Shown: one piece after another, positions 1 to 64,000 of the stretch | Layout of the letters: each line of letters starts with the position of its first letter | How positions within the stretch are numbered: position 1 is the first letter of the stretch | Source: Thermodesulfobacteriota bacterium | GTDB taxonomy: Bacteria; Desulfobacterota_D; UBA1144; Nemesobacterales; Nemesobacteraceae | Assembly (NCBI GenBank): GCA_965207685.1 | Contig: OZ242294.1 | Location: 1,226,677-1,290,676, forward strand | Direction: 5' to 3' | Length of the DNA stretch: 64,000 nucleotides | Made by a program: the position numbers and the translations under genes | The notes under the pieces: model-generated | Databases searched by the model: none | What the model was told of the DNA's origin: nothing | What the model saw: the letters and a program-made list of their open reading frames with translations, nothing else

Positions 1-867
1 TTCCCTTAGGGAATTGAGCACCTTATCAACGGTTATCATCTTCATGTACTCGCAGACCGCGTCGGCCTTGGCGGGGTAAAACTCCTTTTCAGGGCTTTGC
101 TTTCTGAGCGTATGGAGAATGCCGGTTTCAGTAGCAACCACGAACTCGGGGGTTTCGGAATTGCGCGTGTAGTCAATCATCTTTCCCGTAGAGAAGAACT
201 TTATCTCCTTTGCAAGCTCGTCATCCCCGGCGGCTGAATGAAGAAAAGACGTGGTGCAGCCGCATTCGGGGTGAACTATCATCTCCGCGTTGGGATAGGA
301 CTCCTTTATCCTTCTTATGTCCTTCGGCCGTATTCCCGCGTGCACGTGGCATTCCCCGGGCCAGATGTGAATCTTCCTGCCCGTAGCCTTGGAGACGAAA
401 GCGCCCAGGAACATGTCGGGCAGAAAAAGTATCTCCCTGTCCTTGGGGATGGATTCCACTATCTTGACGGCGTTTGAGGAGGTGACGCAGTAATCGGTCT
501 CTGACTTTACGGCGGCCGAGGTGTTAACGTAGGAAACCACGAGTGCGTCCGGGTGCTCGGACTTCCACTTCTTGAGCTGTTCCAAGTTTATCGTCTCGGC
601 AAGGGAGCAGCCCGCCTCGGGATCGGGAATAAGAACCTTCTTGTCGGGAGAGATTATGGATGCGGTTTCGGCCATGAAGTGGACTCCGCAGAAGATGATG
701 ATTTCCGCATCGGTTTCAGAAGCCTTCTGCGAGAGACCCAGAGAATCTCCCGTGTAGTCGGCAAGGTCCTGAATTTCGGGTATCTGGTAGTTATGGGCCA
801 GAATTACCGCGTTTTTCTCCCTTCTAAGCCTGTCTATTTCTTCTGAAATATCATGTAAACTGTCCAT
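1..867 (-). CDS. nadA: quinolinate synthase NadA (N-terminal ~289 aa; C-terminus lies beyond window start)
   Basis: Translated by hand on the minus strand from the ATG at 867: MDSLHDISEEIDRLRREKNAVILAHNYQIPEIQDLADYTGDSLGLS...HPECGCT... This is the typical NadA fold and Cys pattern. It is not in the ORF track because no stop falls inside the window. It sits directly downstream of nadB-nadC. Confidence 0.85.
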   Translation of the reverse strand, partial: MDSLHDISEEIDRLRREKNAVILAHNYQIPEIQDLADYTGDSLGLSQKASETDAEIIIFCGVHFMAETASIISPDKKVLIPDPEAGCSLAETINLEQLKKWKSEHPDALVVSYVNTSAAVKSETDYCVTSSNAVKIVESIPKDREILFLPDMFLGAFVSKATGRKIHIWPGECHVHAGIRPKDIRRIKESYPNAEMIVHPECGCTTSFLHSAAGDDELAKEIKFFSTGKMIDYTRNSETPEFVVATETGILHTLRKQSPEKEFYPAKADAVCEYMKMITVDKVLNSLRE

Positions 868-904
868 CTCAACAGCCGGGTATCCCCTATGAAGCCCGCA
901 ACTT

Positions 905-1768
905 TCAGTCTAACACATCAAAAGAAATATCTAAACACGGAGCCGAGTGTGTAAGAGCTCCGACAGATATGAAATCGACTCCGCTTCGGGCCATCTCTTT
1001 AATGTTCTCAAGGGTAATCCCGCCGGATACCTCGACAAGCGCACGGCGGTCTATGAGAATCACAGCCTCCCCGATTTCCGCAATGTCCATGTTGTCAAGC
1101 ATTATGACGTCAGCGCCGCAGGAAACCGCCTCCTTTACCTGCTCCATGGTCTTTGTCTCGACCTCTATAGGGAAATCCCCTCCGACGCCTTTCCTTGCCT
1201 TCGCGACGGCTGCCGCTATACCCCCCGCGGCCTTTATGTGATTGTCCTTTATGAGCACTCCGTCGTAAAGCCCGGCGCGGTGATTGTGCCCCCCGCCGGC
1301 GACCACCGCGTATTTGCTGATCCACCTGAGTCCCGGAAGGGTTTTTCTCGTATCCTTTATCTTCACTCCGGAACCAGCCACGGCCTCCACGAAAAAAGAA
1401 GTGAGAGTCGAGATGCCGCTCATTTTCTGAAGGATGTTAAGAGCGGTCCGTTCCGCCGAAAGAATCGCCCTGCTCCTGCCCGTAACGCGGGCTAGGGTGT
1501 CTCCGGGCGAAACCCTGTCTCCGTCATGGACAATCTCTTCCCATACGCAGTCCGGATCAAGCTTCCGGAAAACCGCACAAGAAAGTCCCATTCCCGAAAC
1601 CACACCGGTCCCCTTCGCACGCATTTCTCCGGTTAAAACGGCATCTTCGGGAACTATGCTCCCGGTCGTAACGTCTCCGCTTCCTATATCCTCCCTAAGG
1701 GCAAGTTCCAAAACGGCATCAACTTCCTGAGGATAATTTCCGTGCGTATTCATCAGTCGGCTCCGCAA
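905..1768 (-). CDS. nadC: nicotinate-nucleotide pyrophosphorylase (quinolinate phosphoribosyltransferase)
   Basis: 287 aa of full-length NadC/QPRTase-like sequence, in operon order nadB-nadC-nadA. Confidence 0.9.
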   Translation of the reverse strand: MRSRLMNTHGNYPQEVDAVLELALREDIGSGDVTTGSIVPEDAVLTGEMRAKGTGVVSGMGLSCAVFRKLDPDCVWEEIVHDGDRVSPGDTLARVTGRSRAILSAERTALNILQKMSGISTLTSFFVEAVAGSGVKIKDTRKTLPGLRWISKYAVVAGGGHNHRAGLYDGVLIKDNHIKAAGGIAAAVAKARKGVGGDFPIEVETKTMEQVKEAVSCGADVIMLDNMDIAEIGEAVILIDRRALVEVSGGITLENIKEMARSGVDFISVGALTHSAPCLDISFDVLD

Positions 1769-1773
1769 ACCTC

Positions 1774-3336
1774 CTATTCCTTCCTGAAAACCAGGTGTTT
1801 TTCATAATCCGAGTCCTCCTCCGGATAATCAGACCTCATGTGGGCTCCCCGCGACTCCTTTCTCGAAAGGGCTGCGCGCGCGACCAGAAGACACACATCA
1901 AGCATCGTCCCGAGCTTAAAGCCAAACCATCCGGGAACCCCTTGGCCGGCCGAGGAGACCTCCTCGAGCCGCGCGGCGAATTCCTTCATGTCCTCCCGTT
2001 CTCTCACTATCCCGAGATGCTTGCTCATTCCCCCGATTATCGTAGCCTTGGCCTCGTTGAAAAACCCGGCATCGGCTTCCCTGGTGTCGGCAAGCATAAA
2101 ACCTTCGAAATCCCCGCCGATGTCCCCTGTACGCCGCCTGCTAGACGCGCTGTCAACACACCTTTTGGCAAACACCATGCACTCGAGAAGGGAATTGCTC
2201 GCAAGGCGGTTGGCACCGTGGACGCCGGTATTCGAAACCTCTCCGCATGCGTAAAGACCCTCTATGTTAGTCTCTCCCATGAGACTGGTTCTTACTCCGC
2301 CTATTGTGTAATGGGCGGCGGGAGCAACGGGAATGCGGTCTCTGGCAAGATCAAAACCCGAATCCCTGCAGAGCCTGTCTATGTTAGAGAACCTTTTCCT
2401 TACGAATCCGGGGTCCATGTGGGAGAGATCGAGATACACGTAGTCTTCCCCGCAGGATCTCATCTCGCTGTGAATCGCCTTTGAGACCACGTCCCTCGGC
2501 GCGAGTTCAAGGAGGGGACTGTAGCGTTCCATGAACCTTGTCCCCCGGGCGTTAAGGAGATAGGCTCCCTCCCCCCTTATTGCCTCGGTCAAAAGAAAGG
2601 CTTCACCTTCTGAGCCGCTGAAAACAGTGGGGTGGAACTGAACGAACTCCATGTCGGAAATCTCGGCTCCCGCTCTCCAGGCGAGCGATATGCCTTCCCC
2701 GGAAGCCCCTTCCGGATTGGTGGTCCTCCTGTAAAGGGCGCTCGCGCCGCCGGTGGCGACTATGGTGCAGGGAGAAGAAATTCTCACGTAGCTTTCCTTC
2801 CCCTCGTCGTAACCCCAGACGCCGTAGCATCTTTCCCCGTCTGAGATTATGTCGGTAACCGTGACAAGCTCCAGAATGGTTACCGATTCACTTGAACTCA
2901 CGTAAGAGATGAGAAAATCGATCATCTCCTTTCCCGTCGAGTCGCCTCCCGCGTGAAGGACTCTTCTTTTGGAGTGGCCACCCTCGAGGCCGAGCAGAAG
3001 ACCGCTGTCGTCGGAATCGAATTTCATGCCGAGATTTATCAGGTCCGCGACCCTTTCCCTGCCCTCTTCAACCAGGATCTGCACCGCGCGGGCATCGCAA
3101 AGTCCTCTTCCCGCGGCAATCGTGTCCTCTTGGTGAAAAACGGGCGAGTCCTCGGGGTCGACGGCAGCTGCGATTCCCCCCTGAGCCCAGTATGAATTGC
3201 TTTGCACGAGGGTCTGCTTGGTCACCACCACGCACCGGCCAAGAGAAGACGCGCACACCGCGGCGTAGAGACCCGCAAGCCCCCCGCCCACAACAAGAAA
3301 ATCACACTCGACGTCAATAATTTCCGCGCTCATCAA
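1774..3336 (-). CDS. nadB: L-aspartate oxidase
   Basis: 520 aa. N-terminal FAD-binding GxGxxG (VVGGGLAGLYAA) and flavoprotein succinate-dehydrogenase/fumarate-reductase-like core typical of NadB. Confidence 0.9.
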   Translation of the reverse strand: MMSAEIIDVECDFLVVGGGLAGLYAAVCASSLGRCVVVTKQTLVQSNSYWAQGGIAAAVDPEDSPVFHQEDTIAAGRGLCDARAVQILVEEGRERVADLINLGMKFDSDDSGLLLGLEGGHSKRRVLHAGGDSTGKEMIDFLISYVSSSESVTILELVTVTDIISDGERCYGVWGYDEGKESYVRISSPCTIVATGGASALYRRTTNPEGASGEGISLAWRAGAEISDMEFVQFHPTVFSGSEGEAFLLTEAIRGEGAYLLNARGTRFMERYSPLLELAPRDVVSKAIHSEMRSCGEDYVYLDLSHMDPGFVRKRFSNIDRLCRDSGFDLARDRIPVAPAAHYTIGGVRTSLMGETNIEGLYACGEVSNTGVHGANRLASNSLLECMVFAKRCVDSASSRRRTGDIGGDFEGFMLADTREADAGFFNEAKATIIGGMSKHLGIVREREDMKEFAARLEEVSSAGQGVPGWFGFKLGTMLDVCLLVARAALSRKESRGAHMRSDYPEEDSDYEKHLVFRKE

Positions 3337-3354
3337 AACCGCCTGCCTTTTCCA

Positions 3355-5970
3355 CTAGCTCACCGCTGATATAAGAAAATCCTCTATCTTTCTGAGTCTC
3401 TTGGCACCGCTTATCTTGCGCCCTCTCGAGTCACGCACGTAAAACGTATCGGTAACCTGGTCCGCCCTGGTCGAAATCTTGGCGTAGTCGATAGAAAGAT
3501 CCATCTCCGCAATTGCTTTCGTGATGCCGTAGAGAAGCCCCTCCCGGTCATGGGCATAAACCTCTATCACGGTCGCCCTGTCTGAAGACTCGTTGTCAAA
3601 CACGATTTCCGGGGGATACTCGGGAACCTTTCTTCCATAGGAGGAATAATTTCTCTTCCTCCTCTCAACCAGCTCGTCAACCTCAGCATTTCCATCAAGT
3701 ACCTTCCCGAGGTTTTTGTCGACCTTTTTCCACACCTCGCCATACTCCTCTTCGGTCAGGTGATTGGTCCTCTCCACATAGAAGACGTCAAGTGCCTTCT
3801 TATCAAGCGTGGTTACGATTCTTGCCCCCAGAATATTGAGTCCGTTCGCGCTCAGAATCCCGCAGAACACCGAGAATATCCCTTTCTTGTCGGGAGCACA
3901 GACTGTAAACTCGTCGTATTCCTCGTAGCGGATTACCTCCGTCCCGAACTTCTCCTCAATGGAGCCCAGCAGCTTCACGTGGCGCAAAATGTTCTGTCTT
4001 GAGAACTGGCCGAAATAGGAAACCGGCATTTTCTTCAATATTTTTCTCACCTTGCGCTCGGGAATCTCTCCGTCGGCGTCGGCCACTATGTCCAAGATCA
4101 TCTTCTCCATCCACTCCTGGTCGGTTTTGCGCCGGTATGTGCCTGCGGACATTTGCCGAAGGGTCTTCACGTAGAGTTCCTGGAGCAGCATCCCCGTCCA
4201 GTCTTTCCACACGTCGGGACCGACCGATCTTATGTCCGCGAAAGTCAGCAGGTAGAGCAAAGAGAGTGTTTCCTGATCGGGAATGGACTTGGCCAGCCGC
4301 TTGAGAACAACCGGGTCGTCAAGATCCCTTCTCTGGGAGAAATGGACCATGGCCAGATGGTGCCTCACCAAGAATTCAAGCTGCTCAGCGTCGGAGTCCC
4401 CGAGACCCATCCTCTCGGCTATCTTCGGAATCATGGCGGCCCCTTTCTGCGCGTGGCTTCCCCCCTGGCCCTTCCCCATATCGTGGAAAAGGCAGGCGAG
4501 AAAAAGAACATGTCTTTTCACCAAGGTCTCGGCGACTTTGGTGAGAAAGGGAAATTTCTTCTCGTATTCGTAATTTATAAGCCTTTCGATCTCCCTTACC
4601 ATGAATATGGAGTGTATGTCGACTGTATAGACGTGGTAGGAATCAAACTGCACCATGCAGACTATTTTCCCGAATTCCGGAATGAAGCGGCCCAGAAGGC
4701 GCATCTCGTTCATCTTGAGCAGCATTTTCGAGACATCCTTTCCGAAACGCAGGAGCCTCAGGAACATCCTGTTGAACTCCGGGTCGTTTCGGACCTTTTC
4801 GTCTATGCGGGTTGCCTGTTCACCCATGAGAAGTTCAAGGTATTCTGTGAATTCGACCGAGTGACGGTCAGCGTATTCAAACGCGCGCAGGAAATTGCAG
4901 AAGTCCTCGCTGAAAACGTTTCTGCTCGTCACGGAGAGATACTTGCCCCGTATCGTAAACCCGTGGTCAAGATGAATGGCCTTCTTCGCGAGCCTTCTTC
5001 GCGCGTACGCCCTCGTGCATTTTTCCGTCAGCCTCCGGGACTGCTGTACCAGCACCGCGGCACGGAGATAGTAGATCCTCATGAACTTCTCCACCGCACG
5101 GAGCTTTCCGTCCCTGTAACCGAAAGATTTTGCTGCTTGGACCTGAAGATCGAAACTCAGGTTGTCCTCCCTTCTTTTCGCCTGGTAATGCAGCTGCGCA
5201 CGCACGAGCAGAAGGAAGTTAAGGCATTTGCGTATCACCCCGTATTCCCTCTCCGAGACGAACCCCCTCTGGAGCACCTCCTCGAAACTCTTGGCCTTGT
5301 AGCTTGCCTGCGCTATCCACATCGCCGTCTGGAACTCCCTGAGCCCTCCCCTTCCTTCCTTAACGTTAGGCTCGAGGATGTAGAGGGTTTTTCCGTATCT
5401 CTCTCCCCTTACATCCCTCTCGTCCATTTTTCTCCTTATGAAATCGTGTGAAATCTTTGGGAGCACCTCGCCGTAAATTTCGTTTTCAAGTTCACCGTAA
5501 AGAGCCCTGTCCCCGCATATGAACCTCGAGTCGAGAAGAGAACTCAGGATGGTAACGTCGTTTCTGTCCATCGAGAGCTCCCTGCACTCCTCAAGGCTTC
5601 TCGTGCAGTTCCCCACATCCATCTTCGTGTCCCAGAGAAGATAAAGCATCCGCTCCACCACTTCCTCGGCTAAGCCCTTCGAGCCCTTTTTGTGAAGAAA
5701 AAGAAGATCTATGTCGGAGTACGGGGAAAGCTCCTCCCTGCCGTAACCCCCGAGAGCCACTATGGAGACGCCTTTGAGTTCCGGGTAGCCGTACCGCGAA
5801 AGGGCCCGTTTGATGAACTCGTCCACGACCGCGGTTCTCTCCTGGGCAAGCTCGTAGCCTATGAGGGCCTTGTTTTTCCTCCTCCTCGCGTAATGGCGCC
5901 TGCGTATATGCTCGTAGGAGTCCGTAAAGAAAGTCAGAAGCTCATTCTCAGTGGTCTCAAGTTTTTTCAC
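3355..5970 (-). CDS. glnD: [protein-PII] uridylyltransferase / uridylyl-removing enzyme
   Basis: 871 aa. N-terminal nucleotidyltransferase (GGYGREELSPYSDIDLLF), central HD domain (HDMGKG), two C-terminal ACT-like domains. Confidence 0.85.
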   Translation of the reverse strand: MKKLETTENELLTFFTDSYEHIRRRHYARRRKNKALIGYELAQERTAVVDEFIKRALSRYGYPELKGVSIVALGGYGREELSPYSDIDLLFLHKKGSKGLAEEVVERMLYLLWDTKMDVGNCTRSLEECRELSMDRNDVTILSSLLDSRFICGDRALYGELENEIYGEVLPKISHDFIRRKMDERDVRGERYGKTLYILEPNVKEGRGGLREFQTAMWIAQASYKAKSFEEVLQRGFVSEREYGVIRKCLNFLLLVRAQLHYQAKRREDNLSFDLQVQAAKSFGYRDGKLRAVEKFMRIYYLRAAVLVQQSRRLTEKCTRAYARRRLAKKAIHLDHGFTIRGKYLSVTSRNVFSEDFCNFLRAFEYADRHSVEFTEYLELLMGEQATRIDEKVRNDPEFNRMFLRLLRFGKDVSKMLLKMNEMRLLGRFIPEFGKIVCMVQFDSYHVYTVDIHSIFMVREIERLINYEYEKKFPFLTKVAETLVKRHVLFLACLFHDMGKGQGGSHAQKGAAMIPKIAERMGLGDSDAEQLEFLVRHHLAMVHFSQRRDLDDPVVLKRLAKSIPDQETLSLLYLLTFADIRSVGPDVWKDWTGMLLQELYVKTLRQMSAGTYRRKTDQEWMEKMILDIVADADGEIPERKVRKILKKMPVSYFGQFSRQNILRHVKLLGSIEEKFGTEVIRYEEYDEFTVCAPDKKGIFSVFCGILSANGLNILGARIVTTLDKKALDVFYVERTNHLTEEEYGEVWKKVDKNLGKVLDGNAEVDELVERRKRNYSSYGRKVPEYPPEIVFDNESSDRATVIEVYAHDREGLLYGITKAIAEMDLSIDYAKISTRADQVTDTFYVRDSRGRKISGAKRLRKIEDFLISAVS

Positions 5971-5997
5971 TTTGGGATCCCAGGAAACAAATATCCG

Positions 5998-6639
5998 TTA
6001 AATCCTGACACTTAGCGCCACCCCGTCGCGAAGGGGAACCACCGTGGAGAAGAACTCCGGGTCCGAGAACAAAAGCCGGTTAAACTCCAAGACCCCTTCG
6101 GTGCTCTCAGAACCTCCGCCACCGAGAACCCTCCCTCCCCAAAGCACGTTATCGGTAATCAGCATCCCTCCGGGGTTAAGCTTCTCCCGCGCAAGCTCGA
6201 TAACCCGCGGGTAGTTCTCCTTGTCTATGTCATTGAATATAATATCAAATTTACCGTCCGAATTCGCAAGCACGTCGAGCGCATCTCCGCAGACAAAGCG
6301 GAGCTTGCGAATCTGCTCGGCCCGCGTGAAGTACCCGCGCGCCGCCTCCGCGTTTTCCTCAAGCCAGTCCGTGCAGGTTACCACGCCCCCGTCACCCAGA
6401 AAAAGGGAGAGCCAAAGGGCCGAGTACCCGAACCCGGAACCCATCTCGAAAATGCTTTGCGGCCTGCGCAGAAGGCATATCTGCGAAAGAAACCTCCCCA
6501 CAAGAGGCCCCACTATTTTCACGTCGCTCCCCTCCGCCCTCTTTTCCATTTCGCGAAAAACCTCGTGGACGCCGGGGTAGAGAGAGAGAATGTAATCCTC
6601 GATCTCGGGGTTCGTTATGGTTGCGCCTTCGTCCATCAC
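5998..6639 (-). CDS. class I SAM-dependent O-methyltransferase (caffeoyl-CoA OMT-like family 3)
   Basis: 213 aa. SAM-binding motif EMGSGFGYSALW and overall family-3 O-methyltransferase layout. Confidence 0.6.
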   Translation of the reverse strand: MMDEGATITNPEIEDYILSLYPGVHEVFREMEKRAEGSDVKIVGPLVGRFLSQICLLRRPQSIFEMGSGFGYSALWLSLFLGDGGVVTCTDWLEENAEAARGYFTRAEQIRKLRFVCGDALDVLANSDGKFDIIFNDIDKENYPRVIELAREKLNPGGMLITDNVLWGGRVLGGGGSESTEGVLEFNRLLFSDPEFFSTVVPLRDGVALSVRI

Positions 6640-7211
6640 TCGTTCTCGCCCCGACCGAAATCAACGAAGATCTCCCCTGTTCCCGCAGCCTTGTTCTCTA
6701 CTCTCGCAAGAACGAAAAGAAGATCCGAGAGGCGGTTAAGATAAATCAGAATCCTGCTTCCCTCCTCCGAGTCCTCGAAAAATGCCTCAACACCTCTCTC
6801 CGCCCTCCTGCACACCGTGCGGGCGAGATGAAGCCAGGCGGCGCCCTCCGCCCCTCCCGGCAAAACGAACTCCCTAAGCTCCCCGACCTCGGGCAAGAAC
6901 TCATCTATACGTTCCTCAAGCCGCTTCGCCATCCCCGCAGTCACTCTCGGCGGGGAAAAAGTCGAATCCCCCGGTGTCGCCAAGTCGCTTCCCACGGTGA
7001 AAAGCGCGTTCTGTATTTCCCGCAGAAGCTCCTTGACCCTGGGATCGACCGCTTTCGTGCAGGCAACCCCCAGAACCGAGTTAAGCTCGTCCACATCGCC
7101 GTACGCACTTACCCTCGATGACGATTTTCTCACCCTTTTTCCGCCCAGAAGCGAGGTTTTCCCGTCATCTCCAAGACCAGTGTAAACAGTAGTTATTCTC
7201 TTCTTAGGCAT
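6636..7211 (-). CDS. cob(I)yrinic acid a,c-diamide / cob(I)alamin adenosyltransferase (PduO-type, MMAB family)
   Basis: Probable start at the internal Met (MPKKRITTVYTGLGDDGKTSL...), which is the classic PduO-type N-terminus. The upstream extension of the ORF-track call is probably not translated. Confidence 0.75.
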   Translation of the reverse strand: MPKKRITTVYTGLGDDGKTSLLGGKRVRKSSSRVSAYGDVDELNSVLGVACTKAVDPRVKELLREIQNALFTVGSDLATPGDSTFSPPRVTAGMAKRLEERIDEFLPEVGELREFVLPGGAEGAAWLHLARTVCRRAERGVEAFFEDSEEGSRILIYLNRLSDLLFVLARVENKAAGTGEIFVDFGRGENE

Positions 7212-7339
7212 TTGAAAAAATTTTAACCGCCATCCTGCGAGCTTCAATTGCGGTTTGAATCTCCGCCCCTTGGTGCACATCCCAAGCACCTTGCCCGCCG
7301 CCGTAAATCATGTTAGTTTTTAATTTCCGGCTTTAAGTA

Positions 7340-7831
7340 GTGAGGAGGTTCGGAGTGCCTTTCCCCCCCAGGCTCATAGATAAGATACAAGAAATAGCGG
7401 ATGACCACGAAACCAGGCTTTCGGCGCTTATTCCCGTCCTGCGGGAAGTGCAGAACGAGTTCGGCTGGCTTTCCACCGAATCCATGGAAGAAGTCGCCGA
7501 GACGCTTGATATTCCCGCCTCTTCGGTTCAGAACGTTGCTTCATTTTACACCATGTTTTTCACAGAACCCGTGGGAACTCACGTTATGTGGCTCTGCAGG
7601 ACCCTCTCCTGCGCGCTTCGCGGAGCCGAGGGCCTGGAGCATCACCTCTGCAAGCGCCTAGGGGTAAAAACCGGTGAAACGACGGCCGACGGAAAAATAA
7701 CCTTTCTCGAAGCGGAATGTCTTGCTTCCTGCGGTACTGCCCCCGCCATGCTGGTAGACGATACTCTTTACGAGAACCTTACCGAATCGGAAGTTGACAG
7801 AATAGTTGATGAAATCAGGAAAAGGGGATGA
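7340..7831 (+). CDS. nuoE: NADH-quinone oxidoreductase subunit E-like [2Fe-2S] thioredoxin-fold protein (stand-alone)
   Basis: 163 aa with the NuoE/24-kDa-subunit Cys pattern (C..C...C...C in LCRTLSC ... CLASCGTAP). No other nuo genes are adjacent. Confidence 0.7.
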   Translation: MRRFGVPFPPRLIDKIQEIADDHETRLSALIPVLREVQNEFGWLSTESMEEVAETLDIPASSVQNVASFYTMFFTEPVGTHVMWLCRTLSCALRGAEGLEHHLCKRLGVKTGETTADGKITFLEAECLASCGTAPAMLVDDTLYENLTESEVDRIVDEIRKRG

Positions 7832-9156
7832 GCGAGAAACTAAAAAAGGACGCGAGAGAGCTTTTTGATCAGGCATTGAAGGAAGCCGACCCGGGGAAAT
7901 GCGTCCTTGAGCATATTAAACTCAAGGGCAAACAACTCAAGGTCGGAGGGCAGAGCTTTGATCTCTCCGATTTCGAGTCGGTATACGTAGTGGCCTTCGG
8001 AAAGGCCGCCTCCTCGATGGCCGGAGCGCTTGAGGAACTTCTCGGCGAGCGGATAACCGAGGGAATCGTGGTATCAAACGTCCGTTCCAAGCAGGCTTTT
8101 CAGAAAATGGACTTCTATCTCTCCTCTCACCCCGTACCGGATGAAAAAAGCGTCGAGGCAGCAAAAGAAGTAGTCTCACTTCTCGAAAGATCAGGAGAGA
8201 AGGATCTCGTGATCTTCCTTATATCGGGAGGCGGAAGCTCGATATTGGCGATGCCGAGTGAGGGACTCACCATAGAGGACAAGAGAGCCGTGACCCAGAG
8301 ACTGATGCTGAGAGGAGTCGACACCTACGGCCTTAACACCGTGAGGAAGAAAGTGTCGCAGATAAAAGGAGGAGGACTTCTTAAAAAAGCTCTGCCCTCG
8401 CGGGTCATCACGCTGATTCTCTCGGATGTCGTGGGCGACCGGCTTGAATTCATAGCTTCGGGACCCACGGTTCCCGACACTACGACCTACGAGGACGCGT
8501 GGCGGGTCATAGAGGCGCTTGAGCTTGAGCACAAAATTCCCCCGAGGGTGGTGGTGCATCTTGAGAGAGGAAGGGAAAATAACACTCCTCCCACGATGGA
8601 CCGCGAGCAGTACGAACGGAGCGGAGCCACCACGGTTGTTGTCGGAAACAATCACAAGGCGATAGTCTCGATGGAGAAGATGGCGAAGAAAATGGGGTAC
8701 AACACCCTTTTTCTCTCTTCCCAGATATCAGGAGAGGCGAGGGAGGTGGCCAAGGTGCTCGCGGGAATCTCCTTTGACATAAAAAGGTTCGGGAGGCCTG
8801 TTAAGAAACCCGCCTGCATACTTTTCGGGGGAGAGACGACAGTGAACGTAACGGGGCGGGGACGCGGCGGGCGCAACACCGAGACCGCCCTTTCCTTCTG
8901 CTTTGAGATAATAGGAAGCAGCGGAATCGTGGGGCTTTTCGCCGGAACCGACGGAATAGACGGTCCCACGGACGCCGCCGGGGCGATATGCGACGGGCAA
9001 TCGCGCCTGATAGCCAGATCAATGGGCATAAGCGCGAGAGACCATCTTGCCGACAACGATTCGTACTCTTTTTTTGAAACTCTGGGCGATCTCATAAAAA
9101 CCGGAAGCACGGGAACGAACGTCATGGACGTGGGAGTGGTTCTGATAGGAGAATGA
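7828..9156 (+). CDS. glycerate kinase (MOFRL family, glycerate 2-kinase / hydroxypyruvate reductase-like)
   Basis: 442 aa with the DUF4147 N-terminus plus MOFRL C-terminus layout (ILSDVVGD, GGETTV motifs). Confidence 0.75.
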   Translation: MSEKLKKDARELFDQALKEADPGKCVLEHIKLKGKQLKVGGQSFDLSDFESVYVVAFGKAASSMAGALEELLGERITEGIVVSNVRSKQAFQKMDFYLSSHPVPDEKSVEAAKEVVSLLERSGEKDLVIFLISGGGSSILAMPSEGLTIEDKRAVTQRLMLRGVDTYGLNTVRKKVSQIKGGGLLKKALPSRVITLILSDVVGDRLEFIASGPTVPDTTTYEDAWRVIEALELEHKIPPRVVVHLERGRENNTPPTMDREQYERSGATTVVVGNNHKAIVSMEKMAKKMGYNTLFLSSQISGEAREVAKVLAGISFDIKRFGRPVKKPACILFGGETTVNVTGRGRGGRNTETALSFCFEIIGSSGIVGLFAGTDGIDGPTDAAGAICDGQSRLIARSMGISARDHLADNDSYSFFETLGDLIKTGSTGTNVMDVGVVLIGE

Positions 9157-9196
9157 AAACCCATCGGACAGGTGGAACAGGAGAAAACCTCGAACG

Positions 9197-10552
9197 ATGG
9201 AAAATCTGACGAAAGCCCCCCTTCCAAGCAACGAAGAAGCGGAACGCGCGGTACTGGGTTCCATACTCATTGAAAGCAGCTCGATAAATCAGGTCCTCGA
9301 AATTCTCATAGCCGAGGACTTCTATAACGAAAGCCACTCCAAGATAATGAACTCCATGATAGATCTTGACAGGGAGGGCACACCCATCGACGTTCTCACC
9401 CTGTATGAGTGGATGGGCTCCAAGGGGATTATAGAAGAAGTCGGGGGGGCCGCCTACCTCACCTACCTGGTCTCGACCGTTCCCACGGCGGGAAACGTCG
9501 CTCATTACGCGAGGATAGTAAAAGACAAGTCCGTTCTGAGAAAACTGGTGCTCACCGCGACCGACATAGCGCACCGCGGGTACGGGCCCGACATTGAAGT
9601 CGACGAGTTCCTAGACAGGGCGGAGCAGTCAATCCTCGACATTGCCCAGAACAAGATAAAGCCGAGCTTCTGGCACTCTAGGGACCTTGCGCCGGTGGCG
9701 ATAGACAATATCGAGCAGCTCTACAAGAAAAAGGAGCTCATAACCGGCTTAAGAACCGGCTTTGAGAAACTTGACCACCTGACCTCGGGTCTTCAGAAAT
9801 CAGATCTCGTGATAATCGCCGCGCGCCCCGGGGCGGGGAAAACCTCGCTCTGCCTCAACATAATAAGCAACGCCGCGCTGAACGAAGATCTCTCGGTCGC
9901 CATGTTCTCACTTGAGATGACGAAGGAGCAGCTCATGATGAGACTTCTTTCCATAAACTCGAAAGTCAGTTTTTCGGCGATGCGAAGCGGGTACATAAGG
10001 GATAACGACCTGGAAAGGCTGTTTGATTCAGCCGAGAGGTACGCGAGCGCGAGCATTTTCATAGACGACACCCCGGCGCTTACCGTACTCGAGATAAGGG
10101 CGAAGGCGAGACGACTTAAAAAGGACAACCGTCTCGACCTGATCGTGGTCGACTATCTGCAGCTCATGAGAGGCAGTTCGAGAAATGAAACCCGGGAGAG
10201 GGAGATAGCGGAGATCTCGGGCGCCCTCAAGGCGCTCGCCAAGGAACTTGACGTTCCGGTAATAGGAATTTCCCAGCTAAGCCGCCAGACCGAAACCAGA
10301 ACCGACCGCCGTCCCCAGCTCTCAGACCTCAGGGAGAGCGGAGCCATAGAGCAGGACGCAGACGTGGTGCTTTTCATTCACCGCCAGGACATATACAGGA
10401 AAAACCCCGAGGAAAAAGACGGCATGGCGGAACTCATAATCGGAAAGCAGAGAAACGGTCCCACGGGAACCGTGAAGCTGGTGTTTCTTGAGCAAAACGG
10501 AGTTCCGAGCTTCGAGAATCCTTCGGACGAGTTCGAGGAGGGATTAGTCTAG
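9197..10552 (+). CDS. dnaB: replicative DNA helicase
   Basis: 451 aa. DnaB N-terminal domain (AERAVLGSIL), Walker A (ARPGAGKTS) and the RecA-like helicase motifs (SLEM, VDYLQLM, SQLSR). Confidence 0.9.
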   Translation: MENLTKAPLPSNEEAERAVLGSILIESSSINQVLEILIAEDFYNESHSKIMNSMIDLDREGTPIDVLTLYEWMGSKGIIEEVGGAAYLTYLVSTVPTAGNVAHYARIVKDKSVLRKLVLTATDIAHRGYGPDIEVDEFLDRAEQSILDIAQNKIKPSFWHSRDLAPVAIDNIEQLYKKKELITGLRTGFEKLDHLTSGLQKSDLVIIAARPGAGKTSLCLNIISNAALNEDLSVAMFSLEMTKEQLMMRLLSINSKVSFSAMRSGYIRDNDLERLFDSAERYASASIFIDDTPALTVLEIRAKARRLKKDNRLDLIVVDYLQLMRGSSRNETREREIAEISGALKALAKELDVPVIGISQLSRQTETRTDRRPQLSDLRESGAIEQDADVVLFIHRQDIYRKNPEEKDGMAELIIGKQRNGPTGTVKLVFLEQNGVPSFENPSDEFEEGLV

Positions 10553-11181
10553 ACTATGAATGGCTTTACGACCGCCTTGGACTTTGATTCCTTGAGATAA
10601 AGGGCGGGAGAGCGCTGCCAGGCGACGAATTTTTCGTAGATTTCTCCGAACTTCTGCCTGACCGAGGTCCAGTGAAAATCCCAGTCGTAGTTCCTCGGCC
10701 TGTCTGAAAAAAACATTTCGGAGAATATGGCGCTCTCCTCCGGGAGCCCCTTCTCCACGATCCAGCCTGTTCTCACGTTCGCGTAGCCGCTGGCAAACCC
10801 CATAGCCAGCGTTCCCTCGAGGCCGAGGCGCAGCGCTGCCGCGTTCACAAGCTCAACATAGACGTAGAGGGCTTCTGTTGTACGGTAGCTTTTCTCCGGG
10901 AACTTCTCCCGGAACTCGCGCAGGTTATTCACAAGATACATCGGATAATAGGTGGGAGAGTAAACCGAAACGGATTTCGTCGGACTCCCAAGCGGCTCGC
11001 GCGTTATCGTTTCCCCGGAAATCGTCCCGAGCATGAAATCATCCCCGCAAAAATCCCCCGTATCCCCGCAAAGAGCCAGGGAAACCCTTATCTTCTCCCA
11101 TTCTTCTCTGGCAATTTCGCTTGCGCGCGTTATCTCGCTGGCCGTCTCGTCAGCCGAAACAAGTTCTTCAAGTGAAGGCAT
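10549..11181 (-). CDS. hypothetical protein
   Basis: 210-aa ORF with coding-like composition, 4-bp overlap with the dnaB stop. I did not recognise a family. Confidence 0.4.
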   Translation of the reverse strand: MPSLEELVSADETASEITRASEIAREEWEKIRVSLALCGDTGDFCGDDFMLGTISGETITREPLGSPTKSVSVYSPTYYPMYLVNNLREFREKFPEKSYRTTEALYVYVELVNAAALRLGLEGTLAMGFASGYANVRTGWIVEKGLPEESAIFSEMFFSDRPRNYDWDFHWTSVRQKFGEIYEKFVAWQRSPALYLKESKSKAVVKPFIV

Positions 11182-11243
11182 CTGAAATAAAAATTCTCCT
11201 CGGCTTCAATATACATACACGGGGGGATTTATCAAAAAAGCGC

Positions 11244-11690
11244 TCAGGGCAAAAACCTCTCTCTCTCCTCAGGGGACGGCACGCGGCATGTGTCCCGTTT
11301 TCCGAAAATACTGTAGCGGTTCCTCGATACGATCCCGTAAAAATAGTCTTTTACAGGCCGGGGGACACATATTAGGAGCGCGGGAAGTGTCCAGAGACCT
11401 CCGAGCCTCCTAAGAACGAGCAAAACGGCGTCGGCGCCCTCATGAACCCCATTTTTATCAACATAGGCGATTTTCCACTCGCGCGGGGGCTCCTTCTGGT
11501 AAAGGGAAAATTCAGCAGCCGTCTCCCCCTGAACCGGGGAAAAGAATATTTCCCGGTGGACATCCGCCCACATCACAAAATCGACGAACCTGTTGCAGAA
11601 CCCGCACACGCCGTCAAAGAAAATCACTGGTTTTTCTGACCCCAGAATCTGTATCTCCCGTTTACGTAAGCTCCCGTATAAGGGTTTCAT
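11244..11690 (-). CDS. thiol-disulfide oxidoreductase DCC family protein (DUF393)
   Basis: FDGVCGFCN motif near the N-terminus, ~140 aa. The exact start is uncertain because it overlaps the next gene by 29 bp. Confidence 0.7.
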   Translation of the reverse strand: MKPLYGSLRKREIQILGSEKPVIFFDGVCGFCNRFVDFVMWADVHREIFFSPVQGETAAEFSLYQKEPPREWKIAYVDKNGVHEGADAVLLVLRRLGGLWTLPALLICVPRPVKDYFYGIVSRNRYSIFGKRDTCRVPSPEERERFLP

Positions 11691-12135
11691 GCTGGGGAAA
11701 TCTCAGCAGAAGGCTCTCCTGCGCGCCGAGTTCGAAATCCTCGAACTCAAACCCCGGGGCCATCGTAGTTCCCATAAAAGCATATCCGTGCTCCCCCTCC
11801 ACCACCATTGCGCCCTGCCAGGTCCCCCTGGGAACCACAAGCTGGGTCCTCTGGCCGGAGGGAAGATTATCGCCCATGAACACTATCCTCGATTCTCCCG
11901 TAGGATAGAGAAGCAGCATCTGGACGGGATCACCGAAGTAAAAATGGAAAATCTCGTCCGAATTCACCCTGTGCATTTTGGAATTCGCCTCCGATGTTAT
12001 AAGGTAGTAAATAGCAGTTGAAAGATTGCGGTCTTCTCCGGCCATTTCCTCGCTTCTGTAAGTCTCCTTGTAGTATCCCCCCTCGCCGGGAAGCTTTTTC
12101 AGCCCGAGTCTCTGTATAAGGTGGTCGGCTTTCAT
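11662..12135 (-). CDS. cupin-domain protein (DUF985-like)
   Basis: 157 aa, beta-rich, with a Gly/His pattern typical of small cupins. The family call is from memory. Confidence 0.55.
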   Translation of the reverse strand: MKADHLIQRLGLKKLPGEGGYYKETYRSEEMAGEDRNLSTAIYYLITSEANSKMHRVNSDEIFHFYFGDPVQMLLLYPTGESRIVFMGDNLPSGQRTQLVVPRGTWQGAMVVEGEHGYAFMGTTMAPGFEFEDFELGAQESLLLRFPQHETLIRELT

Positions 12136-12228
12136 GGATTTTCCTCCAGCAAAATTGTTAAAATCAAAGCAGCAATATAATATAATACGTCAGGACGATT
12201 TCACCATACAAAAACGGGGGATATTAAA

Positions 12229-12630
12229 ATGTCAGAAGAAGACACAAAGCCGCAAGAGGGAACAGAGTCAGAAGAGGCAGTGGCCGACAACTTTATGAAC
12301 TCCATAAACATGGCCTTTAACCTCGGAGTAGCGGCCCATCAGGCATCGGGCCAGTCAAAAAGCGTCGTAGAGATCGCAACCGAGCTAGGGAACCAGATAT
12401 ACCAGAATTTCGCACAGGCATACGGCGGCGAGATAAACGAGTCCTTTCTCAAGGCAAACACCGAATACTTTCTCCAGATAGCGCTCATGGGATACATAAT
12501 CCCCGGGGTGTGCGCTTTCGACAACGACTTCAAGGAGAGATTCTTCGCTCTTGTCTACGCCAGAGCTAAGCAGAACCAGCAGAGACAAAGCGGAGGGGAA
12601 CCCGAGGGCGGAAGCAGGATAATAACCTGA
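12229..12630 (+). CDS. hypothetical acidic protein
   Basis: 133-aa ORF with a good RBS-like GGGGGA upstream. No family recognised. Confidence 0.4.
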   Translation: MSEEDTKPQEGTESEEAVADNFMNSINMAFNLGVAAHQASGQSKSVVEIATELGNQIYQNFAQAYGGEINESFLKANTEYFLQIALMGYIIPGVCAFDNDFKERFFALVYARAKQNQQRQSGGEPEGGSRIIT

Positions 12631-12652
12631 GTGCGCCTGCGACCCGAGGCTC

Positions 12653-13774
12653 ATGAAAAAAGTTCTAGGCGGCAGGGAAAAAGTAAAAGTTGCGGTTGCC
12701 CAGACGGCTCCCGTGTTCATGGACAAGGAACGGACCCTTGAGAAGGCCTGTCGCGTGATAAGGGAAGCGGGAGACAACGGGGCGGAGCTTATCGCATTCC
12801 CCGAGGCATTCATACCAGGCTACCCGGCCTACTACACAGTCGGCTACGAAACCCCGCCGCACGACTGGACGGATTTCATGATCGCGCTTCAGGATAACTC
12901 CATAGTGATTCCCGGAGACGACACCGAGATGCTCGCAGAGGCGGCCAGAGCAGCCGACGCTCACGTGGTAATAGGCTGCAACGAGCTTGACGACCGCAAG
13001 GGAAGCCGCACCGTTTACAACTCCCTTCTTTTCATATCGCGCGAAGGCAAGGTGCTCGGCAGGCACAGAAAGCTCATGCCCACCTACACGGAGAGAGTCT
13101 ACTGGGGCCAGGGAGACGGAAGCGACATAACCACCTACGACACCGACATAGGAAGAATAGGGGGACTTGTCTGCTGGGAAAATCACATGGTTCTCGTAAG
13201 GGCCGCGATGGTTCACAGCGGACAGGACTTCCACGTGGCGGTGTGGCCGGGGAACTGGAGGAGAGGAGACGACAAGCTGCTTGCCGCCGAAACGGAGGAT
13301 CCCGGAGCGGGGTGCACGGTGCAACCGCTCATAAGGGTTCACGCGTTTGAATCGGGGGCGTTCGTGTTAAGCGCCTGTGGTTACCTTGACGACGACGATT
13401 TCCCTGAAAGATGGCACTACGTGCGCGACGGCAACCACATGAATTACGACTGGGCTCGAGGAGGAAGCTCCATCGTCAACCCAGCCGGCAGATATCTTTT
13501 TGAACCCCACTTCGAAAAAGATGCGATACTCTACGCCGACTGCTACGCGAACCAGATAAAGGCGGTAAAAGCCGTTTTCGACTCCTTGGGCCACTATTCA
13601 AGGTGGGACGTGGCCAAACTTCTTATTGACAGGGAGAAACGGGAACCCGTGGCGGAAAAAACCGCGGGACTTCGCATATCCTCCCAGAAAATAAAAAGAA
13701 TTTCAGACGAGTACGGGGTTTCTGAGGATAAGCTTGAGGCAATCGCAGAAGAGCTTAAAAAACTTCTTAACTGA
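12653..13774 (+). CDS. nitrilase / carbon-nitrogen hydrolase family protein
   Basis: E-K-C catalytic triad context: FPEAF (Glu), RHRKLMP (Lys), LVCWEN (Cys). 373 aa with a C-terminal extension. Confidence 0.8.
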   Translation: MKKVLGGREKVKVAVAQTAPVFMDKERTLEKACRVIREAGDNGAELIAFPEAFIPGYPAYYTVGYETPPHDWTDFMIALQDNSIVIPGDDTEMLAEAARAADAHVVIGCNELDDRKGSRTVYNSLLFISREGKVLGRHRKLMPTYTERVYWGQGDGSDITTYDTDIGRIGGLVCWENHMVLVRAAMVHSGQDFHVAVWPGNWRRGDDKLLAAETEDPGAGCTVQPLIRVHAFESGAFVLSACGYLDDDDFPERWHYVRDGNHMNYDWARGGSSIVNPAGRYLFEPHFEKDAILYADCYANQIKAVKAVFDSLGHYSRWDVAKLLIDREKREPVAEKTAGLRISSQKIKRISDEYGVSEDKLEAIAEELKKLLN

Positions 13775-13787
13775 GAACAAAAATCTT

Positions 13788-14759
13788 CTATGTCCCGGTC
13801 ATTGCGTCGGAGAGCTGAAGAACCTGTTTTTCCGCGTGGTAAGAGCTCCTGACAAGCGGCCCCGCTTCCACATGCGGGATACCGATTATTTTCTCTCCGT
13901 AGTTTTTAAGAGATTCGAACTCGACGGGGTGGTAGAACCTTGATACCGGTATATGGTCGATAGTGGGCTGCAGATACTGTCCTATGGTGACTATGTCGCA
14001 GCCGGCGCGCTTGAGATCCTTAAGCGTTTTGACGATTTCTTCGAAGTTCTCCCCGAGACCGACCATAATGCCTGACTTGGTAAGCATCCCAGACCTTCCC
14101 GTCTTCGCGGACAGCGAAAGAAGTTCAAGAGACCTGCCGTAGACCGCCTGCGGCCTCACGGACCTCGTTCTTCCCGACTGAGTTTTCTGCGGAAGAGAGT
14201 AGAGTCTCGGGACGGTTTCAATATTATGGTTCAAAACGTCGGGAGATGACGCTATCACTTTGTGAATCGCCTCGGGTTCCCCTTTGAAGTCCGGGATTAG
14301 AACTTCGATTTTTACCCCCGGGGCGCTCTTCCTTACCTCGTTTACGGTCCGTGCGAAGATACAGGCGCTTTCATAGTTTCTGTCATCCCTGTTTACCGAA
14401 GTTATAACTACGTGGGTAATCCGCGCGTTGTTTTTCTGAAGCTCCGCGACCGCCGCGGCCACTCTGGCGGGCTCTTCCCAGTCGAGTTCGCCGCCTTTTC
14501 CCGTTTTCACATGGCAGAAGCCACAGCTTCTCGTGCAGACGTCCCCCAGAATCATAAAAGTGAGCGTTCCGGCCCCCCAGCACTCCCCTATGTTCGGGCA
14601 CTTCGCCTCCTCACACACGGTGTGAAGGCCAAATTCGCGCACCAAGCTCCTAAGCTTGGTATAATTCGGACCGCTTGGGATTCTTGCCTTTATCCATTCG
14701 GGTTTTCTGCGAGTCCCCGTACGGCCAGGCATTTGGGTTTCAGTAATGGCGGAATTCAT
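13788..14759 (-). CDS. lipA: lipoyl synthase
   Basis: Radical-SAM CxxxCxxC (CTRSCGFC) plus the N-terminal auxiliary cluster cysteines (CEEAKCPNIGEC). Full length, 323 aa. Confidence 0.9.
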   Translation of the reverse strand: MNSAITETQMPGRTGTRRKPEWIKARIPSGPNYTKLRSLVREFGLHTVCEEAKCPNIGECWGAGTLTFMILGDVCTRSCGFCHVKTGKGGELDWEEPARVAAAVAELQKNNARITHVVITSVNRDDRNYESACIFARTVNEVRKSAPGVKIEVLIPDFKGEPEAIHKVIASSPDVLNHNIETVPRLYSLPQKTQSGRTRSVRPQAVYGRSLELLSLSAKTGRSGMLTKSGIMVGLGENFEEIVKTLKDLKRAGCDIVTIGQYLQPTIDHIPVSRFYHPVEFESLKNYGEKIIGIPHVEAGPLVRSSYHAEKQVLQLSDAMTGT

Positions 14760-15121
14760 TTCGGTGTCCTGAACACATCACGGGGAGGAGTCTGCTCCCG
14801 GTAGCCGGCAGGTTTGTTCTGCAGAAGCTCCACCTCCAGCTTCCCGACTTTTTTCTCGAGATCCTTCACGGTTTCCCTGCTCCGCCTCAACTCGGACTTC
14901 GTGGAATGGCCTCTGGCAAAAGTCAGCAGAAAAAAAACAAAAGCGCCCAGAAGAAACGAGGCTCCTATTATCCCGGCATTGTAAACCGCCCACGTATTCT
15001 TAAAGGAAAAAAAACCCAGCTCGACTCTGAATACCTGCGTGGCTATCTCGAGGTTCTGTATGAAGAAAACGGCTACAAAACAGCATATGATCAGGAGAAA
15101 AAATCTTTTTACGTGTTTCAT
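14756..15121 (-). CDS. LapA-like (DUF1049) small inner-membrane protein
   Basis: Probable start at MKHVKRFF. Two transmembrane helices followed by a charged coiled tail. Overlaps the lipA start by 4 bp. Confidence 0.5.
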   Translation of the reverse strand: MKHVKRFFLLIICCFVAVFFIQNLEIATQVFRVELGFFSFKNTWAVYNAGIIGASFLLGAFVFFLLTFARGHSTKSELRRSRETVKDLEKKVGKLEVELLQNKPAGYREQTPPRDVFRTPK

Positions 15122-15275
15122 CGGTTGTTTGAAAAACGGTTTCGCTAAACCAGCGTGACCCGTCAAGCGGTACTGTATTGTAGAATATCGGTTTTTCGGG
15201 AAAATACCAGCCGCATCAGGCTGCTGTATAGGCGTTGCAAGACGAAGATTGATATGGAGTAAGCGGAAACCCCGG

Positions 15276-16196
15276 CTAGTAAACCACGTCGGCTATGTAG
15301 TAGAGACCGAAGCCGGTTCTCACGGGAGAGACAAAGGTCACGCGCTCAGACAGGACTTCGGGGAGAACGAAATCAAGTAGCGTTTTTTTCTTCATTGGAT
15401 ACTCCCTGATCCACGAATCCTCATCAAGACCCCCCAGCTTCCTCGCCTCGGCAATGGCGGCCTCAAGAGTCCCGATACGGTCAATCAGGCCGAGTTCCCT
15501 CGCCTGGCTTCCGATGAATATCTTTCCGTCAGAAAGCGAAGCGACTTTCGCCGCAGACAGCTTCCTTCTTTCGGAAATCATGTCCTTGAACTGGGAGTGG
15601 GTGCCGTCTATAAGCGTCTGCAGGTAAGCCTTCTGCGCCTCGGGCATTTTGCGAAGCGGCGAGCCAAGGTCCTTAAACTCCCCGCTTTTTATCACCTCGA
15701 CTTCCACTTTCGCCCACTTAAGCAGTTGCTCGTAGCTTGCAAACTGCGCTATCACGCCGATGCTGCCGGTCACGGTGCCGGGATTGGCATAAATCGTGGG
15801 CGCCGCGCAGGCGATATAGTAACCCCCCGAGGCAGCAACCGTTCCCATGCTGGCCACAACCGGCATTGCCTCGCCCAGACTTCTGAGTTCCTCATATATT
15901 TCCTGGGAGGCCGCGACTGCTCCTCCCGGGGAATTCACCCTTACCACGACAGCCTTTACGGAATCGGTTTCGCGTATTTTTCTTATGCTTTTAATATAGG
16001 GGTCGGGATCGATTATTATGCCGTCGATGTTTACCACCGCCACCCCGTCCCCACCGGGGGTCTGGCCATGGTCGGAGATCAGGACTCCTATGAGGATTCC
16101 TGTGAAACCGATAAGGAATATGACCAGAAGCGAGAGAAAAGTCTTAAGGAAAAAATTGAGGTCGGGAACTCTCACTTCGCTACCCTCCTCAGTCAA
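15276..16196 (-). CDS. sppA: signal peptide peptidase SppA (36K type, S49 family)
   Basis: 306 aa with an N-terminal transmembrane helix and the S49 ClpP-like fold motifs (VVRVNSPGG, GYYIA). Confidence 0.8.
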   Translation of the reverse strand: MTEEGSEVRVPDLNFFLKTFLSLLVIFLIGFTGILIGVLISDHGQTPGGDGVAVVNIDGIIIDPDPYIKSIRKIRETDSVKAVVVRVNSPGGAVAASQEIYEELRSLGEAMPVVASMGTVAASGGYYIACAAPTIYANPGTVTGSIGVIAQFASYEQLLKWAKVEVEVIKSGEFKDLGSPLRKMPEAQKAYLQTLIDGTHSQFKDMISERRKLSAAKVASLSDGKIFIGSQARELGLIDRIGTLEAAIAEARKLGGLDEDSWIREYPMKKKTLLDFVLPEVLSERVTFVSPVRTGFGLYYIADVVY

Positions 16197-17898
16197 GGGC
16201 CTTGAGCTTTTCGTTCAGGATGTCCCCGAGCTTGGAGGAACTCTCCTGCTGGGAAGACACAAAGTCTCTCATCGTGTCTTTTTCCTGCTTCTTTTCAAGC
16301 CTTCTGCGACTGAGATTCACTTGATGCTTAGGCTTGTTAAAACCTGTGACCAGACCGCTTATCTCGTCTCCAACCTTAATGGACTCCTTGCTGAACTCAT
16401 CGTCCTGGAATTCGCGGATGGCGTAAAATCCCGTTACGTTGTCGGCAAGCGCCACGGTGACGCCGCTTTCGAGAATTTCCTCTATCTTGGAGGTAACCAC
16501 GGTCTCGTTTACCTTGTAGTCCCGAAGCACCTTGTTCCACGGGTCCGGGGTGAGCTGCTTGACCCCAAGTCCGATTTTTCTCTGCCTCGGGATGACATTC
16601 AGCACAACAAGCTCTATTTCCTTACCCACGTCTTGGCTTGAGAAAACCTCAAGGGGGCTGATTTCCCCTTCCCACCTCAGATTTTCCGGGCGCACTAGCC
16701 CGACCATGTCCGGTGCAACTTCGACAAAAACCCCGAGTTCCGTGACGTTTCTTATGGTTCCGCTAACCCTGGTGTTAGGAGGATTGTTCCGCTTGAACTC
16801 ATCCCATGGGTTTTCCTGTACCTGCTTTAGGCTCAGCGAAATTCTTCTTTCCTTTGGCTTCACTCCCAGAACCGCGATCTCTATTTCGCTTCCGACTGAA
16901 ACTACTTCACTTGGATGACGGAAATTCTTAACCCAGGAAAGTTCGCTTACGTGCACAAGCCCCTCTATCCCCGGTTCAAGCTCGACGAACACACCGAATT
17001 CCGCCGCGAAGACCACCTTGCCCCTGACTCTATCGCCGACCTTGTATCTTTCCTGTATACTCTCCCACGGATCCTCGGTAGTCTGTTTCACCCCGAGGGT
17101 TATTTTCCCGTTTTCGATCTCAAGGCGAAGAATCTTTACCTGGACGTCCGTGCCCTCTTTAAGGACATCTCCAGGGTGCCTTACCCTCCCCCAGGAAAGT
17201 TCTCCTATCGGGACAAAGCCCTCTATGCCCCCTATGTCCACGAAAGCACCGGCGTCAATTATCTTCACCACGTTTCCAGAAATAGTCTGGCCTTCCGAGA
17301 TGGTGGCAAGCGTTTCCTTTTTCTTCTCCTCCCTCTGTTCTTCGAGAATTACCCTTCTCGACACTACTATGCCGTTATCGTTGTTCTGAATAATGCGGGT
17401 TTCGATAGTCTGGCCTACCATCTCGTCAAAATCCGCAACCGGCCGCAGGCCAACCTGGGAACCGGGAAGAAAGACCTTGAAGGGAGCATGCTGCCCTATG
17501 TCGCAGTTAAAACCGCCTTTAACTCTGTTTAGAATTTTCGCAGAGACTGATTCTTTGTTCTTGAATTTCTCCTCGATCGCCCGCTTTTCTCTGATCTGGT
17601 CTGCTTTCTGTTTGGAAGCCCTGACGGTGTTCGGGTTAGGTCTTTCGACCAGAACCTCTATATCCGAGCCCACCGAGACTTCATATTCGCCGTCTTTGTT
17701 TAGAAATTGGTTTATGGGAACTATGCACTCGAACTTGAACCCCAAGTCTATGAAAACAGCGTCGGAATCAACCCTTATCACCCTTCCTTTCGCTATTTCA
17801 CCGTTCTCGGGCTCGCTTAAGCGCGATTCCATGCTTTCATCAAGCAACTCCTCAAAGCTTTTTTCATTCGAATCCGTAATATCATTATCCTGAATCAT
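16189..17898 (-). CDS. rpsA: 30S ribosomal protein S1
   Basis: 569 aa. Six S1 domains (repeated G.V...G.FV.L motif). Confidence 0.9.
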   Translation of the reverse strand: MIQDNDITDSNEKSFEELLDESMESRLSEPENGEIAKGRVIRVDSDAVFIDLGFKFECIVPINQFLNKDGEYEVSVGSDIEVLVERPNPNTVRASKQKADQIREKRAIEEKFKNKESVSAKILNRVKGGFNCDIGQHAPFKVFLPGSQVGLRPVADFDEMVGQTIETRIIQNNDNGIVVSRRVILEEQREEKKKETLATISEGQTISGNVVKIIDAGAFVDIGGIEGFVPIGELSWGRVRHPGDVLKEGTDVQVKILRLEIENGKITLGVKQTTEDPWESIQERYKVGDRVRGKVVFAAEFGVFVELEPGIEGLVHVSELSWVKNFRHPSEVVSVGSEIEIAVLGVKPKERRISLSLKQVQENPWDEFKRNNPPNTRVSGTIRNVTELGVFVEVAPDMVGLVRPENLRWEGEISPLEVFSSQDVGKEIELVVLNVIPRQRKIGLGVKQLTPDPWNKVLRDYKVNETVVTSKIEEILESGVTVALADNVTGFYAIREFQDDEFSKESIKVGDEISGLVTGFNKPKHQVNLSRRRLEKKQEKDTMRDFVSSQQESSSKLGDILNEKLKALD

Positions 17899-17997
17899 TT
17901 TGTTTAGCCGCCTTTGCCATCAGTCTTTTACTAATAGAGGCAAGACTACACGAAAACTGCTTAAAAAGAAAAAGGCACTTGAGAAGAAAAGTTGTTT

Positions 17998-18672
17998 TCA
18001 ACCGCTGAGAAGGGAAATGTCCTTAACGCGAAGCGCTATCGCGGAAATCACCTCTTCGGCGTTCATGCTGGTCGTATCGATTATTACGGCGTCGGGAGCG
18101 GGGCGAAGGGGATTCTCGGCGCGAAGCGTGTCGCGACAATCCCTTCTGCGAAGTTCATTTTCGACCTCAGAAAGGGAAACATCGCCTCGCCCGATTTGAA
18201 GAAACCTTCTTTTCGCCCTCTCTGAGACCGAGGCTTCAAGGTAGAATTTGCACTTCGCACCGGGAAAAATATACGTTCCCATATCCCTTCCCTCGGCGAC
18301 TATATTTCCTCCCTCCCCGATCTTTCTCTGGATCCCGACGAGAAATTTCCTTACTTCGGCAAGTTCTGCAAGACGGGACGAAAGGGAAGATATCCGCTCC
18401 GTTCTTATGAGCTTCGATACGTCACGTCCGTCAAGTAGAACGTGACCCGCGGGGCCGAACCCCACGGTAGTTTCAGAAAGCAGTCGCGAGAAAGAAGCCG
18501 GATCGCTTGCATCCGCCGCCGCTTCATCCACCTTAAGCGCCACGGCCCTGTACATGGCACCCGTGTCAAGACACCAAAAACCGAGCAGTTCGGCAACTCC
18601 CCTGGCAACGGTGCTTTTCCCCACACCCGAAGGTCCGTCTATTGTAACAATATTGTCCCCGTTTGGCTTCAT
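17998..18672 (-). CDS. cmk: cytidylate kinase
   Basis: Start at the internal Met (MKPNGDNIVTIDGPSGVGKST, P-loop). Sits in the usual aroA-cmk-rpsA arrangement. Confidence 0.85.
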   Translation of the reverse strand: MKPNGDNIVTIDGPSGVGKSTVARGVAELLGFWCLDTGAMYRAVALKVDEAAADASDPASFSRLLSETTVGFGPAGHVLLDGRDVSKLIRTERISSLSSRLAELAEVRKFLVGIQRKIGEGGNIVAEGRDMGTYIFPGAKCKFYLEASVSERAKRRFLQIGRGDVSLSEVENELRRRDCRDTLRAENPLRPAPDAVIIDTTSMNAEEVISAIALRVKDISLLSG

Positions 18673-19958
18673 TTCCGCTCCCCAAGCGCATCGAAAAGCG
18701 GGAAAAATTCGGGAAACGAGATGGAAACACATCCCGCATCCCCAATCACCGTCTCTCCTCGGGCCCGCGTGGCAGCAACGGCAAGAGACATGGCAACCCG
18801 GTGGTCACCACGGCTCTCGCATCGGGCCCCATAAAGCTCACCCGTGCCGTTTATAATCATGCCGTCCTGTGTTTCCCGTATGTCCGCGCCCAGCTTCGAA
18901 AGCTCGCCCGTCATGGCACTTATCCTGTCGGTTTCCTTTACCCGAAGCTCCTCCGCGCCGCTTATCACCGTTTCGCCCTCGGCAAAACACGCGGCCACGG
19001 AAATAACGGGAAGCTCATCTATGGCGCGGGATACTGATTCTCCCTCTATACGCACTGCTCTCAGTGCGCAGTGACGGGCAATTACATCCCCTACCGGCTC
19101 TCCGCAGCACTCGCGGCGGTTCTCAACGGAGATGTCTGCCCCCATTTCCCGCAGGATATCTAGCACTCCCGTTCTAAGCGGGTTAAGCCCCACGTTCTTT
19201 ACCATGATTTCCGATCCCGGGTTTACAAGCGCAGCGACGATAAAAAAAGCCGCCGAAGAGATATCTGAAGGAATTTCAAGTTCGGTTGCCGAAAACTCGA
19301 CGCCCGGGCTTACCGAGACGCGGGTTCCATCCGTCTTCACCGGAACCCCGAAATGGCGGAGCATTCTTTCGGTGTGATCCCGGGTTCTTTCGGGTTCCGT
19401 CACGCTGGTCCGCCCCGCGGCATAGAGTCCCGCAAGCAGAAGCGAGGATTTTACCTGCGCACTAGCCACCGGAGAACGGTAGTCTATTCCCCGAAGTTCC
19501 GAGCCCGTTATGCGAAGCGGGAGGGTCTCTCCCTCTCCCGATATCCTGGCCCCCATGCTTCGAAGCGGAACGGTTACCCTAGACATGGGACGTCGGCGAA
19601 GCGAAGAGTCACCGGTAATGGTGGAAGAGAAGCTCTGGGCGCTCAGAATCCCCGCAAGCAGCCTGGCGGTGGTTCCCGAGTTCTCGGCGTCTATAATCTT
19701 GCGGGGCGCCTCGAGGCCGAAAAGGCCTTTCCCCGGAATCTCTACCTCTCCCGCGTCCACGTCCACACCGATTCCCATACCTCTAAAAGCGTTCGCGGTA
19801 GCGAGGGTGTCACGGGAAGCCAGAAACCCGGTCACTCTGGTTTTTCCCCGTGCGAGTGAGCCCAGAATGATCGCCCTGTGGGAAATGGATTTATCCCCGG
19901 GAGGGGCTATCTCTCCCGAAAACGTGCGGGGTTTTTCCTTGAGTATGAAATCGGACAT
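18669..19958 (-). CDS. aroA: 3-phosphoshikimate 1-carboxyvinyltransferase (EPSP synthase)
   Basis: Start at MSDFILKEK. Contains the LGNSGT-equivalent (AENSGTTARLL) and the overall EPSPS fold. The stop overlaps the cmk start. Confidence 0.85.
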   Translation of the reverse strand: MSDFILKEKPRTFSGEIAPPGDKSISHRAIILGSLARGKTRVTGFLASRDTLATANAFRGMGIGVDVDAGEVEIPGKGLFGLEAPRKIIDAENSGTTARLLAGILSAQSFSSTITGDSSLRRRPMSRVTVPLRSMGARISGEGETLPLRITGSELRGIDYRSPVASAQVKSSLLLAGLYAAGRTSVTEPERTRDHTERMLRHFGVPVKTDGTRVSVSPGVEFSATELEIPSDISSAAFFIVAALVNPGSEIMVKNVGLNPLRTGVLDILREMGADISVENRRECCGEPVGDVIARHCALRAVRIEGESVSRAIDELPVISVAACFAEGETVISGAEELRVKETDRISAMTGELSKLGADIRETQDGMIINGTGELYGARCESRGDHRVAMSLAVAATRARGETVIGDAGCVSISFPEFFPLFDALGERK

Positions 19959-19999
19959 CTTCTGACTGAGAATTATATACCAGTACCCTTCTGAAAGCT

Positions 20000-21560
20000 T
20001 AAAACAAGCGAAAAAAATAAAATCAAGTTTACTTAAATTCACGGGTTGCCTGACCGAGAGCTGCCTAATTTTACCTGTGCCATTGAGCACCTAGTTAGGA
20101 CAAGCGCCTCGGCCAGGCGCCGTGATAAATGCCCAGCAGGAAGTTCGTGCCCAAGAGCACCAGTACTGGTTCTGACAAGCATCACGGCAAACCCGAATTA
20201 AAAGGAGGTATTAGTTTACAATGAATAATCTTGAATCTCTATTTTTTGCGGGGATCGACTGGGGGAAAAGCTCCCACCAGGTCTGCGTCATTGACCCCGA
20301 AGGTTCCGTCGTCGGAGAAAAAAGCTTCAGACACACGGGAACCGGTCTTTTTGAAATGTCTCAGTGGATGAGGGAAGTATCAGGCCCTGAGAGCTGCGAC
20401 ATGGCCTTGGCCATAGAAGTGAACCACGGCCCCGTGGTGGAAAGTCTTTGCGAGCAGGGATTTATGGTTTATTCCATAAATCCCAAGCAGCTTGACCGTT
20501 TCAGGGACAGATTCTGCGTCTCTGGAGCCAAGGATGACAGAAAAGACGCCCTGGTTTTGGCCTCTGCGCTCCGCACGGACCGCAGACACTTCCGCCACGT
20601 TGAACCGCAGAATCCAGACGTCATAGTTCTGCGCGAACTCACCAGGACGAGAGAAGAACTCGTGAGAGAGCGCACGCGTCTTGTAAACCGTCTCCGCGTA
20701 CTGTTGTGGAGGTATTACCCCCAGTTCGAGGAACTTCTCGGCAGTACGGTAAGGCCATGGCACCTTGAACTGTGGGAGCTTATGCCCTGTCCTCGCGCGG
20801 CAAAAGGGAAAAGAGCCTCAACGGTACAGAAGATTCTCAAACGCAACAGGGTGAGGCGTATTGACGCCGAGGGAGCGCTCAAGATACTGCGGGCCGGGGA
20901 AATAAACGTGAGCGACGCGACCGTGAGCAGCTGCGTCTTCCATATAAGGTCGGTTGTCGAACGGTTGAAGGTGGCGGACCGTCAGCTCGGGGAAATCAAA
21001 GACTCTATAGACAAGGTTATAGTGACCATTAACGAAAAACTTAAGGCAGAAGGGAACGGGCCAACCGATATTGAGATTCTCCGCTCCATCCCCGGCGTGG
21101 GAACCGTGGTGCTCGCTACGCTTATTGCCGAGGCATGGAGTCTTGTGCGCCGTCGGGACTTCGAGGCGATTCGATGTCTCGGGGGCGTGGCTCCGGTGAC
21201 GAGACAATCGGGCAGGACAAAGCTGGTTGTCAGGAGAAGGGCTGTGTGCAGGAGCCTCTCGGCCGCGTTTCATGTTCTGGGCGGAGTGGCAGTAATCAAT
21301 GATCCGGCAAGCAGGGCAAAATACGAAGAGCTTCGGGGAAGGGGTCATGGTTACTGCAGATCCGTTCGCACCGTGTGCGACCGTCTTTTGTTCGTCGCCC
21401 GCGTCATTCTGAAAAAAGAGGAGTTGTTTGACAAGGAGCTCGGGAAACCTCTTCCGGACGCCGCGTAGTAAGGAACTATAGAGAAAAACCAGGGAGGAAT
21501 CTTAAAAAAAAGAAATTCGCTATATACATAAAATTTAAGCTTGTAAAAGACAGGAAGTCC
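20000..21560 (+). mobile_element. IS110-family insertion sequence (ends not defined; IS110 elements usually lack terminal inverted repeats)
   Basis: A single transposase gene flanked by non-coding DNA between aroA and a DUF2237 gene. The boundaries are approximate. Confidence 0.5.
20221..21468 (+). CDS. IS110 family transposase (DEDD-type)
   Basis: 415 aa. The N-terminal DEDD_Tnp_IS110 signature (GIDWGKSSHQVCVID) and the C-terminal Transposase_20 region (IPGVG...). Confidence 0.85.
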   Translation: MNNLESLFFAGIDWGKSSHQVCVIDPEGSVVGEKSFRHTGTGLFEMSQWMREVSGPESCDMALAIEVNHGPVVESLCEQGFMVYSINPKQLDRFRDRFCVSGAKDDRKDALVLASALRTDRRHFRHVEPQNPDVIVLRELTRTREELVRERTRLVNRLRVLLWRYYPQFEELLGSTVRPWHLELWELMPCPRAAKGKRASTVQKILKRNRVRRIDAEGALKILRAGEINVSDATVSSCVFHIRSVVERLKVADRQLGEIKDSIDKVIVTINEKLKAEGNGPTDIEILRSIPGVGTVVLATLIAEAWSLVRRRDFEAIRCLGGVAPVTRQSGRTKLVVRRRAVCRSLSAAFHVLGGVAVINDPASRAKYEELRGRGHGYCRSVRTVCDRLLFVARVILKKEELFDKELGKPLPDAA

Positions 21561-21622
21561 TAACTCGGTAAAACGATATATAATATTTTCCGTAAGGCGC
21601 AGTCTTTTACCCAAAGTGCAGG

Positions 21623-21997
21623 ATGAAAACGGAACAGAAAAACATCTTCGGCGAGAACCTGAAGGAATGCAGCACGGACCCAATGACCGGATTTTTCAGG
21701 GACGGCTGCTGCAGGGCGGCGGTCGAGGATGTGGGGTTTCATCTGGTCTGTGCGGAGATGACGGAGGAATTTCTCGAATTTTCGAAATCCAGGGGAAATG
21801 ACCTCTCAACTCCCCGGCCCGAGTTCGACTTTGCGGGGCTACGACCCGGAGACAGGTGGTGTCTTTGCGCGCTTCGCTGGAAAGAGGCGCTTGAGGGCGG
21901 CGTGGCTCCCCCGGTTTTTCTGCAGTCGACCCACGAATCGGTACTCAGGATCATTGACCTCTCCGATCTTAAGAAACACGCGGTCGACGTATCCTGA
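21623..21997 (+). CDS. DUF2237-like small protein
   Basis: 124 aa, Cys-rich (GCC, C..C). The family assignment is from memory and uncertain. Confidence 0.45.
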   Translation: MKTEQKNIFGENLKECSTDPMTGFFRDGCCRAAVEDVGFHLVCAEMTEEFLEFSKSRGNDLSTPRPEFDFAGLRPGDRWCLCALRWKEALEGGVAPPVFLQSTHESVLRIIDLSDLKKHAVDVS

Positions 21998-22037
21998 GCC
22001 TTGATTCCCCTGAATTTGCGTATACCATCTTCGTTCT

Positions 22038-23258
22038 GTGAAATACCTTATACTACAAGGCGACGGCATGCCCGACCACAAGCTCCCAGAACTTGAAGGC
22101 AGGACTCCGCTTGAAGTCGCTGACACCCCTAACCTTGACGCGATCGCCAAGCGGGCCGAGATTTTCGGGATCGCAAAGACCATTCCCGACCCTCTTCCCC
22201 CGGGAAGCGACGTGGGAAACCTCGCGGTGCTTGGCTATGACCCGACGAAATACTACACGGGAAGATCCCCTCTCGAAGCCGCGAGCATAGGCGTCTCGCT
22301 CGGGGAAACGGATGTCACAGTCCGCTGCAACCTGGTAACCCTGAGCGAAGAAAATGGCCACACGGTGATGGAAGACTACAGCGCCGGACACATAGCGGAT
22401 GAGGATGCAGCCAGTATAATCGAGGATCTGAAAAAGGAGTTCGACGGGGAGGAGTTCTCGCTAAGCCAGGGGGTAAGCTACAGGCATCTTCTTCTCTGGC
22501 GAGGAGGAAACAGCGATATTCAAACAACCCCTCCTCATGACATTTCAGGAAAGAAAACCGCCCCATGGCTTCCTTCGGGAGAAGGGGCGGAAAAACTCGT
22601 CATACTCATGGAGAGATCCCGCAAGATACTGAAAGACCATCCCGTGAACAAAAAAAGAAGGACCGAGGGGAAAAACACCGCAGACTCCATATGGCTCTGG
22701 GGCGAAGGGACAAGGCCCGAGATGCCGTCCCTTTCAGAGCTTTACGGGATCACAGGATCCGTCGTATCGGCGGTTGATCTGGTAAAGGGAATAGGAATAT
22801 TCGCCTCGATGGAAGTAATCGAGGTTCCGGGAGCTACCGGGTACCTTGACACAAACTACGCGGGGAAGGTAAGCGGCGCGCTTGAGTCGCTGCAGCGCGT
22901 GGACCTTGCTATGATCCACATAGAGGCGACGGACGAAACGGGTCACGTCGGAGATGCCCGTCTCAAGATACAGGCGGTTGAAGATTTCGACCAGAAGGTA
23001 GTAGGACCCGCACTTGCGGGTATGGAGCAGTTCGGCCAATACAGGGTTCTAGTGCTCTCCGATCATCCAACCCCCATAGACCTGAGAACCCACTCAAACG
23101 AGCCCGTTCCCTTCGCCATACTCGATTCCGCAAACTCTTCGGTAAAAGACAACTCGCTTGTCTACACAGAGGACTGCGCCGCCGCAAGCGGGGTGTTCGT
23201 CAAAGAAGGCTGGAAGCTCATGGGAACACTTGTCGGAAAGCAGTACGTTCAAAGATAG
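22038..23258 (+). CDS. apgM: cofactor-independent phosphoglycerate mutase, archaeal type
   Basis: 406 aa with the metalloenzyme motifs of the ApgM/PF01676 family (LQGDGMPD, HIEATDETGH, LSDHPTP). Confidence 0.75.
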   Translation: MKYLILQGDGMPDHKLPELEGRTPLEVADTPNLDAIAKRAEIFGIAKTIPDPLPPGSDVGNLAVLGYDPTKYYTGRSPLEAASIGVSLGETDVTVRCNLVTLSEENGHTVMEDYSAGHIADEDAASIIEDLKKEFDGEEFSLSQGVSYRHLLLWRGGNSDIQTTPPHDISGKKTAPWLPSGEGAEKLVILMERSRKILKDHPVNKKRRTEGKNTADSIWLWGEGTRPEMPSLSELYGITGSVVSAVDLVKGIGIFASMEVIEVPGATGYLDTNYAGKVSGALESLQRVDLAMIHIEATDETGHVGDARLKIQAVEDFDQKVVGPALAGMEQFGQYRVLVLSDHPTPIDLRTHSNEPVPFAILDSANSSVKDNSLVYTEDCAAASGVFVKEGWKLMGTLVGKQYVQR

Positions 23259-24154
23259 TACTTAAGCCCGACCGTAACGGTCCAGTTGTCTGTGTCATCC
23301 ACCTCGAAATCTGACGTAAGGGGTGTAACTCCGTCGGCGCGCACGGGTTCGTGGTCCCGGACTTGCGTCCAGGACACATCGTCGCGGTCATAACCGCTAA
23401 AGCGCGTCCAGCGGACCTTGGCGCCAACTGAGAAATCGTCGCCAAGCGCGTAATCAACTCCGCCTACTAACTGGAAGCCAAATCTGGTCTTCCCAAGCGC
23501 GGTAGCTAAAGAGCTGGTCGTGCCCTCCGCGGCATCCTGCCACGGCTCCGTTCCCAAATCGCTCTTCCGCAGGAATTTCACCGAGTAGCGCATTTCCGTC
23601 GAGGCTATACCTATACCGGCTCCAACATAAGGCGTAAAAGGTGAGTCGTTGCGCAAGTCGTAGTAGGCGTTCAGGAAGAGATGATGAGCGTTCAGATCAT
23701 ACACACGTTCTGAAGGAGGGTCGTTCTCATCCCATTCGCTAGTCTTCTGATCAAGAGGGTCGTCACTGTCCGAACCGATGCGCACGAGCCTGCTCTCGGA
23801 AGCCTGACGGCGGTTAAGGTACTCCGCTTCAAAGCGCAGCCCGTTGCCAAGCGCATAGCCAAAAGTCGCACCACCCACATACCCCAGGCCGGGGCCAAAA
23901 ACATTCGCAACGGTGGATGCCTTATCGGCCGTACATTCCGCATCAGTCGGCGGAGTCGTACCTGAGGGATAAAGAAGGGAGTCGCACCGGGTCGGGTGAT
24001 TTATAAAGGAATGAGAGACATCCAAGTCTCCCGACTTTGAAAATCCCCCTTCAAGCCCGATATAGAACCTATCCTCAGCCGAAGCTGAAGACGAACCAAA
24101 GATCAAAAGCAAGGCCGCAAGCCAAAAACACGTATTTGCCGCCACATATCTCAT
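23249..24154 (-). CDS. outer-membrane beta-barrel protein (OmpA-like/porin superfamily)
   Basis: Signal peptide (AALLLIFGSSSASA). Alternating amphipathic beta strands and a C-terminal aromatic end (LKYYL). Confidence 0.55.
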   Translation of the reverse strand: MRYVAANTCFWLAALLLIFGSSSASAEDRFYIGLEGGFSKSGDLDVSHSFINHPTRCDSLLYPSGTTPPTDAECTADKASTVANVFGPGLGYVGGATFGYALGNGLRFEAEYLNRRQASESRLVRIGSDSDDPLDQKTSEWDENDPPSERVYDLNAHHLFLNAYYDLRNDSPFTPYVGAGIGIASTEMRYSVKFLRKSDLGTEPWQDAAEGTTSSLATALGKTRFGFQLVGGVDYALGDDFSVGAKVRWTRFSGYDRDDVSWTQVRDHEPVRADGVTPLTSDFEVDDTDNWTVTVGLKYYL

Positions 24155-24222
24155 TTTAGCTCCTCCTTTCGACGCAAATTCTTTTTAAGCCTGATAAACA
24201 ATACTGAAACAATCAAAAAAAA

Positions 24223-24993
24223 CTATGGTTTTTTCACCTCTTCCCATATCTCGTCCATCTGCTCCACGGAAAGAGCGGTTACCTCTTTTCTCTCAGCCCG
24301 CACTCTTTTCTCAAGTCTTGAGAATCTTTCTATGAACTTCGCTACCGCACCGTGAGATGCGGTCTCCGCGTCGATATCAAGGTGTCTTGCAAGGCTTACT
24401 ACGGAAAAGACAAGATCCCCCCACTCCTCCTGAGACCTGTTTTTCCTGCCGGCTTCAATTTCCCGTTCAAGCTCAGCCAATTCCTCTTTTACCTTCGCAA
24501 GAACCGAAGAAACGTCGCTCCAGTCAAACCCCGTACGGGCTGCCTTCTCACCGACCCTCTGCGCTCGCATCAAAGAGGGCATGGCTCTCGGTATTTCCTC
24601 CAGATCGGACCTCCCTTTTTTCTCCTTGAGTTTTTCGGCGTTCCAGGTCCTTAAGGCTTCTTCAGCGTCCTTGGCCTTTTTCTCACCGAACACATGAGGG
24701 TGCCTTCTTACAAGCTTGTCGTGGAGCCTCTGGGTGACGTCGCCTATGTCAAACTTCCCCTCCTCATTCGCTATCTGGGAGATGAAGACGACCTGGAAAA
24801 GAAAATCTCCAAGCTCCTCTATGAGTCCGTCCGTGTCCCCAAGTTCTATTGCCTGTATCACTTCGTAGGCCTCTTCAAGAACATAAGCACGAAGCGACCT
24901 GAGGGTCTGCTCCCTGTCCCATGGACAGCCTCCCGGAGCGCGAAGGCGCCTCGCGAGCGAAACTATATCCTCGAAAGTCTTTTTCTCTTTCAT
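24223..24993 (-). CDS. mazG: nucleoside triphosphate pyrophosphohydrolase
   Basis: Two MazG EExxE repeats (LEEAYEV ... EELAELERE) and RRHPHVFG. Start set at MKEKKTFEDIV to avoid overlap with the upstream gene. Confidence 0.8.
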   Translation of the reverse strand: MKEKKTFEDIVSLARRLRAPGGCPWDREQTLRSLRAYVLEEAYEVIQAIELGDTDGLIEELGDFLFQVVFISQIANEEGKFDIGDVTQRLHDKLVRRHPHVFGEKKAKDAEEALRTWNAEKLKEKKGRSDLEEIPRAMPSLMRAQRVGEKAARTGFDWSDVSSVLAKVKEELAELEREIEAGRKNRSQEEWGDLVFSVVSLARHLDIDAETASHGAVAKFIERFSRLEKRVRAERKEVTALSVEQMDEIWEEVKKP

Positions 24994-25007
24994 AACTCCT
25001 GGCGCAA

Positions 25008-26138
25008 CTAGACCCGAAACCTTTTCGAACACCGGGTCAGGTTCTCGTTTCCATCCCGCGTCACCAGAACCACGTCCTCTATCCTGACTCCCCCGAGACG
25101 CTCGTAGTAAAGACCGGGCTCGACAGTAACGACATTTCCCTCTCTCAGGACCTCACTCCCGGGACCGATTCTCGGCGGCTCATGGATGTCAAGCCCGAGA
25201 CCGTGTCCCGTGGAATGTATGAAGCCCTCGGGGCTCCCGGAACCCGAACCCGTGGTAGGAAATCCGCGTTCCGTGAAAAAATCTATTACCGCGCCATGCA
25301 CGTCCTTTGATCTCACGCCATCCTTTATCATGGAAAGCGCGATTTTCTGGCCGCGCAAAACGGTATTGTACATCCTTGAAAGTTCCGCCGAAGGCTCGCC
25401 CTTAACAACTGTCCTCGTCATATCGCCGAAGTAGCCGTTCTCCTGGGATCTCGGGAAAATGTCGATCACCACCGGCCATCCGGCCTTAAGAGGACCCGAC
25501 CCCTTCTCATGGGGCATGGAGCCCTGGACCCCTCCGGCCACTATAGTATTCGAAGCCACATACCCACGTGTGGCAAGATAGGAGCTTACGGCGGAGCGCA
25601 CTATCTCCGAGGTAAGGGGCTTGCCGTCACGGTAAAGGACGGAGCCCTTCACCACTGAATCCGATATCATTGAAATGGCAATTCTCATGGCCCATGCCGT
25701 AGCGGAAAGCGCCTTCTTTATGAGTGAAACTTCCGCCGGGGATTTCCTGAGACGCCCGGGAAAAAGAAAATCCGTTTTCGCGGTCTTGACGAAAAAACCG
25801 GCCCCCCGAAGCGCGTCGGCATAGGAAACCGGAAAATGTCTCTGGACAATCAGGCTCCTTACTCCTCTCTGTTTTAGGATTGCCGCGGCCACCTCGGCGA
25901 TCCCGGGCCGTTTTCTCCTCCTTCCGCGAATTGCGGCAATCCACTCTCCGAGCGAGACAACCCGCTCTACCCTTGCCTCTTTTTTCCCCCGTTCAAGTTC
26001 AAGGTCGCTAAGAACCAGTGTCCCCTCCCCGTCGTGTTCGAAAAAAATGACGGGATCAGGAACGAAAAAGCCGGTTCTGTGGTAAAGGTCAGAATTACGC
26101 TCGCTCGAATCGATTATAAGGTAGGCCGTCTTGCTCAC
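25008..26138 (-). CDS. M24 family metallopeptidase (Xaa-Pro aminopeptidase/prolidase-like)
   Basis: C-terminal pita-bread domain with HSTGHGLGLDIHE and VEPGLY...IED metal ligands. Confidence 0.8.
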   Translation of the reverse strand: MSKTAYLIIDSSERNSDLYHRTGFFVPDPVIFFEHDGEGTLVLSDLELERGKKEARVERVVSLGEWIAAIRGRRRKRPGIAEVAAAILKQRGVRSLIVQRHFPVSYADALRGAGFFVKTAKTDFLFPGRLRKSPAEVSLIKKALSATAWAMRIAISMISDSVVKGSVLYRDGKPLTSEIVRSAVSSYLATRGYVASNTIVAGGVQGSMPHEKGSGPLKAGWPVVIDIFPRSQENGYFGDMTRTVVKGEPSAELSRMYNTVLRGQKIALSMIKDGVRSKDVHGAVIDFFTERGFPTTGSGSGSPEGFIHSTGHGLGLDIHEPPRIGPGSEVLREGNVVTVEPGLYYERLGGVRIEDVVLVTRDGNENLTRCSKRFRV

Positions 26139-26280
26139 GCCGAAAACTATACAGTAAACCTAGGCGGGCGGGCAAACTGGGGGGCACTTGCCGCTTCCGC
26201 TTTGACAACCGCTCCCGGCAGATGTATTTTGTTATGTGGAGTGGTAAAAGAAATTCACACTGCGAGGAGGCAGAGGAAAT

Positions 26281-26604
26281 ATGTTTTCCGTAACTCCCAA
26301 AGCCGTAGATGAAATAAAAAGGCTGCTTGCCGAAGACGACATCGAAAATGCGTTTCTCAGGGTAAGGATAGTGCCCGGGGGCTGTTCCGGGTTTTCCTAC
26401 GAGATGGGATTCGACGACGAAACCGATGAAGGGGACAACTTGGTCGAATCCGACGGCATAAAGGTCGCTATCGACGAGATCAGCTACACCTATCTCGACG
26501 GATCGGTTCTTGATTTCAAGGACGGTCTTGAAGGAAAGGGCTTTGCGATCGAAAACCCTAATGCGACCGGTTCCTGCGGCTGCGGACAGTCTTTCACCGC
26601 ATAG
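26281..26604 (+). CDS. erpA: iron-sulfur cluster insertion protein ErpA/IscA (HesB family)
   Basis: 107 aa, GGCSGF ... C-terminal GSCGCGQSF signature. Confidence 0.8.
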   Translation: MFSVTPKAVDEIKRLLAEDDIENAFLRVRIVPGGCSGFSYEMGFDDETDEGDNLVESDGIKVAIDEISYTYLDGSVLDFKDGLEGKGFAIENPNATGSCGCGQSFTA

Positions 26605-26838
26605 AAAAAGAAATCCGCAATATTCAGACTTTTCCCCAAAAAACCTTTGCCTAGTCCCGTGGCGAATCTTCGCGCGGAAGATTCATTGAGCGTTGGTAGG
26701 CCGGAAAAACGGACTTCTTGGACTGTTTACGAGCAACGAATCATGGTTTTCGGGAAAACGGATTCCTTTTCGCATAAACAAATTTGATTATATAATTATA
26801 CGTAGCGGATTCGCTAAGCGGTTACCGCAGAACATACC

Positions 26839-28686
26839 ATGGCATCGACGGCAAAAATACTTCAGGCCCACGAGGAAGCAAAGAGCTTTGACAGGATAAA
26901 GTCAAAGCACCTGATCGGAACCCTCTTTACCGACTTTACTCCCTGGGACAAACTCTACGGGTTCAGGAACTTTATCCACGCTCCCTCGGGTAAGAAGATC
27001 GAGTTTGTTAACGACCCCGTCGTCATAGTGGGTACGGCCGTGTTCAAGGGCACCGGGGAGGAAGTGGCCATAATAGCCCAGCAGACCCCCTCGAGCGAAA
27101 AGGAAAGAACCACGCTTAACTATGGAATGGTAAAGGCCGACGGGTACGGACTTTCTTTGTGCATGATGGAATACGCAGAGCAGAACCGCCTCAAGCTCTT
27201 CACGTTCATCGACACTGTAGGCGGAGACCCATACGAGTACTCGGCCGAAAAACTCCAGTCCTGGCTGATCTCCTACTGTCAATCGAAGATGATTTCCATA
27301 AGAACGAAAACGATAACCACCGTGCTCGGTCTCGGGGGAAGCGGGGGCGCGATCGCGATACAGCTCGGACACAAAAGGCTGATGCTCTCGCGAGCCGAAT
27401 ATTCGGTGATAACCGCCGAGGGCTGCTCCGCTATTCTTTTCAGAAGTGCGGACAAGGTCGCAGAAGCGCTTGAGGTGCTGCAGCCCACAGCGAATCACAT
27501 GAAAAAATACGGAATAATAGACGAGATAGTAAAAGAGGCCCCTCTCGGAAGAAACAATTACATCCCCTCGACCCTCAAGAACCTGCAGGCATCCCTCACC
27601 GCCACCTCGAAGGAACTTGACCGCTACGACGTAAGGCACCTGCGCGAGGAGCTGCGAAGGAAAATCGAGCTCTGCGGACAGATAAAAAAACAGCAGAAAA
27701 TCTACCAGGGAATCTCGAAAAAAATAAAAGCCTGGCTTCCTAACTACTTCAGCGGGAAAAAAGAAAATCCGGATATCTCCGAAATGCAGATAGCCATCTA
27801 CGGAGCGGAACCCCACTTCTGCAACGACGAAAAGGACGGCCAGGGGAAAATCATACGCCCCGGCTGCAAGAAACAGCTCACGAAAACAGAACTGCACGCG
27901 AACAATTCCTCGTGTCCTTACTGCAGCCGCCCCGAAGCGCTTAGTTCCGATGACTACCTGGACTTCCTTCTGGACGAGGCATCCTTCCACGAAATAGAAC
28001 CGGCCCTTTCCCTTGAGGACGTGGATTCGCTCTACAAATTCTTCAATTACTCGTCTTCGATACAGAAACTCGCCGGGAAAACCGACTCCAAGGATTCCCT
28101 CGTAACGGGCTACGGGACCATGTTCGGCATACCCGTGGCGGTGGCAGTCTGCGACTTCCGGTTCATGGGCGGGTCGATGAGTTCCGTTTTCGGCGAGAAG
28201 ATGAACAGAGTCGTCAGCTACGCCATAGAGAGCGGGCTTCCCCTTCTAACGATAACGGTAAGCGGGGGAGCCCGGATGCAGGAGGGAACCGTGGCACTCT
28301 ATCAGATGGCGAAAACCATAGCTGCAATCATGAGACTGAAGGAACACGGGCTCCCGAACATCTCCATACTCGGCCACCCGACAACTGGAGGAGCTCTTGC
28401 GAGCTACTCGGTCCAGGGAGACTTCATAATAGCAGAGAAAAAAGCGACAATCGCTTTTGCCGGAGACCGGGTTGTGAAGCTCACGAGCGGCGGACGCGGG
28501 GTCGACCCGAAAATAATGTCCTCTGAGTTCTACGAAGAACACGGAGGGGTTCACCTGGTAGTCGAAAGGAGCAAGATAAAACCTGCGATCTCGGGGCTGC
28601 TTAAATTCAGGGGCTTTAAGAACAGCCTGGACGCCGGGGCATTTCACCAACGCCCGGACGGTGGAGTTGAAGACGACTGGCTTTAG
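26839..28686 (+). CDS. acetyl-CoA carboxylase carboxyltransferase, fused alpha (AccA-like) + beta (AccD-like) subunits in one polypeptide
   Basis: 615 aa. The N-terminal half has the AccA-like FIDTVGGDPY...AE motif. The middle has a Zn-ribbon (C..C...C..C, CPYCSRPE). The C-terminal half has the AccD-like FMGGSMSSVFGEK and HGLP...GGA motifs. Confidence 0.7.
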   Translation: MASTAKILQAHEEAKSFDRIKSKHLIGTLFTDFTPWDKLYGFRNFIHAPSGKKIEFVNDPVVIVGTAVFKGTGEEVAIIAQQTPSSEKERTTLNYGMVKADGYGLSLCMMEYAEQNRLKLFTFIDTVGGDPYEYSAEKLQSWLISYCQSKMISIRTKTITTVLGLGGSGGAIAIQLGHKRLMLSRAEYSVITAEGCSAILFRSADKVAEALEVLQPTANHMKKYGIIDEIVKEAPLGRNNYIPSTLKNLQASLTATSKELDRYDVRHLREELRRKIELCGQIKKQQKIYQGISKKIKAWLPNYFSGKKENPDISEMQIAIYGAEPHFCNDEKDGQGKIIRPGCKKQLTKTELHANNSSCPYCSRPEALSSDDYLDFLLDEASFHEIEPALSLEDVDSLYKFFNYSSSIQKLAGKTDSKDSLVTGYGTMFGIPVAVAVCDFRFMGGSMSSVFGEKMNRVVSYAIESGLPLLTITVSGGARMQEGTVALYQMAKTIAAIMRLKEHGLPNISILGHPTTGGALASYSVQGDFIIAEKKATIAFAGDRVVKLTSGGRGVDPKIMSSEFYEEHGGVHLVVERSKIKPAISGLLKFRGFKNSLDAGAFHQRPDGGVEDDWL

Positions 28687-28714
28687 TCATCCAAAACGCC
28701 TCCCGCGGAACCAA

Positions 28715-31700
28715 TCAGAAGTTAACCTCCCCTCTCAGCATGACTCCATGCTCCGGCTCAGCAGTATCGCTCTGCCTGCGTTCTGTCTCAAGACTCAGGC
28801 TCGCGGAGCGCCCGAGATCAAGACGGCTTCCAAGCCTGTAGTGCTGCCGCCCGTCTCCGCCGAGCCTCAGGCCGCTGTATGGAGTAAGAAGTCCGTCTCC
28901 GCCGAGAGCAGCAAGCCCATAACCGAATTCCGCGTCAAGGTGCATATCATTGCCCCCGCCATCCTCAGACGAGAGCCCATCCACTCCACGCTCCCAAAGA
29001 CTGTCAACGCCGCTTGAGGTATCTCCCCACTCAGGCGCCACGCTGAACAGCACTCCCCGCTTGTCCGCCCCCGTATCGAAGATCACGGTTCCTCCCACGC
29101 CCCACTGGCTGAACTCCTCCGAGCTGTGTGCCGCAAGCCAGCGTCCCCTGCCCGAAATGCTGAGACCCAAGCTGGGGTTCTCATAGAGGAAACCTCCTCC
29201 TATTTCGACCCCCGTTCCCGTCTCCCCGTCTCCTCCGTCATGGCGAAGCGCTACCTCGACCAAGGGATTAAACCAGGTTCCGGACGCAAACCTGTACTCG
29301 TAGCTTCCCTCCATGCTGAGACGCAGTTGGTGCACGCCGAGCGACATCTCCTCGATCATGTAGTCGTCCCCCTCAACGTCCATCCACACCTTAAACGCCT
29401 CGCTCTTTAGCGAGAAAGTCGTGTCTCCCACGTCAAACACCCTGGCGCTTCCTCCCGCCGCCACCGATTTGTAGCTTAAATCGCTTGTGGCTACCTTCCT
29501 CGCACCCTCGTCGTCTATGTCTATTTGCCCACGCCCGTAGCCAAGCGCACTCCAGAGGTAAACATCTTCCGAGAGGAACCAGGAAACATAAGGAGACACG
29601 CTCACCATCTTGATATAGTAATCGCCCCTTCCTACTTCTCCCGGCGTCGTGTCCGTATAATCGAAATCTCCCTTCGTAAGAGACAGGGAAAGTCCCGTCA
29701 ACACCTTCTCGTTAAGCCACCTGTCAACTCCCATGTAGCCGCTCACGATCCGCCCGTCCCACTTGAACCATTCGTCACTTGCGACCGAAAAATTGTTGTA
29801 ATCCGCCTTGCCCCAGAATCCGATGCTTCCTCTTCTCTCGACGATCACGGGCTTTTGATCCTCGTCAACCCACATGTTGTTATCCGCAGAATCCTCCTGT
29901 GGAGACTCTCCGACGTGTCCTTTCGGGTCTTCTTCCGGATGCTTTCCCACATAGCCGCCTGGATCTTCCTGCGGATGTTCCTTCGGTTTCCTGAGCATAA
30001 CTCCGGCCTCTATTATGAATGAAGACCCGTAAAGCAGCTCCTCGAGGCTGAGAGCTTCCCACTGGTCAGGGTCGTCCCATATATCGGTTCCAATCACTTC
30101 GTGAAGGTTCGCGTGCTGATCCATAAGTCTGAACATCCCCGTACGCTCGTATGATCCCGAAAGCACGCTGTCAAGACGCCAGGTGAGGGCGTCAACCGAA
30201 TTCCTGAGCATGGTTCGCCCGAATGTGGGAAGGATTCTCAGGCTTGCGCGCCTTGCGCGCCGGATCTCTGTAGTGTTCGCCTCGGCCGTTGCTTCGGCTG
30301 AGGGGTCCCCCGGACCTACATCGTTCACCGCGCGCACCCTGAAAGAGTATACGGTGCCGTTTTCAAGGCCCGCGACCGTGTAGCTGGTTTCATTCGTCTC
30401 CCTGGAACCGCTCTGATCTATTGAGGTCCAGCCGCCGTAAGACCCGTTTTCCTCCTTCTGGCTGTACTCGTAACCGGTGATCGGCAGACCGCCGTTATCC
30501 GCAGGCCGCTCCCATACAAGAGTCACGCGCTGGTCCCCCGGCGTCGCTGTCAGATTCCGGGGCGCACCCGGCACTGTGGCGGGCGTTGCGCTTGCTGGCT
30601 CGGAGGCGGGGCCGGGACCAACGCTGTTTACCGCCCGCACCCTGAACCCGTAGGTCTCTCCATTGGTAAGCCCCGTGACGGTGTAGGAGGTGGTCGTTCC
30701 TCCTGTTGAGATCCACTCACCGTCATCAACCTTGTATTCATAACGCTCAATGGAGCTTCCTCCATTATCAGACGCATCCCAGCTAAGAGCTACCTCTCCA
30801 TTGCCCCGTGTCGCCATCAAGTTCCGGGGCGCACCCGGTACAGTGGTAAGCGTAACGCTTGCCGGCTCGGACGCGGGGCCGGGACCAACGCTGTTTACCG
30901 CCCGCACCCTGAACCCGTAGGTCTCTCCATTGGTAAGCCCCGTGACGGTGTAGGAGGTGGTCGTTCCCCCTGTTGAAACCCATGGGCCTCCATCGATCCT
31001 GTATTCGTAGCGTCCAATGGGACTTCCTCCATTATCGGGCGCATCCCAGCTAAGAGCTACCTCGCCATTGCCCCGTGTCCCCTCCAGGTTCCGGGGCGCA
31101 CTAGGTACCGTGGCGGGGGTTGCGCTTGCCGGCTCGGACGCGGGGCCGGGACCAACGCTGTTTACCGCCCGCACCCTGAATCTGTAGGTCTCTCCATTGG
31201 TAAGCCCCGTAACGGTGTAGGAGGTGGTCTTTCCTCCTGTTGAGGTCCACTCGCCGTCATCAACCTTGTATTCGTAGTGTTCAATGGGGCTTCCTCCGTC
31301 ATCGGGCGCATCCCAATTAAGCGTTGCCCTACCGTCCCCACTCATAGCCATCAACCCCGAAGGCGCACCCGGAAGCGCCGACGACGGGACGGGATTTCTC
31401 ACCTGCGAGGGCACTTTCGTATTTGAATCCGGAGATCCATTCTCATTCACGTCGGTCACGTTGATGGTCACCGTGATGGTACCAGTCAAGCCGCCCGGGT
31501 CCCGTGCGGTAACCGTAACCGTATAAATACGCTTGGGCCCCTCGTAGTCAAGGGCCGCCTTTGTCTGTATCTGCCCGGAAGTCTGGTCTTCAAGCGCAAA
31601 GGAAGCCGCATCCGTACCCCCAAGCGAATAGGTGAGACTGCCCCGGTCACCGGAGTCCGGGTCCGTAGCTGTAACCGCCGCACCGATATCTCTTCCAGGC

Positions 31701-33679
31701 GGCGTGTTCTCCGCCACAGAACGCGTGGCCGTGTTGGGCTGGAAGTAAGGCGCATTGTTTGACGGCGGCTCTACACGCGTCACAAGGTCAGAAATTGCGT
31801 ACGCCATTTTCCCGGAACCGCGCCGGTCCGTGTAGGTCACCTTTGCCCTCAGGTAATTGTCCACATCGCCCGATACCGGCGTGTAGGCGTTGCCGTTCGG
31901 GGTCCCGCTTACCGAACCCCAGCCATTCGTCCGGCTGGTTGACTTCTCCCATGTCCACGTTTCACCCGATACTGAACCGTCGGGATCGATTAGAGTCGCT
32001 TCAAGCTCCGTACCCACCTGTGGCTGCCTGGAAGAAAGAGTCACCTCTCCCTCTTCCTCCACATCGGTCACATTAATAGTCACCGTGGTCGTAATTTCCG
32101 AGGTCCTGTCCGTGACTTTAACCACCACGCCCGCATAAGAACTTTTGGTCTCGTAGTCAAGAGGCGCCTTGGTCTTTATCTGCCCGGAGGAATCAATATC
32201 AAATGAAAGTTTAGATACATCATCGAGCGAGTAGATAAGTGTTTCGTTTTCCGGGTCCGTAACCGCAATCGGTGTCCCGATGTCTACTCCAGGCCCCGTG
32301 TTCTCAGCCACAGAAAACATGTCCGGTGGGGGATCAGGATCAAAATAGGGCGCCCAGTTTACTGCCGGCACCTTTCCAGCGGACTCCGCCTCCGCGCTTT
32401 TATCAGGACCGTGGCCATCGGTATAGGAGGCCACCGCCCGCAGGTATTTATCTTCATCGTCTTCAACATTCGGGTCGCTGTCGGCAACCGGCGTGTAGGT
32501 TGCAGTCGTGGAACCGCTGCTCGTGGCACCGGTGATCGGATTCCAGTTGGTTTTGTCAGCTGACCTATACCATGTCCACTCCACATCCGTTATAGAACCG
32601 TCAGGATCAGTCAAAGTCGCAGTCAGCTCCTCATCTATTGCCAGCGTGCCGGACAGGGTCACCGTTCCAGGCTGATCTGGAGGAGGTACGCCTTCCGTCG
32701 TCGCGCTTGCTATGTTTGAAGGATCGCTTGTGCCCTCGGAGTTAATAGCAGAAACCTGGTAATGCCGCGTGTCTCCGGGAGAAAGACCGCTATGTGTATA
32801 CGTCGTGTCTGTATTGCCAGTGTCGTCTTCAAGATTCGTCCAAGAATAATTTGGGGGACCAGATGTTGAGACCTCGATTTTGTAGCCTTCCACGTAGGAG
32901 TTGGGAGCGCGCCACTTAAGCACAATCATGCTCTGCCCTTTAGGTTCCGCTTCCAGGTTCCTAGGCGGATCCGGAGCAGTGATGGAACAGACAACTCCCG
33001 CGTGTTCGAAGCTTCTGCAATTATGGGTGCCGACAGGAGTAGTAGACTGCCCAGCGCCCCTAGGACAATCAATCAGCCTCGTTTCAGTGCCTACGCAGAG
33101 AATATCGTCAAGCCAGAATTCATTGTTAGTCTTGTAGTCGCCCTTGGAAGAATCGATTATTGAAGGGCCGTCAAGCTCTAGCAGCGTCTTCGCGAATTCC
33201 GGCATATAATCCGAATGCTGACCACCTGTATCCTTCAGCTGCTTGCACGCGATTTCTGCGTCTTCGTCGGTGAAATAGTCATCGCATATTCCTCTCCACT
33301 CGGCATCGGTACCGTCATTATAATAAACTTCAAGCCTGCCTATGTCGGCCGTGACCGTACAGCTACTCGTGTTCGTGGTATCGCACAATCGAAGATCCCC
33401 GTTGCTCTGCGCATGCGCAGTTACGGAGAAAAACGCCAGCGGCAACAGTACTGCCAGCAGAAAGCAGACCCTGTCTCTCAGGCTTTCTGTTTTCCCAAGA
33501 AAGGGCGGCGGACGCAGAAACCCCCGCCCCTTCAGACAAAAGAGCGTTAACAGGGTTTCAAGTGCCTTGGTTTTTGCCCGGTTCGGGACTGGCTCAGTCT
33601 TTCTCTCGTCCGGATACGGGGACAAGAGGGATTTTCGCTGGCGCTCTACCGAAGAGACAAGCCGTTTATGTTCCACCAT
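28715..33679 (-). CDS. giant cell-surface protein: signal peptide, SRCR-like domain, FN3, 2x(Ig-like + cadherin repeat), 4x FN3, C-terminal autotransporter-like outer-membrane beta-barrel
   Basis: 1654-aa ORF. The hydrophobic signal segment LLAVLLPLAFFSVTAHA lies ~70 aa into the ORF, so the true start codon is uncertain. The SRCR consensus blocks are GRLEV.YNDG..WRGICDD, FWLDDILCVGTE..L.DCP and HNC...EHAGVVCS. The cadherin-like blocks are VAEN..PG..IG..V.A.DPD...L.YSL...FAID..SG.I.T...LDYE. Four FN3 repeats follow (WDAPDNGGSPI..YEY....GLTNGETY.FRVRAVN). The C-terminal ~520 aa are beta-rich and end in ...RGEVNF. Confidence 0.8.
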   Translation of the reverse strand: MVEHKRLVSSVERQRKSLLSPYPDERKTEPVPNRAKTKALETLLTLFCLKGRGFLRPPPFLGKTESLRDRVCFLLAVLLPLAFFSVTAHAQSNGDLRLCDTTNTSSCTVTADIGRLEVYYNDGTDAEWRGICDDYFTDEDAEIACKQLKDTGGQHSDYMPEFAKTLLELDGPSIIDSSKGDYKTNNEFWLDDILCVGTETRLIDCPRGAGQSTTPVGTHNCRSFEHAGVVCSITAPDPPRNLEAEPKGQSMIVLKWRAPNSYVEGYKIEVSTSGPPNYSWTNLEDDTGNTDTTYTHSGLSPGDTRHYQVSAINSEGTSDPSNIASATTEGVPPPDQPGTVTLSGTLAIDEELTATLTDPDGSITDVEWTWYRSADKTNWNPITGATSSGSTTATYTPVADSDPNVEDDEDKYLRAVASYTDGHGPDKSAEAESAGKVPAVNWAPYFDPDPPPDMFSVAENTGPGVDIGTPIAVTDPENETLIYSLDDVSKLSFDIDSSGQIKTKAPLDYETKSSYAGVVVKVTDRTSEITTTVTINVTDVEEEGEVTLSSRQPQVGTELEATLIDPDGSVSGETWTWEKSTSRTNGWGSVSGTPNGNAYTPVSGDVDNYLRAKVTYTDRRGSGKMAYAISDLVTRVEPPSNNAPYFQPNTATRSVAENTPPGRDIGAAVTATDPDSGDRGSLTYSLGGTDAASFALEDQTSGQIQTKAALDYEGPKRIYTVTVTARDPGGLTGTITVTINVTDVNENGSPDSNTKVPSQVRNPVPSSALPGAPSGLMAMSGDGRATLNWDAPDDGGSPIEHYEYKVDDGEWTSTGGKTTSYTVTGLTNGETYRFRVRAVNSVGPGPASEPASATPATVPSAPRNLEGTRGNGEVALSWDAPDNGGSPIGRYEYRIDGGPWVSTGGTTTSYTVTGLTNGETYGFRVRAVNSVGPGPASEPASVTLTTVPGAPRNLMATRGNGEVALSWDASDNGGSSIERYEYKVDDGEWISTGGTTTSYTVTGLTNGETYGFRVRAVNSVGPGPASEPASATPATVPGAPRNLTATPGDQRVTLVWERPADNGGLPITGYEYSQKEENGSYGGWTSIDQSGSRETNETSYTVAGLENGTVYSFRVRAVNDVGPGDPSAEATAEANTTEIRRARRASLRILPTFGRTMLRNSVDALTWRLDSVLSGSYERTGMFRLMDQHANLHEVIGTDIWDDPDQWEALSLEELLYGSSFIIEAGVMLRKPKEHPQEDPGGYVGKHPEEDPKGHVGESPQEDSADNNMWVDEDQKPVIVERRGSIGFWGKADYNNFSVASDEWFKWDGRIVSGYMGVDRWLNEKVLTGLSLSLTKGDFDYTDTTPGEVGRGDYYIKMVSVSPYVSWFLSEDVYLWSALGYGRGQIDIDDEGARKVATSDLSYKSVAAGGSARVFDVGDTTFSLKSEAFKVWMDVEGDDYMIEEMSLGVHQLRLSMEGSYEYRFASGTWFNPLVEVALRHDGGDGETGTGVEIGGGFLYENPSLGLSISGRGRWLAAHSSEEFSQWGVGGTVIFDTGADKRGVLFSVAPEWGDTSSGVDSLWERGVDGLSSEDGGGNDMHLDAEFGYGLAALGGDGLLTPYSGLRLGGDGRQHYRLGSRLDLGRSASLSLETERRQSDTAEPEHGVMLRGEVNF
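30545..31350. repeat. three tandem near-identical ~267-270 bp units (each encoding one FN3 domain) inside the giant surface-protein gene
   Basis: Near-identical ~110-nt stretches (GCCGGCTCGGACGCGGGGCCGGGACCAACGCTGTTTACCGCCCGCACCCTGAA...) recur at about 30596, 30861 and 31128. The ORF track also shows duplicated frame-shifted peptides at 30495-30716 and 30783-30983. Confidence 0.8.
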
Positions 33680-33884
33680 ATTAGCCGGTCTTTATATGAA
33701 GAATGCGGGGAATCCGAAAAAAAAGACAACCCGACTTTTCTTCAATGATTTTAGGCCTCGCACACGCACATACGAATGCCTGAGACCAAAAGAATCCTTC
33801 CGATTTAATCCGTTAAGGCGAAGCTTCGGTCGAATCGCCTGTTCCTACACAATATATTGTAGTAAAGTGAGTCTGCAGTGTCAA

Positions 33885-33900
33885 GATATTCCTTTAAATC
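33885..33900. repeat. 16-bp direct repeat GATATTCCTTTAAATC (left target-site duplication of the IS)
   Basis: Identical 16-mer immediately outside both IS termini (33885-33900 and 35313-35328). Confidence 0.75.
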
Positions 33901-33962
33901 TGTAGGGGGTCAATTAAAATGTCCGTTTTTTGAGTTAATTAGTTGTCCGGTTTGGTTTTCTT

Positions 33963-34002
33963 CAAATCAGCCTCGAAGGGCGAGCCCGAAGAGGCTGATT
34001 TG
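33963..34002 (-). terminator. perfect 12-bp stem / 16-nt loop hairpin just downstream of the transposase stop, inside the IS
   Basis: CAAATCAGCCTC-(16 nt)-GAGGCTGATTTG read directly from the sequence. No obvious T-tract follows, so its function as a terminator is inferred. Confidence 0.4.
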
Positions 34003-34013
34003 AAACCGTCTCC

Positions 34014-35207
34014 TTACCCCGTCGCCATCTTCCTTCTCTGTTCAGTTTCTTCCACGAGATTCCCTTCCCTGTCATAAAACCCCAGCCTGCGTTTCCCTTC
34101 ATGAAACACCCCTATGCTCCCATCCTCGTACTCATGCACCGCAACCTTCGCCCTCACGAAGTGATAACGATCCTTAACCGGCGGGATCTGCAAACTCATA
34201 CCCCTGTACCTGACACAATTGTCGTTGCCCACTGCCCTTGTGTGCTTAAGACACAGTATGTCATCCAAACCCACTCCGAGCAGCGGTACGAACGCACTGC
34301 CTTCCTCAGCCGCCGCTACCGCGAAACGCCCGTTGAAATCCCCTATAAAACTCTCCGAGAGAAACCTGTTCGCCTCCTCCATATCCTCTATACCCCTCTC
34401 CTCCAACTCCACAGGCAACCGCCCCTGCAACGTCTTGAACATCCTCTCGCTTCGCCCCCTTGCCTCAGGGGAGTATCCCGGAATCATTAAAACGCCCAGC
34501 TCGGCCATCGCTCTTCCAAACTGCGTGGGATTCTCCTTGTCAACCCGCCCCCCGGCCCGGGGAGTACTCCAGTAATGAGACCCTCTGTCACTGTAGAAAC
34601 TTGAGAATATGCCCTCACTCTCCAATACCTCCCGCACACCCCTCATGCTGCTCTGTGTGCCCTCCTGGGCACAGAAGAAAGCACTGTATATCCGCCCCGT
34701 GGCGTCATCCATGGTCACTACAAGGTCCCACACCTCCCGGGGAACCCACCTGTGAGTGCTCGCATCCTGATGTATCATCTCCCCCTCTCGCTTCTTGCGT
34801 TCCCTCAGCTCCCGGTGCGGCCCGCGGCGGCGCCCCCTGGGAACCGCTCCCGCATCCTGCAGACACCTCTTAACCCAGCTGTAGCCGCGGGTGCCCCCGT
34901 GGCGCTCTGTGTATGCCTCGTAGAAATGCCTTATGTTACGATTCGGATAACAACCCATGTATAGCTCCACTACCTCCGAAACCTCCTGCGGTGAAGCACG
35001 CCGAGGTGATGTCCTGCCCAAGCGCTTGTCCGAAAGTCCTTGTCTTCCCCACGCTTCGTAACGAACCACGTAGCGGCGGAAGGTCCTCTCGCTCATCTCA
35101 AGCTGCTCCCCGGCTTCTGCCTGGGTGAACTCCCTCTGCTTCCATCTGTTGTATACAGACTCAAACCGGTTTGCCCTGACCATCTGCAAATACCTTGACT
35201 GATCCAT
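34014..35207 (-). CDS. DDE transposase (N-terminal HTH + rve/integrase core)
   Basis: 397 aa. HTH region (LEMSERTFRRYVVRY) and DDE residues in the contexts IHQDAS, VTMDDAT and SPEARGRSER. Confidence 0.8.
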   Translation of the reverse strand: MDQSRYLQMVRANRFESVYNRWKQREFTQAEAGEQLEMSERTFRRYVVRYEAWGRQGLSDKRLGRTSPRRASPQEVSEVVELYMGCYPNRNIRHFYEAYTERHGGTRGYSWVKRCLQDAGAVPRGRRRGPHRELRERKKREGEMIHQDASTHRWVPREVWDLVVTMDDATGRIYSAFFCAQEGTQSSMRGVREVLESEGIFSSFYSDRGSHYWSTPRAGGRVDKENPTQFGRAMAELGVLMIPGYSPEARGRSERMFKTLQGRLPVELEERGIEDMEEANRFLSESFIGDFNGRFAVAAAEEGSAFVPLLGVGLDDILCLKHTRAVGNDNCVRYRGMSLQIPPVKDRYHFVRAKVAVHEYEDGSIGVFHEGKRRLGFYDREGNLVEETEQRRKMATG

Positions 35208-35312
35208 CTCTACCTCCTCGTTCTCCAGAGGAAATAAATCTAGTCAACCACTGCCTCTACAAACCGGACAACTAATTAACTCAAAAACCGGTCATATAAC
35301 GTACTCTCTACA

Positions 35313-35328
35313 GATATTCCTTTAAATC
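35313..35328. repeat. 16-bp direct repeat GATATTCCTTTAAATC (right target-site duplication of the IS)
   Basis: Identical to 33885-33900. Confidence 0.75.
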
Positions 35329-35465
35329 CCGATTCTTACGTCACGAAATTGAGAAAAAACTTGCAAATACAGACGCAATTCCCGCATACGGAAGAAGATT
35401 TACTCAAACAGACATGGCATGGAACTGGACGGGTGCGGTTGATCGGGAACCCGGAAGCGGGCACG

Positions 35466-36086
35466 TCATGTGGCCGGGGGCGTGTCGGGCTTCTCGGAGT
35501 AGGTGCCGTCAAGCCCCATTATTTTTGAAATTTCCTCGGGGGAATCGAGTATCTCGCCCTTGCCCATCTTGTAAAGGAAATTCGCGTTATCCCTCGGGGC
35601 ATCGCTTTTTACGTTCGGGTCGAAGAAAACCTCTTTGGTGTGAACAAGTCCCGCGCGGTTATACGAGGCGAGTTCGTACTTCATTCCCATCCTGAGCGCG
35701 TCGCACGGGCAGGCCTCGACGCAGAAGCCGCAGAAAACGCAACGCATGAAGTCTATGTTGTATACCTTGGGTCTCCTCTCGATTCCGTAATCGTCCGCGG
35801 GTTCCGAAACTATGGAGATGGCCTGGGTGGGACACGCGATCTCGCAGAGCTTGCACGCAACGCACCTTATCTCTCCCTCGTCATCGGCAGGCATTACGTG
35901 AAGCCCCCGGTAGTTCTCGGGAAGGGCCTTTACCTCCTCGGGGTATTTAACGGTTATCGGCTGGTGATTCGTTATGTGCCTTATCGTAATCATGAGGCCC
36001 TTTAGGACCTGGGGAATGTAAAGCTTCTCCCAGAAGGAAAGCCGCGGGCGCTCAAGCACTTTTACGTTTATCGCCATAGTAACCAT
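35466..36086 (-). CDS. nuoI: NuoI-like 2x[4Fe-4S] ferredoxin (NADH-quinone oxidoreductase subunit I homolog, stand-alone)
   Basis: Two CxxCxxCxxxCP motifs (CVACKLCEIACP, CVFCGFCVEACP) in NuoI-like spacing. No neighbouring nuo genes. Confidence 0.7.
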   Translation of the reverse strand: MVTMAINVKVLERPRLSFWEKLYIPQVLKGLMITIRHITNHQPITVKYPEEVKALPENYRGLHVMPADDEGEIRCVACKLCEIACPTQAISIVSEPADDYGIERRPKVYNIDFMRCVFCGFCVEACPCDALRMGMKYELASYNRAGLVHTKEVFFDPNVKSDAPRDNANFLYKMGKGEILDSPEEISKIMGLDGTYSEKPDTPPAT

Positions 36087-36120
36087 CTATATACCACAGA
36101 AAGGGAAAATACTGAAGCCG

Positions 36121-37863
36121 CTAGCGGAAAAAACTGCGGCGGCGGCGAAGGATGAGGGCAAACGCAAGCCCTGAGCCGCAAAGAAGCCAGAGCGCGGTTT
36201 CGCCGTCTCCCAGAACAAGCTTGCCCGTCCCTATCATAAAGCAGAGAAGAAAGGACACGACAAGCGACCAGTTAAAAAAGACCGAGGAGAAAACTCCCCG
36301 CCCCGGCGCAATCCCCGCTCTCGCGCGGACGGGGGACCAGAAGCCCGGGGGCCTCACCCTTGAGTAAAATTCCGAGAGTTTTTCCCAGGGCTCGGGAGCG
36401 GTGACGAAAGTGGCCGCGACCCAGCAGGCTATCGAGACGGGAACGACCAGTATCTGGTGGCGAAGCTCAAGCGGAATACCCTTGGCTTCGGTGTAGAGGA
36501 TCAGAACCAGTATGGTCGCAAGTGACGAGGCAAGCGCCACTATCTCGCTCCAGGCGTTTATCCTCCACCAAAACCACCTGAGTATCAGCACGAGGCCAAT
36601 TCCCGAACTCATGGCCCAGAGGAATATCCAGGCGTCCCCTATGTTCTTTATCCGAAGCGCCACCGCCCCCGCGATGACGGCAAGGACCACGGTCGCGACC
36701 CTCGAGACCGCCACGTAATGGCGTTGCGGGGCAGTTTGCCGCACGAACCTCCTGTAAAGATCATTCACAAGATATGAAGCTCCCCAGTTAAGATGGGTAG
36801 AAACCGTGGACATAAACGCCGCGAGAAAGGAAACCAGCAGAAGACCGCGAAGACCTGGCGGGAGAAAATCCCTTATCATCACAAGGTACACCGACTCGTC
36901 GTCCCCTCCCGCCACTCCGGCCGCCTCGGGAAAGATTACAACCGAGGCCAGGGCCACCAGAACCCACGGCCAGAGGCGAAGCACGTAATGGTTAAGCGCA
37001 AACCACGCCGTGCCCGCAAGCGCGTGTCTTTCGTCTTTTGCGGAACAGAGCCTCTGTATGAAGTAGCCTCCACCGTCGGCGTTGTGCGAGGACCACCAGA
37101 CCACGGTCATGAAAATGAGGAATGTGAAAAAGTCAGAGGAGAAAAACTCTCCAGTGCCTGCAGGCTGGGTGATGAACATGGAGGTCTGCTCGGGGGGAAG
37201 CTCCGCGATTTTGCTTACGAACTGTCCGTACCCTCCGACCGCGTCAGAATTTATAACCACGACCGCGAGTATGATTGTGCCGCCGAGCGCTATTGCGTAC
37301 TGCACGAAATCCGTTATCACGACCCCCCAGAGACCTGAGAAGACAGTGTAGACGAGTACGATTCCAACGCAGAGGGAAACCGCGTATATCTGCCCCACTC
37401 CGAAAAAGACCTCGAACACCTTGGTCATCGCGGTTATCACCCAGCCCATCACTATGAAATTGAAAATCGTCGAGAAATAGAATGCCTTGAACCCCCGGAG
37501 AAACGCGGCGGGGCGGCCCCCGTAGCGAAGCTCTATGAGTTCGTTATCGGTTATCACCTGCGCCCTTCTCCAGAGCCTTGAGAAAACCACTATCACTAGC
37601 GCGTGGCTGAAGATGTAGTTCCACCAGAACCAGTTCTTCCATATCCCCTCGGTTCTTATCCACCCGGTTATGGCAAGCGGGGTGTCCGCGGCGAAAGTGG
37701 TGGCGACCATCGAGGTCCCGAGAAGCCACCAGGGAAGCCCGCGTCCCGAGACGAAATAGTCGGAAAGACTCCCCGATGCCCTCCTTGAAAAATAAAATCC
37801 CACTCCCAGAGAAAAAACCAGGTAGAGGCCGACTAGCATCCAGTCTACGGCGTGGAGTGTCAT
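36121..37863 (-). CDS. sodium:solute symporter (SSF) family transporter
   Basis: 580 aa, ~13-14 predicted transmembrane segments, with the SSF N-terminal pattern (GR.LP....G.S..AT..SA.T..G). Confidence 0.8.
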   Translation of the reverse strand: MTLHAVDWMLVGLYLVFSLGVGFYFSRRASGSLSDYFVSGRGLPWWLLGTSMVATTFAADTPLAITGWIRTEGIWKNWFWWNYIFSHALVIVVFSRLWRRAQVITDNELIELRYGGRPAAFLRGFKAFYFSTIFNFIVMGWVITAMTKVFEVFFGVGQIYAVSLCVGIVLVYTVFSGLWGVVITDFVQYAIALGGTIILAVVVINSDAVGGYGQFVSKIAELPPEQTSMFITQPAGTGEFFSSDFFTFLIFMTVVWWSSHNADGGGYFIQRLCSAKDERHALAGTAWFALNHYVLRLWPWVLVALASVVIFPEAAGVAGGDDESVYLVMIRDFLPPGLRGLLLVSFLAAFMSTVSTHLNWGASYLVNDLYRRFVRQTAPQRHYVAVSRVATVVLAVIAGAVALRIKNIGDAWIFLWAMSSGIGLVLILRWFWWRINAWSEIVALASSLATILVLILYTEAKGIPLELRHQILVVPVSIACWVAATFVTAPEPWEKLSEFYSRVRPPGFWSPVRARAGIAPGRGVFSSVFFNWSLVVSFLLCFMIGTGKLVLGDGETALWLLCGSGLAFALILRRRRSFFR

Positions 37864-39377
37864 GGATCTATTCTCACCGGAAGTCTCGCCGTGGACACCC
37901 TCTCTCCCGTAAGGATTTCCGCGGCCGCACGGCCCGCTACGCGCGAGGAATCGAAGAGCGAAACCACAGTATCGAAAAAGGGAAACTCGGCCGCCGGATA
38001 GGGAGAGCCGAAGGTAAGCAGAATTTTTTCACCCGGAAAGGAGGAAAGGCCGTTTACGTAACCGGCTATCGCCGGGGGAATAATGCAGTTCTCCGTCCAT
38101 CCTGCCGGGGCGGCGGACAAAACGCACACAAGCGAGGAAATGTTTTCCCTTGGCGGCGGCTCAGGCCAGCAAAAGGTCTTCTCCACCGCCACCGCCCCCC
38201 CGGAGAGTCCCTCGCAAAGCCCGGCCAGAAGCTCATCCGTGTCTTCTTTGCCGAAGTGAAAGATCGAGACTTTTTCGCCGGGAAGCCTGCCTCCTCGAAC
38301 AACGCAGGCCGAGCGACGGGCGATTTCCCCTGCCTCCCGGTGGTTTTTCTTAAAATCGGGTGCCGGAATTTCTTCCCCGGCCGAGGCGAAAAGCCCCTTC
38401 GCATAGGATATCCTGGAGAGAGATTCTCCCCGTGCGGGATCTTGGAAAAAGTCATCCTCCGCCCGTCTTTCGAGAAACCCTTCCGGGTCCCTTGGATCAA
38501 GAACTATATCCACCCCACATGCAAGGGCTGCCAGGATGTTTTCCTCCTCACGCTCATCTCCTCCCAGCGCGTCCATCCTAAAGGAATCCGAGACAATCAG
38601 GCCGCTGAATCCGAGTCTTCCGCGCAGAAGACCACGCAGAATCGGGTCCGAAAGAGTGGCGGGGACTCCGAGCGGGTCAAGAGCCGGAAAACAGACGTGT
38701 GCCGGCATCACGCAGTGAAGCCTTTTCGCAATAGCTTCCCGGAAAGGGGCAAGATCCGATTCCACGAGGCACTCAAGCGATCTCCGGACGCTGGGAAGAC
38801 TCACATGGGAATCCTCAAGGGTGGCGCCGTGGCCTGGAAAATGCTTCGCGCAGGCAAGCACTCCCTCTTTCTGCATGGTTTCCGCAAAAACCCCTCCCAG
38901 TTTTGAAACCAACGCGGGATCATCGGAGAAGGCCCTTGCGTTTATTATCGGATTTTGCGGCTCGGAATTCACGTCAAGAACCGGAGCGAAAGCGAGATTG
39001 AGCCCGCAGTATCTCATCTCCCGGGCCGTTATGACTGCCTGGCGCCTTAAAAGCTCCTCGTCGTCCATTGCCCCCTGAGCCATCGCGAAAGGAAAAAGAG
39101 TTCCTCCCGAAACCCGCTGACCGAGGCCCCTTTCAACGTCGCAGCCAAAAAAAAGCGGGAACTCGGAGAGAGCCACAAGCCTACGTGTGGTCTCCCTCAC
39201 CCGCTCGATGTCCCCGTTGAATATTATGAAACCGCAGACGCAGAAATCCCGCGCGAGACGCTCCGCCTGTTTGACCGAGCCGGGGTCTTGGAAATCGATT
39301 CTCGGCATAATAAACTGCGCCGCGCGCCGGGGCGCGGGGAGATCTTTTGACGAAAAAACGGAAGGATTCTCATACAT
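37860..39377 (-). CDS. nagZ: glycoside hydrolase family 3 protein (beta-N-acetylhexosaminidase NagZ-like, with C-terminal extension)
   Basis: GH3 N-terminal catalytic domain motifs (KHFPGHG, the D-containing SDSFRMDALGG). Start set at MYENPSVF to avoid overlap with anmK. Confidence 0.7.
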   Translation of the reverse strand: MYENPSVFSSKDLPAPRRAAQFIMPRIDFQDPGSVKQAERLARDFCVCGFIIFNGDIERVRETTRRLVALSEFPLFFGCDVERGLGQRVSGGTLFPFAMAQGAMDDEELLRRQAVITAREMRYCGLNLAFAPVLDVNSEPQNPIINARAFSDDPALVSKLGGVFAETMQKEGVLACAKHFPGHGATLEDSHVSLPSVRRSLECLVESDLAPFREAIAKRLHCVMPAHVCFPALDPLGVPATLSDPILRGLLRGRLGFSGLIVSDSFRMDALGGDEREEENILAALACGVDIVLDPRDPEGFLERRAEDDFFQDPARGESLSRISYAKGLFASAGEEIPAPDFKKNHREAGEIARRSACVVRGGRLPGEKVSIFHFGKEDTDELLAGLCEGLSGGAVAVEKTFCWPEPPPRENISSLVCVLSAAPAGWTENCIIPPAIAGYVNGLSSFPGEKILLTFGSPYPAAEFPFFDTVVSLFDSSRVAGRAAAEILTGERVSTARLPVRIDP

Positions 39378-39379
39378 TT

Positions 39380-40561
39380 TTACAAGACGTTCTTCCCGAT
39401 CGAGATTTTTCCGAGAAGCGTGGCGTTTCGGGCTCCCGTGACTCCCGGCACGTTTGCCCTGTTCCCGCACACGGTTTCATTCGCGAGCACCGCGAATCCC
39501 ACGGCTTCCTTGGCATCTGCGGGAATGCCGTATTCATCCGAAAGGCAAAGCCTCGTCGGAGCGAGCTTTTCGCGAAGCCTCGAGACCATTACGGGGTTTT
39601 TGGCGCCGCCGCCGCTCAGCACGACTTCTCCCACATCCACACCAGGGTAAACAAACCTTTCATAGGCGGAAACTATGGAGCAGACGGTAAACTCGACGAG
39701 CGTGCGCAGGAGATCGGGAAGGGAAATATCCTTTTTTTCAGCAAACGAAAGAAGCCTCACGACCATTTCCTCTCCGAAAAGTTCCTTACCGGTTGATTTA
39801 GGAGGTTTTATATCAAAATAGGGGTTTTTCATGAGACTACGCAGGAGGTCCTCTTTAACCGAACCTTCCTTCGCTATTGCGCCGTCTTCGTCAAAACTCT
39901 TCTTGCCGCCCGAGGCAAGGCGCGCCACCGAGTCAATCAGGGAATTGCCGGGGCCCGTATCGAACGCCAGGGTCTCCCCGAGTTTTCCCGTGACCAAAGT
40001 GCAGTTGGAAATGCCGCCTATGTTCTGGGCAATTACGTTTTTACCGGTTCCAGAGAACAGCAGGTAGTCAACGTAGGGGATAAGGGGCGCTCCTTCTCCG
40101 CCCGCCGCCATGTCCCTAGTTCTGAAATCTCCCACTGTGGTAATTCCCGTAGCCTCGCAGATAACATCCGCTTCGCCCAGCTGAAGGGTCGAGGAAACTT
40201 CTTGCCCCAGAGAAGGGGGGTTATGAAAAAGTGTCTGGCCGTGGGTACCCACCAGGTCAATCTCGGTCGTTTTCAGTGCGGCTTTCCGGAGAAGATCAAA
40301 GACTGCTGTTGCAAACTCCTGCCCGAGCAGGAAATTCAGATCAGATAGTGAGGAGGTGTTCAGGGTGCCGGGAGAGAGAAGAAGCTTCCTCGCGGCATCG
40401 GAGTATTCCCGGCAGATAAAGTCCTCGATCTGTACTTCTGTATCTTCTCCCGAGCCGCGAATCCTTACCAGCGCCGCGTCAATACCGTCCATCGAAGTCC
40501 CGGAAATGAGACCGACTACCAGTTTTTCTTCTTTTGAAATTATCGGACGGAGCCAGTTCAC
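39380..40561 (-). CDS. anmK: anhydro-N-acetylmuramic acid kinase
   Basis: 393 aa, N-terminal GLISGTSMDGIDAALV signature of AnmK (ASKHA fold). Confidence 0.85.
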   Translation of the reverse strand: MNWLRPIISKEEKLVVGLISGTSMDGIDAALVRIRGSGEDTEVQIEDFICREYSDAARKLLLSPGTLNTSSLSDLNFLLGQEFATAVFDLLRKAALKTTEIDLVGTHGQTLFHNPPSLGQEVSSTLQLGEADVICEATGITTVGDFRTRDMAAGGEGAPLIPYVDYLLFSGTGKNVIAQNIGGISNCTLVTGKLGETLAFDTGPGNSLIDSVARLASGGKKSFDEDGAIAKEGSVKEDLLRSLMKNPYFDIKPPKSTGKELFGEEMVVRLLSFAEKKDISLPDLLRTLVEFTVCSIVSAYERFVYPGVDVGEVVLSGGGAKNPVMVSRLREKLAPTRLCLSDEYGIPADAKEAVGFAVLANETVCGNRANVPGVTGARNATLLGKISIGKNVL

Positions 40562-40579
40562 ATGGAAAAAGCTACCTGA

Positions 40580-40809
40580 TGAAAAAAGGATTTAGCAGGC
40601 AGATGTATTAATTGTTGAGCTTAGAAGAACCCACGAGCTTATGGCAAAGTCCGTTAGGCAAATTTAACGAGTTAAACATCTTACAACCATTTTAAAAGGC
40701 ACATCTTTCTGCGGATATATTATGTATATTTATATATTGACATTATTTATTATTACGTATATATATAACTATACGATGAATCTATTTGCATAGCCATTGA
40801 GGATATACA
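40580..40809. other. AT-rich non-coding segment (islet boundary / promoter region of the mobile mystery protein pair)
   Basis: Sharp drop in GC (e.g. TATATATTGACATTATTTATTATTACGTATATATATAACTATACG) relative to the flanking genes. Confidence 0.4.
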
Positions 40810-41271
40810 ATGAGTGTTAAAACGATTATTACGAGACAGTATCGCGAAAAGCTTAACCAAGCCGCTTTGAAGTTTCAGAATTTCACCCTACCTTCTGAAG
40901 GCTGGATTCGTACAGCCAGAAAAGCTCTTGGCATGTCTGCGGCGCAACTGGCCCGCCGTCTGGGAAAAACCCGAGCACTTGTCTCTAACACAGAAAAGGC
41001 CGAGCTTGACGGTAGAGTGACTTTAAAAACCATGCGGTCCATGGCGGAGGCGGCAAATTGTCGTTTCGTTTATGCTTTTGTACCAGAAGAAAGCGTAGAA
41101 ACCATCATCAGGCAGCGCGCCAGAGAAAAAGCCAAGCAACGCGTGATGGAAGCCTCTAGCCACATGGCACTTGAACAACAAACTATTTCTCAAAGCCAGA
41201 TCGAATTTGAAATAGAACGTCTTGCAGAAAACATTCTCAGAGAACGGCCAGGCTATTTGTGGGACGACTAG
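40810..41271 (+). CDS. mobile mystery protein A (XRE-type HTH; TIGR02612-like)
   Basis: 153 aa. HTH (LGMSAAQLARRLGKTRALVSNTEK) and a C-terminal region typical of the protein A partner of Fic-family protein B. Low GC. Confidence 0.75.
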   Translation: MSVKTIITRQYREKLNQAALKFQNFTLPSEGWIRTARKALGMSAAQLARRLGKTRALVSNTEKAELDGRVTLKTMRSMAEAANCRFVYAFVPEESVETIIRQRAREKAKQRVMEASSHMALEQQTISQSQIEFEIERLAENILRERPGYLWDD

Positions 41272-41280
41272 AATCCAACA

Positions 41281-41871
41281 ATGATGAACCATTCAACAGA
41301 AGATACAATGTCGCTTGATCCCGATGAGGTGCGAGGCCTAAAATTCAAGCACATAACGACGCGGAGCGAACTGAATCATCTGGAACAAGCCAACATCCAA
41401 AGCGGCATAGCATGGATGCGCCAAAGCAGACGCACTGACCTGCTGTCGGAAGGTTACGTATGTCAACTGCATAGACGTCTGTTCGGCGAAGTCTGGTCAT
41501 GGGCAGGGACATTTCGTCATACAGGCAAGAATATCGGGGTTGACCCACTCTATATTGCCGTAGAACTGCGCACACTGCTTGACGACATGAAATATTGGTT
41601 CAACAATGAAACCTATCCGCCGCGCGAAGCGGTAATCCGCTTCCATCATCGTCTGACGGCAATTCATCCCTTTCCCAACGGCAACGGTCGTCATGCCAGA
41701 ATCATGGCGGACGCACTGCTCATCAAATTGTACAAACTACCAACCATAGACTGGGCCGGAGGCCATGATCTCGCTTCTATGAACAGCAGGAGAAAAACCT
41801 ACATTCAGGCGTTGCAAGCGGCGGATAGAGGCAATTACGAGCCCCTGCTCGCATTTGCGGGTATCAGGTAA
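41281..41871 (+). CDS. mobile mystery protein B (Fic/Doc family; TIGR02613-like)
   Basis: Canonical Fic motif HPFPNGNGRHAR (HxFx(D/N)GNGRxxR), 196 aa. Immediately downstream of protein A. Confidence 0.8.
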   Translation: MMNHSTEDTMSLDPDEVRGLKFKHITTRSELNHLEQANIQSGIAWMRQSRRTDLLSEGYVCQLHRRLFGEVWSWAGTFRHTGKNIGVDPLYIAVELRTLLDDMKYWFNNETYPPREAVIRFHHRLTAIHPFPNGNGRHARIMADALLIKLYKLPTIDWAGGHDLASMNSRRKTYIQALQAADRGNYEPLLAFAGIR

Positions 41872-42034
41872 TCAGGTTGATTGGGATACAATAAAAAACC
41901 TGAGTATACCGCCCGTAAAAGTTCTTCTCGATATTGGAACTCACCCTGTCTTTTGGTAGCAAAACTGATTTGTTAACCTCGCAAGATTCCTGATTCGTCA
42001 CCGCCAGCAGAATCTAGGAAACAAGTCACAGGCG

Positions 42035-42967
42035 TCACGGATTCCCCGTTCCTCGGGATGTGCTTCTGAGGGCCTTCTTCAAGTACCCGTCGTTTTCCAG
42101 TAGTAGTTCGACGGACTCTTCAGGCGAGAGACCAACGAGTTTCATTACCACGGCAACCTTGAGATTCCCGTCGGCTTCCCGCAAAAGCGAGGCAGCTTCT
42201 TCTTCCCCCACGCCACATATGTCCATTATGATTCTTCTTGACCTGTCAACAAGCTTCGAGGAAGTGGGCTTAAGATCAACCATCAGGTTTCCGTAAGTCT
42301 TCCCGAGAAGCACCATCGCGGTCGTCGTAACCATGTTAAGAACCATCTTGGTAGCGGTAGCGGCCTTGAGTCTCGTGGAACCCACTATCACTTCAGGGCC
42401 GACAAGAAGGGTTATGACCAAGTCGGCGGGGACGTTCTCCGGCTCGCTGCAGCATACAAGTATGCTTGCGCAGCCAACCGTGCGGGCGTACTCGAGGGCG
42501 GATATCACAAACGGCGTGCCGGAACTTGCCGCGATTCCCAGGACCACGTCGCACTCTGAGAGTTTTTTGTCACGGAGGGCTTCCACGGAAGCCGTAGGGG
42601 AATCCTCAGCTCCCTCGACCGAGTTCCATACCGCATCCCGCCCTCCCGCCATAACCGCCTGCACCGTCTCGGGGTCCGTTCCGAAAGTAGGCGGGCATTC
42701 GGCAGCTTCCATCACCCCGAGCCGCCCGCTTGTTCCCGCCCCGACGAAAAAAACCCTGCCGTTGCTCTCAAGGGAGCGGAAAACCATTTCCGCCGCCTGG
42801 GAGATTGAATCTTTTTCTCTGGAAACAGCCTCAAACGCCGCCTGATCTTCCCCGCTTATAAGATCGATGATCTCAGAACATGAAAGTTCATCGATACTAA
42901 CCGTCCTCGGGTTTACTTTCTCTGTGAGCAGGTGTCCTGTCCGGCGAGTCTTCTCCACAGGAAACAT
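42035..42967 (-). CDS. murQ: N-acetylmuramic acid 6-phosphate etherase
   Basis: SIS domain (VGAGTSGRLG) and MurQ-like length and layout, 310 aa. Confidence 0.85.
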   Translation of the reverse strand: MFPVEKTRRTGHLLTEKVNPRTVSIDELSCSEIIDLISGEDQAAFEAVSREKDSISQAAEMVFRSLESNGRVFFVGAGTSGRLGVMEAAECPPTFGTDPETVQAVMAGGRDAVWNSVEGAEDSPTASVEALRDKKLSECDVVLGIAASSGTPFVISALEYARTVGCASILVCCSEPENVPADLVITLLVGPEVIVGSTRLKAATATKMVLNMVTTTAMVLLGKTYGNLMVDLKPTSSKLVDRSRRIIMDICGVGEEEAASLLREADGNLKVAVVMKLVGLSPEESVELLLENDGYLKKALRSTSRGTGNP

Positions 42968-43058
42968 TATATCTGAAACGTGCGCCGCTTATCCGGAGAA
43001 CCGTCTGTGGTGCCGGTTTGATTTGTAAGCAATATCCGTATAGAGTCCTTTGGGTATT

Positions 43059-43132
43059 GCGGGTGTAGCTCAGCTGGCCAGAGCATTGGCTTCCCAAGCC
43101 AAGGGTCGCGGGTTCGAATCCCGTCGCCCGCT
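43059..43132 (+). tRNA. tRNA-Gly (anticodon CCC)
   Basis: Folded by hand: acceptor stem GCGGGTG/CGCCCGC, D-arm GCTCAGCTGGCCAGAGC, anticodon stem TTGGC/GCCAA with loop TTCCCAA (anticodon CCC at 43093-43095), T-arm GCGGGTTCGAATCCCGT, discriminator U. Confidence 0.8.
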
Positions 43133-43245
43133 CTCACTGCCCAAAAACTGTATTTATTCCGGTCATCACGTTAATATCAAATTTGCCCAGTTTCTATTGA
43201 TAATTTGACCTGAGTTCTATTGACAATTTCACCCTTTTTGATAAT

Positions 43246-44559
43246 GTGTTCAGAAAATTATACGGAGAAAAAACGGTGTCTGAACAAGAAGAGATTTTAC
43301 CGCGTCATTTGTCGACGAAACTCGATAAGGCCCTAGATTCGGCAAGAATAGTAAACATTGTAGGTCCTAGACAGGCTGGAAAAACTACATTGGTACGGGA
43401 TTTGCATAAAAACGGCAGATTCATCACGCTTGACGACGAATCAATGCTCATGGCTATAGAAAACGATCCTGGCGGACAACTCGAAAGCCTGACGACTGGA
43501 CTAGAGACGGAACCTCTGATAATTGACGAAATCCAACGCTCAAAGGGGCTAGTTCTGGCGATCAAAAAGAAAGTCGACGGCAATCGCCGTAAAGGTCAGT
43601 TTATCCTGACGGGTTCTTCAAATATTTTCATGTCCCTTGGAGTCGCCGACTCCCTGGCCGGCCGAATGAGAGTGCTCAAGCTATGGCCGCTGACTGTCTC
43701 GGAAATCAGGAAGCGAAACCCTTCGAGGATACTGACGTGGGCCTTGCGGCCTGCACCGAAACTCGCCGCGCTACCAACACCTGAAAAAACGGACCGTAAG
43801 TCTTACATCGACATAATTCTGCGAGGCGGCTTCCCGGAAATTTTCCCCTTGGAGGCAGAAGAACGGCAAGAATATTATCGGGACTATGTTGACGCCATTG
43901 TGGACAGAGATGTGGCCGACGTTCTTCCCGTACGGAAAACGGATGCCCTCCGACGACTTATCAATCAACTGGCCGTGAGAACCGCTATGGAGTTGAACCT
44001 CTCTGAAATCTGCGAACTGGTCGGCGTTCAACGTAACACGCTTGAGCAATACCTCGAGGTGCTCTTGCGCCTGTCCGTGGTAAACAGGCTGGGAGCATGG
44101 GCGTCGGGCGAATCTAGGCGAGAAATCAAAAACGCAAAAAACCACTTTGTAGACACGGGGGTCGCCTGCGCTCTACGCAGACTGACATCCGAGAGTTTTC
44201 ACGCGGACGCAAATCCAGCTGCATTAGGTGGTCTGCTCGAAAGCTTCGTCTATTCAGAGTTGCTACGTTCAGTTCCGTATCAGGATCAGAATTTTCACTT
44301 TTATCACTGGCGAGACAGTCGCGGACGCGAAATAGATATTGTGGCTGAATCCGCAACTCGACTGATCTGCATCGAAGTGAAGGCTTCAACCACGATCTCG
44401 CCTCAGGATTTGAAGCACCTCAAGTGGTTTGCGAAAAAAGGGCCTGGAACCACCAGAGAAGTGATAGGCTTGGTATTTTATCTCGGCCAAGAAAAGCTCA
44501 GCTTCGGAAACGGCATCTTCGCTCTGCCGGTCAGCATACTGTGGAGCACCGTGTCTTAA
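43246..44559 (+). CDS. AAA+ ATPase with DUF4143 C-terminal domain
   Basis: Walker A GPRQAGKTT, Walker B LIIDEIQ, 437 aa. Confidence 0.75.
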   Translation: MFRKLYGEKTVSEQEEILPRHLSTKLDKALDSARIVNIVGPRQAGKTTLVRDLHKNGRFITLDDESMLMAIENDPGGQLESLTTGLETEPLIIDEIQRSKGLVLAIKKKVDGNRRKGQFILTGSSNIFMSLGVADSLAGRMRVLKLWPLTVSEIRKRNPSRILTWALRPAPKLAALPTPEKTDRKSYIDIILRGGFPEIFPLEAEERQEYYRDYVDAIVDRDVADVLPVRKTDALRRLINQLAVRTAMELNLSEICELVGVQRNTLEQYLEVLLRLSVVNRLGAWASGESRREIKNAKNHFVDTGVACALRRLTSESFHADANPAALGGLLESFVYSELLRSVPYQDQNFHFYHWRDSRGREIDIVAESATRLICIEVKASTTISPQDLKHLKWFAKKGPGTTREVIGLVFYLGQEKLSFGNGIFALPVSILWSTVS

Positions 44560-44684
44560 GAAAATCCTGTTCAAGCATGAAAATTGGAAATCTTCCTTCC
44601 AATTTTCCATGCTTCTTCAAGGATAGGGAAAAGACCAGATTGCATTAATTGCCGTGCTCGGGCGGAAGCTTCGGAATCACCTAC

Positions 44685-45299
44685 TCAAGATTTTTTCTCA
44701 AAAACCAGATATTTAAGGCCGAAAAAATTCCAGAAAAGCGTGAATACCAAGGACACCGCGGCCCCTATATTGGCCCACACAGTGGAAGAGATGGAACCCC
44801 CCGAACCGCCGAACTCGGCGACCACGTATGAAGCGACCGTAACGTTTATCACGAGTCCCACGCCCACGACGGCGAAGAACCTTATGAACTGGTTCATCCA
44901 CCCCTCGACCTCCCTGCTGCCAAAAGTCCAGAACTTGTTCCACGCGTAGCCGTTAACGTTTGCCAGAATAAAGGAGGCCGCCTTGAAAACCGAGTAGAGA
45001 ACCCCCTCCGCCACCCCGGAATAATAGATGAGCAGGTTCAGTATTCCGAAATCGATCACGAGGTTCGAAAAACTTATAATGCAGAACTTTGCAAACTGGA
45101 CCAGCGAGGACCAACGGGAGAAAAATCCGAGAAAAAGAAAGTGGATCACGGGACTCAGTATGAAAAGTCCCCACTGCACTCCCGCAAGCGTGGAGTATAC
45201 TCCCGGCATCTCGGCGCGAAGCATGAAGAAGAGAAGTAGTACGAAAAACGCGTTTATCTCGCTTATTACGAATAAAACGGGGTAATCCGATCTCGTCAT
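44685..45299 (-). CDS. GtrA-family membrane protein
   Basis: ~200 aa, four transmembrane helices. The GtrA-like layout call is from memory. Confidence 0.55.
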   Translation of the reverse strand: MTRSDYPVLFVISEINAFFVLLLFFMLRAEMPGVYSTLAGVQWGLFILSPVIHFLFLGFFSRWSSLVQFAKFCIISFSNLVIDFGILNLLIYYSGVAEGVLYSVFKAASFILANVNGYAWNKFWTFGSREVEGWMNQFIRFFAVVGVGLVINVTVASYVVAEFGGSGGSISSTVWANIGAAVSLVFTLFWNFFGLKYLVFEKKS

Positions 45300-45383
45300 A
45301 GCTGGTTTTCGGGGAAAAAAAGGGTTGCACCCCGGAGCACAAGGCTTCGGGATACAACCCTGAAAACTGTACTTGCCTTACCT

Positions 45384-46160
45384 TCAGTTAACTACCTGGT
45401 ACTGGGGATAGACAAAGCTTCCCTTAGTCCAGATCGCCCAGGTTGGATCCGCAAGCGGCTTAAGCTTGTTAAGCGGATGGCCTTCGGGAGCCGTGAACGT
45501 TATTTTCGGGTTAGCCATGGACACCGTCCCCCCGTTCCAGGGAATTGGGTACTTGACCACTCCCTTGTCTTCCATAAAGCCGAAGTAGTTAAGGTGTCCT
45601 CCGCCGAATCCTCCAAGTTCGCTTCCGACCTCGGCCGTGGCTTCGATCATCGACTGTCCGCCAACTTCAAGCTTTGTCTTCAGCACTCCGTTCTCCACCA
45701 CGGTGGTTGTCATTCCCTCCTGAGCGGGAATGCCGACGGGCTTGGTGAACTCCCTCATCCTTGGAGAGCTGTTATAGTAATGAACGAAGTACCTTCCCGG
45801 GTAGGTTATGTCGGAATCCATCACGTACGAGTCGTGGCCTTCAAGCTCAATCGTGAGATAGGTGAGCGTGTACGCACCGAATCCCGAGGTCTGGTTCTTG
45901 TCGGGAACCGTGTACATGTTTATGACCACGTGATTGCCCGGATGGGGCTTAAGACCCGCCGGAAGCATCGATTTCAGAACCTCCGGGTCGGCTTTATAGC
46001 CCGCAATGAACATCCAGGCACCAGTTACCAGCTGCGGCCCCGGAAGCGAAAACGCTTTGGCCGGGGCTTCGGGCGGGGCTTCGCCCGAGTGCGTGACCGT
46101 GAGCGGAACTGCACAGAAAACCAAAGCAATCAAAAAAACCAAAAACCTTCTAGCTAACAT
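45384..46160 (-). CDS. hypothetical secreted protein
   Basis: Start at MLARRFLVFLIALVFCAVP (signal peptide). No family recognised with confidence. Confidence 0.4.
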   Translation of the reverse strand: MLARRFLVFLIALVFCAVPLTVTHSGEAPPEAPAKAFSLPGPQLVTGAWMFIAGYKADPEVLKSMLPAGLKPHPGNHVVINMYTVPDKNQTSGFGAYTLTYLTIELEGHDSYVMDSDITYPGRYFVHYYNSSPRMREFTKPVGIPAQEGMTTTVVENGVLKTKLEVGGQSMIEATAEVGSELGGFGGGHLNYFGFMEDKGVVKYPIPWNGGTVSMANPKITFTAPEGHPLNKLKPLADPTWAIWTKGSFVYPQYQVVN

Positions 46161-46232
46161 CTCTATTACCTCCTTTGAAGCTGTCTGACTCTCTATTCCC
46201 GGCGCCACAAGCGGGCAGGACCCGCCCGAACC

Positions 46233-47010
46233 CTAAGGTCCTTCCGACGCCCTTTTCTCTTTTTCTTCTATCATATACCTCACGGCCGAGCGAACAAACC
46301 TGTTTCTCTCGGCCTCACCGAGCACCCCTTTAAGCGCGTCGTGAACCGAGGGGTCCACTACAAGCCCCCCAATCGAGCCTTCTCCTTCCCTGATCATCCG
46401 GGAAACCTCGGCCAAGTTGGAGGAGAAGCTCCGCATGTCAGCTGCGAACTCCTCGTCGTAGATGAGAGTATGCAGGAAACCCTCCTGCTTCTCATCCGCA
46501 AACGCCTCCACTATCTTGTCGAGATTCCTTGAGATGGCCGTGAGGTTCGTGACGAATTCCTCTGACTGGCTTATTATCTCCTGCATCTCGGGCGACGTGT
46601 AGCCCTTGATCACGATCCCGTCGCGGGCCCTGCCTATGTTCTCTCCCTGGCCGGGAACGATCTCGACGAATTTCGCCCCCAGAAGCCCTTCGGTCTTGAT
46701 CGTGGCGTGAGAATCCTTTGAGATCCTGGCAAGCGCCCGCTTGCTGATTTCCATCACGACCTGAACCTTCCCGAGGGAAGGTTCATCCGAAAATCCGATG
46801 GATGATACCGATCCCACGCCCACACCCGAGAGACGGACATAAGCACCTTCGAGCAGCCCCGCCGAGTTGTCAAAGTAGGTCTTTACCTTGTACTCCTTCT
46901 CGAAGAGCTCCTCCTGTCCGCTTATCGTAAAAACTCCGTAAACGAAGATGACGATAGATACCAGAACGAAAATCCCTACCTTGAGCTGAGTTGATCTCTC
47001 TTTTTTCACC
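46233..47010 (-). CDS. MCE/MlaD family protein (orphan, no adjacent MlaE/MlaF)
   Basis: N-terminal transmembrane helix (VGIFVLVSIVIFVYGVF) followed by the MCE domain. Probable GTG start. Confidence 0.65.
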
Positions 47011-47171
47011 TGCGCTCTCCCGGCGCGACCAGCACGCCTTACCTTTGGTATTGTACCGAAAAACCATATTGTTTGTAAGCAGAGAATTGAAAATCCGGGC
47101 GGCTGTGATAACCTCAATTATCCGATTCCATCCGAGGCGCGTCCCCTGATTCCGAAAAGGAGCTTTCATTC

Positions 47172-48737
47172 ATGGCAAGGGTAAAAAGAGCGGTAATAAG
47201 CGTTTACGACAAAAAGGGGGTAGCCAAGCTCGCAAAGGGCCTGGGGGAGCTGGGCGTGGAAATGCTCTCAACCGGAGGGACCGCAAGAAGGCTCAGGGAC
47301 GGCGGGGCGAAGGTAACGGAGATCTCTGACTACACGGGGTTTCCCGAAATACTGGGAGGAAGGGTGAAGACGCTTCACCCCAGAATCCACGGGGGGCTTC
47401 TCGGAATAAGGGACGATGAGCGCCACCTTGGGGAAATGGCCCAAAATTCCATAGAACCGATAGACATGCTCGTTGTCAACTTCTACCCTTTTGAGGAAGT
47501 GGTCGCAAAAGAGGGGACCACTTTTTCTGAAGCGATAGAGAACATAGACATAGGGGGACCGGCAATGCTTCGGGCCGCGGCGAAAAACTATGCGTCTGTA
47601 ATCGTGCTCACCGATCCCGAAGACTACGGTGCGGTGCTCAGGGAGCTTCGCAGAAACAAGGGGGAAATTTCCCCCGAGACCAATTTCCGCCTCTCGGCAA
47701 AGGCCTTTTCCTACGTCTCGAGGTACGACGCGGCGATATCGAATTATCTCTCGTCCCTCGGACCTGACGGCGAAAGAAACCCGCTTCCGGCGACCTACAC
47801 CCTCTACCTCGAAAAAAAGCTTGATCTTCGCTACGGGGAGAATCCCCACCAGCTGGGGGCCTTCTACACAGAAAACGGCATTACCGGTGCGCACTGCGTG
47901 GCAAACGCCAGGCAGCTCCAAGGGAAGGAGCTTTCGCTTAACAACATATACGACACCGACTCCGCCTTCGAGCTTGTAAGGGAGTTCAAAGAGACCGCAT
48001 GCGTAATAGTGAAGCATAATAATCCCTGCGGAGCGGCACTCGGAGACACTCCCGCAGAGGCATTCTCCCGGGCGAGGGAATGTGACCCAGAAAGCGCCTT
48101 CGGCGGGATAATCGCTTTTAACAGGGAGGTTGACGAGACTGCTGCAGAAGAGATAGCCGGCATGTTCACCGAGGTCGTGATAGCCCCCGGCTTTTCAGAG
48201 AAAGCACTCATGCTGCTATCGGCAAGAAAGAACCTGCGTGTGCTTCTCTCAGGGGGCATGGACATCGCCGGGGCAGGCACCTGGGACATAAAGAAGGTGA
48301 CGGGCGGAGCCCTAATACAGCAAAGCGACAGGGGATGGGGGGATGATTTTTCAGACATGAAGGTCCCGACCAAAAGAAAACCTACCGCAGAGGAGATGGC
48401 CGACCTTCACTTTGCCTGGAAAGTCTGTCAGCACACCAAGTCAAACGCCATTGTCTACGCGAGGGATCTCCGGACGGTAGGCATAGGAGCGGGACAGATG
48501 AGCAGGGTCGATTCCGTAAGGATCGCCGGGATGAAGGCCCGCACGCCGACCGATGGTTCGGTGCTCGCTTCTGACGCGTTTTTTCCTTTCAGGGACGGTG
48601 TTGACGAAGCGGCAAGGGCGGGAATAACCGCAATAGCACAGCCCGGAGGGTCGGTAAGGGATGCCGAAGTGATCGCCGCGGCGGATGAACACTCAATGGC
48701 GATGGTCTTTACCGGAAAAAGGCACTTCAAACACTGA
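47172..48737 (+). CDS. purH: bifunctional AICAR formyltransferase / IMP cyclohydrolase
   Basis: 521 aa. MGS-like N-terminus (RALISVYDK-type start) and AICARFT C-terminus. Confidence 0.9.
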   Translation: MARVKRAVISVYDKKGVAKLAKGLGELGVEMLSTGGTARRLRDGGAKVTEISDYTGFPEILGGRVKTLHPRIHGGLLGIRDDERHLGEMAQNSIEPIDMLVVNFYPFEEVVAKEGTTFSEAIENIDIGGPAMLRAAAKNYASVIVLTDPEDYGAVLRELRRNKGEISPETNFRLSAKAFSYVSRYDAAISNYLSSLGPDGERNPLPATYTLYLEKKLDLRYGENPHQLGAFYTENGITGAHCVANARQLQGKELSLNNIYDTDSAFELVREFKETACVIVKHNNPCGAALGDTPAEAFSRARECDPESAFGGIIAFNREVDETAAEEIAGMFTEVVIAPGFSEKALMLLSARKNLRVLLSGGMDIAGAGTWDIKKVTGGALIQQSDRGWGDDFSDMKVPTKRKPTAEEMADLHFAWKVCQHTKSNAIVYARDLRTVGIGAGQMSRVDSVRIAGMKARTPTDGSVLASDAFFPFRDGVDEAARAGITAIAQPGGSVRDAEVIAAADEHSMAMVFTGKRHFKH

Positions 48738-48904
48738 GCACCTCCCTGTTAAAGAAAAGGTTTGGCGATATCCTTTCCTAACGAAAGCCCCAAAGAAAAG
48801 AAGCTTTCTTTAGGAATCAACTAAAGAAAAATTTTCAGGGGTTTCTTTCTTAAAGGAATTTCCAGAGAAAGGTTTTTTCGCTGGAGATAAATAACGGAAG
48901 ATAC

Positions 48905-49168
48905 TTAGCGCTTAATGTCCTCGCGATATTTCGCCTCTCTTGACAGCCAGAAATCCGCACTGCCACCGAGCACCTGTTCCAGCCGAAGTGCGGCTTCCTC
49001 CGTAATCACCGCCTTGCCTTGTACAAGTTGGCTTACGTGCTTTGTCGTATAACCGGCACGGTCTGCGAATTTAGCCTGAGTCCAGTTCTTTTCCTCCAGG
49101 ATGTCACGGATCGTATCTCCAGGCGGCGGCAACAGCCATTTCGGTTCAAACCGATCAAGATTTTCAGT
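48905..49168 (-). CDS. higA: HigA-family antitoxin-like HTH protein (XRE)
   Basis: Start at MTENLDRF. HPGEIL-like (PPGDTIRDIL), HTH, and the ...SADFWLSRE tail typical of HigA. No HigB partner adjacent. Confidence 0.6.
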   Translation of the reverse strand, partial: TENLDRFEPKWLLPPPGDTIRDILEEKNWTQAKFADRAGYTTKHVSQLVQGKAVITEEAALRLEQVLGGSADFWLSREAKYREDIKR

Positions 49169-49202
49169 CATGATAGCTCTTATAAATAGAACCCATATTG
49201 AC

Positions 49203-49529
49203 TTAACCTGAAATAAGATAAATCCGCTTTTGCAGATTGCCGGAAGCAAGAGCAACAACTTTGGGGATAAACGGCCTTAATTCCTGTAAACGGTTTTGAC
49301 GCGCAACCATGATGATGACGGGAATTGTCAGGTAAGCCAAGTTCTGCTGGTATTCAATACCCCGGTCTACTGTGATCAGGACATCAAATCCATGGGCGGA
49401 GGCGAGGCGCAACAGATCGCCGTTGCTGCTGCCAGTCCATCCCATTTGCTGGACTGTGCGTACTTCAAATTCACCGGGAAAAAACGAACCGAGTCTCTTT
49501 GGAACGGATTCGTCAAGCAGTAGCTTCAT
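49203..49529 (-). CDS. DUF5615-family PIN-like protein (putative toxin)
   Basis: Start at MKLLLDESVP, which is the characteristic N-terminus of DUF5615/Mut7-C-like PIN proteins. Confidence 0.6.
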   Translation of the reverse strand: MKLLLDESVPKRLGSFFPGEFEVRTVQQMGWTGSSNGDLLRLASAHGFDVLITVDRGIEYQQNLAYLTIPVIIMVARQNRLQELRPFIPKVVALASGNLQKRIYLISG

Positions 49530-49737
49530 CCACTTTACCCACGAGCATTGCCTTTGCACGTTCAAGTACAGCAACCGCCTGATCGCGCGTTACTGTAGGG
49601 TAATCTTCCAAGAACTCGTCGAGACGGTCTCCCGCTTCCAAGTGCTCCATTAGGATTCGCACAGGAACCCTTGTTCCAGAAAAAACCGGAGTTCCGCCTA
49701 GAATGTCCGGATTTCTGTCAATTAACTTGTCCGCCAT
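49513..49737 (-). CDS. DUF433-domain protein (putative antitoxin partner of DUF5615)
   Basis: 74 aa. GGTPVFSGTRVPV motif of DUF433. Its stop overlaps the DUF5615 start by 17 bp, the usual toxin-antitoxin arrangement. Confidence 0.65.
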   Translation of the reverse strand: MADKLIDRNPDILGGTPVFSGTRVPVRILMEHLEAGDRLDEFLEDYPTVTRDQAVAVLERAKAMLVGKVDEATA

Positions 49738-49879
49738 AGCACTTTCCCCTTACGAAACAGTGTATACCGGAGAATCTGATTATCAAGAATGCACGAAGAG
49801 CCCACCAAAGCGAAGGCATAGAAACCTAACCCGGGGAAAGATAAAACCCTTCCTATCCAACCCTCTTAACCTTGATAAA

Positions 49880-51442
49880 TCAGTCAACTTCAAGATAAGG
49901 TCCGATGTCTGAGTGGTTCTCTATGAGAAAGGAGTTGCTCTCTATCATCGTCCCTCTCGCGCGCTCAAGATCGGCCAGGGCGATCCGGTGGCTGGCGAAG
50001 GCGCTTATGTAATTGGCCTCCGCGCTTATTAGGTCCCTCTGCGCTTCAAGAATCTCCCTGGTGGTGGAAAGTCCCGCCTTGAACTTTTCCTCCTCGTTCT
50101 GGAGCACTTCCTTTGCGAGATTGGTGGAAAGCGAGGCAGCCTCCATTCTCTTCTGGCTGCTTGCGATCTCCCTTATGGCGTTTCTAACGTCGAGGCGAAC
50201 TGTATCTTTCTGCTTCTGGTAGCTTATAACGCTTCGGTCATAGTCGGCGCGGGCCTTCGCGTAATCCCCCCAAGCCTTTCTACCGAAAATTGGAAAGCTC
50301 AGCCTCCCCGTAACGCTCCAGCTCGGAAAATCGCGGTCGACGATGCTGTCGTAGGCATGCGAGGAATCGACAAAGCGACGGGGGACGCCGCCAAACTCTC
50401 CGAAAACAAGCCTGTCGGGGTTCTCAGAGCCCCCAAGGCCCAGATACTCGAGGCGACCCTCGACTGTGAGGCGTGGCAATCTCTGGCGTGAGTAAAATGT
50501 CTTAAGCGCCTGCACCTTCTCCATTTCCCGCTCCGCACTGCGCATCTCGGGGCGTTTCTCAAACGCCTGTACCACGGCCACGGCCTCCGAGGCAGGCTCG
50601 TAAGCAGTCGGCATGGAGTCAGTTACCTCAAGGAGCTCAACGGTTTCTTCCAAGGGCATAGCGAGCAGGTTCTTAAGCGCGTCCATAGACGCCTCGTAGG
50701 CGTTCTCAGAGTTTATCATCCTCACCTTCCTGGCGGCGCTCTCGGAGCGCGCCTGGGTTAGGGCCACCTTGGGCAGAACCCCGACCTCAACCTTTACGCG
50801 GGTTCTCCTCTCAAGGTCCAGGGCGAGATCGTAGGCTTTTTTCTCAAGGTCGCGGTCATGGGCAGCGGCCACGACTCCCCAGTAGTTTCTCTCAAGATCA
50901 AAGAGCGTCTTCGCCACCATCCGCTCGAACTCGTAAATGGATATGTCCCTGTCCTTTCTCGAGAGCACCACAGACACCTTGTTAGAAGCTATATCGAAGC
51001 CGCGGAGCAGTTCCTGTCCCACGCTGAAACCGAGGCTTGCGGACCACGAAGGGCTCAGACTCTCAAGCGGGGAATCGGTCTCGCTCCTCGATACCTCAAG
51101 ATCGTAGAGCTTGTAGAAGGTTCCGGTAGGAAGCTTTCCAGAGAGTTCACTTCCGAAAGAAAAGACTTCGGCGTTTACTATTCCGTCCTCTATGAAAGCA
51201 CTGGGAGTGGGGTTTTTGGTGTCGGCGTAGGAGGCCATGAAGCTTATCTCGGGGTCATAGACTCCCTGTCTGCTCTTGTGCTCCCCCCGCGCAGCGTCGA
51301 CGCCAAGCATCCAGACCCTTATGTCGTGGTTTTTCTCAAGGGCCATTATCTTTGCTTGTGTAAGCGTAAGGGCATCCGCCCCGACCGGGGCGAAGAGAAA
51401 GCACACAGCAAAAACCAGAAAGATCTTAAAGCGTTTTGACAT
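49880..51442 (-). CDS. tolC: TolC-family outer-membrane efflux protein (orphan)
   Basis: 520 aa. Signal peptide and two TolC-like repeats with coiled regions. No adjacent pump genes. Confidence 0.8.
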   Translation of the reverse strand: MSKRFKIFLVFAVCFLFAPVGADALTLTQAKIMALEKNHDIRVWMLGVDAARGEHKSRQGVYDPEISFMASYADTKNPTPSAFIEDGIVNAEVFSFGSELSGKLPTGTFYKLYDLEVSRSETDSPLESLSPSWSASLGFSVGQELLRGFDIASNKVSVVLSRKDRDISIYEFERMVAKTLFDLERNYWGVVAAAHDRDLEKKAYDLALDLERRTRVKVEVGVLPKVALTQARSESAARKVRMINSENAYEASMDALKNLLAMPLEETVELLEVTDSMPTAYEPASEAVAVVQAFEKRPEMRSAEREMEKVQALKTFYSRQRLPRLTVEGRLEYLGLGGSENPDRLVFGEFGGVPRRFVDSSHAYDSIVDRDFPSWSVTGRLSFPIFGRKAWGDYAKARADYDRSVISYQKQKDTVRLDVRNAIREIASSQKRMEAASLSTNLAKEVLQNEEEKFKAGLSTTREILEAQRDLISAEANYISAFASHRIALADLERARGTMIESNSFLIENHSDIGPYLEVD

Positions 51443-51672
51443 CGAGATAACTCCGTTGGGTTGGAAGCGGACCCCAGAGTTTCGGCCCCCGGTCCGGATC
51501 CTTTGTCATCCTCTCTGAATGTGGGGTAAAAATTTACTGAGAAAACCGGAAAAAGCCTAATTTCGGGACCGGAAAAAGTTTCTCGCAGCTACAAAAAAAG
51601 GGCAAAAAAAAAAGCGGGCAACCTTTGTTAGGAAGCCCGCTTCATTCAAGCTTTGTGAGCTTTGTTTTGTTC

Positions 51673-53184
51673 TTATTTCATGAACTGATCAATGTAAACC
51701 ATCAGCCTACTCTGAAATCCCCAGATCGTATCGTCGGCTGTGGAACCGTCTCCGGCTTTAGCTTCAAGCAGGTCTTGAAGACCGTCTCCAGCGAGTACCA
51801 AGCTTCCGATGAAGTCAAGGTTTACGCCTGGATGAAGCGTCCAGGTAAGCGTTCCCTCAATCTCTGTACCGAGATAGTCGTCAACTTCAGTCGCTCCAAT
51901 ACCCGAACCGAAAAGACCGCTGTCAAAAGCCGAAACCGCATTAGTCTCGTCGTTCCAGGCAAACAGAACCTGAGGAGTTAAAGACAAGTTCTCAGCAAGA
52001 TTCACGTTCGCGTACGCCCTAGCGTAGATAGCGTTTATTACGCTTCCCTCTATCTGGTAGATAGTCGGAATGACGTGCTTGAAGAGAAGGTTATCTACGT
52101 TATAGGCCGGGCTGAACGGAAGGGCATTACCTTCAATCGTCAAAAGCGTATCACCGTCATCACCCTGCGCCCAACCGGCTTCAATACCTATAGCACTTAC
52201 CTGAGCCATCGTTGAAGGATAGATCTCAAGGCGGCCCGCCATGTCGAAAGCGTAGTCAAACTCAAACGCTGCCCCTGTAAAATCGGGCCCTCCTAAAGCA
52301 CTTGTATCTCCCGCTTCGAGTTCTCCCCCTCCGAACATCTGGACCTCATAGGTAAGGCTCCAGTTAGCAGCCTTAAGCACTAGAAGACCTGCATATAGAG
52401 AAGTGCGGTCAAGATCCCAATTGTAACCTAGGCCGGGGCTGAATACGTCGTTCTGATGCAGGTACGGGAATCCGTACGCTCCAACGGTCACGTTTACATC
52501 TCCCATCTGCTGGTTGTAAATACCCGCCGCGGCAAGTATGTCATAACCTGTACCGCTTGTACCGGCGAATAGGCTGGTTCCCTGAGTAAATACATCGGAC
52601 ACGAGAACCAGAGTAAAGGTTCCGGCACCCGCCGGGAAGGACTTGAGCCAAAGCAACCTGTCAACCACGAAACCGAGGTCCGAATGCGGATCATGTCCTC
52701 CGTTTGCGAGAATTCCGAGGCCCCAGTCAAAAGGCTGGCGTCCTACTCTAACAAAACCAAGGTTGTTCGGAAGAACTATGTCCGCGTGAAGCATGCGAAC
52801 GTTAAAATATCCGAAATCGTCGTCAAAGGTCTTAGCCCCTGTCAGAACCGCACCTCTGAAACGATCGGCTGGCCTCAAGTCTGAGAGCACCACGCTGTCG
52901 TTGTCACCAAAAAATCCGCTGGTAACACCACCCCATACCATGTTGTTCGCAACATCGACCTGAGCCCTAACGGTAACCGCATCGCTCAAGCTCAACTGGG
53001 GGGTGATCCTGAGTGTTGTGTCAGTGATATTAATCCTCTCACCGCCGGCGGTAGCATTGTCAATGACACGAGTTCTCGTTCTCATATAGCTCGGAAATCC
53101 GCCAAGCGACCAGTCTATCGCAAATGACGGAACCGACATGCCGAGAACGGCGAAAAATATAATAAGCCATCTGGCTTGAATCAT
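51673..53184 (-). CDS. uncharacterised outer-membrane beta-barrel protein
   Basis: 503 aa. Signal peptide (IFFAVLGMSVPSFA), Gly/aromatic-rich alternating strands, C-terminal ...IDQFMK. Confidence 0.5.
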   Translation of the reverse strand: MIQARWLIIFFAVLGMSVPSFAIDWSLGGFPSYMRTRTRVIDNATAGGERINITDTTLRITPQLSLSDAVTVRAQVDVANNMVWGGVTSGFFGDNDSVVLSDLRPADRFRGAVLTGAKTFDDDFGYFNVRMLHADIVLPNNLGFVRVGRQPFDWGLGILANGGHDPHSDLGFVVDRLLWLKSFPAGAGTFTLVLVSDVFTQGTSLFAGTSGTGYDILAAAGIYNQQMGDVNVTVGAYGFPYLHQNDVFSPGLGYNWDLDRTSLYAGLLVLKAANWSLTYEVQMFGGGELEAGDTSALGGPDFTGAAFEFDYAFDMAGRLEIYPSTMAQVSAIGIEAGWAQGDDGDTLLTIEGNALPFSPAYNVDNLLFKHVIPTIYQIEGSVINAIYARAYANVNLAENLSLTPQVLFAWNDETNAVSAFDSGLFGSGIGATEVDDYLGTEIEGTLTWTLHPGVNLDFIGSLVLAGDGLQDLLEAKAGDGSTADDTIWGFQSRLMVYIDQFMK

Positions 53185-53525
53185 CTCTCCTTACCTCCTG
53201 TAAAATTTATATCCAAAATAAACGACCATCTCCTGATTTCCCTAAAATGGACGCAGTATATGATCAAACTCTCTATAAGCTTACTACAAAAGCAAGCCTA
53301 ATTTCAAGCATTTTTTTCCTTAACGAAAATCCTTCCCCTTCCTTAATACGCCCTTAACAATAAATTACAAAGGCGTTTATGTCAAGAGTCTTTGACCGAA
53401 AAACCCAAATACAGATAACCTTAAAAAGCACTGTCGACTTGTGAACCCAAGCGGTCCGAAAACATGCGCATTATCCCGACCGGCGCGTAAACGACAGAAG
53501 TCTCGGTCAGAATCCCCCTTCATTA

Positions 53526-54248
53526 TCATCCCCGCCCGAAAAAACGAAGCGTAACGAAGGGTATCAGGCTAAGCACGGGTGAAAGCGCAAGCTGCGCCGT
53601 AGCGCTTTTCCGAAGAGGCTCCTTCATCGCCATTATCCCCGAGTAAAGCGAAGCAGGGTTCCCAACCAACCCTTTTACGGTCTCGCAGAAGAAAAACACG
53701 TTCCGGGGACTCAGCAAAAAAACCAGCAGGTTAAATACCAGAAATATCAGAACTCCCTTCGCAATAAGACTCAGCGTCCTTCCCCAGACAAGGGAGTTAA
53801 CAGCTTTCCTCGTGAGGTTTCCCCCATAATACCTGGCAAGCATTCCCCCGAGAATGACCGTCATCATGATGCTTATCCCGAAACCGAAAAGAAAGACCAG
53901 GCACTTACTGAAAAGATCGGCCGTCCCCCCGAAAGCCGGAATCACCTCCTCCCAAACCCCCCAGGCAAGCGGAAGAAGCAACCCCAGAAACGCCCCCTCC
54001 CAGAAACCGCTTCGAAAGCCCACCATGAAAAAAGTGAGCACCCCCCTCATAGTGAGGAAGTCAGAAGGTATGTCCTGCCCCGTGCGCTCTATTATATGGT
54101 ACTGCTGTATCTCCGATATCGCGTCTATAAGGTTGCGCGGGGACGCGTGAGGCGAAGACGATATGGGGGTGAAACCTCCCCGCCCGCCGCTCACGGCCTT
54201 TTTCCTCCACATATAAAGTGGGAGAAAACAGGAGGTTTCGCGACCCAC
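53526..54248 (-). CDS. hypothetical integral membrane protein
   Basis: ~5 hydrophobic segments. The start is uncertain. Flanked by AT-rich DNA. Confidence 0.4.
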   Translation of the reverse strand: MGRETSCFLPLYMWRKKAVSGGRGGFTPISSSPHASPRNLIDAISEIQQYHIIERTGQDIPSDFLTMRGVLTFFMVGFRSGFWEGAFLGLLLPLAWGVWEEVIPAFGGTADLFSKCLVFLFGFGISIMMTVILGGMLARYYGGNLTRKAVNSLVWGRTLSLIAKGVLIFLVFNLLVFLLSPRNVFFFCETVKGLVGNPASLYSGIMAMKEPLRKSATAQLALSPVLSLIPFVTLRFFGRG

Positions 54249-54548
54249 AGGTCAACTGGAACAGTCGCCCCGGGAAATTTTTCGGAAAAAGGTTTGGACA
54301 TTTGAAGGGAAATGTAATACTAAGCCTTTTAAATGTCCAGACTGCCATAACCAGCCGAATCAAGATTCACTCTTCTTTCCTATGAGTTGGGCAATTAAAA
54401 TAGCGATTTGAAGATTGCGTGCGCAAACTTGAATTCTGAATTCAAATATGTAGAATTGAAATCAAAGGTTCCTCCCTGATGACAAGAACCCAAGGGGTTC
54501 TCTCCGGTAACGGAGTAGTTGGGGAGGTCGTTTTTTTAGATTTACCCT

Positions 54549-55208
54549 CTAATAATAGTATCTCATTCCACTTCGGAAAATACTGAATTCGCTTCGAATC
54601 CCCTCCTTTATACGATCATAGTATTCTGTCTCACCCCTCTGCCATTTCCGAAACACAGCCCAGCAGCAGTAATCCGCGACCTGCAGTCCGTAGTGCGAAC
54701 GCGACGCGTGATGCAGGATGTGATATCTCCTGCCCTGCGGCAACATCTTCGCCAACGCGAGCTGGACACCTTTTTCAATCGCCCGCCTTTTCTTATTAAC
54801 CGGAACCGTATCAGTTATTACTATGACATCGTCAGCGTCCTCCCCCAACTGGGGAACAAGGAATTTTAACAGGTATCCGAGCATTTCCGGGTAGAAGCGC
54901 TTTACATCCTGAAGGGCCGGGCCGGTTTTTCTTTTCTCAACTACAAGACAGTCAATACGCATGCTTCCAAGATTTCTGGCGATCAGATCAAATATGCTGT
55001 TGCGGACGTGAATGTTGTCTTCTGAGCAGTGGAAATACTCCATCCCCAAGCCGTATTCGAGACAATCGTGTCTGTAGGCGTCAAGCTTCTGGTATATAGG
55101 AAACGGTCGGCGCATACTGATGCTCGTCAATATAAAGTAAGGCGTTCCGTTTGTGCTGAAGTCGAGATTGCCCGCTTCATCAAGAAAAATGTAAGTGCAG
55201 GGTGTCAT
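54549..55208 (-). CDS. DUF3800-domain protein
   Basis: Start at MTPCTYIFLDEAGN. The N-terminal YIFLDE.G and C-terminal GLQVADYCCWAVF are the two hallmark motifs of DUF3800. Confidence 0.6.
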   Translation of the reverse strand: MTPCTYIFLDEAGNLDFSTNGTPYFILTSISMRRPFPIYQKLDAYRHDCLEYGLGMEYFHCSEDNIHVRNSIFDLIARNLGSMRIDCLVVEKRKTGPALQDVKRFYPEMLGYLLKFLVPQLGEDADDVIVITDTVPVNKKRRAIEKGVQLALAKMLPQGRRYHILHHASRSHYGLQVADYCCWAVFRKWQRGETEYYDRIKEGIRSEFSIFRSGMRYYY

Positions 55209-55550
55209 ATTCTTTCCTTCCACAAGACCCGCCCAGTCCGGCAAAATCGTAAAAAGCGTGGAAACCGGACTGGATACCCGCTTCAAGGCTTGATCCAACT
55301 CCGCTTATTTCCAGTGAACTCCTTTGCCGTTAACAATCAAGAAGCGGCTGGTTGAAGTAGAAATTCAGCAGATTGATCTTGGAAAATACCTGATCGGCAT
55401 TCTCAAACCAATAATGTTTTTCAGTAAGGAAAAACCTGATTCTCTCGCACCCTGTGGACTAACCGGATTCGCCGTTCCTGGAAAATTTCTCAAAAAAAGA
55501 TATGGACATTCGGTACTAATTGTAATACACTGTATTTCAAATATCAAAAA

Positions 55551-56963
55551 ATGGACAAAAAAATAAAGGATGCCAACAGGAAAAACCAAGAAAAGACCCG
55601 GGAGAAAAACCCCTTGATCGGACTCCGCGTAAAGAAACTCAGCGACATCCCTCCGCCCGCGGGAATAGCCATAGGAGAGGGCGTCGCGCTTGACTGCGAT
55701 CCCGAAACAAAGCCCGCCCCGGTAACGGTTCCCGACGCAGACCGCGAGGGACACATATTCACCATGGGCGCCACGCGAAGCGGAAAGACCCGCCTCGCCG
55801 AGGGCATGATAGAGCACGATATAAGGGCGGGGAGAAGCATCCTGTGGATAGACCCCAAGGGGGATAACGCTATTTTCTCAAAAATAGTGGCCACAGCCAG
55901 GGAAACAGGAAGGGAAGAGGATCTTCTTTTCTTCTCCCCGGTTTTTCCCCGCTACTCGGTAAAGATAGACCCTCTCTCTCACTACTTCATGCCCGAGGAG
56001 GTCGTTAACCACGTCGTCTCGGGAGTACGGGTCCGCGAGGAGTTCTACTTCAACATAGCCTACGAGGTGACGCTCGTCGTGGTGCAGGGACTCATGCTGA
56101 TATCGAGATCCCTCGGGGAGCGACCTATGTTCACCTTCCGCAGGATAAAGGAGAACATAGGCTACAGGGAACTCGAGGGCCTTCGCGCCCAGATAGCCGA
56201 GATAGACGATCCCGAGGCGGAGGAGATCCTCATGAACCTCGACCAGATCCTATCCTCTCCCCAGGACTACTTCTCCAAGGTCTCCTCAAGCCTCCGTACC
56301 GTGATAACGTCGCTTAGCTCGGGTTCGGTGGGAGAAATCATCGGCAAGGACACATCAAACCGGTTCATAGAGCGCCTTGAGGCGGGAAAGAGAGTGATAC
56401 TCGTCGTGCAGACAGGCTCACTTCTCACCAGGAAAACGGCGCATATAATGGCGCGGGTGCTTCTCTCCATGGTGCAAAGCTTCGTAGGCAGGGTGCTGGC
56501 TTCTCACCGGAAGATCGACCCTCCCTTAGCAGTGTACGCAGACGAGGCGTCAAATGTCCTTTACTTCGGGATAGACGACCTTTTCAACAAGGCGGGCGGA
56601 GCCGGAGTGTGGATTCACATGCTGACCCAGAGCAAGCAGGATCTCGTGGCCGAACTCGGCCCAGCCTACACGGGCAAGATACTCGACAACACGAACACCA
56701 AGGTAGTTTTCCGCGTTAACGACCCCAACACCGCAGCCTACGCCTCCCGCATGGCCGGGACGAGAAAAAGATTCTCCCCAATAATGAGTCTCGGCGGGGG
56801 TCTCAGCTTGAGGGAGATAGAGGAGAGCAGGGTGCCGCCCGAGAGCTTCCTTAGGCTCGGGCGAAGGGAGTTCTACGCCTTTACCTTCGACGGCATATAC
56901 AGGGGCAGGACCCTCGATGTGAGTCCGTGCGAGGAAATACGGTTCCCGGAGATAAAAAACTGA
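55551..56963 (+). CDS. traD: type IV coupling protein-like ATPase (TraD/TrwB/VirD4 family) without N-terminal transmembrane anchor
   Basis: Walker A GATRSGKT followed by ILWIDPKGD, Walker B VYADEAS, a TQSKQDL sensor, and a TraG-D_C-like NTNTKVVFRVND. The N-terminal 60 aa are charged and not hydrophobic. Confidence 0.7.
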   Translation: MDKKIKDANRKNQEKTREKNPLIGLRVKKLSDIPPPAGIAIGEGVALDCDPETKPAPVTVPDADREGHIFTMGATRSGKTRLAEGMIEHDIRAGRSILWIDPKGDNAIFSKIVATARETGREEDLLFFSPVFPRYSVKIDPLSHYFMPEEVVNHVVSGVRVREEFYFNIAYEVTLVVVQGLMLISRSLGERPMFTFRRIKENIGYRELEGLRAQIAEIDDPEAEEILMNLDQILSSPQDYFSKVSSSLRTVITSLSSGSVGEIIGKDTSNRFIERLEAGKRVILVVQTGSLLTRKTAHIMARVLLSMVQSFVGRVLASHRKIDPPLAVYADEASNVLYFGIDDLFNKAGGAGVWIHMLTQSKQDLVAELGPAYTGKILDNTNTKVVFRVNDPNTAAYASRMAGTRKRFSPIMSLGGGLSLREIEESRVPPESFLRLGRREFYAFTFDGIYRGRTLDVSPCEEIRFPEIKN

Positions 56964-56986
56964 TGAAGGAGAAAAGGAGAACCAAA

Positions 56987-58360
56987 ATGAAGTACCTACC
57001 GCAAGTGGCGATCAGCTGGGAGACGGCAGCCGCGTTTTCGCTTCTCTGCTTCTCCCTGGGCGCGACCTTCTGCGCGCTTGCGCTAAGACGCAGAAGAGAA
57101 AAACGAAGCGGACCCGAGACAATAGAGTTCATAACGGCTTCGGCGGCGAGAGCCTCGCAGAGACAAGACGGCGCAGAATCAGGAACCATAGGAGCTCTCG
57201 CGGAGAGCCTCTGGCTGAGAAGCGATCCCGGGCTTGCGGTGCTCTCGGATTCAGAACCTTTGGTCGTAACCACCTTCAAAAATCCAGAGACCCAAACTTT
57301 CTGGACAGAAGAGATAGAACCCAATCGCCGACTCTTTGAGAAAAGACGCGAACTTGCGGTAATAGAGAGGGTTCTCCTAGAGCTTGATGAACATGGCCTC
57401 TGCTCAAGTGTCGTTTCTGGGGACGGGAAAAGCGCGTTTTTGCCAACTGCAAAGAGATTCTCGCGCGTTACCCTGCTTGACCACTCGCTTCGGGTAGCGC
57501 GGTGCATGAGGGGAATATACGATTCGCTCTACACGGAGAGAATTCTCTACGGGAAGCATCTCATCGCCGCTCTCGCCCACGATGTCGGAAAAATGGAGCA
57601 CCTGCGCCCCGAAGACAAGCGCTACATAAAGGATGACCACGCGGCGGCATCGGCAAGAGCGCTTAACGGTTGGATAATGGAGTGCGGGGGAGAAAAAGCC
57701 GCTTTTGAGTTTCGCTCCGCGGTGGACGCCGTCAGGAACCATCACAGAAGCGCAAACGCACCCGATCCCATTCTGGAGAACCTCAAAAGAGCGGATACGG
57801 CGGCACGGGAGGAGGAATTCTCGGGCGTGCGCAAAAAGCCACGCCCGGCGGCCGCGCCCGACGGCGGCACGGATGCCGAACCACCCGGGTGGCTCCTTCG
57901 CGACATGCCCCAGATACTAAACGACCATGTGGGGCCCGCAATAAACATGGCGGCACTCGAGGAGGCTCCCTTTGCCCGGGCGATCTCCTCCACAAACGGG
58001 ATCGTCTACGTCGATCCCCACTACCTTTTCGACGGCGTTAGGGAGCATATGGAGCGGGAGGAGATAGCGGACATGAGATTTTTCGACCCGTCCCGCCCCG
58101 CGGAGCTTCAGGCAAAGCTCCTGGTAACAAACTCACTTAAATCCCGCAACTGGGTGGGCGAAGGAGTTCGCGACGGCTACTACGCTGCCTTCTGGAATTA
58201 CGAGTATAGGGGGAAGAAGGTAAGAAAAGGCGGTTTCTGGATACCCGTTTTCGCGGAAGCGTTTGAAGTGCCGCTTTCCGAACTTGAAAAAAGAAAAAAC
58301 GCGGAGCTTCGCCGGATCACTTCCGTTGGGCCGTGTCTTGCGCGGGGACGGAAAAAATAA
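56987..58360 (+). CDS. membrane-anchored HD-domain (metal-dependent phosphohydrolase) protein
   Basis: Start at MKYLPQV. It is preceded by GGAGAAAAGGAG and follows the coupling-protein stop. One transmembrane helix (AAAFSLLCFSLGATFCALAL), then HD motifs H...HDVGK. The region upstream of this start is arginine-rich. Confidence 0.55.
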   Translation: MKYLPQVAISWETAAAFSLLCFSLGATFCALALRRRREKRSGPETIEFITASAARASQRQDGAESGTIGALAESLWLRSDPGLAVLSDSEPLVVTTFKNPETQTFWTEEIEPNRRLFEKRRELAVIERVLLELDEHGLCSSVVSGDGKSAFLPTAKRFSRVTLLDHSLRVARCMRGIYDSLYTERILYGKHLIAALAHDVGKMEHLRPEDKRYIKDDHAAASARALNGWIMECGGEKAAFEFRSAVDAVRNHHRSANAPDPILENLKRADTAAREEEFSGVRKKPRPAAAPDGGTDAEPPGWLLRDMPQILNDHVGPAINMAALEEAPFARAISSTNGIVYVDPHYLFDGVREHMEREEIADMRFFDPSRPAELQAKLLVTNSLKSRNWVGEGVRDGYYAAFWNYEYRGKKVRKGGFWIPVFAEAFEVPLSELEKRKNAELRRITSVGPCLARGRKK

Positions 58361-58424
58361 ACTAAACTCAACCGGGCGGCAAGTGTCTGTCCGAAAAAAA
58401 ACACATTTTACTGGAGGAAACAAA

Positions 58425-58838
58425 ATGAAAAATAAAAAAACAGGCAACGTTACACTCGTCCTTGGCCAGACACCGTACGGGCAGCTCGAGCGGGAAGCCC
58501 GCAAGAGAGCGCTCTCGCCGGGAGACTATCTCGAGATGCTGATAGAAATGGATCACATCTCCAACACGGGAGGTGACCCGGGGGAAATGGTGTCCGTGTC
58601 AATATCGGAGAGACACTACTCCCTTCTTCGCCGGGAAGCGGAAGCTGCCGGACGCGGGGCGGACAAGAGCGCCGAGATGATAATAGGCATCTCGGCGGAG
58701 ATGCTCCCTGAGAGGCCGCTTTCGAGGGAGAGGTTTGACGCCGTGGTGGAAGCGTGGGGAGGTGTCGATTTTCCGAGCGAGAGGAAACAGGGAAACGCGC
58801 AGGAGCGCGGAAACTCTCTTCAGAAAGCCTCGTCCTAG
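58425..58838 (+). CDS. small protein with two tandem ribbon-helix-helix-like repeats (TraY-like relaxosome accessory protein candidate)
   Basis: 137 aa. Two beta-strand + helix units (VTLVLGQTPYGQLEREARKRALSPGDYLEMLI and VSVSISERHYSLLRREAEAAGRG...MIIGI). It sits immediately upstream of the pilin gene, as traY does in F. Confidence 0.45.
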   Translation: MKNKKTGNVTLVLGQTPYGQLEREARKRALSPGDYLEMLIEMDHISNTGGDPGEMVSVSISERHYSLLRREAEAAGRGADKSAEMIIGISAEMLPERPLSRERFDAVVEAWGGVDFPSERKQGNAQERGNSLQKASS

Positions 58839-58962
58839 TGACTGAAGAGGCGGGGAATCTTCATTTCCCCGCAGAGGCTTAACGACAAAATCTATATGGC
58901 ATAACAAAAAAACGGACATTTGCCGCACCTGCAATCAAACGCGAAAAAATATCTCACAACAC

Positions 58963-59310
58963 ATGAAAACCACATTACTAAGGAGGCTGGCTAATATGAA
59001 AACATACGAGGCAAGATTTCCCCGCGCCGTCGCAGCCGCGCTTTTAACGGTGGTCGCGCTGGCACTTTTTTTCCCGGACACGGCACTCGGGGGGACCACG
59101 GGCACGGAGTTCCAGAGCATCTACGACAAGGTAAAGGGATGGTCCACCGGCTACCTGGGGAGGCTGCTTGCGCTCTGCACTTTCATAATAGGTCTCGGGG
59201 CTTCCATCATGCGCCAGACCCTTTTTCCCGCGCTCACGGGAATAGGAGTGGCGCTCGTGGTCTCGCTCGGCCCGTCACTCATAGAGGGAATCGCCACGGG
59301 AACGTTCTAG
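58963..59310 (+). CDS. traA: F-type conjugative propilin TraA
   Basis: The leader ends ...VVALALFFPDTALG (compare F TraA ...AAVLMMFFPQLAMA). The mature part is ~72 aa with two hydrophobic segments. The position before traL-traE-traK-traB fits. Confidence 0.65.
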   Translation: MKTTLLRRLANMKTYEARFPRAVAAALLTVVALALFFPDTALGGTTGTEFQSIYDKVKGWSTGYLGRLLALCTFIIGLGASIMRQTLFPALTGIGVALVVSLGPSLIEGIATGTF

Positions 59311-59577
59311 ATGAGAACGAGAATCCCGAGATACATAGACGACCCTCCCCAGATATTCTGGTGGGAGATCGATGAAGTGGCGCTTTTCAGCGGGGCGTTC
59401 GTGATCGGGGCGCTTTCGGGTCAGACGCTCGGAGGACTGCTCGCGGGCTTTGTCCTTTCCTGGCTGCTTGAGCGCCTCAAATCCGGGCGGGGAAGCGCCT
59501 TTCTCGTTCACCTTGCCTACTGGTACGGTCTCTCGGGGGTAAAGCCCGAGAGTCACAGAGAGAGGTTCTTCGAGTGA
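59311..59577 (+). CDS. traL: TraL-like type IV conjugative transfer protein
   Basis: 88 aa. RIPRYIDDPPQIF...DE...LKSGRGS...YWYGL pattern matches F TraL (R.P..LD.P..I.G...DE ... LK.GRG ... YW..P). One transmembrane segment. Confidence 0.6.
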   Translation: MRTRIPRYIDDPPQIFWWEIDEVALFSGAFVIGALSGQTLGGLLAGFVLSWLLERLKSGRGSAFLVHLAYWYGLSGVKPESHRERFFE

Positions 59578-60164
59578 TGCTGATACGCACGTTCCGGGAG
59601 AGATGGCTTAACCTGGCCCGGGAAAACGGCCTGCTTCGCTTCGCCGTGGGGGCACTCTGCGTAACGGTAGCGCTTCAGGGCTGCCACATGAAAAAGCTCT
59701 CCGAACGCACGACCGTGCACGTTCACGTGCCCGAATACATGCAAAAGGACTTCACCGTCAGCGCAGCGGGAACGGCTTCGCTCGCCTACACCGAGCAGTG
59801 GGCGCTCAGTCTCCTTCCCTTCGTAGCGTCCTTCACCGCGGAAACCGTGGACTTTAACATAAGGCAGTTCCTCCTCTACGTTCACCCCGAAAGCTACGAC
59901 CCCATTTCCGGATTCCTGCTTGAAAAATCAAAAGAGATAAAAACAAGCGGAGTCGCCCAGGCTTTTTTTCCGAAAACGGTGGCCATGGAGGAAGAAGGAA
60001 CGGTTGTGGCGGTAAGCGGACAGCGCACCAGGGTAGTCGGTAACGTGGTGACCGACCAGAGGGAGGTTGTCTACAGGATCCACTTCGAACTGGGGGTTAA
60101 CAACCGTCCGCTCGTAACCGAACTTATCGAAAACGAAGGAGGGCAAGGTGCAGATGAATACTGA
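59574..60164 (+). CDS. traE: TraE-like (VirB8-like) inner-membrane conjugation protein
   Basis: 196 aa with an N-terminal transmembrane helix, in the position and size expected for traE. The sequence match is judged weakly from memory. Confidence 0.45.
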   Translation: MMLIRTFRERWLNLARENGLLRFAVGALCVTVALQGCHMKKLSERTTVHVHVPEYMQKDFTVSAAGTASLAYTEQWALSLLPFVASFTAETVDFNIRQFLLYVHPESYDPISGFLLEKSKEIKTSGVAQAFFPKTVAMEEEGTVVAVSGQRTRVVGNVVTDQREVVYRIHFELGVNNRPLVTELIENEGGQGADEY

Positions 60165-60870
60165 TCTTCCCTCGCGCACTCTCGCTGTCTTCGTCGCGGC
60201 ATTTTTTGCTTTCGCCACTACCGCAACCGCTCTCACCATAGATCTCGGAAAAACCCGGGAGGAAGAACCGATATCGATCGGGGTATCCCGCACCGACACA
60301 AACAGGATCAAACTTCCGGAAACCATAATAAACGCCTTCAGTTCAAACGGGTCGATTGACGTAAAGATAATCGACCGCTCGGCGCTTGTAAGAGCAGAAG
60401 ATCCGGCGGAACTAATAATCTTGACCGGGAAAAGAAGGCTAACCCTGCTGCTTTCGCCCGAGGATGGCCCCTCGCGCACCGTCATAATGAGGGACGAAGA
60501 CTCACCGTCCCCAGATCCGGCCAAGGAGGCAACAGGAAGCGCAGAGCCCCTACCCTACGAAAAAGCCATAACGGAACTCGTGCTCTCCCTGGCCTCGGGT
60601 TCCTCCGATACGGAAAAAACCTCAGAAAAAGAGCAGGAATTCTCACCCTCGCCCTCCCTTTTCCTCGCACGCCACGCGGAGGCGGCATCGCCTCCCCTTT
60701 TCGCCTCGCTCTACATGGTAAGAAACGGGGGATCCAAAAAAGTCGTTCTCACGGAAAGCATGTTCTCCTCAGACCCCGAAACGGTAGCCGTGGGCATGGA
60801 GCGGGACGAGCTTTCGCCGGGAGAGTCCGCGCGGATCTTCGTGGTCACGAAAAAGGAACCTGGGCGATGA
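60148..60870 (+). CDS. traK: TraK-like (VirB9 N-domain/secretin-like) periplasmic protein
   Basis: 240 aa with a signal peptide (AVFVAAFFAFATTATA), in the position and size of traK. Family call by synteny. Confidence 0.45.
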   Translation: MQMNTDLPSRTLAVFVAAFFAFATTATALTIDLGKTREEEPISIGVSRTDTNRIKLPETIINAFSSNGSIDVKIIDRSALVRAEDPAELIILTGKRRLTLLLSPEDGPSRTVIMRDEDSPSPDPAKEATGSAEPLPYEKAITELVLSLASGSSDTEKTSEKEQEFSPSPSLFLARHAEAASPPLFASLYMVRNGGSKKVVLTESMFSSDPETVAVGMERDELSPGESARIFVVTKKEPGR

Positions 60871-62025
60871 TCGGGAAGATACGGAAAATCTACGCCGAAA
60901 GAAAACGCCAGACTCTCGCCGCGGCGACCGTACTGTCCGGGTTTGCCATCGTGGCCCTGGTTCTGCTCCTGCTCGGAGGAGAGGAAAAGGGACTGCTCGG
61001 GGAGAAGAAAACGCAGGGAAGCATAAAGATTCTGCGGGGAGTGGATCTTGCCCGGGAAAAATGGCGCATAGAGGGGGAAAAGCGCCTGGGAATGATAGAG
61101 ACCGAACAGAGGGAGATAAGAAAAGAACTGGAAGCAATTTCCTCCGCGCTTGGGGAGTTCAAGAAGAAATCTTCCGAACCGTACCCCTACCCGCCTCCAC
61201 TCGTCGGGAACGAAGCCTCACCCGAAGCGGAGTTCCCTCCCGCTCCGCTCCTGCCGGGCGCGGCCGAAACGCCGCCCGAGCCCCCGAAAAGACAAAACCC
61301 GATACGGGTTTTCTCTCCCATCGGGGGCATCCCGGCCGAGGAATCGGCCCCAGAGCCTGCGCTTGTTAACTGGATTCCCTCGGGAAGCTTTGTTCCGGGA
61401 GTACTCCTAAGCGGCCTCGACGCCCCCACAGCAACCGCTTCCTCGCGAAATCCGCATCCCGTGCTGATACATCTCGTGGAGGCTTCGCGCCTGCCCGGCC
61501 TGCGGCGTATGAACATAGCGCGCTGCCACGTGACGGGAGCAGGGTACGGACAGCTCGCAAGCGAGAGAGCGTACGTGAGGCTCGAGAGGATGGCGTGCGT
61601 GCTTCGTTCGGGAGACGTGATAGACACCAAGATAAAAGGATATGTGGCCGGAGAGGACGGAAAGACCGGGAATCCGGGGAAGGCTGGTTTCAAAGCAGGG
61701 AAAGATGCTCTCGCGGGGAATCCTGGCCGGCTTTGCCTCGGGCTTCGGCGAGGTGGTTGAAACTTCGAATTCAACATCCGGGGTGGTCGCGGGCGGAACA
61801 TTTACCGTGAGTTCCAGGAGTTCCCGGGATCTTGTGAAGACAGGAATCGGGGGCGGGGCTGGGGAAGCCGGAAGGCTTCTCGCGGAGTACTATCTCAAGC
61901 TCGCCGAGGAGGTGTTTCCGGTAATAGAGATAGACGCGGGGCGCCGAGTCGACGTGATCATAACCGAGGGGATGGAGCTTGCCCCCAGAAAAACCGACTA
62001 CGCCGCAAGGAAGGAAAAGGGATGA
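60867..62025 (+). pseudogene. traB: TraB (VirB10-like) gene with apparent +1 frameshift near 61650-61760 (two overlapping ORFs 60867-61760 and 61642-62025)
   Basis: The first ORF has an N-terminal transmembrane helix plus a Pro-rich linker (PYPYPPPLVG...PPAPLLP...PPEPP) and the start of a beta-domain (IDTKIKGYVAGEDGKTG). The second ORF continues in another frame with the VirB10-like tail (LSRGILAGFASGFGEVV...GRRVDVIITEGMEL). Confidence 0.6.
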
Positions 62026-62525
62026 GGAAATTCGCCCCGTTCCTTATTTTTTTCGCTCTGTTCGCTACGGCCTGCGCCGGCGGGTCGTCGCGCTACGGCT
62101 GCCCAGCGGCATCGGGTCATTCATGCAAAAGCGTCTCAGAGGTTTATGCCGAGACAATTTCGGGTCGCAGAAGCGGTGCGGATCCTCTCTCTCCGGGCAA
62201 CGGAAAAAGCGCGCGCGAAGGCGTGAGAAAAAAGTTTCTGAAAGGCAGCGCTTTCCGCCCCGGGAAAAATGAGCGGAGCGAAGCGGGAACCACCCAGACC
62301 GCGCAACCGGAGAAAACGATGCCCGTTTATGTTCCCCCGCGCACAATACGCCTCTGGATAGCCCCGTGGCAGGATGCCCGGGGCGTCTTTCACTCGGGCA
62401 AATACGTGTACCTGCTTTCGGGCAGGGGGCGGTGGACTATAGGCGGCAAAGCTGTTCCGCTCGGAGAGTCCGATAGAGGGTATCCGCAAAACATCCGCCT
62501 CCGGGGAACCGGGAGGGTTCCCTGA
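62022..62525 (+). CDS. traV: TraV-like outer-membrane lipoprotein
   Basis: 167 aa. Signal peptide with Cys (LFATAC) and a C-terminal IRLWIAPWQDARGVFHSGKYVYL motif typical of TraV. Confidence 0.6.
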   Translation: MRKFAPFLIFFALFATACAGGSSRYGCPAASGHSCKSVSEVYAETISGRRSGADPLSPGNGKSAREGVRKKFLKGSAFRPGKNERSEAGTTQTAQPEKTMPVYVPPRTIRLWIAPWQDARGVFHSGKYVYLLSGRGRWTIGGKAVPLGESDRGYPQNIRLRGTGRVP

Positions 62526-64000
62526 TGGGCGTTGCGAAAGAGCGGCTGCGGGAGCTTGCCGCAAGGGATTCGCTTTCGGATTACCTTCCCTATGTGGCAT
62601 GGGAAGAGGGGATGTACGTTCTGGCCGACATGTCGCTCGGCTTCATATGGGAAATAAACCCGCTTCTTTTCGCAGGAGAGGACGCAAAGAGGATTCTCGG
62701 CGGAATGCTCGGCAACCGTGTGCTTCCACCGGGAACCTCGGTCAAGTTCCACGTGTTTGCCTCCGAGCTCATATCCCCGTTTTTCCCCGAGGAAGAAACG
62801 GCGCAAGCCAGGATCTGCCGGGAGATCGCCGCCGAAAGAAAGCGGCTTTACACCCTCGAGATGCGCGACAGAGTCGGGACCCCCGCGAGGGATTTCCGGT
62901 TTCTCGTGTCGGTGAGGATTCCTTCCGGCTTCGGAAAAAAGAAAGTTGCGGAATCCGTGTGGGACAAGCAGACGGAGGACACCCGCAAGCTCGGGGCGAA
63001 CGTGGCGGGGGTTCTCAGTTCCGCGCAGCTTTACCCGCGCGACCTCCCTCCGGCCGAGCTGATACTCGTCCTGCGCGAGGCGCTTAACCCCGATGCGCGC
63101 TGGTATGATGACCCTTACTATCTCGGCACCGGCGGTCTCTATAACCGAAACGATGAGATAAGAAACCAGATAATAGACCGAGAGACGATGATAGAGGTGC
63201 GGGCGGGGGAAATAAAGCTCGGGGACTCTCACCTGCGGGGATATTCCCCCGCATCCATGCCCGAGTACTTTTCGCTCGACGAGTTCCACGAACTGCTTGG
63301 AGATCCGTTGCGGGGACTCTCGCAGGTGCCCGTGTATTTTTTCCTGCAGGCGGGATTCGTCGTCCCGGAGAGAAAGAAGGCCTCTCAGGTAAGTGCCAAG
63401 GCCGTCATGGTGAAGCAGCAGAGCTTCGGGCTCGTGACGAGATTCATTCCAAAGCTCAGGAAAAAAGCGGAGAACTTCGACTTTTTCGTAAACGCCCTTG
63501 AGGACGAGGACCTGGTCATGGGATCCCTGAGCCTCTTTCTCCGGACCCGAAGCGACGAGGAGGCCGAGAGGGTAAAGGAGATGGTAACGGGGATATGGAG
63601 GGCCAGAAACTTCGATCTTCGCGAGGAAAAATACATACTGCTCCCCCTCCTGCTCGAGGGCCTCCCGCTCGGCTCGGAGCCCGCGTTCGTCCGCCTTCTC
63701 AGGCGGAATTCAACGATGCAGACCTCGGCCGGGGCATCCATGCTTCCCGTCATGTCAGACTGGAAGGGAACGGGCTCGGGACCTCTTACCTTCATATCGA
63801 GAAGGGGACAGATAATGAAACTTGATCTTTTCAGCTCAGCTTCCAACTACAACTGCGCGGTGTTCGCCCAGTCGGGCTCGGGAAAGTCCTTTCTAACCTC
63901 GGACATGATCACCGGATATCTTTCGGAGGGGGCGCGGGTGTTCGTGATAGACATAGGCCGCTCATACGAGAAGCTCTGCGGTCTCGTGGGCGGTGAGTTC
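62524..64000 (+). CDS. traC: TraC (VirB4-family) conjugative ATPase, N-terminal ~490 aa (continues past window end)
   Basis: Translated by hand from the ATG at 62524: MGVAKERLRELAARDSLSDYLPYVAWEEGMYVLADMSLGFIWEINPLLFAG ... NYNCAVFAQSGSGKSFLTSDMI...VFVIDIGRSYEKLCGLVGG. This parallels F TraC (GFMLEAIP ... CGTSGAGKTGL ... FDMGDGYKSLC). Not in the ORF track because no stop falls in the window. Confidence 0.85.

Follow-up and report, generated by a model that had tools for sequence, protein, structure and literature searches.

We describe a gene, in a 64,000-nucleotide stretch of bacterial DNA (hereafter the window), whose product is probably a type Va autotransporter adhesin of Candidatus Dadabacteria, itself probably a sponge symbiont. 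The protein would display a single scavenger-receptor-type (SRCR) domain at its tip, binding a host or polyanionic ligand through cations. We consider this reading fairly probable; it is drawn from sequence comparison, domain profiles and structure models. The features on which it is built are listed here in the direction of transcription.

33856..33884, minus strand: sigma-70-type promoter, TTGACA-17 nt-TACAAT, 11 of 12 consensus positions matched
33680..33849, minus strand: conserved 5' leader of ~170 nt with hairpins, promoter to ATG, found in seven aligned sequences
28715..33679, minus strand: whole ORF, 1654 aa plus stop, ATG start
33485..33679, minus strand: basic N-terminal extension (pI 10.2), residues 1-65, uncertain whether translated
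33410..33484, minus strand: putative signal-peptide core, residues 66-90 (RDR-VCFLLAVLLPLAFFSV-TAHA, then Q), from sequence reading only
32972..33409, minus strand: SRCR head, residues 91-236 (PF00530), with six canonical and two extra N-terminal cysteines and a ~25-aa family-specific insertion
32684..32971, minus strand: FN3 domain 1, residues 237-332 (Pfam fn3; pLDDT >90)
32345..32683, minus strand: Ig-like beta-sandwich module A, residues 333-445 (W-x-W ... YLRA ... YTD motif), from the model
32045..32344, minus strand: cadherin domain A, residues 446-545 (PF00028)
31745..32044, minus strand: Ig-like beta-sandwich module B, residues 546-645, paralogue of module A
31430..31744, minus strand: cadherin domain B, residues 646-750 (PF00028, best stretch 654-742)
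30260..31384, minus strand: four FN3 domains, residues 766-1140 (Pfam fn3)
29810..30259, minus strand: linker, residues 1141-1290, a confidently modelled 34-residue alpha-helix followed by ~100 poorly modelled residues
28718..29809, minus strand: C-terminal beta-barrel translocator, residues 1291-1654, ending ...VNF

Integrity of the gene

The first-pass annotation, made from the letters alone, had described a single 1654-aa ORF as the largest gene here; it is indeed the longest ORF in the window and occupies exactly 28715..33679 on the minus strand. Could such a mixture of animal-like and bacterial parts be an artefact, a chimera of host SRCR and bacterial adhesin created by mis-assembly, or a decaying pseudogene? 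Such damage is seen elsewhere in the family. A few truncated or split members exist in other assemblies (P0139, of 193 aa, and P0123, of 1246 aa, on one contig), P0287 and P0325 carry frameshift-like tails, and SRCR-rich host scaffolds are present in assemblies of similar kind. Against such an origin, the identical protein (P0121) is recorded from a separate 1.90-Mb contig, and an orthologue of equal length and 93% identity lies on a 1.52-Mb chromosome. The gene is present in seven Candidatus Dadabacteria genomes. Six loci match over the full length and the seventh nearly so (residues 66-1654, a contig end cutting off the rest), and neighbouring genes are common to all six loci for which both flanks are available. 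Compared with the closest orthologue (L001), dN/dS is 0.20 for the whole gene and 0.13 for the SRCR domain, and the GC content of the gene is continuous with its flanks, the FN3 repeat excepted. Synteny, the separate 1.9-Mb record of the identical protein and the dN/dS values make a pseudogene or chimera extremely improbable, and we reject it for the window. The frameshift or assembly chimera against which the annotation had warned has left no sign, and the gene, judged on these comparisons, is real and under purifying selection.

Diversifying selection was likewise rejected for the pair formed by the window and its closest orthologue, every segment giving a dN/dS of 0.12-0.47. Non-synonymous change in the passenger runs ~2-4 times faster than in the neighbouring genes, and the differences lie mainly in module number. 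Across the loci the SRCR domain directly follows the signal peptide, L006 being the exception with its SRCR domain ~2 kb inside the gene. The gene's syntenic place is between the fer4 gene and accAD; its neighbours serve housekeeping and offer no clue to function. Further paralogues were found neither in the window nor within 10 kb around the related loci; one other genome carries two copies of the family gene.

The leader and the amino terminus

The promoter hexamers stand at the same place in seven aligned sequences (the window plus six loci), a single -10 base differing in L007. In the 5' leader, which has no match in Rfam, seven predicted pairs stay paired through two-sided changes among the seven sequences.

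How the first 65 codons are used is less plain. All seven sequences keep an open frame, with in-frame indels and an invariant ATG context. Third positions, however, show no excess of changes (0.20/0.21/0.24), and a dS of only 0.06 suggests that it is the nucleotide sequence that is constrained; residues 1-65 may belong to an untranslated leader rather than to the protein. We looked for a start codon nearer the signal peptide and rejected the one candidate, an in-frame TTG in the window (residue L61), as it is not conserved in the other loci. An ESPR-type extended signal peptide was also rejected, since neither ESPR nor any other Pfam family matches the N-terminal extension. The signal peptide itself, which the annotation had placed at the start of the ORF, stands in part: a hydrophobic core is seen, with a maximum of 2.63 at residues 71-85 (Kyte-Doolittle, 15-residue window), followed by an AXA-type site (AHA-Q), but ~65 residues of uncertain coding status precede it.

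An SRCR head with an acidic cluster

Behind the signal peptide the annotation had suspected an SRCR-like domain, and Pfam agrees. PF00530 matches residues 114-232 with 48.8 bits in the whole-protein scan and with 54.4 bits when the N-terminus is scanned alone (gathering score 26.1 in both cases), and the region of residues 91-236 is modelled confidently (pLDDT 80-93, insertion excluded). Sequence matches of the head among solved structures include CD163, neurotrypsin (query residues 23-141, E 4e-10), MARCO and DMBT1. A fold search with the four-domain N-terminal model returned mostly tandem FN3 structures and identified neither the head nor the Ig-like module individually.

Identity between SRCR domains of orthologues falls to as little as 36%, and yet C132, C145, C195, C205, C221 and C231 are kept in 26/26 family members and align to the cysteines of CD163; we take this six-cysteine pattern to be that of SRCR 'group A'. 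All eight cysteines of the mature protein lie within the SRCR domain, and the stalk, linker and barrel are cysteine-free. Equally constant are D133, D134, D191, N220 and E225, again kept in 26/26 members, with D192 kept in 23/26. These six residues presumably correspond to the site residues of SALSA, a mapping made by motif (CDD / LDD / HNC / E-x-AGV) through the CD163 alignment and the SALSA SRCR consensus, not by a direct SALSA alignment. On this reading of the sequence the acidic cation/ligand cluster of animal SRCR domains is retained, five of its six residues being invariant. In SALSA/DMBT1 the cation and ligand site comprises D1019, D1020, D1058, D1059, N1081 and E1086, and binding to hydroxyapatite, heparin and a bacterial protein is lost upon the substitutions D1019A and D1020A (PMC7043408).

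A modular stalk

The annotation had proposed one FN3, two (Ig-like plus cadherin) units and four FN3 domains, and Pfam and the models show this order to be right in every module. Pfam fn3 matches five stretches (E 2e-64) and cadherin PF00028 two (E 4e-25, 88.5 bits against a threshold of 28.8), and the sequence contains the calcium-type cadherin motifs AEN, DPD/DPE, LDYE and VTDV[NE]E. Within the membrane-proximal FN3 array, Tandem Repeats Finder detects three domains (30555..31315) as a repeat with a period of 267 nt, 2.9 copies and 87% matches. The Ig-like modules A and B, of ~100 aa and one before each cadherin domain, have no match in the Pfam library used; they are modelled as beta-sandwiches with pLDDT mostly >90 and are 40% identical to each other. 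Many giant proteins of bacteria contain this module in alternation with cadherin domains. The pair of FN3 domain 1 and module A aligns to solved tandem FN3 pairs. As a whole the passenger is strongly acidic (pI 4.3).

A probable classical autotransporter anchor

PF03797 (Autotransporter) emerges from a separate scan of the C-terminal 515 aa, with 34.9 bits (gathering score 26; E 1.8e-8). It was missed in the whole-protein Pfam scan, and fragments from the C-terminal half of the barrel gave nothing when scanned alone; the precomputed Pfam lists of many homologues contain it. The protein ends in ...GVMLRGEVNF, and NF is likewise the end of every listed family member whose C-terminus is complete. 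A profile built from the barrel alignment matched, among solved structures, only the Calx-beta passengers of relatives. Foldseek comparison with solved barrels gave compact alignments with target-normalised TM-scores of only 0.54-0.71.

Upstream of the barrel a helix is predicted, as in solved translocators (AlphaFold, model residues 2-35, pLDDT ~91), with the unusual feature of ~110 poorly modelled residues between the two. Model residues 38-79 and 114-133 fall below a pLDDT of 50. The poorly modelled part contains degenerate HP-x-EDP-x-G-x-VG repeats, and the linker is 74-95% identical among orthologues.

Which type of autotransporter is this? The annotation had left the choice between autotransporter and inverse autotransporter for its beta-rich C-terminus ending in ...VNF. 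The anchor itself stands, with PF03797 and the terminal aromatic residue in its favour; the inverse option does not. The passenger lies N-terminal of the barrel in one polypeptide, in the order SRCR ... FN3, linker, barrel, and the order of type Ve proteins, an N-terminal barrel followed by a C-terminal passenger, is not the one found. Display by the type Va route is, from domain order and profile match, well supported.

Distribution of the family

In ~26 relatives the SRCR head and a nearly constant barrel are kept and the stalk varies, with 1-4 cadherin, 1-4 Ig-like and ~2-5 membrane-proximal FN3 domains. All genomes found with the family are MAGs of Dadabacteria or 'Thermodesulfobacteriota'. 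Relatives of the barrel carry Calx-beta, FN3 and VCBS-type passengers, which are typical of marine adhesins.

Searched against 1.84 billion cluster representatives, the SRCR domain matched no more than 3075 proteins (E <= 0.001). Among the 150 best of these 3075, most carry many SRCR copies, as in named animal and sponge proteins, and SRCR is otherwise almost absent from prokaryotic sequence. Among the matches listed, SRCR together with PF03797 occurs only in the Dadabacteria family and in one alphaproteobacterium-like protein (P0315), which bears out the earlier statement that an SRCR module on an autotransporter-like anchor is rare in bacteria. The nearest non-family SRCR domains sit on eukaryote-like scaffolds, the only named ones among the matches listed coming from the sponge Halichondria panicea, and none of the domains listed exceeds ~47% identity to the head. 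Our literature search found no paper that places SRCR in a bacterial autotransporter, and none that reports it from a sponge symbiont; the sponge literature found discusses SRCR only as a host domain.

Possible functions at the cell surface

A close homologue of the protein is annotated in Candidatus Dadabacteria MAGs, and such MAGs are regularly recovered from sponges. SRCR domains number in the hundreds to thousands in sponge genomes, where FN3 and Ig domains often accompany them (PMC4772301), and sponge symbionts show an enrichment of FN3 and cadherin proteins (Robbins et al. 2021, PMC8163846). From the MAGs of the relatives and the nearest foreign SRCR matches, the bacterium is probably sponge-associated. 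A role in host interaction, suggested already in the first-pass annotation, is what we infer, and the context favours it.

In the mechanism that we propose, with its export steps taken from what is known of the family, the protein would cross the inner membrane in a Sec-dependent manner by means of its N-terminal signal sequence. The Bam complex would recognise the terminal ...VNF strand and insert the barrel into the outer membrane, and the passenger would reach the surface with its C-terminal end first and its N-terminal end last. Instead of a beta-helix, nine cysteine-free beta-sandwich modules (FN3, twice Ig-like/cadherin, four FN3) are predicted to form a stalk tens of nanometres long, calcium-stiffened at the cadherin junctions, with the single SRCR domain held away from the cell at its far tip. 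The head's most likely partner is an anionic ligand, contacted through bound Ca2+ or Mg2+, for which sponge extracellular matrix, sulfated glycans, aggregation-factor-like molecules and a host cell-surface protein come into question. The bacterium would thereby become attached within host tissue, and the protein may also make it resemble the host's own SRCR/FN3 surface proteins. In evolution the head and barrel appear to be kept, with the number of stalk modules shifting through repeat duplication and loss.

Need a host be involved at all? The protein might be a general adhesin for polyanions, particles or other cells, serving co-aggregation, biofilm formation or substrate capture without host mimicry, and its ligands might be bacterial envelopes, sulfated algal or mucus polysaccharides, or a mineral- or silica-associated matrix. 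The breadth of the SRCR cation site, whose very diverse anionic ligands extend from hydroxyapatite and heparin to surface proteins of bacteria (PMC7043408), speaks for this. So do the acidity of the passenger, the marine-adhesin company of the barrel and the links of cadherin and FN3 modules in bacteria with biofilm formation and the binding of carbohydrates (PMC8163846). We nevertheless think it unlikely, if credible. The confinement of the family to Dadabacteria and 'Thermodesulfobacteriota' MAGs argues against it, as do the near-absence of SRCR from other prokaryotic sequence, the eukaryote-like SRCR scaffolds in the very assemblies that supply the nearest foreign matches, and a pairing of SRCR with FN3 and Ig that mirrors sponge surface proteins (PMC4772301).

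A host-like SRCR domain, displayed or set free by cleavage, might instead act as a decoy or blocker that competes with SRCR pattern-recognition receptors of the sponge for microbial or opsonic ligands, so that the symbiont is less readily recognised and phagocytosed. Cleavage and release are known for some type Va passengers, and the strict conservation of the ligand-site residues would suit such a role. Sponge SRCR proteins, moreover, are thought to mediate microbe recognition and to respond to symbionts (PMC4850255; PMC4772301). Several observations nonetheless make a decoy quite improbable: neither a cleavage motif nor a protease domain was identified in the protein, a single domain at the tip of a long stalk suits an anchored adhesin more than it does a secreted factor, and with at most ~47% identity to the non-family SRCR domains listed, the head is too divergent for a closely copied host receptor. 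The anchored, SRCR-tipped adhesin of a probable sponge symbiont thus remains the reading that we prefer.

Relation to known proteins

Compared with classical type Va autotransporters (AIDA-I, NalP, Hbp, EspP, BrkA, EstA), the passenger is predicted to consist of FN3, Ig-like and cadherin sandwiches with an SRCR head, and not of a beta-helix. At ~365 aa and with 18 predicted beta segments, the barrel region is ~100 aa longer than in solved type Va proteins (~250-280 aa, 12 strands). The protein is further set apart by the ~110 poorly modelled residues between helix and barrel, by an N-terminal leader of ~90 residues that lacks the ESPR motif, and by a disulfide-rich tip. The type Ve proteins intimin and invasin offer a likeness in overall design, in that a distal binding domain is carried clear of the outer membrane on a rod built from Ig-like domains.

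With the animal SRCR proteins (SALSA/DMBT1, CD163, MARCO, neurotrypsin and those of sponges) the protein shares the domain family, the six-cysteine framework and the acidic cation/ligand site, and with the sponge SRCR/FN3 'multiadhesive' and SSC5D-like proteins the company of FN3 and Ig modules. It differs in having one SRCR domain, with a ~25-aa insertion and two extra N-terminal cysteines, and in carrying it on a bacterial outer-membrane anchor. The FN3/cadherin proteins of sponge symbionts, proposed to mediate attachment within the sponge, resemble it in stalk modules and probably in ecological setting; SRCR is unmentioned there (PMC8163846), and the anchor type is defined here. An SRCR head on an autotransporter stalk is a design that we found in no paper, made of components of kinds already known, and we regard it as a new variant.

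How do sponges tell resident symbionts from food bacteria? The question is open, with host SRCR proteins and 'eukaryotic-like' proteins of symbionts as the two main suspects. Through the present gene the symbiont itself would carry an SRCR domain with an intact ligand site, exposed at the end of a defined machinery for surface display. Its 146-residue head, together with the predicted knock-outs D133A and D134A, makes a clonable reagent with which ligands could be sought and mimicry be distinguished from adhesion.

Export of the head raises a puzzle for type Va secretion. Autotransporter passengers reportedly tolerate only small disulfide-bonded loops, and the SRCR domain would bring three long-range disulfides. 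Because these would sit in the last part to leave the periplasm, export of the head needs explaining, and the apparently enlarged barrel may bear on it. A bolder proposal would make SRCR-tipped autotransporters a recurrent invention of sponge symbionts, in which an SRCR domain captured from the host is mounted on an adjustable stalk, exported by an enlarged barrel (~365 aa, up to 18 strands) with a long leader, and engages or mimics the sponge SRCR system so that the bacterium avoids being eaten. We offer this as speculation and think it rather unlikely.

Comparison with an alphaproteobacterium-like protein

P0315, the single protein outside the Dadabacteria family that combined SRCR with PF03797 among the matches listed, has 1286 aa and comes from an alphaproteobacterium-like contig. 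It shares with the Dadabacteria protein a PF03797 barrel, a long N-terminal leader and an SRCR domain that follows immediately on the putative signal-peptide cleavage site, with the motif AQ-SGD[IL]RLCD and 36% identity. P0315 differs in its four SRCR domains, which alternate with Calx-beta-like modules, and in its lack of FN3 and cadherin domains. Since the two barrels share only a weak local match (26% over ~100 residues), the proteins are not simple orthologues. A third bacterial contig encodes a giant surface protein that is related and has SRCR, but lacks an autotransporter barrel.

A single intact gene for a probable modular surface protein

Window 28715..33679, minus strand: adhesin ORF, 1654 codons from an ATG start, the longest ORF in the window

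The first-pass annotation had read this gene, the biggest in the window, as a single 1654-aa ORF encoding a signal peptide, an SRCR domain, one FN3 module, two Ig-like plus cadherin units, four further FN3 modules and a beta-rich C-terminus ending in VNF. The coordinates and the VNF ending were exact. In Pfam scans of the full-length protein, three families exceed threshold: SRCR (PF00530, residues 114-232, 48.8 bits against a gathering score of 26.1, rising to 54.4 bits with the N-terminus scanned alone), fn3 (PF00041, five matched stretches, E 2e-64) and Cadherin (PF00028, two stretches, E 4e-25). The autotransporter beta-domain PF03797, the fourth profile proposed for checking, was not reported for the full-length protein and passes when only the last 515 residues are scanned (34.9 bits against 26, E 1.8e-8); many homologues have it in their precomputed Pfam lists. 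Two modules of ~100 residues, one preceding each cadherin domain and 40% identical to one another, had no Pfam match in the library scanned. An AlphaFold model of residues 88-545 (mean pLDDT 88) renders them as beta-sandwiches, and in Foldseek they align, together with the FN3 before them, to solved structures of tandem FN3 modules. Pfam, AlphaFold and Foldseek results therefore bear out the proposed domain order module by module.

Could so composite a protein be an assembly chimera or a pseudogene? The same protein, 100% identical, is recorded on a 1.90-Mb contig (P0121), an orthologue of equal length and 93% identity lies on a 1.52-Mb chromosome, and the gene is present in seven species-level genomes. 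Gene neighbours agree in all six loci for which both flanks are available: a fer4 protein, the adhesin gene, fused accA/accD, an M24 peptidase, MazG, an outer-membrane beta-barrel protein and phosphoglycerate mutase. Comparison with the closest orthologue gives a dN/dS of 0.20 over the whole gene and 0.13 for both the SRCR domain and the barrel, with neighbouring genes at 0.04-0.19. The adhesin is a conserved chromosomal gene under purifying selection. The ORF is not split, and the identical protein, the 93% orthologue, shared synteny and the dN/dS of 0.20 make a chimera or pseudogene very unlikely. In other assemblies, a family gene is split in two on one 201,668-bp contig (P0139 and P0123) and two members, P0287 and P0325, end in frameshift-like tails; sequencing error, pseudogenisation or on/off switching could account for these.

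Features of the surrounding locus are as follows.

Window 34014..35207, minus strand: transposase-type ORF of 397 aa, between the fer4 gene and the adhesin promoter
Window 23249..24154, minus strand: outer-membrane beta-barrel protein of 301 aa (OMP_b-brl/Opacity-like), four genes downstream of the adhesin
Window 20221..21468, plus strand: IS110-family transposase
Window 41281..41871: Fic protein
Window 54549..55298: DUF3800 protein
Window 55551..61760, plus strand: conjugation/type IV secretion block with TraG/VirD4-like coupling protein, TraK and TrbI

The transposase-type ORF carries HTH_28/29/32 domains and a weak IS481 leucine-zipper match, and occurs in the window genome only. Because the syntenic loci covering that side have a 368-nt intergenic gap in its place, it is probably an insertion element directly upstream of the adhesin promoter. 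A hairpin follows its stop codon. The 301-aa beta-barrel gene is kept in all six loci reaching that far, split or partly matched in three of them (L004, L006 and L007). The remainder of the window holds housekeeping genes together with the IS110 transposase, the Fic protein and the conjugation genes, which suggest an integrated conjugative element.

The homologue search returned about 26 relatives that are built alike: a leader, SRCR and FN3 come first, then cadherin (1-4) and Ig-like (1-4) modules in alternation, about 2-5 membrane-proximal FN3, a linker of ~150 aa and a 364-aa barrel. Among orthologous loci, identity is 86-97% in the barrel, 74-95% in the linker and 36-93% in the SRCR head. 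Three FN3 modules of the window protein form a 267-nt tandem array with 87% matches, which accounts for the drift in copy number. Judged from these alignments, the translocator and the presence of a head are fixed, and the variable parts are stalk length and surface residues.

Promoter, leader and the first 65 codons

Window 33884..33856, minus strand: near-consensus promoter TTGACA-17-TACAAT, conserved in seven aligned sequences (the window plus six loci)
Window 33680..33884, minus strand: the promoter with a leader of ~170 nt containing conserved hairpins

The leader is conserved in the same seven sequences, with some compensatory base-pair changes, and matched no Rfam family. The ATG context is invariant, and in seven of seven sequences the frame is open for ~65 codons upstream of the predicted signal-peptide core, every indel being in frame. 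Third-position excess is absent from these codons (0.20/0.21/0.24, near the values of the non-coding upstream region), and their dS is 0.06 against 0.17 for the whole gene, measured against the closest orthologue; they behave like nucleotide-constrained sequence. The extension they would encode is basic (pI 10.2) and has no Pfam match to ESPR, and no conserved alternative start codon was found across the aligned loci. Because an open frame stands against absent third-position excess and low dS, the stretch would be either an unusually long basic signal-peptide extension or, in part, a constrained mRNA leader.

A probable type Va anchor with an apparently enlarged barrel region

Window 29950..30060, minus strand: degenerate HP-x-EDP-x-G-x-VG repeats, residues about 1230-1262, poorly modelled

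The AlphaFold model of the last 515 residues (57 diverse sequences; mean pLDDT 75, 83-97 over most of the barrel) has a 34-residue helix, then ~100 residues modelled poorly, then a beta-barrel. In solved type Va barrels, 12 strands take up ~250-280 residues, whereas the modelled barrel region has 18 DSSP beta segments in ~365, and Foldseek target-normalised TM-scores for compact alignments reach only 0.54-0.71. Also atypical for type Va autotransporters are the ~110 residues between helix and first strand, which include the degenerate repeats; a stretch resembling these, between linker helix and barrel, is conserved in the family. The top Foldseek matches are barrels of 12-14 strands, and the porins listed score poorly, evidence against a true barrel of 18 strands. 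On the opposite side, the best PF03797 stretch places 208 of 255 profile positions on the first nine segments only. The barrel has 66 relatives with Calx-beta, FN3 or VCBS-type passengers, the two named ones being MAG proteins from Paracoccaceae and Gammaproteobacteria.

Support for placing the protein in the type Va family comes from the sequence profile, the fold ranking, the topology and the C-terminal signal. The first-pass annotation had allowed for an autotransporter or an inverse-autotransporter barrel; PF03797, fold ranking and topology uphold the classical type and not the inverse one. Intimin and invasin likewise hold a binding head at the far end of a rod made of Ig-like domains; the adhesin works similarly but lies outside their family.

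The SRCR head and its putative cation site

By sequence, the head matches solved SRCR domains of CD163, PIT54, neurotrypsin, MARCO, DMBT1, SCARA5 and Mac-2 binding protein. Unlike these, it carries an insertion of ~25 residues, not shared by the aligned eukaryotic sequences, and two additional cysteines at its N-terminal end, which 17 of 26 members retain. The mature protein has eight cysteines, all of them in the head; there are none in the ~900-residue stalk, the linker or the barrel. The canonical C132, C145, C195, C205, C221 and C231 are invariant in the 26 family members, as are D133, D134, D191, N220 and E225; D192 is kept in 23.

The motifs CDD, LDD, HNC and E-x-AGV were mapped through the CD163 alignment, rather than a direct SALSA alignment, onto what we take to be the SALSA SRCR consensus. 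On this mapping, D133, D134, D191, D192, N220 and E225 would correspond to D1019, D1020, D1058, D1059, N1081 and E1086 of SALSA/DMBT1 SRCR8. In SALSA this set of residues coordinates two cations at the surface, which form the bridge to anionic ligands; with D1019A and D1020A, binding to hydroxyapatite, heparin and a streptococcal protein is lost, and CD6 and CD163 use the same site (PMC7043408). Because the putative site is strictly conserved against a divergent background, our strongest evidence, we take the head to be a working ligand-binding module. Profile, cysteines and putative ligand site together support SRCR family membership.

Habitat, display and candidate ligands

The related loci come from MAGs titled Candidatus Dadabacteria or 'Thermodesulfobacteriota bacterium', and NCBI Candidatus Dadabacteria MAGs contain a close homologue under the label 'autotransporter domain-containing protein' or 'hypothetical protein'. 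Sponges regularly yield Dadabacteria MAGs (PMC8163846; PMC12648040). Outside the family, the nearest SRCR sequences come from scaffolds on which short ORFs are sparse and SRCR exons stand in tandem, as in a eukaryotic genome by their look, and the only named close SRCR matches, among those listed, are proteins of the sponge Halichondria panicea. Together these make a sponge-symbiont lineage probable, short of proof for the window genome. Three long scaffolds (L012, L013 and L014), on which ORFs are few and short and SRCR exons come in runs, look like eukaryotic, probably sponge-host, scaffolds gene-called as prokaryotic; they supply many 'short SRCR proteins' of the protein collection.

By analogy with type Va autotransporters, Sec would export the protein across the inner membrane, the Bam complex would insert the barrel into the outer membrane, and the passenger would reach the surface C-terminal end first and N-terminal end last. 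Nine beta-sandwich modules would fold outside the cell into a stalk of roughly 35-45 nm, estimated from typical module lengths, which calcium may stiffen at the cadherin junctions; the calcium-type motifs AEN, DPD, LDYE and VTDVNE are visible in the sequence. The head would emerge last, at the tip, and by analogy may bind an anionic ligand via bound cations. Jong et al. 2007 and Leyton et al. 2011 reportedly found that type Va passengers tolerate small disulfide loops only, so the long-range disulfides of the head need an export explanation: the head might be kept reduced in the periplasm, it might be oxidised only outside the cell, or the barrel might be enlarged.

What would such a head bind? 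We infer the function of the protein and favour a host component as ligand, because the habitat is probably a sponge, because sponges have a very large SRCR repertoire paired with FN3 and Ig domains (PMC4772301; PMC4850255) and because FN3 and cadherin proteins are enriched in sponge symbionts (PMC8163846). The main rival to a host ligand is binding to polyanions in general, or binding between cells; the protein may also act as a decoy.

SRCR domains in other bacterial contexts

The first-pass annotation had called an SRCR module on an autotransporter-like anchor rare. The SRCR search supports this: of 1.84 billion representatives, only 3075 proteins match at E <= 0.001, and among the best 150 of these the majority carry many SRCR copies, as animal proteins do. 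A literature search turned up no description of a bacterial autotransporter with SRCR, nor of SRCR in a sponge symbiont, and the sponge studies consulted treat SRCR solely as a host domain (PMC4772301; PMC4850255).

In one further protein, P0315 (L015 8001..11861), four SRCR domains and Calx-beta-like modules alternate ahead of a PF03797 barrel. Its contig carries era, rnc, lepB, acpS, pdxJ, spoT and rpoZ, in what we take to be an alphaproteobacterium-like order. The first SRCR domain opens with the motif AQ-SGD[IL]RLCD, as in the adhesin family, and the barrels give a weak local match only (26% identity). P0315 would be a second SRCR autotransporter, unrelated-looking to the adhesin.

Because the type Va and SRCR memberships are supported and the literature search gave no description of the combination, we rate the adhesin as belonging among autotransporter adhesins and the eukaryotic-like surface proteins of sponge symbionts, not in a new category. 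Every part comes from an already known family. The earlier reading is sharpened, with support, to a classical type Va anchor, a conserved putative SRCR ligand site, a lineage of probable sponge symbionts and a design that recurs in a second lineage, a finding that is notable and directly testable for specialists in sponge symbiosis or type V secretion.

The 1.8-Mb contig of P0406 (L016 6001..15813) gives a third bacterial context for SRCR: this bacterial protein of 3270 aa combines several SRCR domains with Big_12 and fn3_6 modules and adjoins a 3190-aa Calx-beta/SWM-repeat protein.

Follow-up and report, generated by a model that had tools for sequence, protein, structure and literature searches.

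Three tandem FN3 units in a putative autotransporter adhesin of a Dadabacteria-type bacterium and the variation of their number among relatives

Introduction

Bacterial surface proteins of variable length have been described as Periscope Proteins, examples of which are SasG/Aap, Sgo_0707 (SHIRT), Rib, Esp and CdrA; the screen used in that work considered repeats of more than 50 residues with at least 80% protein identity (Whelan et al. 2021, PNAS, PMC8201768). The protein that we describe here, encoded in a stretch of 64,000 nucleotides (the window), resembles them in that it is an anchored surface protein with tandem whole-domain repeats of more than 50 residues between the anchor and a putatively adhesive distal region, a likeness seen in the sequence. 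As in the Periscope Proteins, the repeats are similar at the DNA level and their number differs among related strains, apparently through intragenic recombination. It differs from them in its repeat, which is FN3, in its autotransporter-barrel anchor, in the lower identity of its units (72–84% in amino acids, less than in textbook adhesins of variable length), in its short array (1–5 units) and in its source, an uncultured Dadabacteria-type MAG.

In group B streptococci, the alpha C/Rib proteins contain intragenic tandem repeats that undergo concerted evolution. The units at the present locus are likewise in-frame, domain-length repeats that gene conversion appears to have homogenised and whose number appears to have changed through unequal recombination. 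Unlike in the alpha C/Rib proteins, however, homogenisation is partial and restricted to a 110-nt core, and the 5′ halves of the units keep two ancient unit types.

In its overall organization the protein is similar to the type Va autotransporters (PF03797/TIGR01414), with which it shares a long passenger, a C-terminal beta-domain with an aromatic end and a barrel common to thousands of relatives with unrelated passengers; a probable N-terminal signal peptide would be a further likeness. Most characterised type Va passengers are beta-helices, whereas here small Ig-like/beta-sandwich and SRCR domains follow one another along the passenger, and the barrel is too distant for a sequence match to solved autotransporters.

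Eukaryote-like adhesion-domain proteins (cadherin, FN3) are enriched in sponge symbionts, in which the domains were counted per genome (Robbins et al. 2021, ISME J, PMC8163846). The protein described here also contains cadherin and FN3 domains, and it occurs in Dadabacteria, a lineage regularly recovered from sponges. In the text of that article the words 'autotransporter' and 'SRCR' have no occurrences, and no description of intragenic repeat variation was found there.

Results

The organism is a Dadabacteria/Thermodesulfobacteriota bacterium. The ORF containing the repeats (28715..33679, minus strand, as are all features below) encodes a 1654-aa autotransporter-type surface protein, an assignment based on the ORF translation, on Pfam and on the orthologue P0001, which is of equal length and 93% identical. 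An exact-sequence look-up of the 1654-aa protein matched no record. From the N-terminus the protein consists of an extension, a probable signal peptide, an SRCR domain, an FN3 domain, two modules each formed by an unnamed domain and a cadherin domain, the three repeat units (u1–u3), a diverged FN3 domain, a linker and a predicted beta-barrel. The extension of 65 aa (33485–33679) is conserved among family members, and it precedes a probable Sec signal peptide (aa 66–90, 33410..33484; SLRDRVCFLLAVLLPLAFFSVTAHA/QS). The latter was read directly from the sequence, in which an n-region of basic character is followed by a hydrophobic stretch and the motif AHA/QS; the start codon used here is provisional. 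The SRCR domain (PF00530; 32984..33340) forms the distal end of the passenger and was detected with E-values of 9.3e-13 and 1.6e-14 (49–54 bits, cut-off 26.1). Its best solved relatives are the animal proteins CD163, neurotrypsin, MARCO and DMBT1. It is followed by a diverged FN3 domain outside the array (32684..32965), which was recognised by Pfam fn3 and scored 29 with an HMM of the units. The two modules of ~205 aa (31439..32671) each contain a cadherin domain (PF00028, E 3.9e-25) preceded by an unnamed domain of ~100 aa that had zero Pfam matches. They are 48% identical in amino acid sequence and are seen in the DNA as diverged repeats 594–621 nt apart, and the number of cadherin modules across the family is 2–4.

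Pfam fn3 matched five stretches of the protein (E 2.2e-64, 214 bits against a cut-off of 25; best at aa 772–853), with a match to every repeat unit, which agrees with the proposal in an earlier note on this DNA that each unit encodes one FN3 domain. A single unit compared with the PDB gave single-domain alignments to FN3 domains of titin and of LAR-type receptor phosphatases, with E-values down to 1e-14. Unit alignment identified a fourth, diverged FN3 of 99 aa (the D unit; 30272..30568), which contains an insertion and scored 70 with the unit HMM. The D unit closes the passenger, next to the linker, and it keeps a 55-nt remnant repeat at 30289–30343.

The C-terminal translocator (28718..30271) consists of the linker (29819–30271) and the autotransporter beta-domain, in which the Pfam match covers 29216–29818. 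Both PF03797 (E 1.6e-8, 35 bits, cut-off 26) and TIGR01414 autotrans_barl (20.4 bits, cut-off 16) scored above the curated cut-offs of their libraries, and the earlier description of the locus as a surface-protein gene is thereby supported. The protein terminates with ...MLRGEVNF, the last residue being aromatic. When the last 380 aa were used as a query, 7263 cluster representatives matched at E<=1e-3. Among the best 150 of these 7263 relatives, which are 325–7178 aa long, the match was almost always at their own C-terminus; PF03797 was above its cut-off (29–58 bits) in nine of ten relatives sampled, and the passengers of the sampled relatives contained Calx-beta, Big_9, cadherin-like and peptidase domains. 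Sequence and profile comparison of the C-terminal domain with the PDB returned chance matches only (e.g. Fab heavy chains, E>0.1) and no solved autotransporter. An AlphaFold2 model of the C-terminal 518 aa, built from an alignment of 20 family sequences, had a mean pLDDT of 27.8 and a pTM of 0.23; it was unusable and was discarded.

The array occupies approximately 30537–31370 and consists of three head-to-tail units of 267 nt, all in frame, of 89 codons apiece and with no spacer between them: u1 (type 1, aa 771–859, 31103..31369), u2 (type 2, aa 860–948, 30836..31102) and u3 (mosaic, aa 949–1037, 30569..30835). At 30555–31315 TRF reported 2.9 copies of a 267-nt period, with 87% of positions matching and an indel rate of 0%, and gapless extension gave three 300-nt copies at 30537–31370 with spacings of 267 and 267. 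The three tandem coding repeats of ~267 bp that had been noticed earlier are thus present. An identity of more than 90% over ~270 bp, which had also been claimed, is overstated: the units are 79–87% identical in nucleotides (79.0, 83.9 and 86.9% for the three pairs in the domain register; 81.3, 84.6 and 87.3% in the register of the earlier note) and 72–84% in amino acids. With reference to the Periscope threshold of at least 80% amino acid identity, u1–u3 (82.0%) and u2–u3 (84.3%) lie above it and u1–u2 (71.9%) below. Pairs of 267-nt segments drawn at random from this gene were 25.8 ± 3% identical, and the array is therefore far above chance. The nearly perfect 110-nt stretches mentioned in the same note were recovered: the best 110-nt windows between unit pairs, at unit nt ~138–251, had 106, 105 and 108 of 110 positions identical. 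The longest exact runs for the unit pairs were 58, 41 and 95 nt, which with randomly placed mismatches would occur with P = 2.5e-5, 0.017 and <5e-6, so that the mismatches are significantly clustered. The 110-nt core lies at 31125..31234 in u1, 30858–30967 in u2 and 30591–30700 in u3, with a GC content of 0.648 against 0.568 elsewhere in the units; an 83-nt core probe had three matches in the 64-kb window, where zero were expected.

The gene lies at a locus shared among Dadabacteria/Thermodesulfobacteriota MAGs, in the order Fer4, adhesin gene, fused acetyl-CoA carboxylase carboxyltransferase. The comparison of copy number among related genomes that had been suggested earlier was carried out at this locus, and orthologues with one, two, three, four or five 89-aa units were found. 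Most family members have one unit; two are present in L003, L004, L008 and P0010, three in the window, the sister genome L002, P0017 and P0021, four in L014/P0003 and five in L013, in which the array matches are 92%. The allele of L012, which came from the same sample as L002, is exactly 534 nt (2 × 267) shorter, with one unit instead of three, and the gene outside the array is 92.5–96% identical to both the window and L002. At the corresponding position of the gene, independent amplifications were observed in L014, with a period of 270 nt, and in L015, with a period of 303 nt and 98% identity. A pattern scan of JGI metagenome contigs with 41 nt of the core gave zero matches and hence no further alleles. 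The adhesin gene is 93.5% identical to that of the sister chromosome and the flanking 20 kb are 94–96% identical; the idea of an exceptionally divergent gene between flanks that are nearly identical was therefore rejected.

These copy-number differences, together with the mosaic and homogenised units described below, bear out the expectation that domains are gained or lost by recombination with variation in protein length as the result. We consider it probable that the protein is a classical (type Va-like) autotransporter adhesin, that the three units and the fourth, diverged FN3 make up the portion of its passenger nearest the membrane and that the units are gained, lost and converted by recombination. 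The units would recombine homologously in register through the shared exact runs of 41–95 nt; since each unit is exactly 89 codons long and the exact runs are shared, the reading frame would survive such recombination. Unequal crossing-over would add or delete whole FN3 domains, and gene conversion would copy sequence from unit to unit; both outcomes, a change of unit number and unit-to-unit copying, are seen in relatives. The FN3 run may serve as a spacer that sets the distance of the SRCR and cadherin domains from the outer membrane, in which case a change in unit number, by altering the reach of the distal domains, would yield surface proteins of differing length. The domain order, with SRCR and cadherin distal and FN3 beside the barrel, is what suggests an elongated stalk projecting the distal domain. 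A RecA-type mechanism of recombination, the spacer role, a binding of host or matrix and any selective value of a change of length are inferences. Most members have one unit, and three are present in each of the two closest full genomes; unit number may therefore change slowly and not as a fast switch.

Chance duplication and loss of FN3 units, with a number that is meaningless beyond a sufficient passenger length, would also produce such variation, and we regard this neutral reading as possible though rather unlikely. One unit suffices in most orthologues, the window and the closest chromosome keep three despite ~5% divergence, and the variation of the upstream cadherin modules (from two to four) without high DNA identity suggests a general modular drift. 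However, at least three independent amplifications, with registers of 267, 270 and 303 nt, took place at one membrane-proximal site, the arrays reach four to five units, and the reading frames are intact except in one low-coverage contig. The repeated amplification, the long arrays and the kept frames fit selection for length, although they are not proof of it.

Comparison of the units within and between genomes indicated that they are under partial concerted evolution by gene conversion, as judged from the sequences. By informative-site alignment and sliding identity, window u3 is u2-like in nt 1–95 and u1-like in nt 96–135 and in the last ~25 nt, with the core shared, and in the sister genome u3 is 99.6% identical to its own u1 in nucleotides. 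Window u1 is closest to u1 and u3 of the sister genome (88.8–89.1%), and window u2 is 94.0% identical to u2 there. The 110-nt core is 94–97% identical within a genome (94.5–97.3% in that of the window) and 77–79% identical on average between genomes. In neighbour-joining trees the 5′ 135 nt grouped by unit type across genomes and the core grouped by genome. Old duplicates held alike by strong protein or DNA constraint, with no gene conversion, could have a near-identical core too, and the strands encoded by the core (…YTVTGLTNGETY.FRVRAVN..G.G…) are indeed the best conserved of the FN3 domain, also in protein across genomes. We find this explanation highly unlikely, since the opposite behaviour of the core and 5′ trees and the gap between core identity within a genome (94–97%) and between genomes (mean 77%) both argue against it. 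Protein constraint as the sole cause is rejected by the synonymous sites: within the window the units differ synonymously at only 2–3 of the 37 codons of the core, compared with 7–15 between genomes.

An array, copy number or unit order created by assembly, through collapse, expansion or the joining of different co-occurring strains into a chimera, is very improbable. In its favour are the exact runs, of up to 95 nt, common to the units, the presence in one sample of related strains with different alleles, and a frameshift in the array of one relative, on a 5x contig. Against this, every unit in the window carries private substitutions (13–21% pairwise difference), and u3 is not a splice of its own u1 and u2, its u2-like first ~95 nt being only ~87–93% identical to u2. 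The ORF is unbroken over 1654 codons, and the closest chromosome has an equal length and the same three-unit layout (u1–u1 88.8%, u2–u2 94.0%). With units that are individually distinct and a sister chromosome that agrees, collapse is largely rejected, and a wrong copy number in the window assembly looks unlikely from these features. The contig name of the closest chromosome, ctg522297l, is of metaMDBG style, which in our reading points to a PacBio HiFi assembly. Slipped-strand phase variation of a simple-sequence contingency locus was rejected, because any in-register change by units of 267 nt, or 89 codons, keeps the frame.

Discussion

The locus is a genuine, though not especially unusual, example of a surface protein whose length is altered by recombination, and we file the adhesin as a Periscope-like, variable-length stalk of an already known kind. 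It extends the idea of the variable-length stalk to an uncultured phylum and to a design of FN3 units on an autotransporter. Because the locus is strain-variable, it can be used to separate co-occurring strains in metagenomes, and correct assembly of the array needs long reads.

The protein may also be of interest for symbiosis, as an autotransporter at a conserved locus that combines SRCR, cadherin and FN3 domains, has animal proteins as its closest solved relatives and belongs to a lineage common in sponges. The searchable literature yielded no description of an SRCR domain on a bacterial autotransporter. We suggest, tentatively and as doubtful at present, that sponge-associated Dadabacteria carry this autotransporter throughout the lineage by vertical inheritance, that its animal-type SRCR, cadherin and FN3 domains might bind or mimic host matrix or receptors, and that recombination of the FN3 and cadherin domains might tune its reach and so adapt each strain to its host. 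MAGs of Dadabacteria are present in Sanger HiFi sponge metagenomes; for the window itself a sponge origin is a possibility. One relative, L006, is named 'Langseth_MAG_00013', a name that suggests a sponge-ground study.

A tandem array of FN3-coding units in the adhesin gene

The adhesin gene is an ORF of 1654 codons (28715–33679, minus strand). Tandem Repeats Finder detected a single array in the region of 28–34 kb (30555–31315, period 267 nt, 2.9 copies, 87% matches, no indels), which sits within this ORF and has a period of exactly 89 codons. Gapless extension gave three 300-nt copies starting at 30537, 30804 and 31071, with 83–86% identity to the reference copy. Together with the Pfam fn3 matches, these results confirmed the three tandem FN3-coding units of about 267 nt described in the earlier note. 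In the register of the domain the units, all on the minus strand, span 31103–31369 (u1), 30836–31102 (u2) and 30569–30835 (u3). Their pairwise nucleotide identity was 79.0% for u1–u2 (72% at the amino acid level), 83.9% for u1–u3 (82%) and 86.9% for u2–u3 (84%), while random 267-nt pairs within the same gene were 26 ± 3% identical. The claim of more than 90% identity over about 270 bp was overstated, since even in the register used for that claim the values were 81.3, 84.6 and 87.3%. The near-perfect 110-nt stretches noted at the same time were recovered: the best 110-nt windows of the unit pairs had 105–108 of 110 positions in common, and the longest exact runs were 58, 41 and 95 nt. Mismatches between units were unevenly distributed, such runs being expected from random placement with P = 2.5e-5, 0.017 and <5e-6. 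A probe of 83 nt from the core, the homogenised 110-nt segment inside each unit, matched three times in the window, each time in a unit, with 0 matches expected by chance. The cores (30591–30700, 30858–30967 and 31125–31234) had a GC content of 0.648, compared with 0.568 for the rest of the units and 0.538 for the whole window.

The array is the membrane-proximal part of a predicted autotransporter passenger

Pfam detected one SRCR domain (aa 114–232; 32984–33340, above threshold), five fn3 stretches (E = 2.2e-64) and two cadherin domains (E = 3.9e-25) in the adhesin. When the C-terminal 509 aa were scanned alone, they matched the Autotransporter beta-domain PF03797 (35 bits, cut-off 26) and TIGR01414 autotrans_barl (20.4 bits, cut-off 16); its last residues are ...RGEVNF. 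The final 380 aa were used as the query in a full HMMER scan of 1.84 billion cluster representatives, which yielded 7263 relatives (2290 at E<=1e-30). For the best 150 (325–7178 aa) the match was nearly always located at the relative's own C-terminus. PF03797 was above threshold in nine of ten sampled relatives, whose passengers were unrelated (Calx-beta, Big_9, cadherin-like, peptidase). Judged by sequence, a C-terminal barrel family behind unrelated passengers is the pattern of autotransporters. Since AlphaFold gave no usable model for the C-terminal part (pLDDT 27.8) and no solved autotransporter was matched by its sequence, it is on profile matches that we assign the adhesin as a putative autotransporter with a C-terminal beta-barrel.

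The N-terminus reads as a putative Sec signal peptide (…RDRVCFLLAVLLPLAFFSVTAHA|QS) following a basic extension of 65 aa (aa 1–65, 33485–33679; MVEHKRLVS.V.RQRK…). The extension had no Pfam match, is kept in many family members with in-frame indels, and recalls the extended signal peptides known from certain autotransporters; some gene callers begin the orthologues downstream of it. The signal peptide is followed by the SRCR domain, an FN3, two modules each consisting of an unnamed domain and a cadherin (32054–32671 and 31439–32053, minus strand), u1-u2-u3, D (a diverged FN3 of 99 aa), a linker of about 150 aa and the barrel. The unnamed domain, the first ~100 aa of each module, carries the motif …TATLTDPDGS…W.W.RS…YTP…YLRA.A.YTD…G…. 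and had no match in the Pfam copy used. Given this order, the repeated FN3 units are the passenger part nearest the membrane anchor. An FN3 domain, a beta-sandwich, measures a few nanometres in length, so a change in the number of units beside the barrel should alter how far the SRCR/cadherin end reaches from the outer membrane.

Unit number varies among orthologues at a conserved locus

The closest relative (P0001), likewise of 1654 aa, was 93% identical and lies on a 1.52-Mb chromosome (OZ219814.1) of a 'Thermodesulfobacteriota bacterium' MAG; six more loci belong to MAGs of 0.9–1.9 Mb assigned to Thermodesulfobacteriota or Candidatus Dadabacteria. Wherever neighbours were visible, the adhesin gene stood between a gene for a Fer4 protein and one for a fused acetyl-CoA carboxylase carboxyltransferase, and we therefore regard the family genes as orthologues at a conserved locus. 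In the window the latter gene (26839–28686, plus strand), which lies downstream of the adhesin, codes for one protein of 615 aa with ACCA and Carboxyl_trans domains, a fusion of the alpha and beta carboxyltransferase. Some relatives have contig names of metaMDBG-style form (ctg522297l, ctg810097_18x_l), and the PacBio HiFi and metaMDBG metagenomes described in Sanger sponge genome notes include Dadabacteria MAGs. We infer that the assemblies of the relatives were made from long reads of sponge material, which no record states; for L006 the name 'Langseth_MAG_00013', by itself, suggests a sponge-ground study.

We counted units with an HMM built from the three window units; the count covered 12 DNA loci and 27 proteins of the family. 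Two units of the 89-aa type were found in L003, L004, L008 and P0010, three in the window, the sister chromosome L002, P0017 and P0021, four in L014 (P0003) and five in L013 (P0042), where a frameshift separates units 4 and 5 on a contig of 5x coverage; most members, including L005, L006, L007 and L012, had one. L012 (P0002) and L002 were recovered from one sample, and the array of L012 is exactly 534 nt (2 × 267) shorter; outside the array, the window, L002 and L012 are 92.5–96% identical in this gene. At the same site, L014 has an array with a period of 270 nt (3.4 copies), and L015 a separate amplification (3472–4404, period 303 nt, 3.1 copies, 98% identity), whose register spans the last part of a repeat-type FN3 and the start of a D-type FN3; this amplification is independent and very recent. 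One to five units and arrays with periods of 267, 270 and 303 nt indicate repeated gain and loss of domains at this site in different registers; this comparison, suggested in the earlier note, gave the predicted result. The L015 genome also has an IS110 transposase upstream of the adhesin gene. The longest open frames of L003 and L007 are shorter than the protein match, and these copies, with the frameshifted array of L013 (4625–6233), are possibly pseudogenes or consensus errors.

Periscope Proteins follow the same logic, a variable repeat number setting the reach (PMC8201768); the adhesin shares their repeat length and variation, and two of the three unit pairs, but not u1–u2, reach the 80% protein identity by which their repeats are defined. 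The length variation may be under selection or may be no more than tolerated; most relatives manage with one unit, and the number of cadherin modules likewise varies (2–4 across the family).

Traces of recombination between units

Units fell into type 1 (…APSGL…GDG…LNW…IKYYEY…), at the first position in most genomes, and type 2 (…APRNL…RGN.EV.LSWD…IERYEY…), at later positions. Between the window and L002, identity was 88.8% for u1–u1 and 94.0% for u2–u2. The third units differed: that of L002 is a 99.6% copy of its own u1, while that of the window is u2-like at nt 1–95 and u1-like at nt 96–135 and the 3' end, with the shared core between. Core identity within a genome was 94.5–97.3% in the window and 80–88% in the other multi-unit genomes, compared with means of 77–79% between genomes, and two to three of 37 core codons differed synonymously within the window versus 7–15 between genomes. 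Outside the core, within-genome identity (64–80%) was not above that between genomes (74%). A neighbour-joining tree of the 5' 135 nt split by the two unit types across genomes, except that the first units of L008 and L013 were placed in the type-2 clade; in the core tree, units clustered by genome or lineage. These patterns amount to partial concerted evolution, in which gene conversion maintains the similarity of the core of an old duplication. The recombination and length variation proposed in the earlier note are thus borne out by whole-unit deletion or addition among orthologues and by conversion tracts.

Exact runs of 41–95 nt shared by in-frame, domain-length units are ample substrate for RecA-type homologous recombination, so that units would be gained or lost by unequal crossing-over and homogenised by gene conversion. 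Adhesin stalks of variable length whose repeats evolve in concert within the gene are known, and the array belongs with them, the units presumably acting as the stalk. Assembly collapse or a chimera, which could be favoured by common runs of up to 95 nt, by alleles of different unit number in one sample and by the frameshift inside the array of one low-coverage relative, is made improbable by private substitutions in each unit, by a u3 that is not spliced from the window's own u1 and u2, by the unbroken ORF and by the same layout in the sister chromosome.

The SRCR domain and stretches absent from the sister chromosome

The gene is more unusual in kind than its repeat, combining in an autotransporter SRCR, cadherin and FN3 domains that have animal proteins as their closest solved relatives. 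For the SRCR domain, every one of the best solved relatives comes from animals (CD163, neurotrypsin, MARCO and DMBT1); the domain has eight cysteines and, compared with the model of about 100 aa, an insertion. No paper on an SRCR-bearing autotransporter was found in the searchable literature, where absence is weak evidence. The gene is kept at one locus across a lineage, the Dadabacteria, often found in sponges.

The sister chromosome is 94–96% identical to the window over 25 kb, save for stretches missing from it: 19982–21558, with an IS110-family transposase (20221–21468), 40601–42038, with an HTH_3 and Fic/DOC gene pair (40810–41871), and 43134–44681, with an AAA_14/DUF4143 ATPase (43246–44559). 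An insertion-sequence-like element at 33901–35311 is likewise without counterpart there. It has terminal inverted repeats of 36 nt (33919–33954 and 35260–35295, 94% complementary) and encodes a 397-aa HTH protein (34014–35207, minus strand; HTH_28/29/32, with a weak IS481 leucine-zipper match). A 17-nt stretch of the sister chromosome matches both flanks of the element and may represent a target duplication. The adhesin start codon is some 220 nt downstream of the element's edge, so the element could affect expression of the adhesin.

What the first reader, a model, noticed from the sequence alone, without database searches (positions are those of the whole stretch)
32980..33405. SRCR-like domain in a bacterial protein
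Residues ~93-233 of the giant protein line up block by block with the metazoan scavenger-receptor cysteine-rich consensus. GRLEVYYNDG..WRGICDD matches GRVEV.HNG.WGTVCDD. EFWLDDILCVGTETRLIDCP matches PIWLDDVRCTGTESSLAQCQ. HNCRSFEHAGVVCS matches HNCSHHEDAGVVCS. The Cys spacing is conserved. SRCR domains are overwhelmingly eukaryotic, so a bacterial copy is either a rare lineage-specific family or a horizontal acquisition.
Basis: partly seen in the sequence, partly recalled or inferred. Interest (0 to 1): 0.7.

Follow-up and report, generated by a model that had tools for sequence, protein, structure and literature searches.

The report
Bacterial autotransporter tipped with SRCR domain

Summary
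Residues 93-233 of a 1654-aa minus-strand ORF (28715-33679) form a genuine SRCR domain. Pfam PF00530 scores 48.8 bits against a cutoff of 26.1 (E 9e-13). The AlphaFold model matches only SRCR structures in its top 40 PDB hits (MARCO, TM 0.80). All six group-A cysteines and the acidic cation/ligand-site residues are present.

The host protein is bacterial and chromosomal. It reads: signal peptide, SRCR, FN3, cadherin repeats, four FN3, then a C-terminal autotransporter-type beta-barrel (PF03797). Housekeeping genes flank it. It is syntenic in related MAGs labelled Thermodesulfobacteriota. dN/dS in the SRCR part is 0.14-0.35, which indicates purifying selection.

GC and codon usage of the SRCR part are only marginally atypical, near the 5th percentile.

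The closest SRCR domains outside the clade are mostly bacterial. In a crude bootstrap tree the sister group is bacterial in 90 of 100 replicates, most often the four SRCRs of another autotransporter. The single best non-clade hit is a choanoflagellate domain.

SRCRs also occur in Myxococcota, Bdellovibrionales and Dehalococcoidia MAGs.

The most likely role is a surface-displayed, Ca2+-dependent tip adhesin. The target and habitat are unknown. Carrying a disulfide-rich domain on a type V passenger is mechanistically odd.

The parts
28715..33679 (-). Whole gene: 1654-aa surface protein with signal peptide, SRCR, FN3, cadherin/Ig-like repeats, four FN3, linker and a C-terminal beta-barrel
   Evidence: ORF list and translation. 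Pfam finds fn3 x5, Cadherin x2 and SRCR. Full-length orthologues exist in L002 (1654 aa), P0230 (1472 aa) and L003 (1494 aa).
33856..33884 (-). Promoter-like site (TTGACA-17-TACAAT, 11 of 12 matches), 177 nt upstream of the ATG
   Evidence: Consensus scan. This is a pattern match only, not evidence of function.
33410..33679 (-). N-terminal 90 aa: a conserved extension of about 65 aa, then a Sec-type signal peptide (RDR, hydrophobic VCFLLAVLLPLAFFSVT, AHA|Q)
   Evidence: Read directly from the sequence. The extension is conserved with in-frame indels in P0003, P0230 and P0266. No signal-peptide predictor was available.
32981..33403 (-). SRCR domain, aa 93-233 (Pfam envelope aa 114-232 = 32984-33340). 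It has the group-A six-Cys core (C132, C145, C195, C205, C221, C231), an extra N-terminal pair (C99/C107) and a 20-25 aa insertion after the helix.
   Evidence: Pfam 48.8 bits. PDB sequence hits. AF2 model with pLDDT 74 and pTM 0.75. The Foldseek top 40 are all SRCR. Cys positions. Alignments.
32690..32971 (-). First FN3/Ig-like domain (about aa 237-330)
   Evidence: Pfam fn3 and Ig_Rha78A_N at aa 258-328.
31400..32689 (-). Cadherin / Ig-like repeat region (aa 331-760)
   Evidence: Pfam Cadherin x2 (best stretch 654-742) and Cadherin_FAT4_N at 481-539. L003 carries one extra cadherin module here.
30260..31399 (-). Four tandem FN3 domains (aa 761-1140). Three are near-identical (267-bp tandem array at 30555-31315).
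   Evidence: Pfam fn3. Tandem Repeats Finder: 2.9 copies, 87% matches. Copy number varies among orthologues.
29825..30259 (-). Linker (aa 1141-1285): a predicted long alpha-helix (aa 1145-1173), then a low-confidence H/P/E-rich segment
   Evidence: AF2 model m467d0a8acc7e has a helix at 2-30 of the 511-aa piece and pLDDT below 50 for 33-73 and 115-135.
28718..29824 (-). C-terminal outer-membrane beta-barrel of autotransporter type (aa 1286-1654), ending ...VNF
   Evidence: Pfam PF03797 Autotransporter gives 35 bits against a cutoff of 26, E 1.7e-8, when the C-terminus is scanned alone. Most of about 100 homologues carry PF03797. The AF2 model shows about 18 long strands. Best Foldseek hits are the BrkA, Hbp, EspP, NalP and AIDA-I beta-domains.

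Best explanation
The region encodes a genuine SRCR domain at the N-terminal, cell-distal tip of the passenger of a type-V (autotransporter-like) outer-membrane protein. The bacterium is closely related to MAGs that NCBI labels Thermodesulfobacteriota.

Shown here:
- SRCR family membership and fold.
- The six-Cys group-A pattern.
- Retention of the residues that coordinate the two exposed cations in SALSA/DMBT1 SRCR8. D1019/D1020/E1086 and D1020/D1058/D1059/N1081 map to D133, D134, E225, D191, D192 and N220.
- The C-terminal autotransporter-type barrel.
- Purifying selection, and chromosomal synteny in related genomes.

Inferred:
- The protein is exported by Sec and its barrel inserts into the outer membrane.
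- The FN3/cadherin stalk holds the SRCR away from the cell.
- The SRCR binds anionic ligands (polysaccharide, matrix, or other cell surfaces) through bridging Ca2+, as animal SRCRs do. That would make the protein a tip adhesin.
- Evolutionarily, the domain belongs to a bacterial SRCR lineage that moves among autotransporter passengers. It is not a recent capture from an animal.
For: - SRCR identity: Pfam E 9.3e-13. PDB phmmer hits to neurotrypsin, MARCO, CD163 and DMBT1. AF2 model plus Foldseek, with all top-40 hits SRCR and MARCO at TM 0.80, rmsd 2.3.
- Cysteines: every Cys of the mature protein lies in the SRCR. The six canonical Cys fall in invariant or near-invariant columns of a 58-sequence alignment.
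- Cation-site residues: defined in PMC7043408, present here, and nearly invariant among bacterial SRCRs.
- Barrel: PF03797 at 35 bits. A family of about 100 homologues carries FN3, Calx-beta or cadherin passengers. The fold matches autotransporter beta-domains.
- Selection: dN/dS in the SRCR is 0.14 against L002 and 0.35 against L003.
- Synteny with AnmK, GH3, SSF, Fer4 and ACCA.
- Bacterial affinity: best single-domain scores are 40-53 bits for bacterial SRCRs and at most 31.7 for 30 named metazoan proteins. In NJ bootstraps the sister group is bacterial in 90 of 100 replicates, and is the P0306 autotransporter SRCRs in 62 of 100.
- P0306 and P0269/P0379 are further SRCR-bearing autotransporters.
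Against: - No ligand, expression or localisation data exist, so the binding role rests on analogy with animal SRCRs.
- The site-1 residue equivalent to SALSA D1023 is Thr here, and the usual ED of EDAGV is EH.
- Type V passengers are normally Cys-poor, and large disulfide loops impede their secretion (established knowledge). Eight Cys with predicted loops of about 86-89 residues is awkward for this route.
- The predicted barrel has about 18 strands rather than the classical 12. PF03797 did not appear when the full-length protein was scanned.
- The copy in a sister lineage is broken by IS elements (L003 has lost its signal peptide; L001 is split). Several metagenomic copies look frameshifted. 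The gene is therefore dispensable in some lineages.
- The single best non-clade hit is in a 90% cluster with a choanoflagellate protein (56.3 bits), so the ultimate origin is unresolved.
- The tree is crude: NJ on 106 columns.
Confidence: 0.55

Rival explanations
1. Recent horizontal capture of an SRCR exon-like module from an animal host such as a sponge or coral. The module would act as a mimic or decoy of host pattern-recognition receptors, so the bacterium is tolerated rather than phagocytosed.
For: SRCRs are overwhelmingly eukaryotic: thousands of eukaryotic hits appear. The passenger is built from animal-like modules (FN3, cadherin). The SRCR segment has somewhat lower GC (0.506 against 0.547) and GC3 (0.553 against 0.635) than the background, near the 5th percentile. 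IS-rich loci are typical of host-associated bacteria. Host SRCR expansion in sponges is documented (PMC4772301 abstract; PMC4850255).
Against: Identity to any named metazoan SRCR is at most about 36%, and the best single-domain score is 31.7 bits, against 40-53 bits for bacterial SRCRs. The sister group is bacterial in 90 of 100 bootstraps. The compositional deviation is marginal and extends to the neighbouring FN3. The domain was already present before the window and L003 lineages diverged (dS about 0.57-0.65). The habitat of the MAGs could not be established with these tools.
Confidence: 0.12
2. The SRCR tip targets other microbes rather than a host. It would bind LPS, teichoic acid or capsule of neighbouring bacteria for aggregation, biofilm building or prey capture. 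That is the same chemistry animal SRCRs use to bind bacteria.
For: Other bacterial SRCRs sit in predatory or social lineages: Bdellovibrionales (5 SRCR + 6 cadherin + LRR), Myxococcota and Archangium. The cation/anion-binding residues are retained. Cadherin and FN3 stalks are common in Ca2+-dependent bacterial adhesins (established knowledge).
Against: Nothing in the window points to predation. The lifestyle of this Thermodesulfobacteriota-labelled lineage is unknown. No binding data exist.
Confidence: 0.25
3. The gene is a decaying relic with no current function in this genome.
For: L003 has lost the signal-peptide coding region to an IS insertion, and L001 is split by an IS. P0003, P0266 and P0304 end in frameshift-like sequence. 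An IS-like HTH ORF lies immediately upstream in the window.
Against: The window, L002 and P0230 each keep an uninterrupted ORF of 1472-1654 codons. dN/dS is 0.13-0.29 across all domains against L002. A near-consensus promoter-like site lies upstream. The frameshifts may be long-read assembly errors.
Confidence: 0.08
4. This is not a true SRCR: it is either a chance or convergent Cys-rich similarity, or eukaryotic contamination or a chimeric assembly.
For: None beyond the prior rarity of bacterial SRCRs.
Against: Profile, sequence and fold evidence all agree. The domain is in frame within a single ORF that ends in a bacterial autotransporter barrel. It is reproduced in at least four independent assemblies with conserved bacterial neighbours. 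The flanks are bacterial housekeeping genes: S1, AroA, PurH, GlnD and ACCase.
Confidence: 0.01

Closest known systems
Group A SRCR domains of animal scavenger receptors (MARCO, SR-AI/SCARA1, SCARA5, Mac-2 binding protein)
   Same: Same fold: Foldseek TM is 0.80 to MARCO 2oy3 and 0.70 to M2BP 1by2. Same six-Cys pattern, lacking the group-B pair. The CDD, LDD, HNC and E residues of the acidic cation/ligand site are conserved.
   Different: About 135 aa instead of about 100-110, with a 20-25 aa low-confidence insertion after the helix. There is an extra N-terminal Cys pair (C99/C107) in place of the RLVGG strand. WRG replaces WGT and EH replaces ED. The domain is carried by a bacterial outer-membrane protein instead of a collagenous type II membrane receptor.
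SALSA/DMBT1/gp340 SRCR domains (group B), cation-dependent pattern recognition (PMC7043408)
   Same: The residues of cation sites 2 and 3, which mediate Ca2+-dependent binding of hydroxyapatite, heparin and bacterial proteins, are all present.
   Different: The window domain lacks the group-B C1-C4 disulfide. The site-1 Asp (D1023) is Thr here. Sequence similarity is weak (E 2.5e-7 to DMBT1 SRCR11).
Classical type Va autotransporter adhesins and proteases (BrkA, Hbp, EspP, NalP, AIDA-I)
   Same: C-terminal PF03797 beta-domain. Best structural matches are these barrels. There is an N-terminal signal peptide with a long extension, a terminal Phe, and a large modular passenger.
   Different: The passenger is a string of Ig-like, FN3 and cadherin modules tipped by a disulfide-rich SRCR, instead of a beta-helix. 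The predicted barrel region is about 370 aa with about 18 strands, against 12 strands in about 260 aa. No sequence-level PDB hit was found.
Other bacterial SRCR-bearing proteins found here (P0306: 4 SRCR + Calx-beta + Autotransporter; P0269/P0379: 4 SRCR + Big_12 + the same barrel family; Bdellovibrionales L006; Myxococcota L007-L012; Dehalococcoidia L005)
   Same: SRCR occurs in large secreted or surface bacterial proteins. P0306 shares the N-terminal LCD..C Cys pair and is the most frequent sister group in bootstraps.
   Different: Those proteins carry several tandem canonical-length SRCRs. The window clade carries one enlarged SRCR at the extreme N-terminus. None of these proteins has a name or a published description that I could find.
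Eukaryotic-like proteins (ankyrin, TPR, LRR, FN3, cadherin) of sponge and other animal symbionts
   Same: Animal-type extracellular modules in a bacterial surface protein, in IS-rich loci.
   Different: SRCR does not appear among bacterial eukaryotic-like proteins in the papers I could search. Host association of this organism is not established.

Membership tests
SRCR domain superfamily (Pfam PF00530) | Profile-HMM score above the curated gathering threshold | tested here: met
   48.8 bits against a cutoff of 26.1, E 9.3e-13, profile positions 9-100 of 100. The orthologue P0230 scores 58.9 bits.
SRCR domain superfamily (Pfam PF00530) | SRCR fold: a curved beta-sheet cradling one alpha-helix | tested here: met
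   AF2 model with pLDDT 74.4 and pTM 0.75. The Foldseek PDB top 40 are all SRCR domains. MARCO 2oy3 gives TMt 0.80 and rmsd 2.3.
SRCR domain superfamily (Pfam PF00530) | Six conserved cysteines at canonical positions (group A pattern) | tested here: met
   C132, C145, C195, C205, C221 and C231 fall in invariant or near-invariant Cys columns of alignment A4.
SRCR domain superfamily (Pfam PF00530) | Disulfide connectivity (C132-C221, C145-C231, C195-C205 expected) | not testable with these tools
   Model coordinates are not returned, so S-S distances could not be measured. The connectivity is inferred by homology only.
SRCR group B | Additional C1-C4 disulfide: a Cys before GRxEV and a Cys in the LGCG motif | tested here: not met
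   There is no Cys at either position (DIGRLEV; QLKDTGG). The extra pair C99/C107 lies elsewhere.
SRCR domain superfamily (Pfam PF00530) | Conserved acidic cation/ligand-binding cluster (SALSA sites 2 and 3) | tested here: met
   D133, D134, E225, D191, D192 and N220 align with D1019, D1020, E1086, D1058, D1059 and N1081. Cation binding itself was not tested.
Type Va (classical) autotransporter | C-terminal Autotransporter beta-domain (PF03797) | tested here: met
   35 bits against a cutoff of 26, E 1.7e-8, with the C-terminal 511 aa scanned alone. It is not listed in the full-length scan. Most homologues are pre-annotated PF03797.
Type Va (classical) autotransporter | 12-stranded barrel plugged by an alpha-helical linker | tested here: inconclusive
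   DSSP of the AF2 model shows about 18 long strands over about 370 aa. A helix lies about 110 residues upstream of the first strand. TMt is only 0.51-0.66 to 12-strand barrels. No coordinates are available to count strands in 3D.
Type Va (classical) autotransporter | Sec signal peptide and a C-terminal aromatic residue | tested here: met
   By inspection: RDR, a 17-residue hydrophobic core, then AHA|Q at aa 88-91, and a C-terminal ...VNF. No predictor was run.
Type Va (classical) autotransporter | Passenger poor in cysteines, with no large disulfide loops (an empirical rule) | tested here: not met
   Eight Cys are confined to the SRCR, with expected loops of about 86-89 residues.
Eukaryotic-like proteins of animal symbionts | The organism is host-associated | not testable with these tools
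   Record titles give only the MAG taxon. No sample metadata were available.

The most novel reading that the evidence does not exclude
A distinct bacterial lineage of SRCR domains exists. It has the group-A core, often an extra N-terminal disulfide, and enlarged variable loops. It circulates between phyla as the ligand-binding head of autotransporter passengers. These proteins manage to export a domain with three or four disulfides through a type V pathway, perhaps with the help of an enlarged barrel of about 16-18 strands. The SRCR would then be a shared bacterial and eukaryotic pattern-binding module rather than an animal invention. It would also break the rule that autotransporter passengers must be disulfide-poor.
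Probability: 0.3. Interest if true: 0.7.

Novelty: new variant of a known kind. Interest (0 to 1): 0.5.

Why it matters
SRCR domains are treated as an ancient module of eukaryotic, mainly animal, innate immunity. A conserved, selected bacterial SRCR lineage mounted on autotransporters would matter in three ways:

- It would give an experimentally tractable bacterial SRCR for studying the Ca2+-dependent ligand mechanism.
- It would reopen the question of where the fold originated and in which direction it was transferred.
- It would pose a concrete secretion problem: how does a multi-disulfide domain get out through type V secretion?

If the organisms turn out to be animal symbionts, the protein would also be a candidate mediator or mimic of host recognition.

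Tried and rejected
- Reading the coordinates on the + strand gives only stops. The feature is on the minus strand.
- The word-indexed homologue search with the domain alone found only 4 close fragments.
- Alignment A1 was too ragged for a genome scan. The trimmed A2 worked.
- The full-length Pfam scan did not list Autotransporter. Scanning the C-terminus alone did.
- The PDB sequence search of the C-terminus found nothing meaningful. The fold search was needed.
- NCBIfam gave no useful hit.
- The composition test shows the SRCR only at about the 5th percentile, so it was rejected as evidence for recent transfer.
- Literature searches for SRCR with Myxococc*, autotransporter, eukaryotic-like or HGT found only host-side SRCR papers.
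- Habitat could not be determined. The Desulfobacterota/sponge literature search was uninformative. The look-up of encoding contigs had no record for the window protein.
- The afdb50 fold library was unavailable.
- My interim claim that bacterial SRCRs are closer than any eukaryotic one had to be softened. The best non-clade hit, P0295, clusters at 90% with a Helgoeca nana (choanoflagellate) protein.
- Chance similarity and contamination or chimera were considered and rejected.
Full report
**1. Observation**

The coordinates 32980-33405 read as nonsense on the + strand. They lie inside a 1654-codon ORF on the minus strand, 28715..33679. Residues 93-233 map to window 32981-33403.

The match is not a chance resemblance:
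- Pfam SRCR (PF00530) scores 48.8 bits against a gathering cutoff of 26.1, E = 9.3e-13, covering profile positions 9-100 of 100.
- phmmer against PDB sequences recovers only SRCR proteins, including the single-domain entries neurotrypsin (4.4e-10) and MARCO (1.3e-8).
- An AlphaFold2 model built on a 58-sequence alignment has mean pLDDT 74.4 and pTM 0.75. It is confident everywhere except the insertion.
- The model's 40 best Foldseek matches in the PDB are all SRCR domains. MARCO 2oy3 gives TM 0.80 and rmsd 2.3 Å; M2BP gives TM 0.70.

**2. Anatomy of the domain**

The mature protein has eight cysteines, and all eight are in this domain: 99, 107, 132, 145, 195, 205, 221 and 231. The last six fall in the invariant or near-invariant Cys columns of the alignment. 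They give the group-A pattern. The two group-B positions carry no Cys.

By homology the expected pairs are 132-221, 145-231 and 195-205. I could not verify this because model coordinates are not returned.

Several features are specific to this clade:
- The pair C99/C107 replaces the usual RLVGG strand. It is shared with the first SRCR of another bacterial autotransporter, P0306.
- A 20-25 residue insertion follows the helix (QLKDTGGQHSDYMPEFAKTLLELDGPSIIDSSKGDYKTNNE). It has low pLDDT and varies in length among orthologues.
- The C5-C6 and C6-C7 loops are also variable.

In SALSA/DMBT1 SRCR8 the exposed cations are coordinated by D1019/D1020/E1086 and by D1020/D1058/D1059/N1081, and mutating D1019 or D1020 abolishes binding of all ligands tested (PMC7043408). 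The equivalent residues here are all present: D133, D134, E225, D191, D192 and N220. They are invariant or nearly so across the bacterial SRCRs I aligned. The buried site 1 is only partly kept: Thr replaces D1023, while D140 is kept for D1026.

**3. The protein and its genomic setting**

Pfam finds, after the SRCR, five FN3 and two cadherin domains. The last 511 residues, scanned alone, hit the Autotransporter beta-domain PF03797 at 35 bits against a cutoff of 26, E 1.7e-8.

About 100 homologues of that C-terminal region exist in metagenomes. Most are pre-annotated PF03797, with passengers made of FN3, Calx-beta, cadherin, He_PIG or Big_9 modules. One is named by NCBI as an autotransporter outer membrane beta-barrel domain-containing protein.

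An AF2 model of this region (pLDDT 75) shows a long helix followed by about 18 long beta-strands. Its best PDB matches are the BrkA, Hbp, EspP, NalP and AIDA-I translocators, with TM to target up to 0.66.

The N-terminus has a conserved extension of about 65 aa followed by a Sec-type signal peptide (RDR, hydrophobic core, AHA|Q; read from the sequence). A near-consensus sigma-70-like site lies 177 nt upstream.

The neighbours are bacterial housekeeping genes: ACCase carboxyltransferase, M24 peptidase, MazG, phosphoglycerate mutase, ferredoxin, an SSF transporter, GH3, AnmK, ribosomal protein S1, AroA, PurH and GlnD. This is a bacterial chromosome. It is neither contamination nor a chimera.

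**4. Relatives and selection**

A scan of 185,579 species-representative genomes with two peptide patterns found 11 loci:
- Two syntenic orthologues in MAGs labelled Thermodesulfobacteriota: L002 at 93% identity and L003 at 65%.
- Distant SRCRs in Dehalococcoidia, Bdellovibrionales, several Myxococcota and two unclassified MAGs.

Eleven is a lower bound, because only two patterns were used. The architectures of those others confirm real SRCRs in large secreted bacterial proteins. One example is a Bdellovibrionales protein with 5 SRCR, 6 cadherin and LRR domains.

Orthologue comparison shows a fixed SRCR head and barrel with a fluid stalk. FN3 number varies, and L003 has an extra cadherin module.

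| Comparison | SRCR dN/dS | Whole-gene dN/dS |
|---|---|---|
| window vs L002 | 0.14 | 0.20 |
| window vs L003 | 0.35 | 0.25 |

These values indicate purifying selection. In the sister lineage, however, the gene is damaged. In L003 an IS sits inside the signal-peptide coding region. In L001 a second IS splits the gene.

**5. Origin**

| Measure | SRCR segment | Window ORFs |
|---|---|---|
| GC | 0.506 | 0.547 |
| GC3 | 0.553 | 0.635 |
| Codon-preference score | -0.01 | 0.107 |

Each value sits near the 5th percentile of equal-sized background chunks, and the adjacent FN3 behaves similarly. This is marginal and gives no clear sign of recent import.

An exhaustive HMMER search of 1.84 billion representatives found 3131 proteins at E ≤ 1e-3. 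I re-ranked the top 150 by best single domain:
- The closest non-clade hit is P0295 at 56.3 bits. It is in a 90% cluster with a Helgoeca nana (choanoflagellate) protein that has 12 SRCRs and a C-type lectin domain.
- Demonstrably bacterial proteins follow: L004 52.6, P0269 51.7, L005 45.0 and P0306 40.3 bits.
- Thirty named metazoan proteins reach at most 31.7 bits.

A crude NJ analysis used 106 columns, BLOSUM62 distances and 100 bootstraps:
- The window clade is monophyletic in 100 of 100 replicates.
- Its sister group is bacterial in 90 of 100.
- The sister is most often (62 of 100) the four SRCRs of P0306, itself an autotransporter with Calx-beta.
- P0269/P0379, which has four SRCRs and the same barrel family as the window protein, comes next.
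- The Bdellovibrionales SRCRs instead nest among metazoan ones.

My reading is that there has been more than one entry into bacteria. The window's domain belongs to an older lineage associated with bacterial autotransporters. The direction of the ultimate transfer is unresolved.

**6. Mechanism**

Shown: a bona fide SRCR with an intact cation/ligand site, at the N-terminal end of a modular passenger attached to an autotransporter-type barrel, under purifying selection.

Inferred: Sec export, barrel insertion, display of an FN3/cadherin stalk with the SRCR distal, and Ca2+-bridged binding of anionic ligands.

The target is open. It could be host matrix or glycans, or other microbial envelopes. 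Animal SRCRs bind bacteria, and several bacterial SRCR carriers are predatory or social lineages.

One point remains unexplained. Autotransporter passengers are normally Cys-poor, because large disulfide-bonded loops block translocation (established knowledge, not tested here). Yet this protein, P0306 and P0269 all combine SRCRs with such barrels. The unusually large predicted barrel may be relevant.

**7. Known or new**

The SRCR fold and its ligand mechanism are known. The metagenomic proteins already carry automatic PF00530 labels, so databases have already labelled them. I found no paper that describes bacterial SRCRs or SRCR-autotransporters, and the proteins are unnamed in their sources.

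I rate this a new variant of a known kind. Interest is moderate at 0.5. The finding is real and somewhat surprising, but it rests on domain annotation and inference. Habitat, ligand and secretion route are all untested.

Noticed in passing
window 34014-35207 (-): A 397-aa ORF with an HTH_28 domain lies between the ferredoxin gene and the giant gene. It is absent from the same position in the syntenic locus L002, so it is probably an IS/transposase insertion just upstream of the promoter region.
   Followed up: partly
window 30555-31315: A 267-bp tandem array (2.9 copies, 87% matches) encodes near-identical FN3 modules. FN3 copy number differs among orthologues: 5 in the window and L002, 3 in P0230, fewer in L003. 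L003 instead has an extra cadherin module.
   Followed up: partly
L003 4466-5968; L001 9586-12096: In the sister lineage an IS sits inside the signal-peptide coding region (L003), and a second IS (DDE_3/HTH) splits the gene after the first FN3 (L001). The copy there is probably inactivated. Several metagenomic fragments (P0003, P0266, P0304) end in frameshift-like sequence.
   Followed up: partly
window 33410-33679 (-) and 33856-33884 (-): A conserved extension of about 65 aa precedes the signal-peptide hydrophobic core (MVEHKRLVSSVERQRK...). It is conserved with in-frame indels in diverged copies, so it is probably translated. It is reminiscent of, but not homologous to, the extended signal peptide region of some autotransporters. 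A TTGACA-17-TACAAT site lies 177 nt upstream.
   Followed up: partly
window 29900-30050 (-), aa about 1215-1260: An imperfect His/Pro/Glu-rich repeat (PKEHPQEDPGGYVGKHPEEDPKGHVGESPQED) lies in the low-confidence linker between the helix and the barrel. It is variable among orthologues.
   Followed up: no
window 43059-44559 and 55551-58360: tRNA-Gly(CCC) is followed immediately by an AAA_14/DUF4143 ATPase ORF. Further on there is a TraG-D_C (coupling-protein-like) ORF and two ORFs with no Pfam hit. GC dips to 0.48-0.50 around 40-42 kb and 52-56 kb. This may be an integrated mobile element.
   Followed up: no
L006 1210-7227 (Bdellovibrionales MAG OZ245336.1): A 2006-aa protein has 5 canonical SRCRs, 6 cadherins and LRRs. 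Its SRCRs cluster among metazoan domains in the NJ tree, which suggests a separate and more recent acquisition than the window's lineage.
   Followed up: partly
window 23249-24154 (-): A separate small outer-membrane beta-barrel protein (OMP_b-brl / Opacity family) is encoded 4.5 kb from the giant gene.
   Followed up: no
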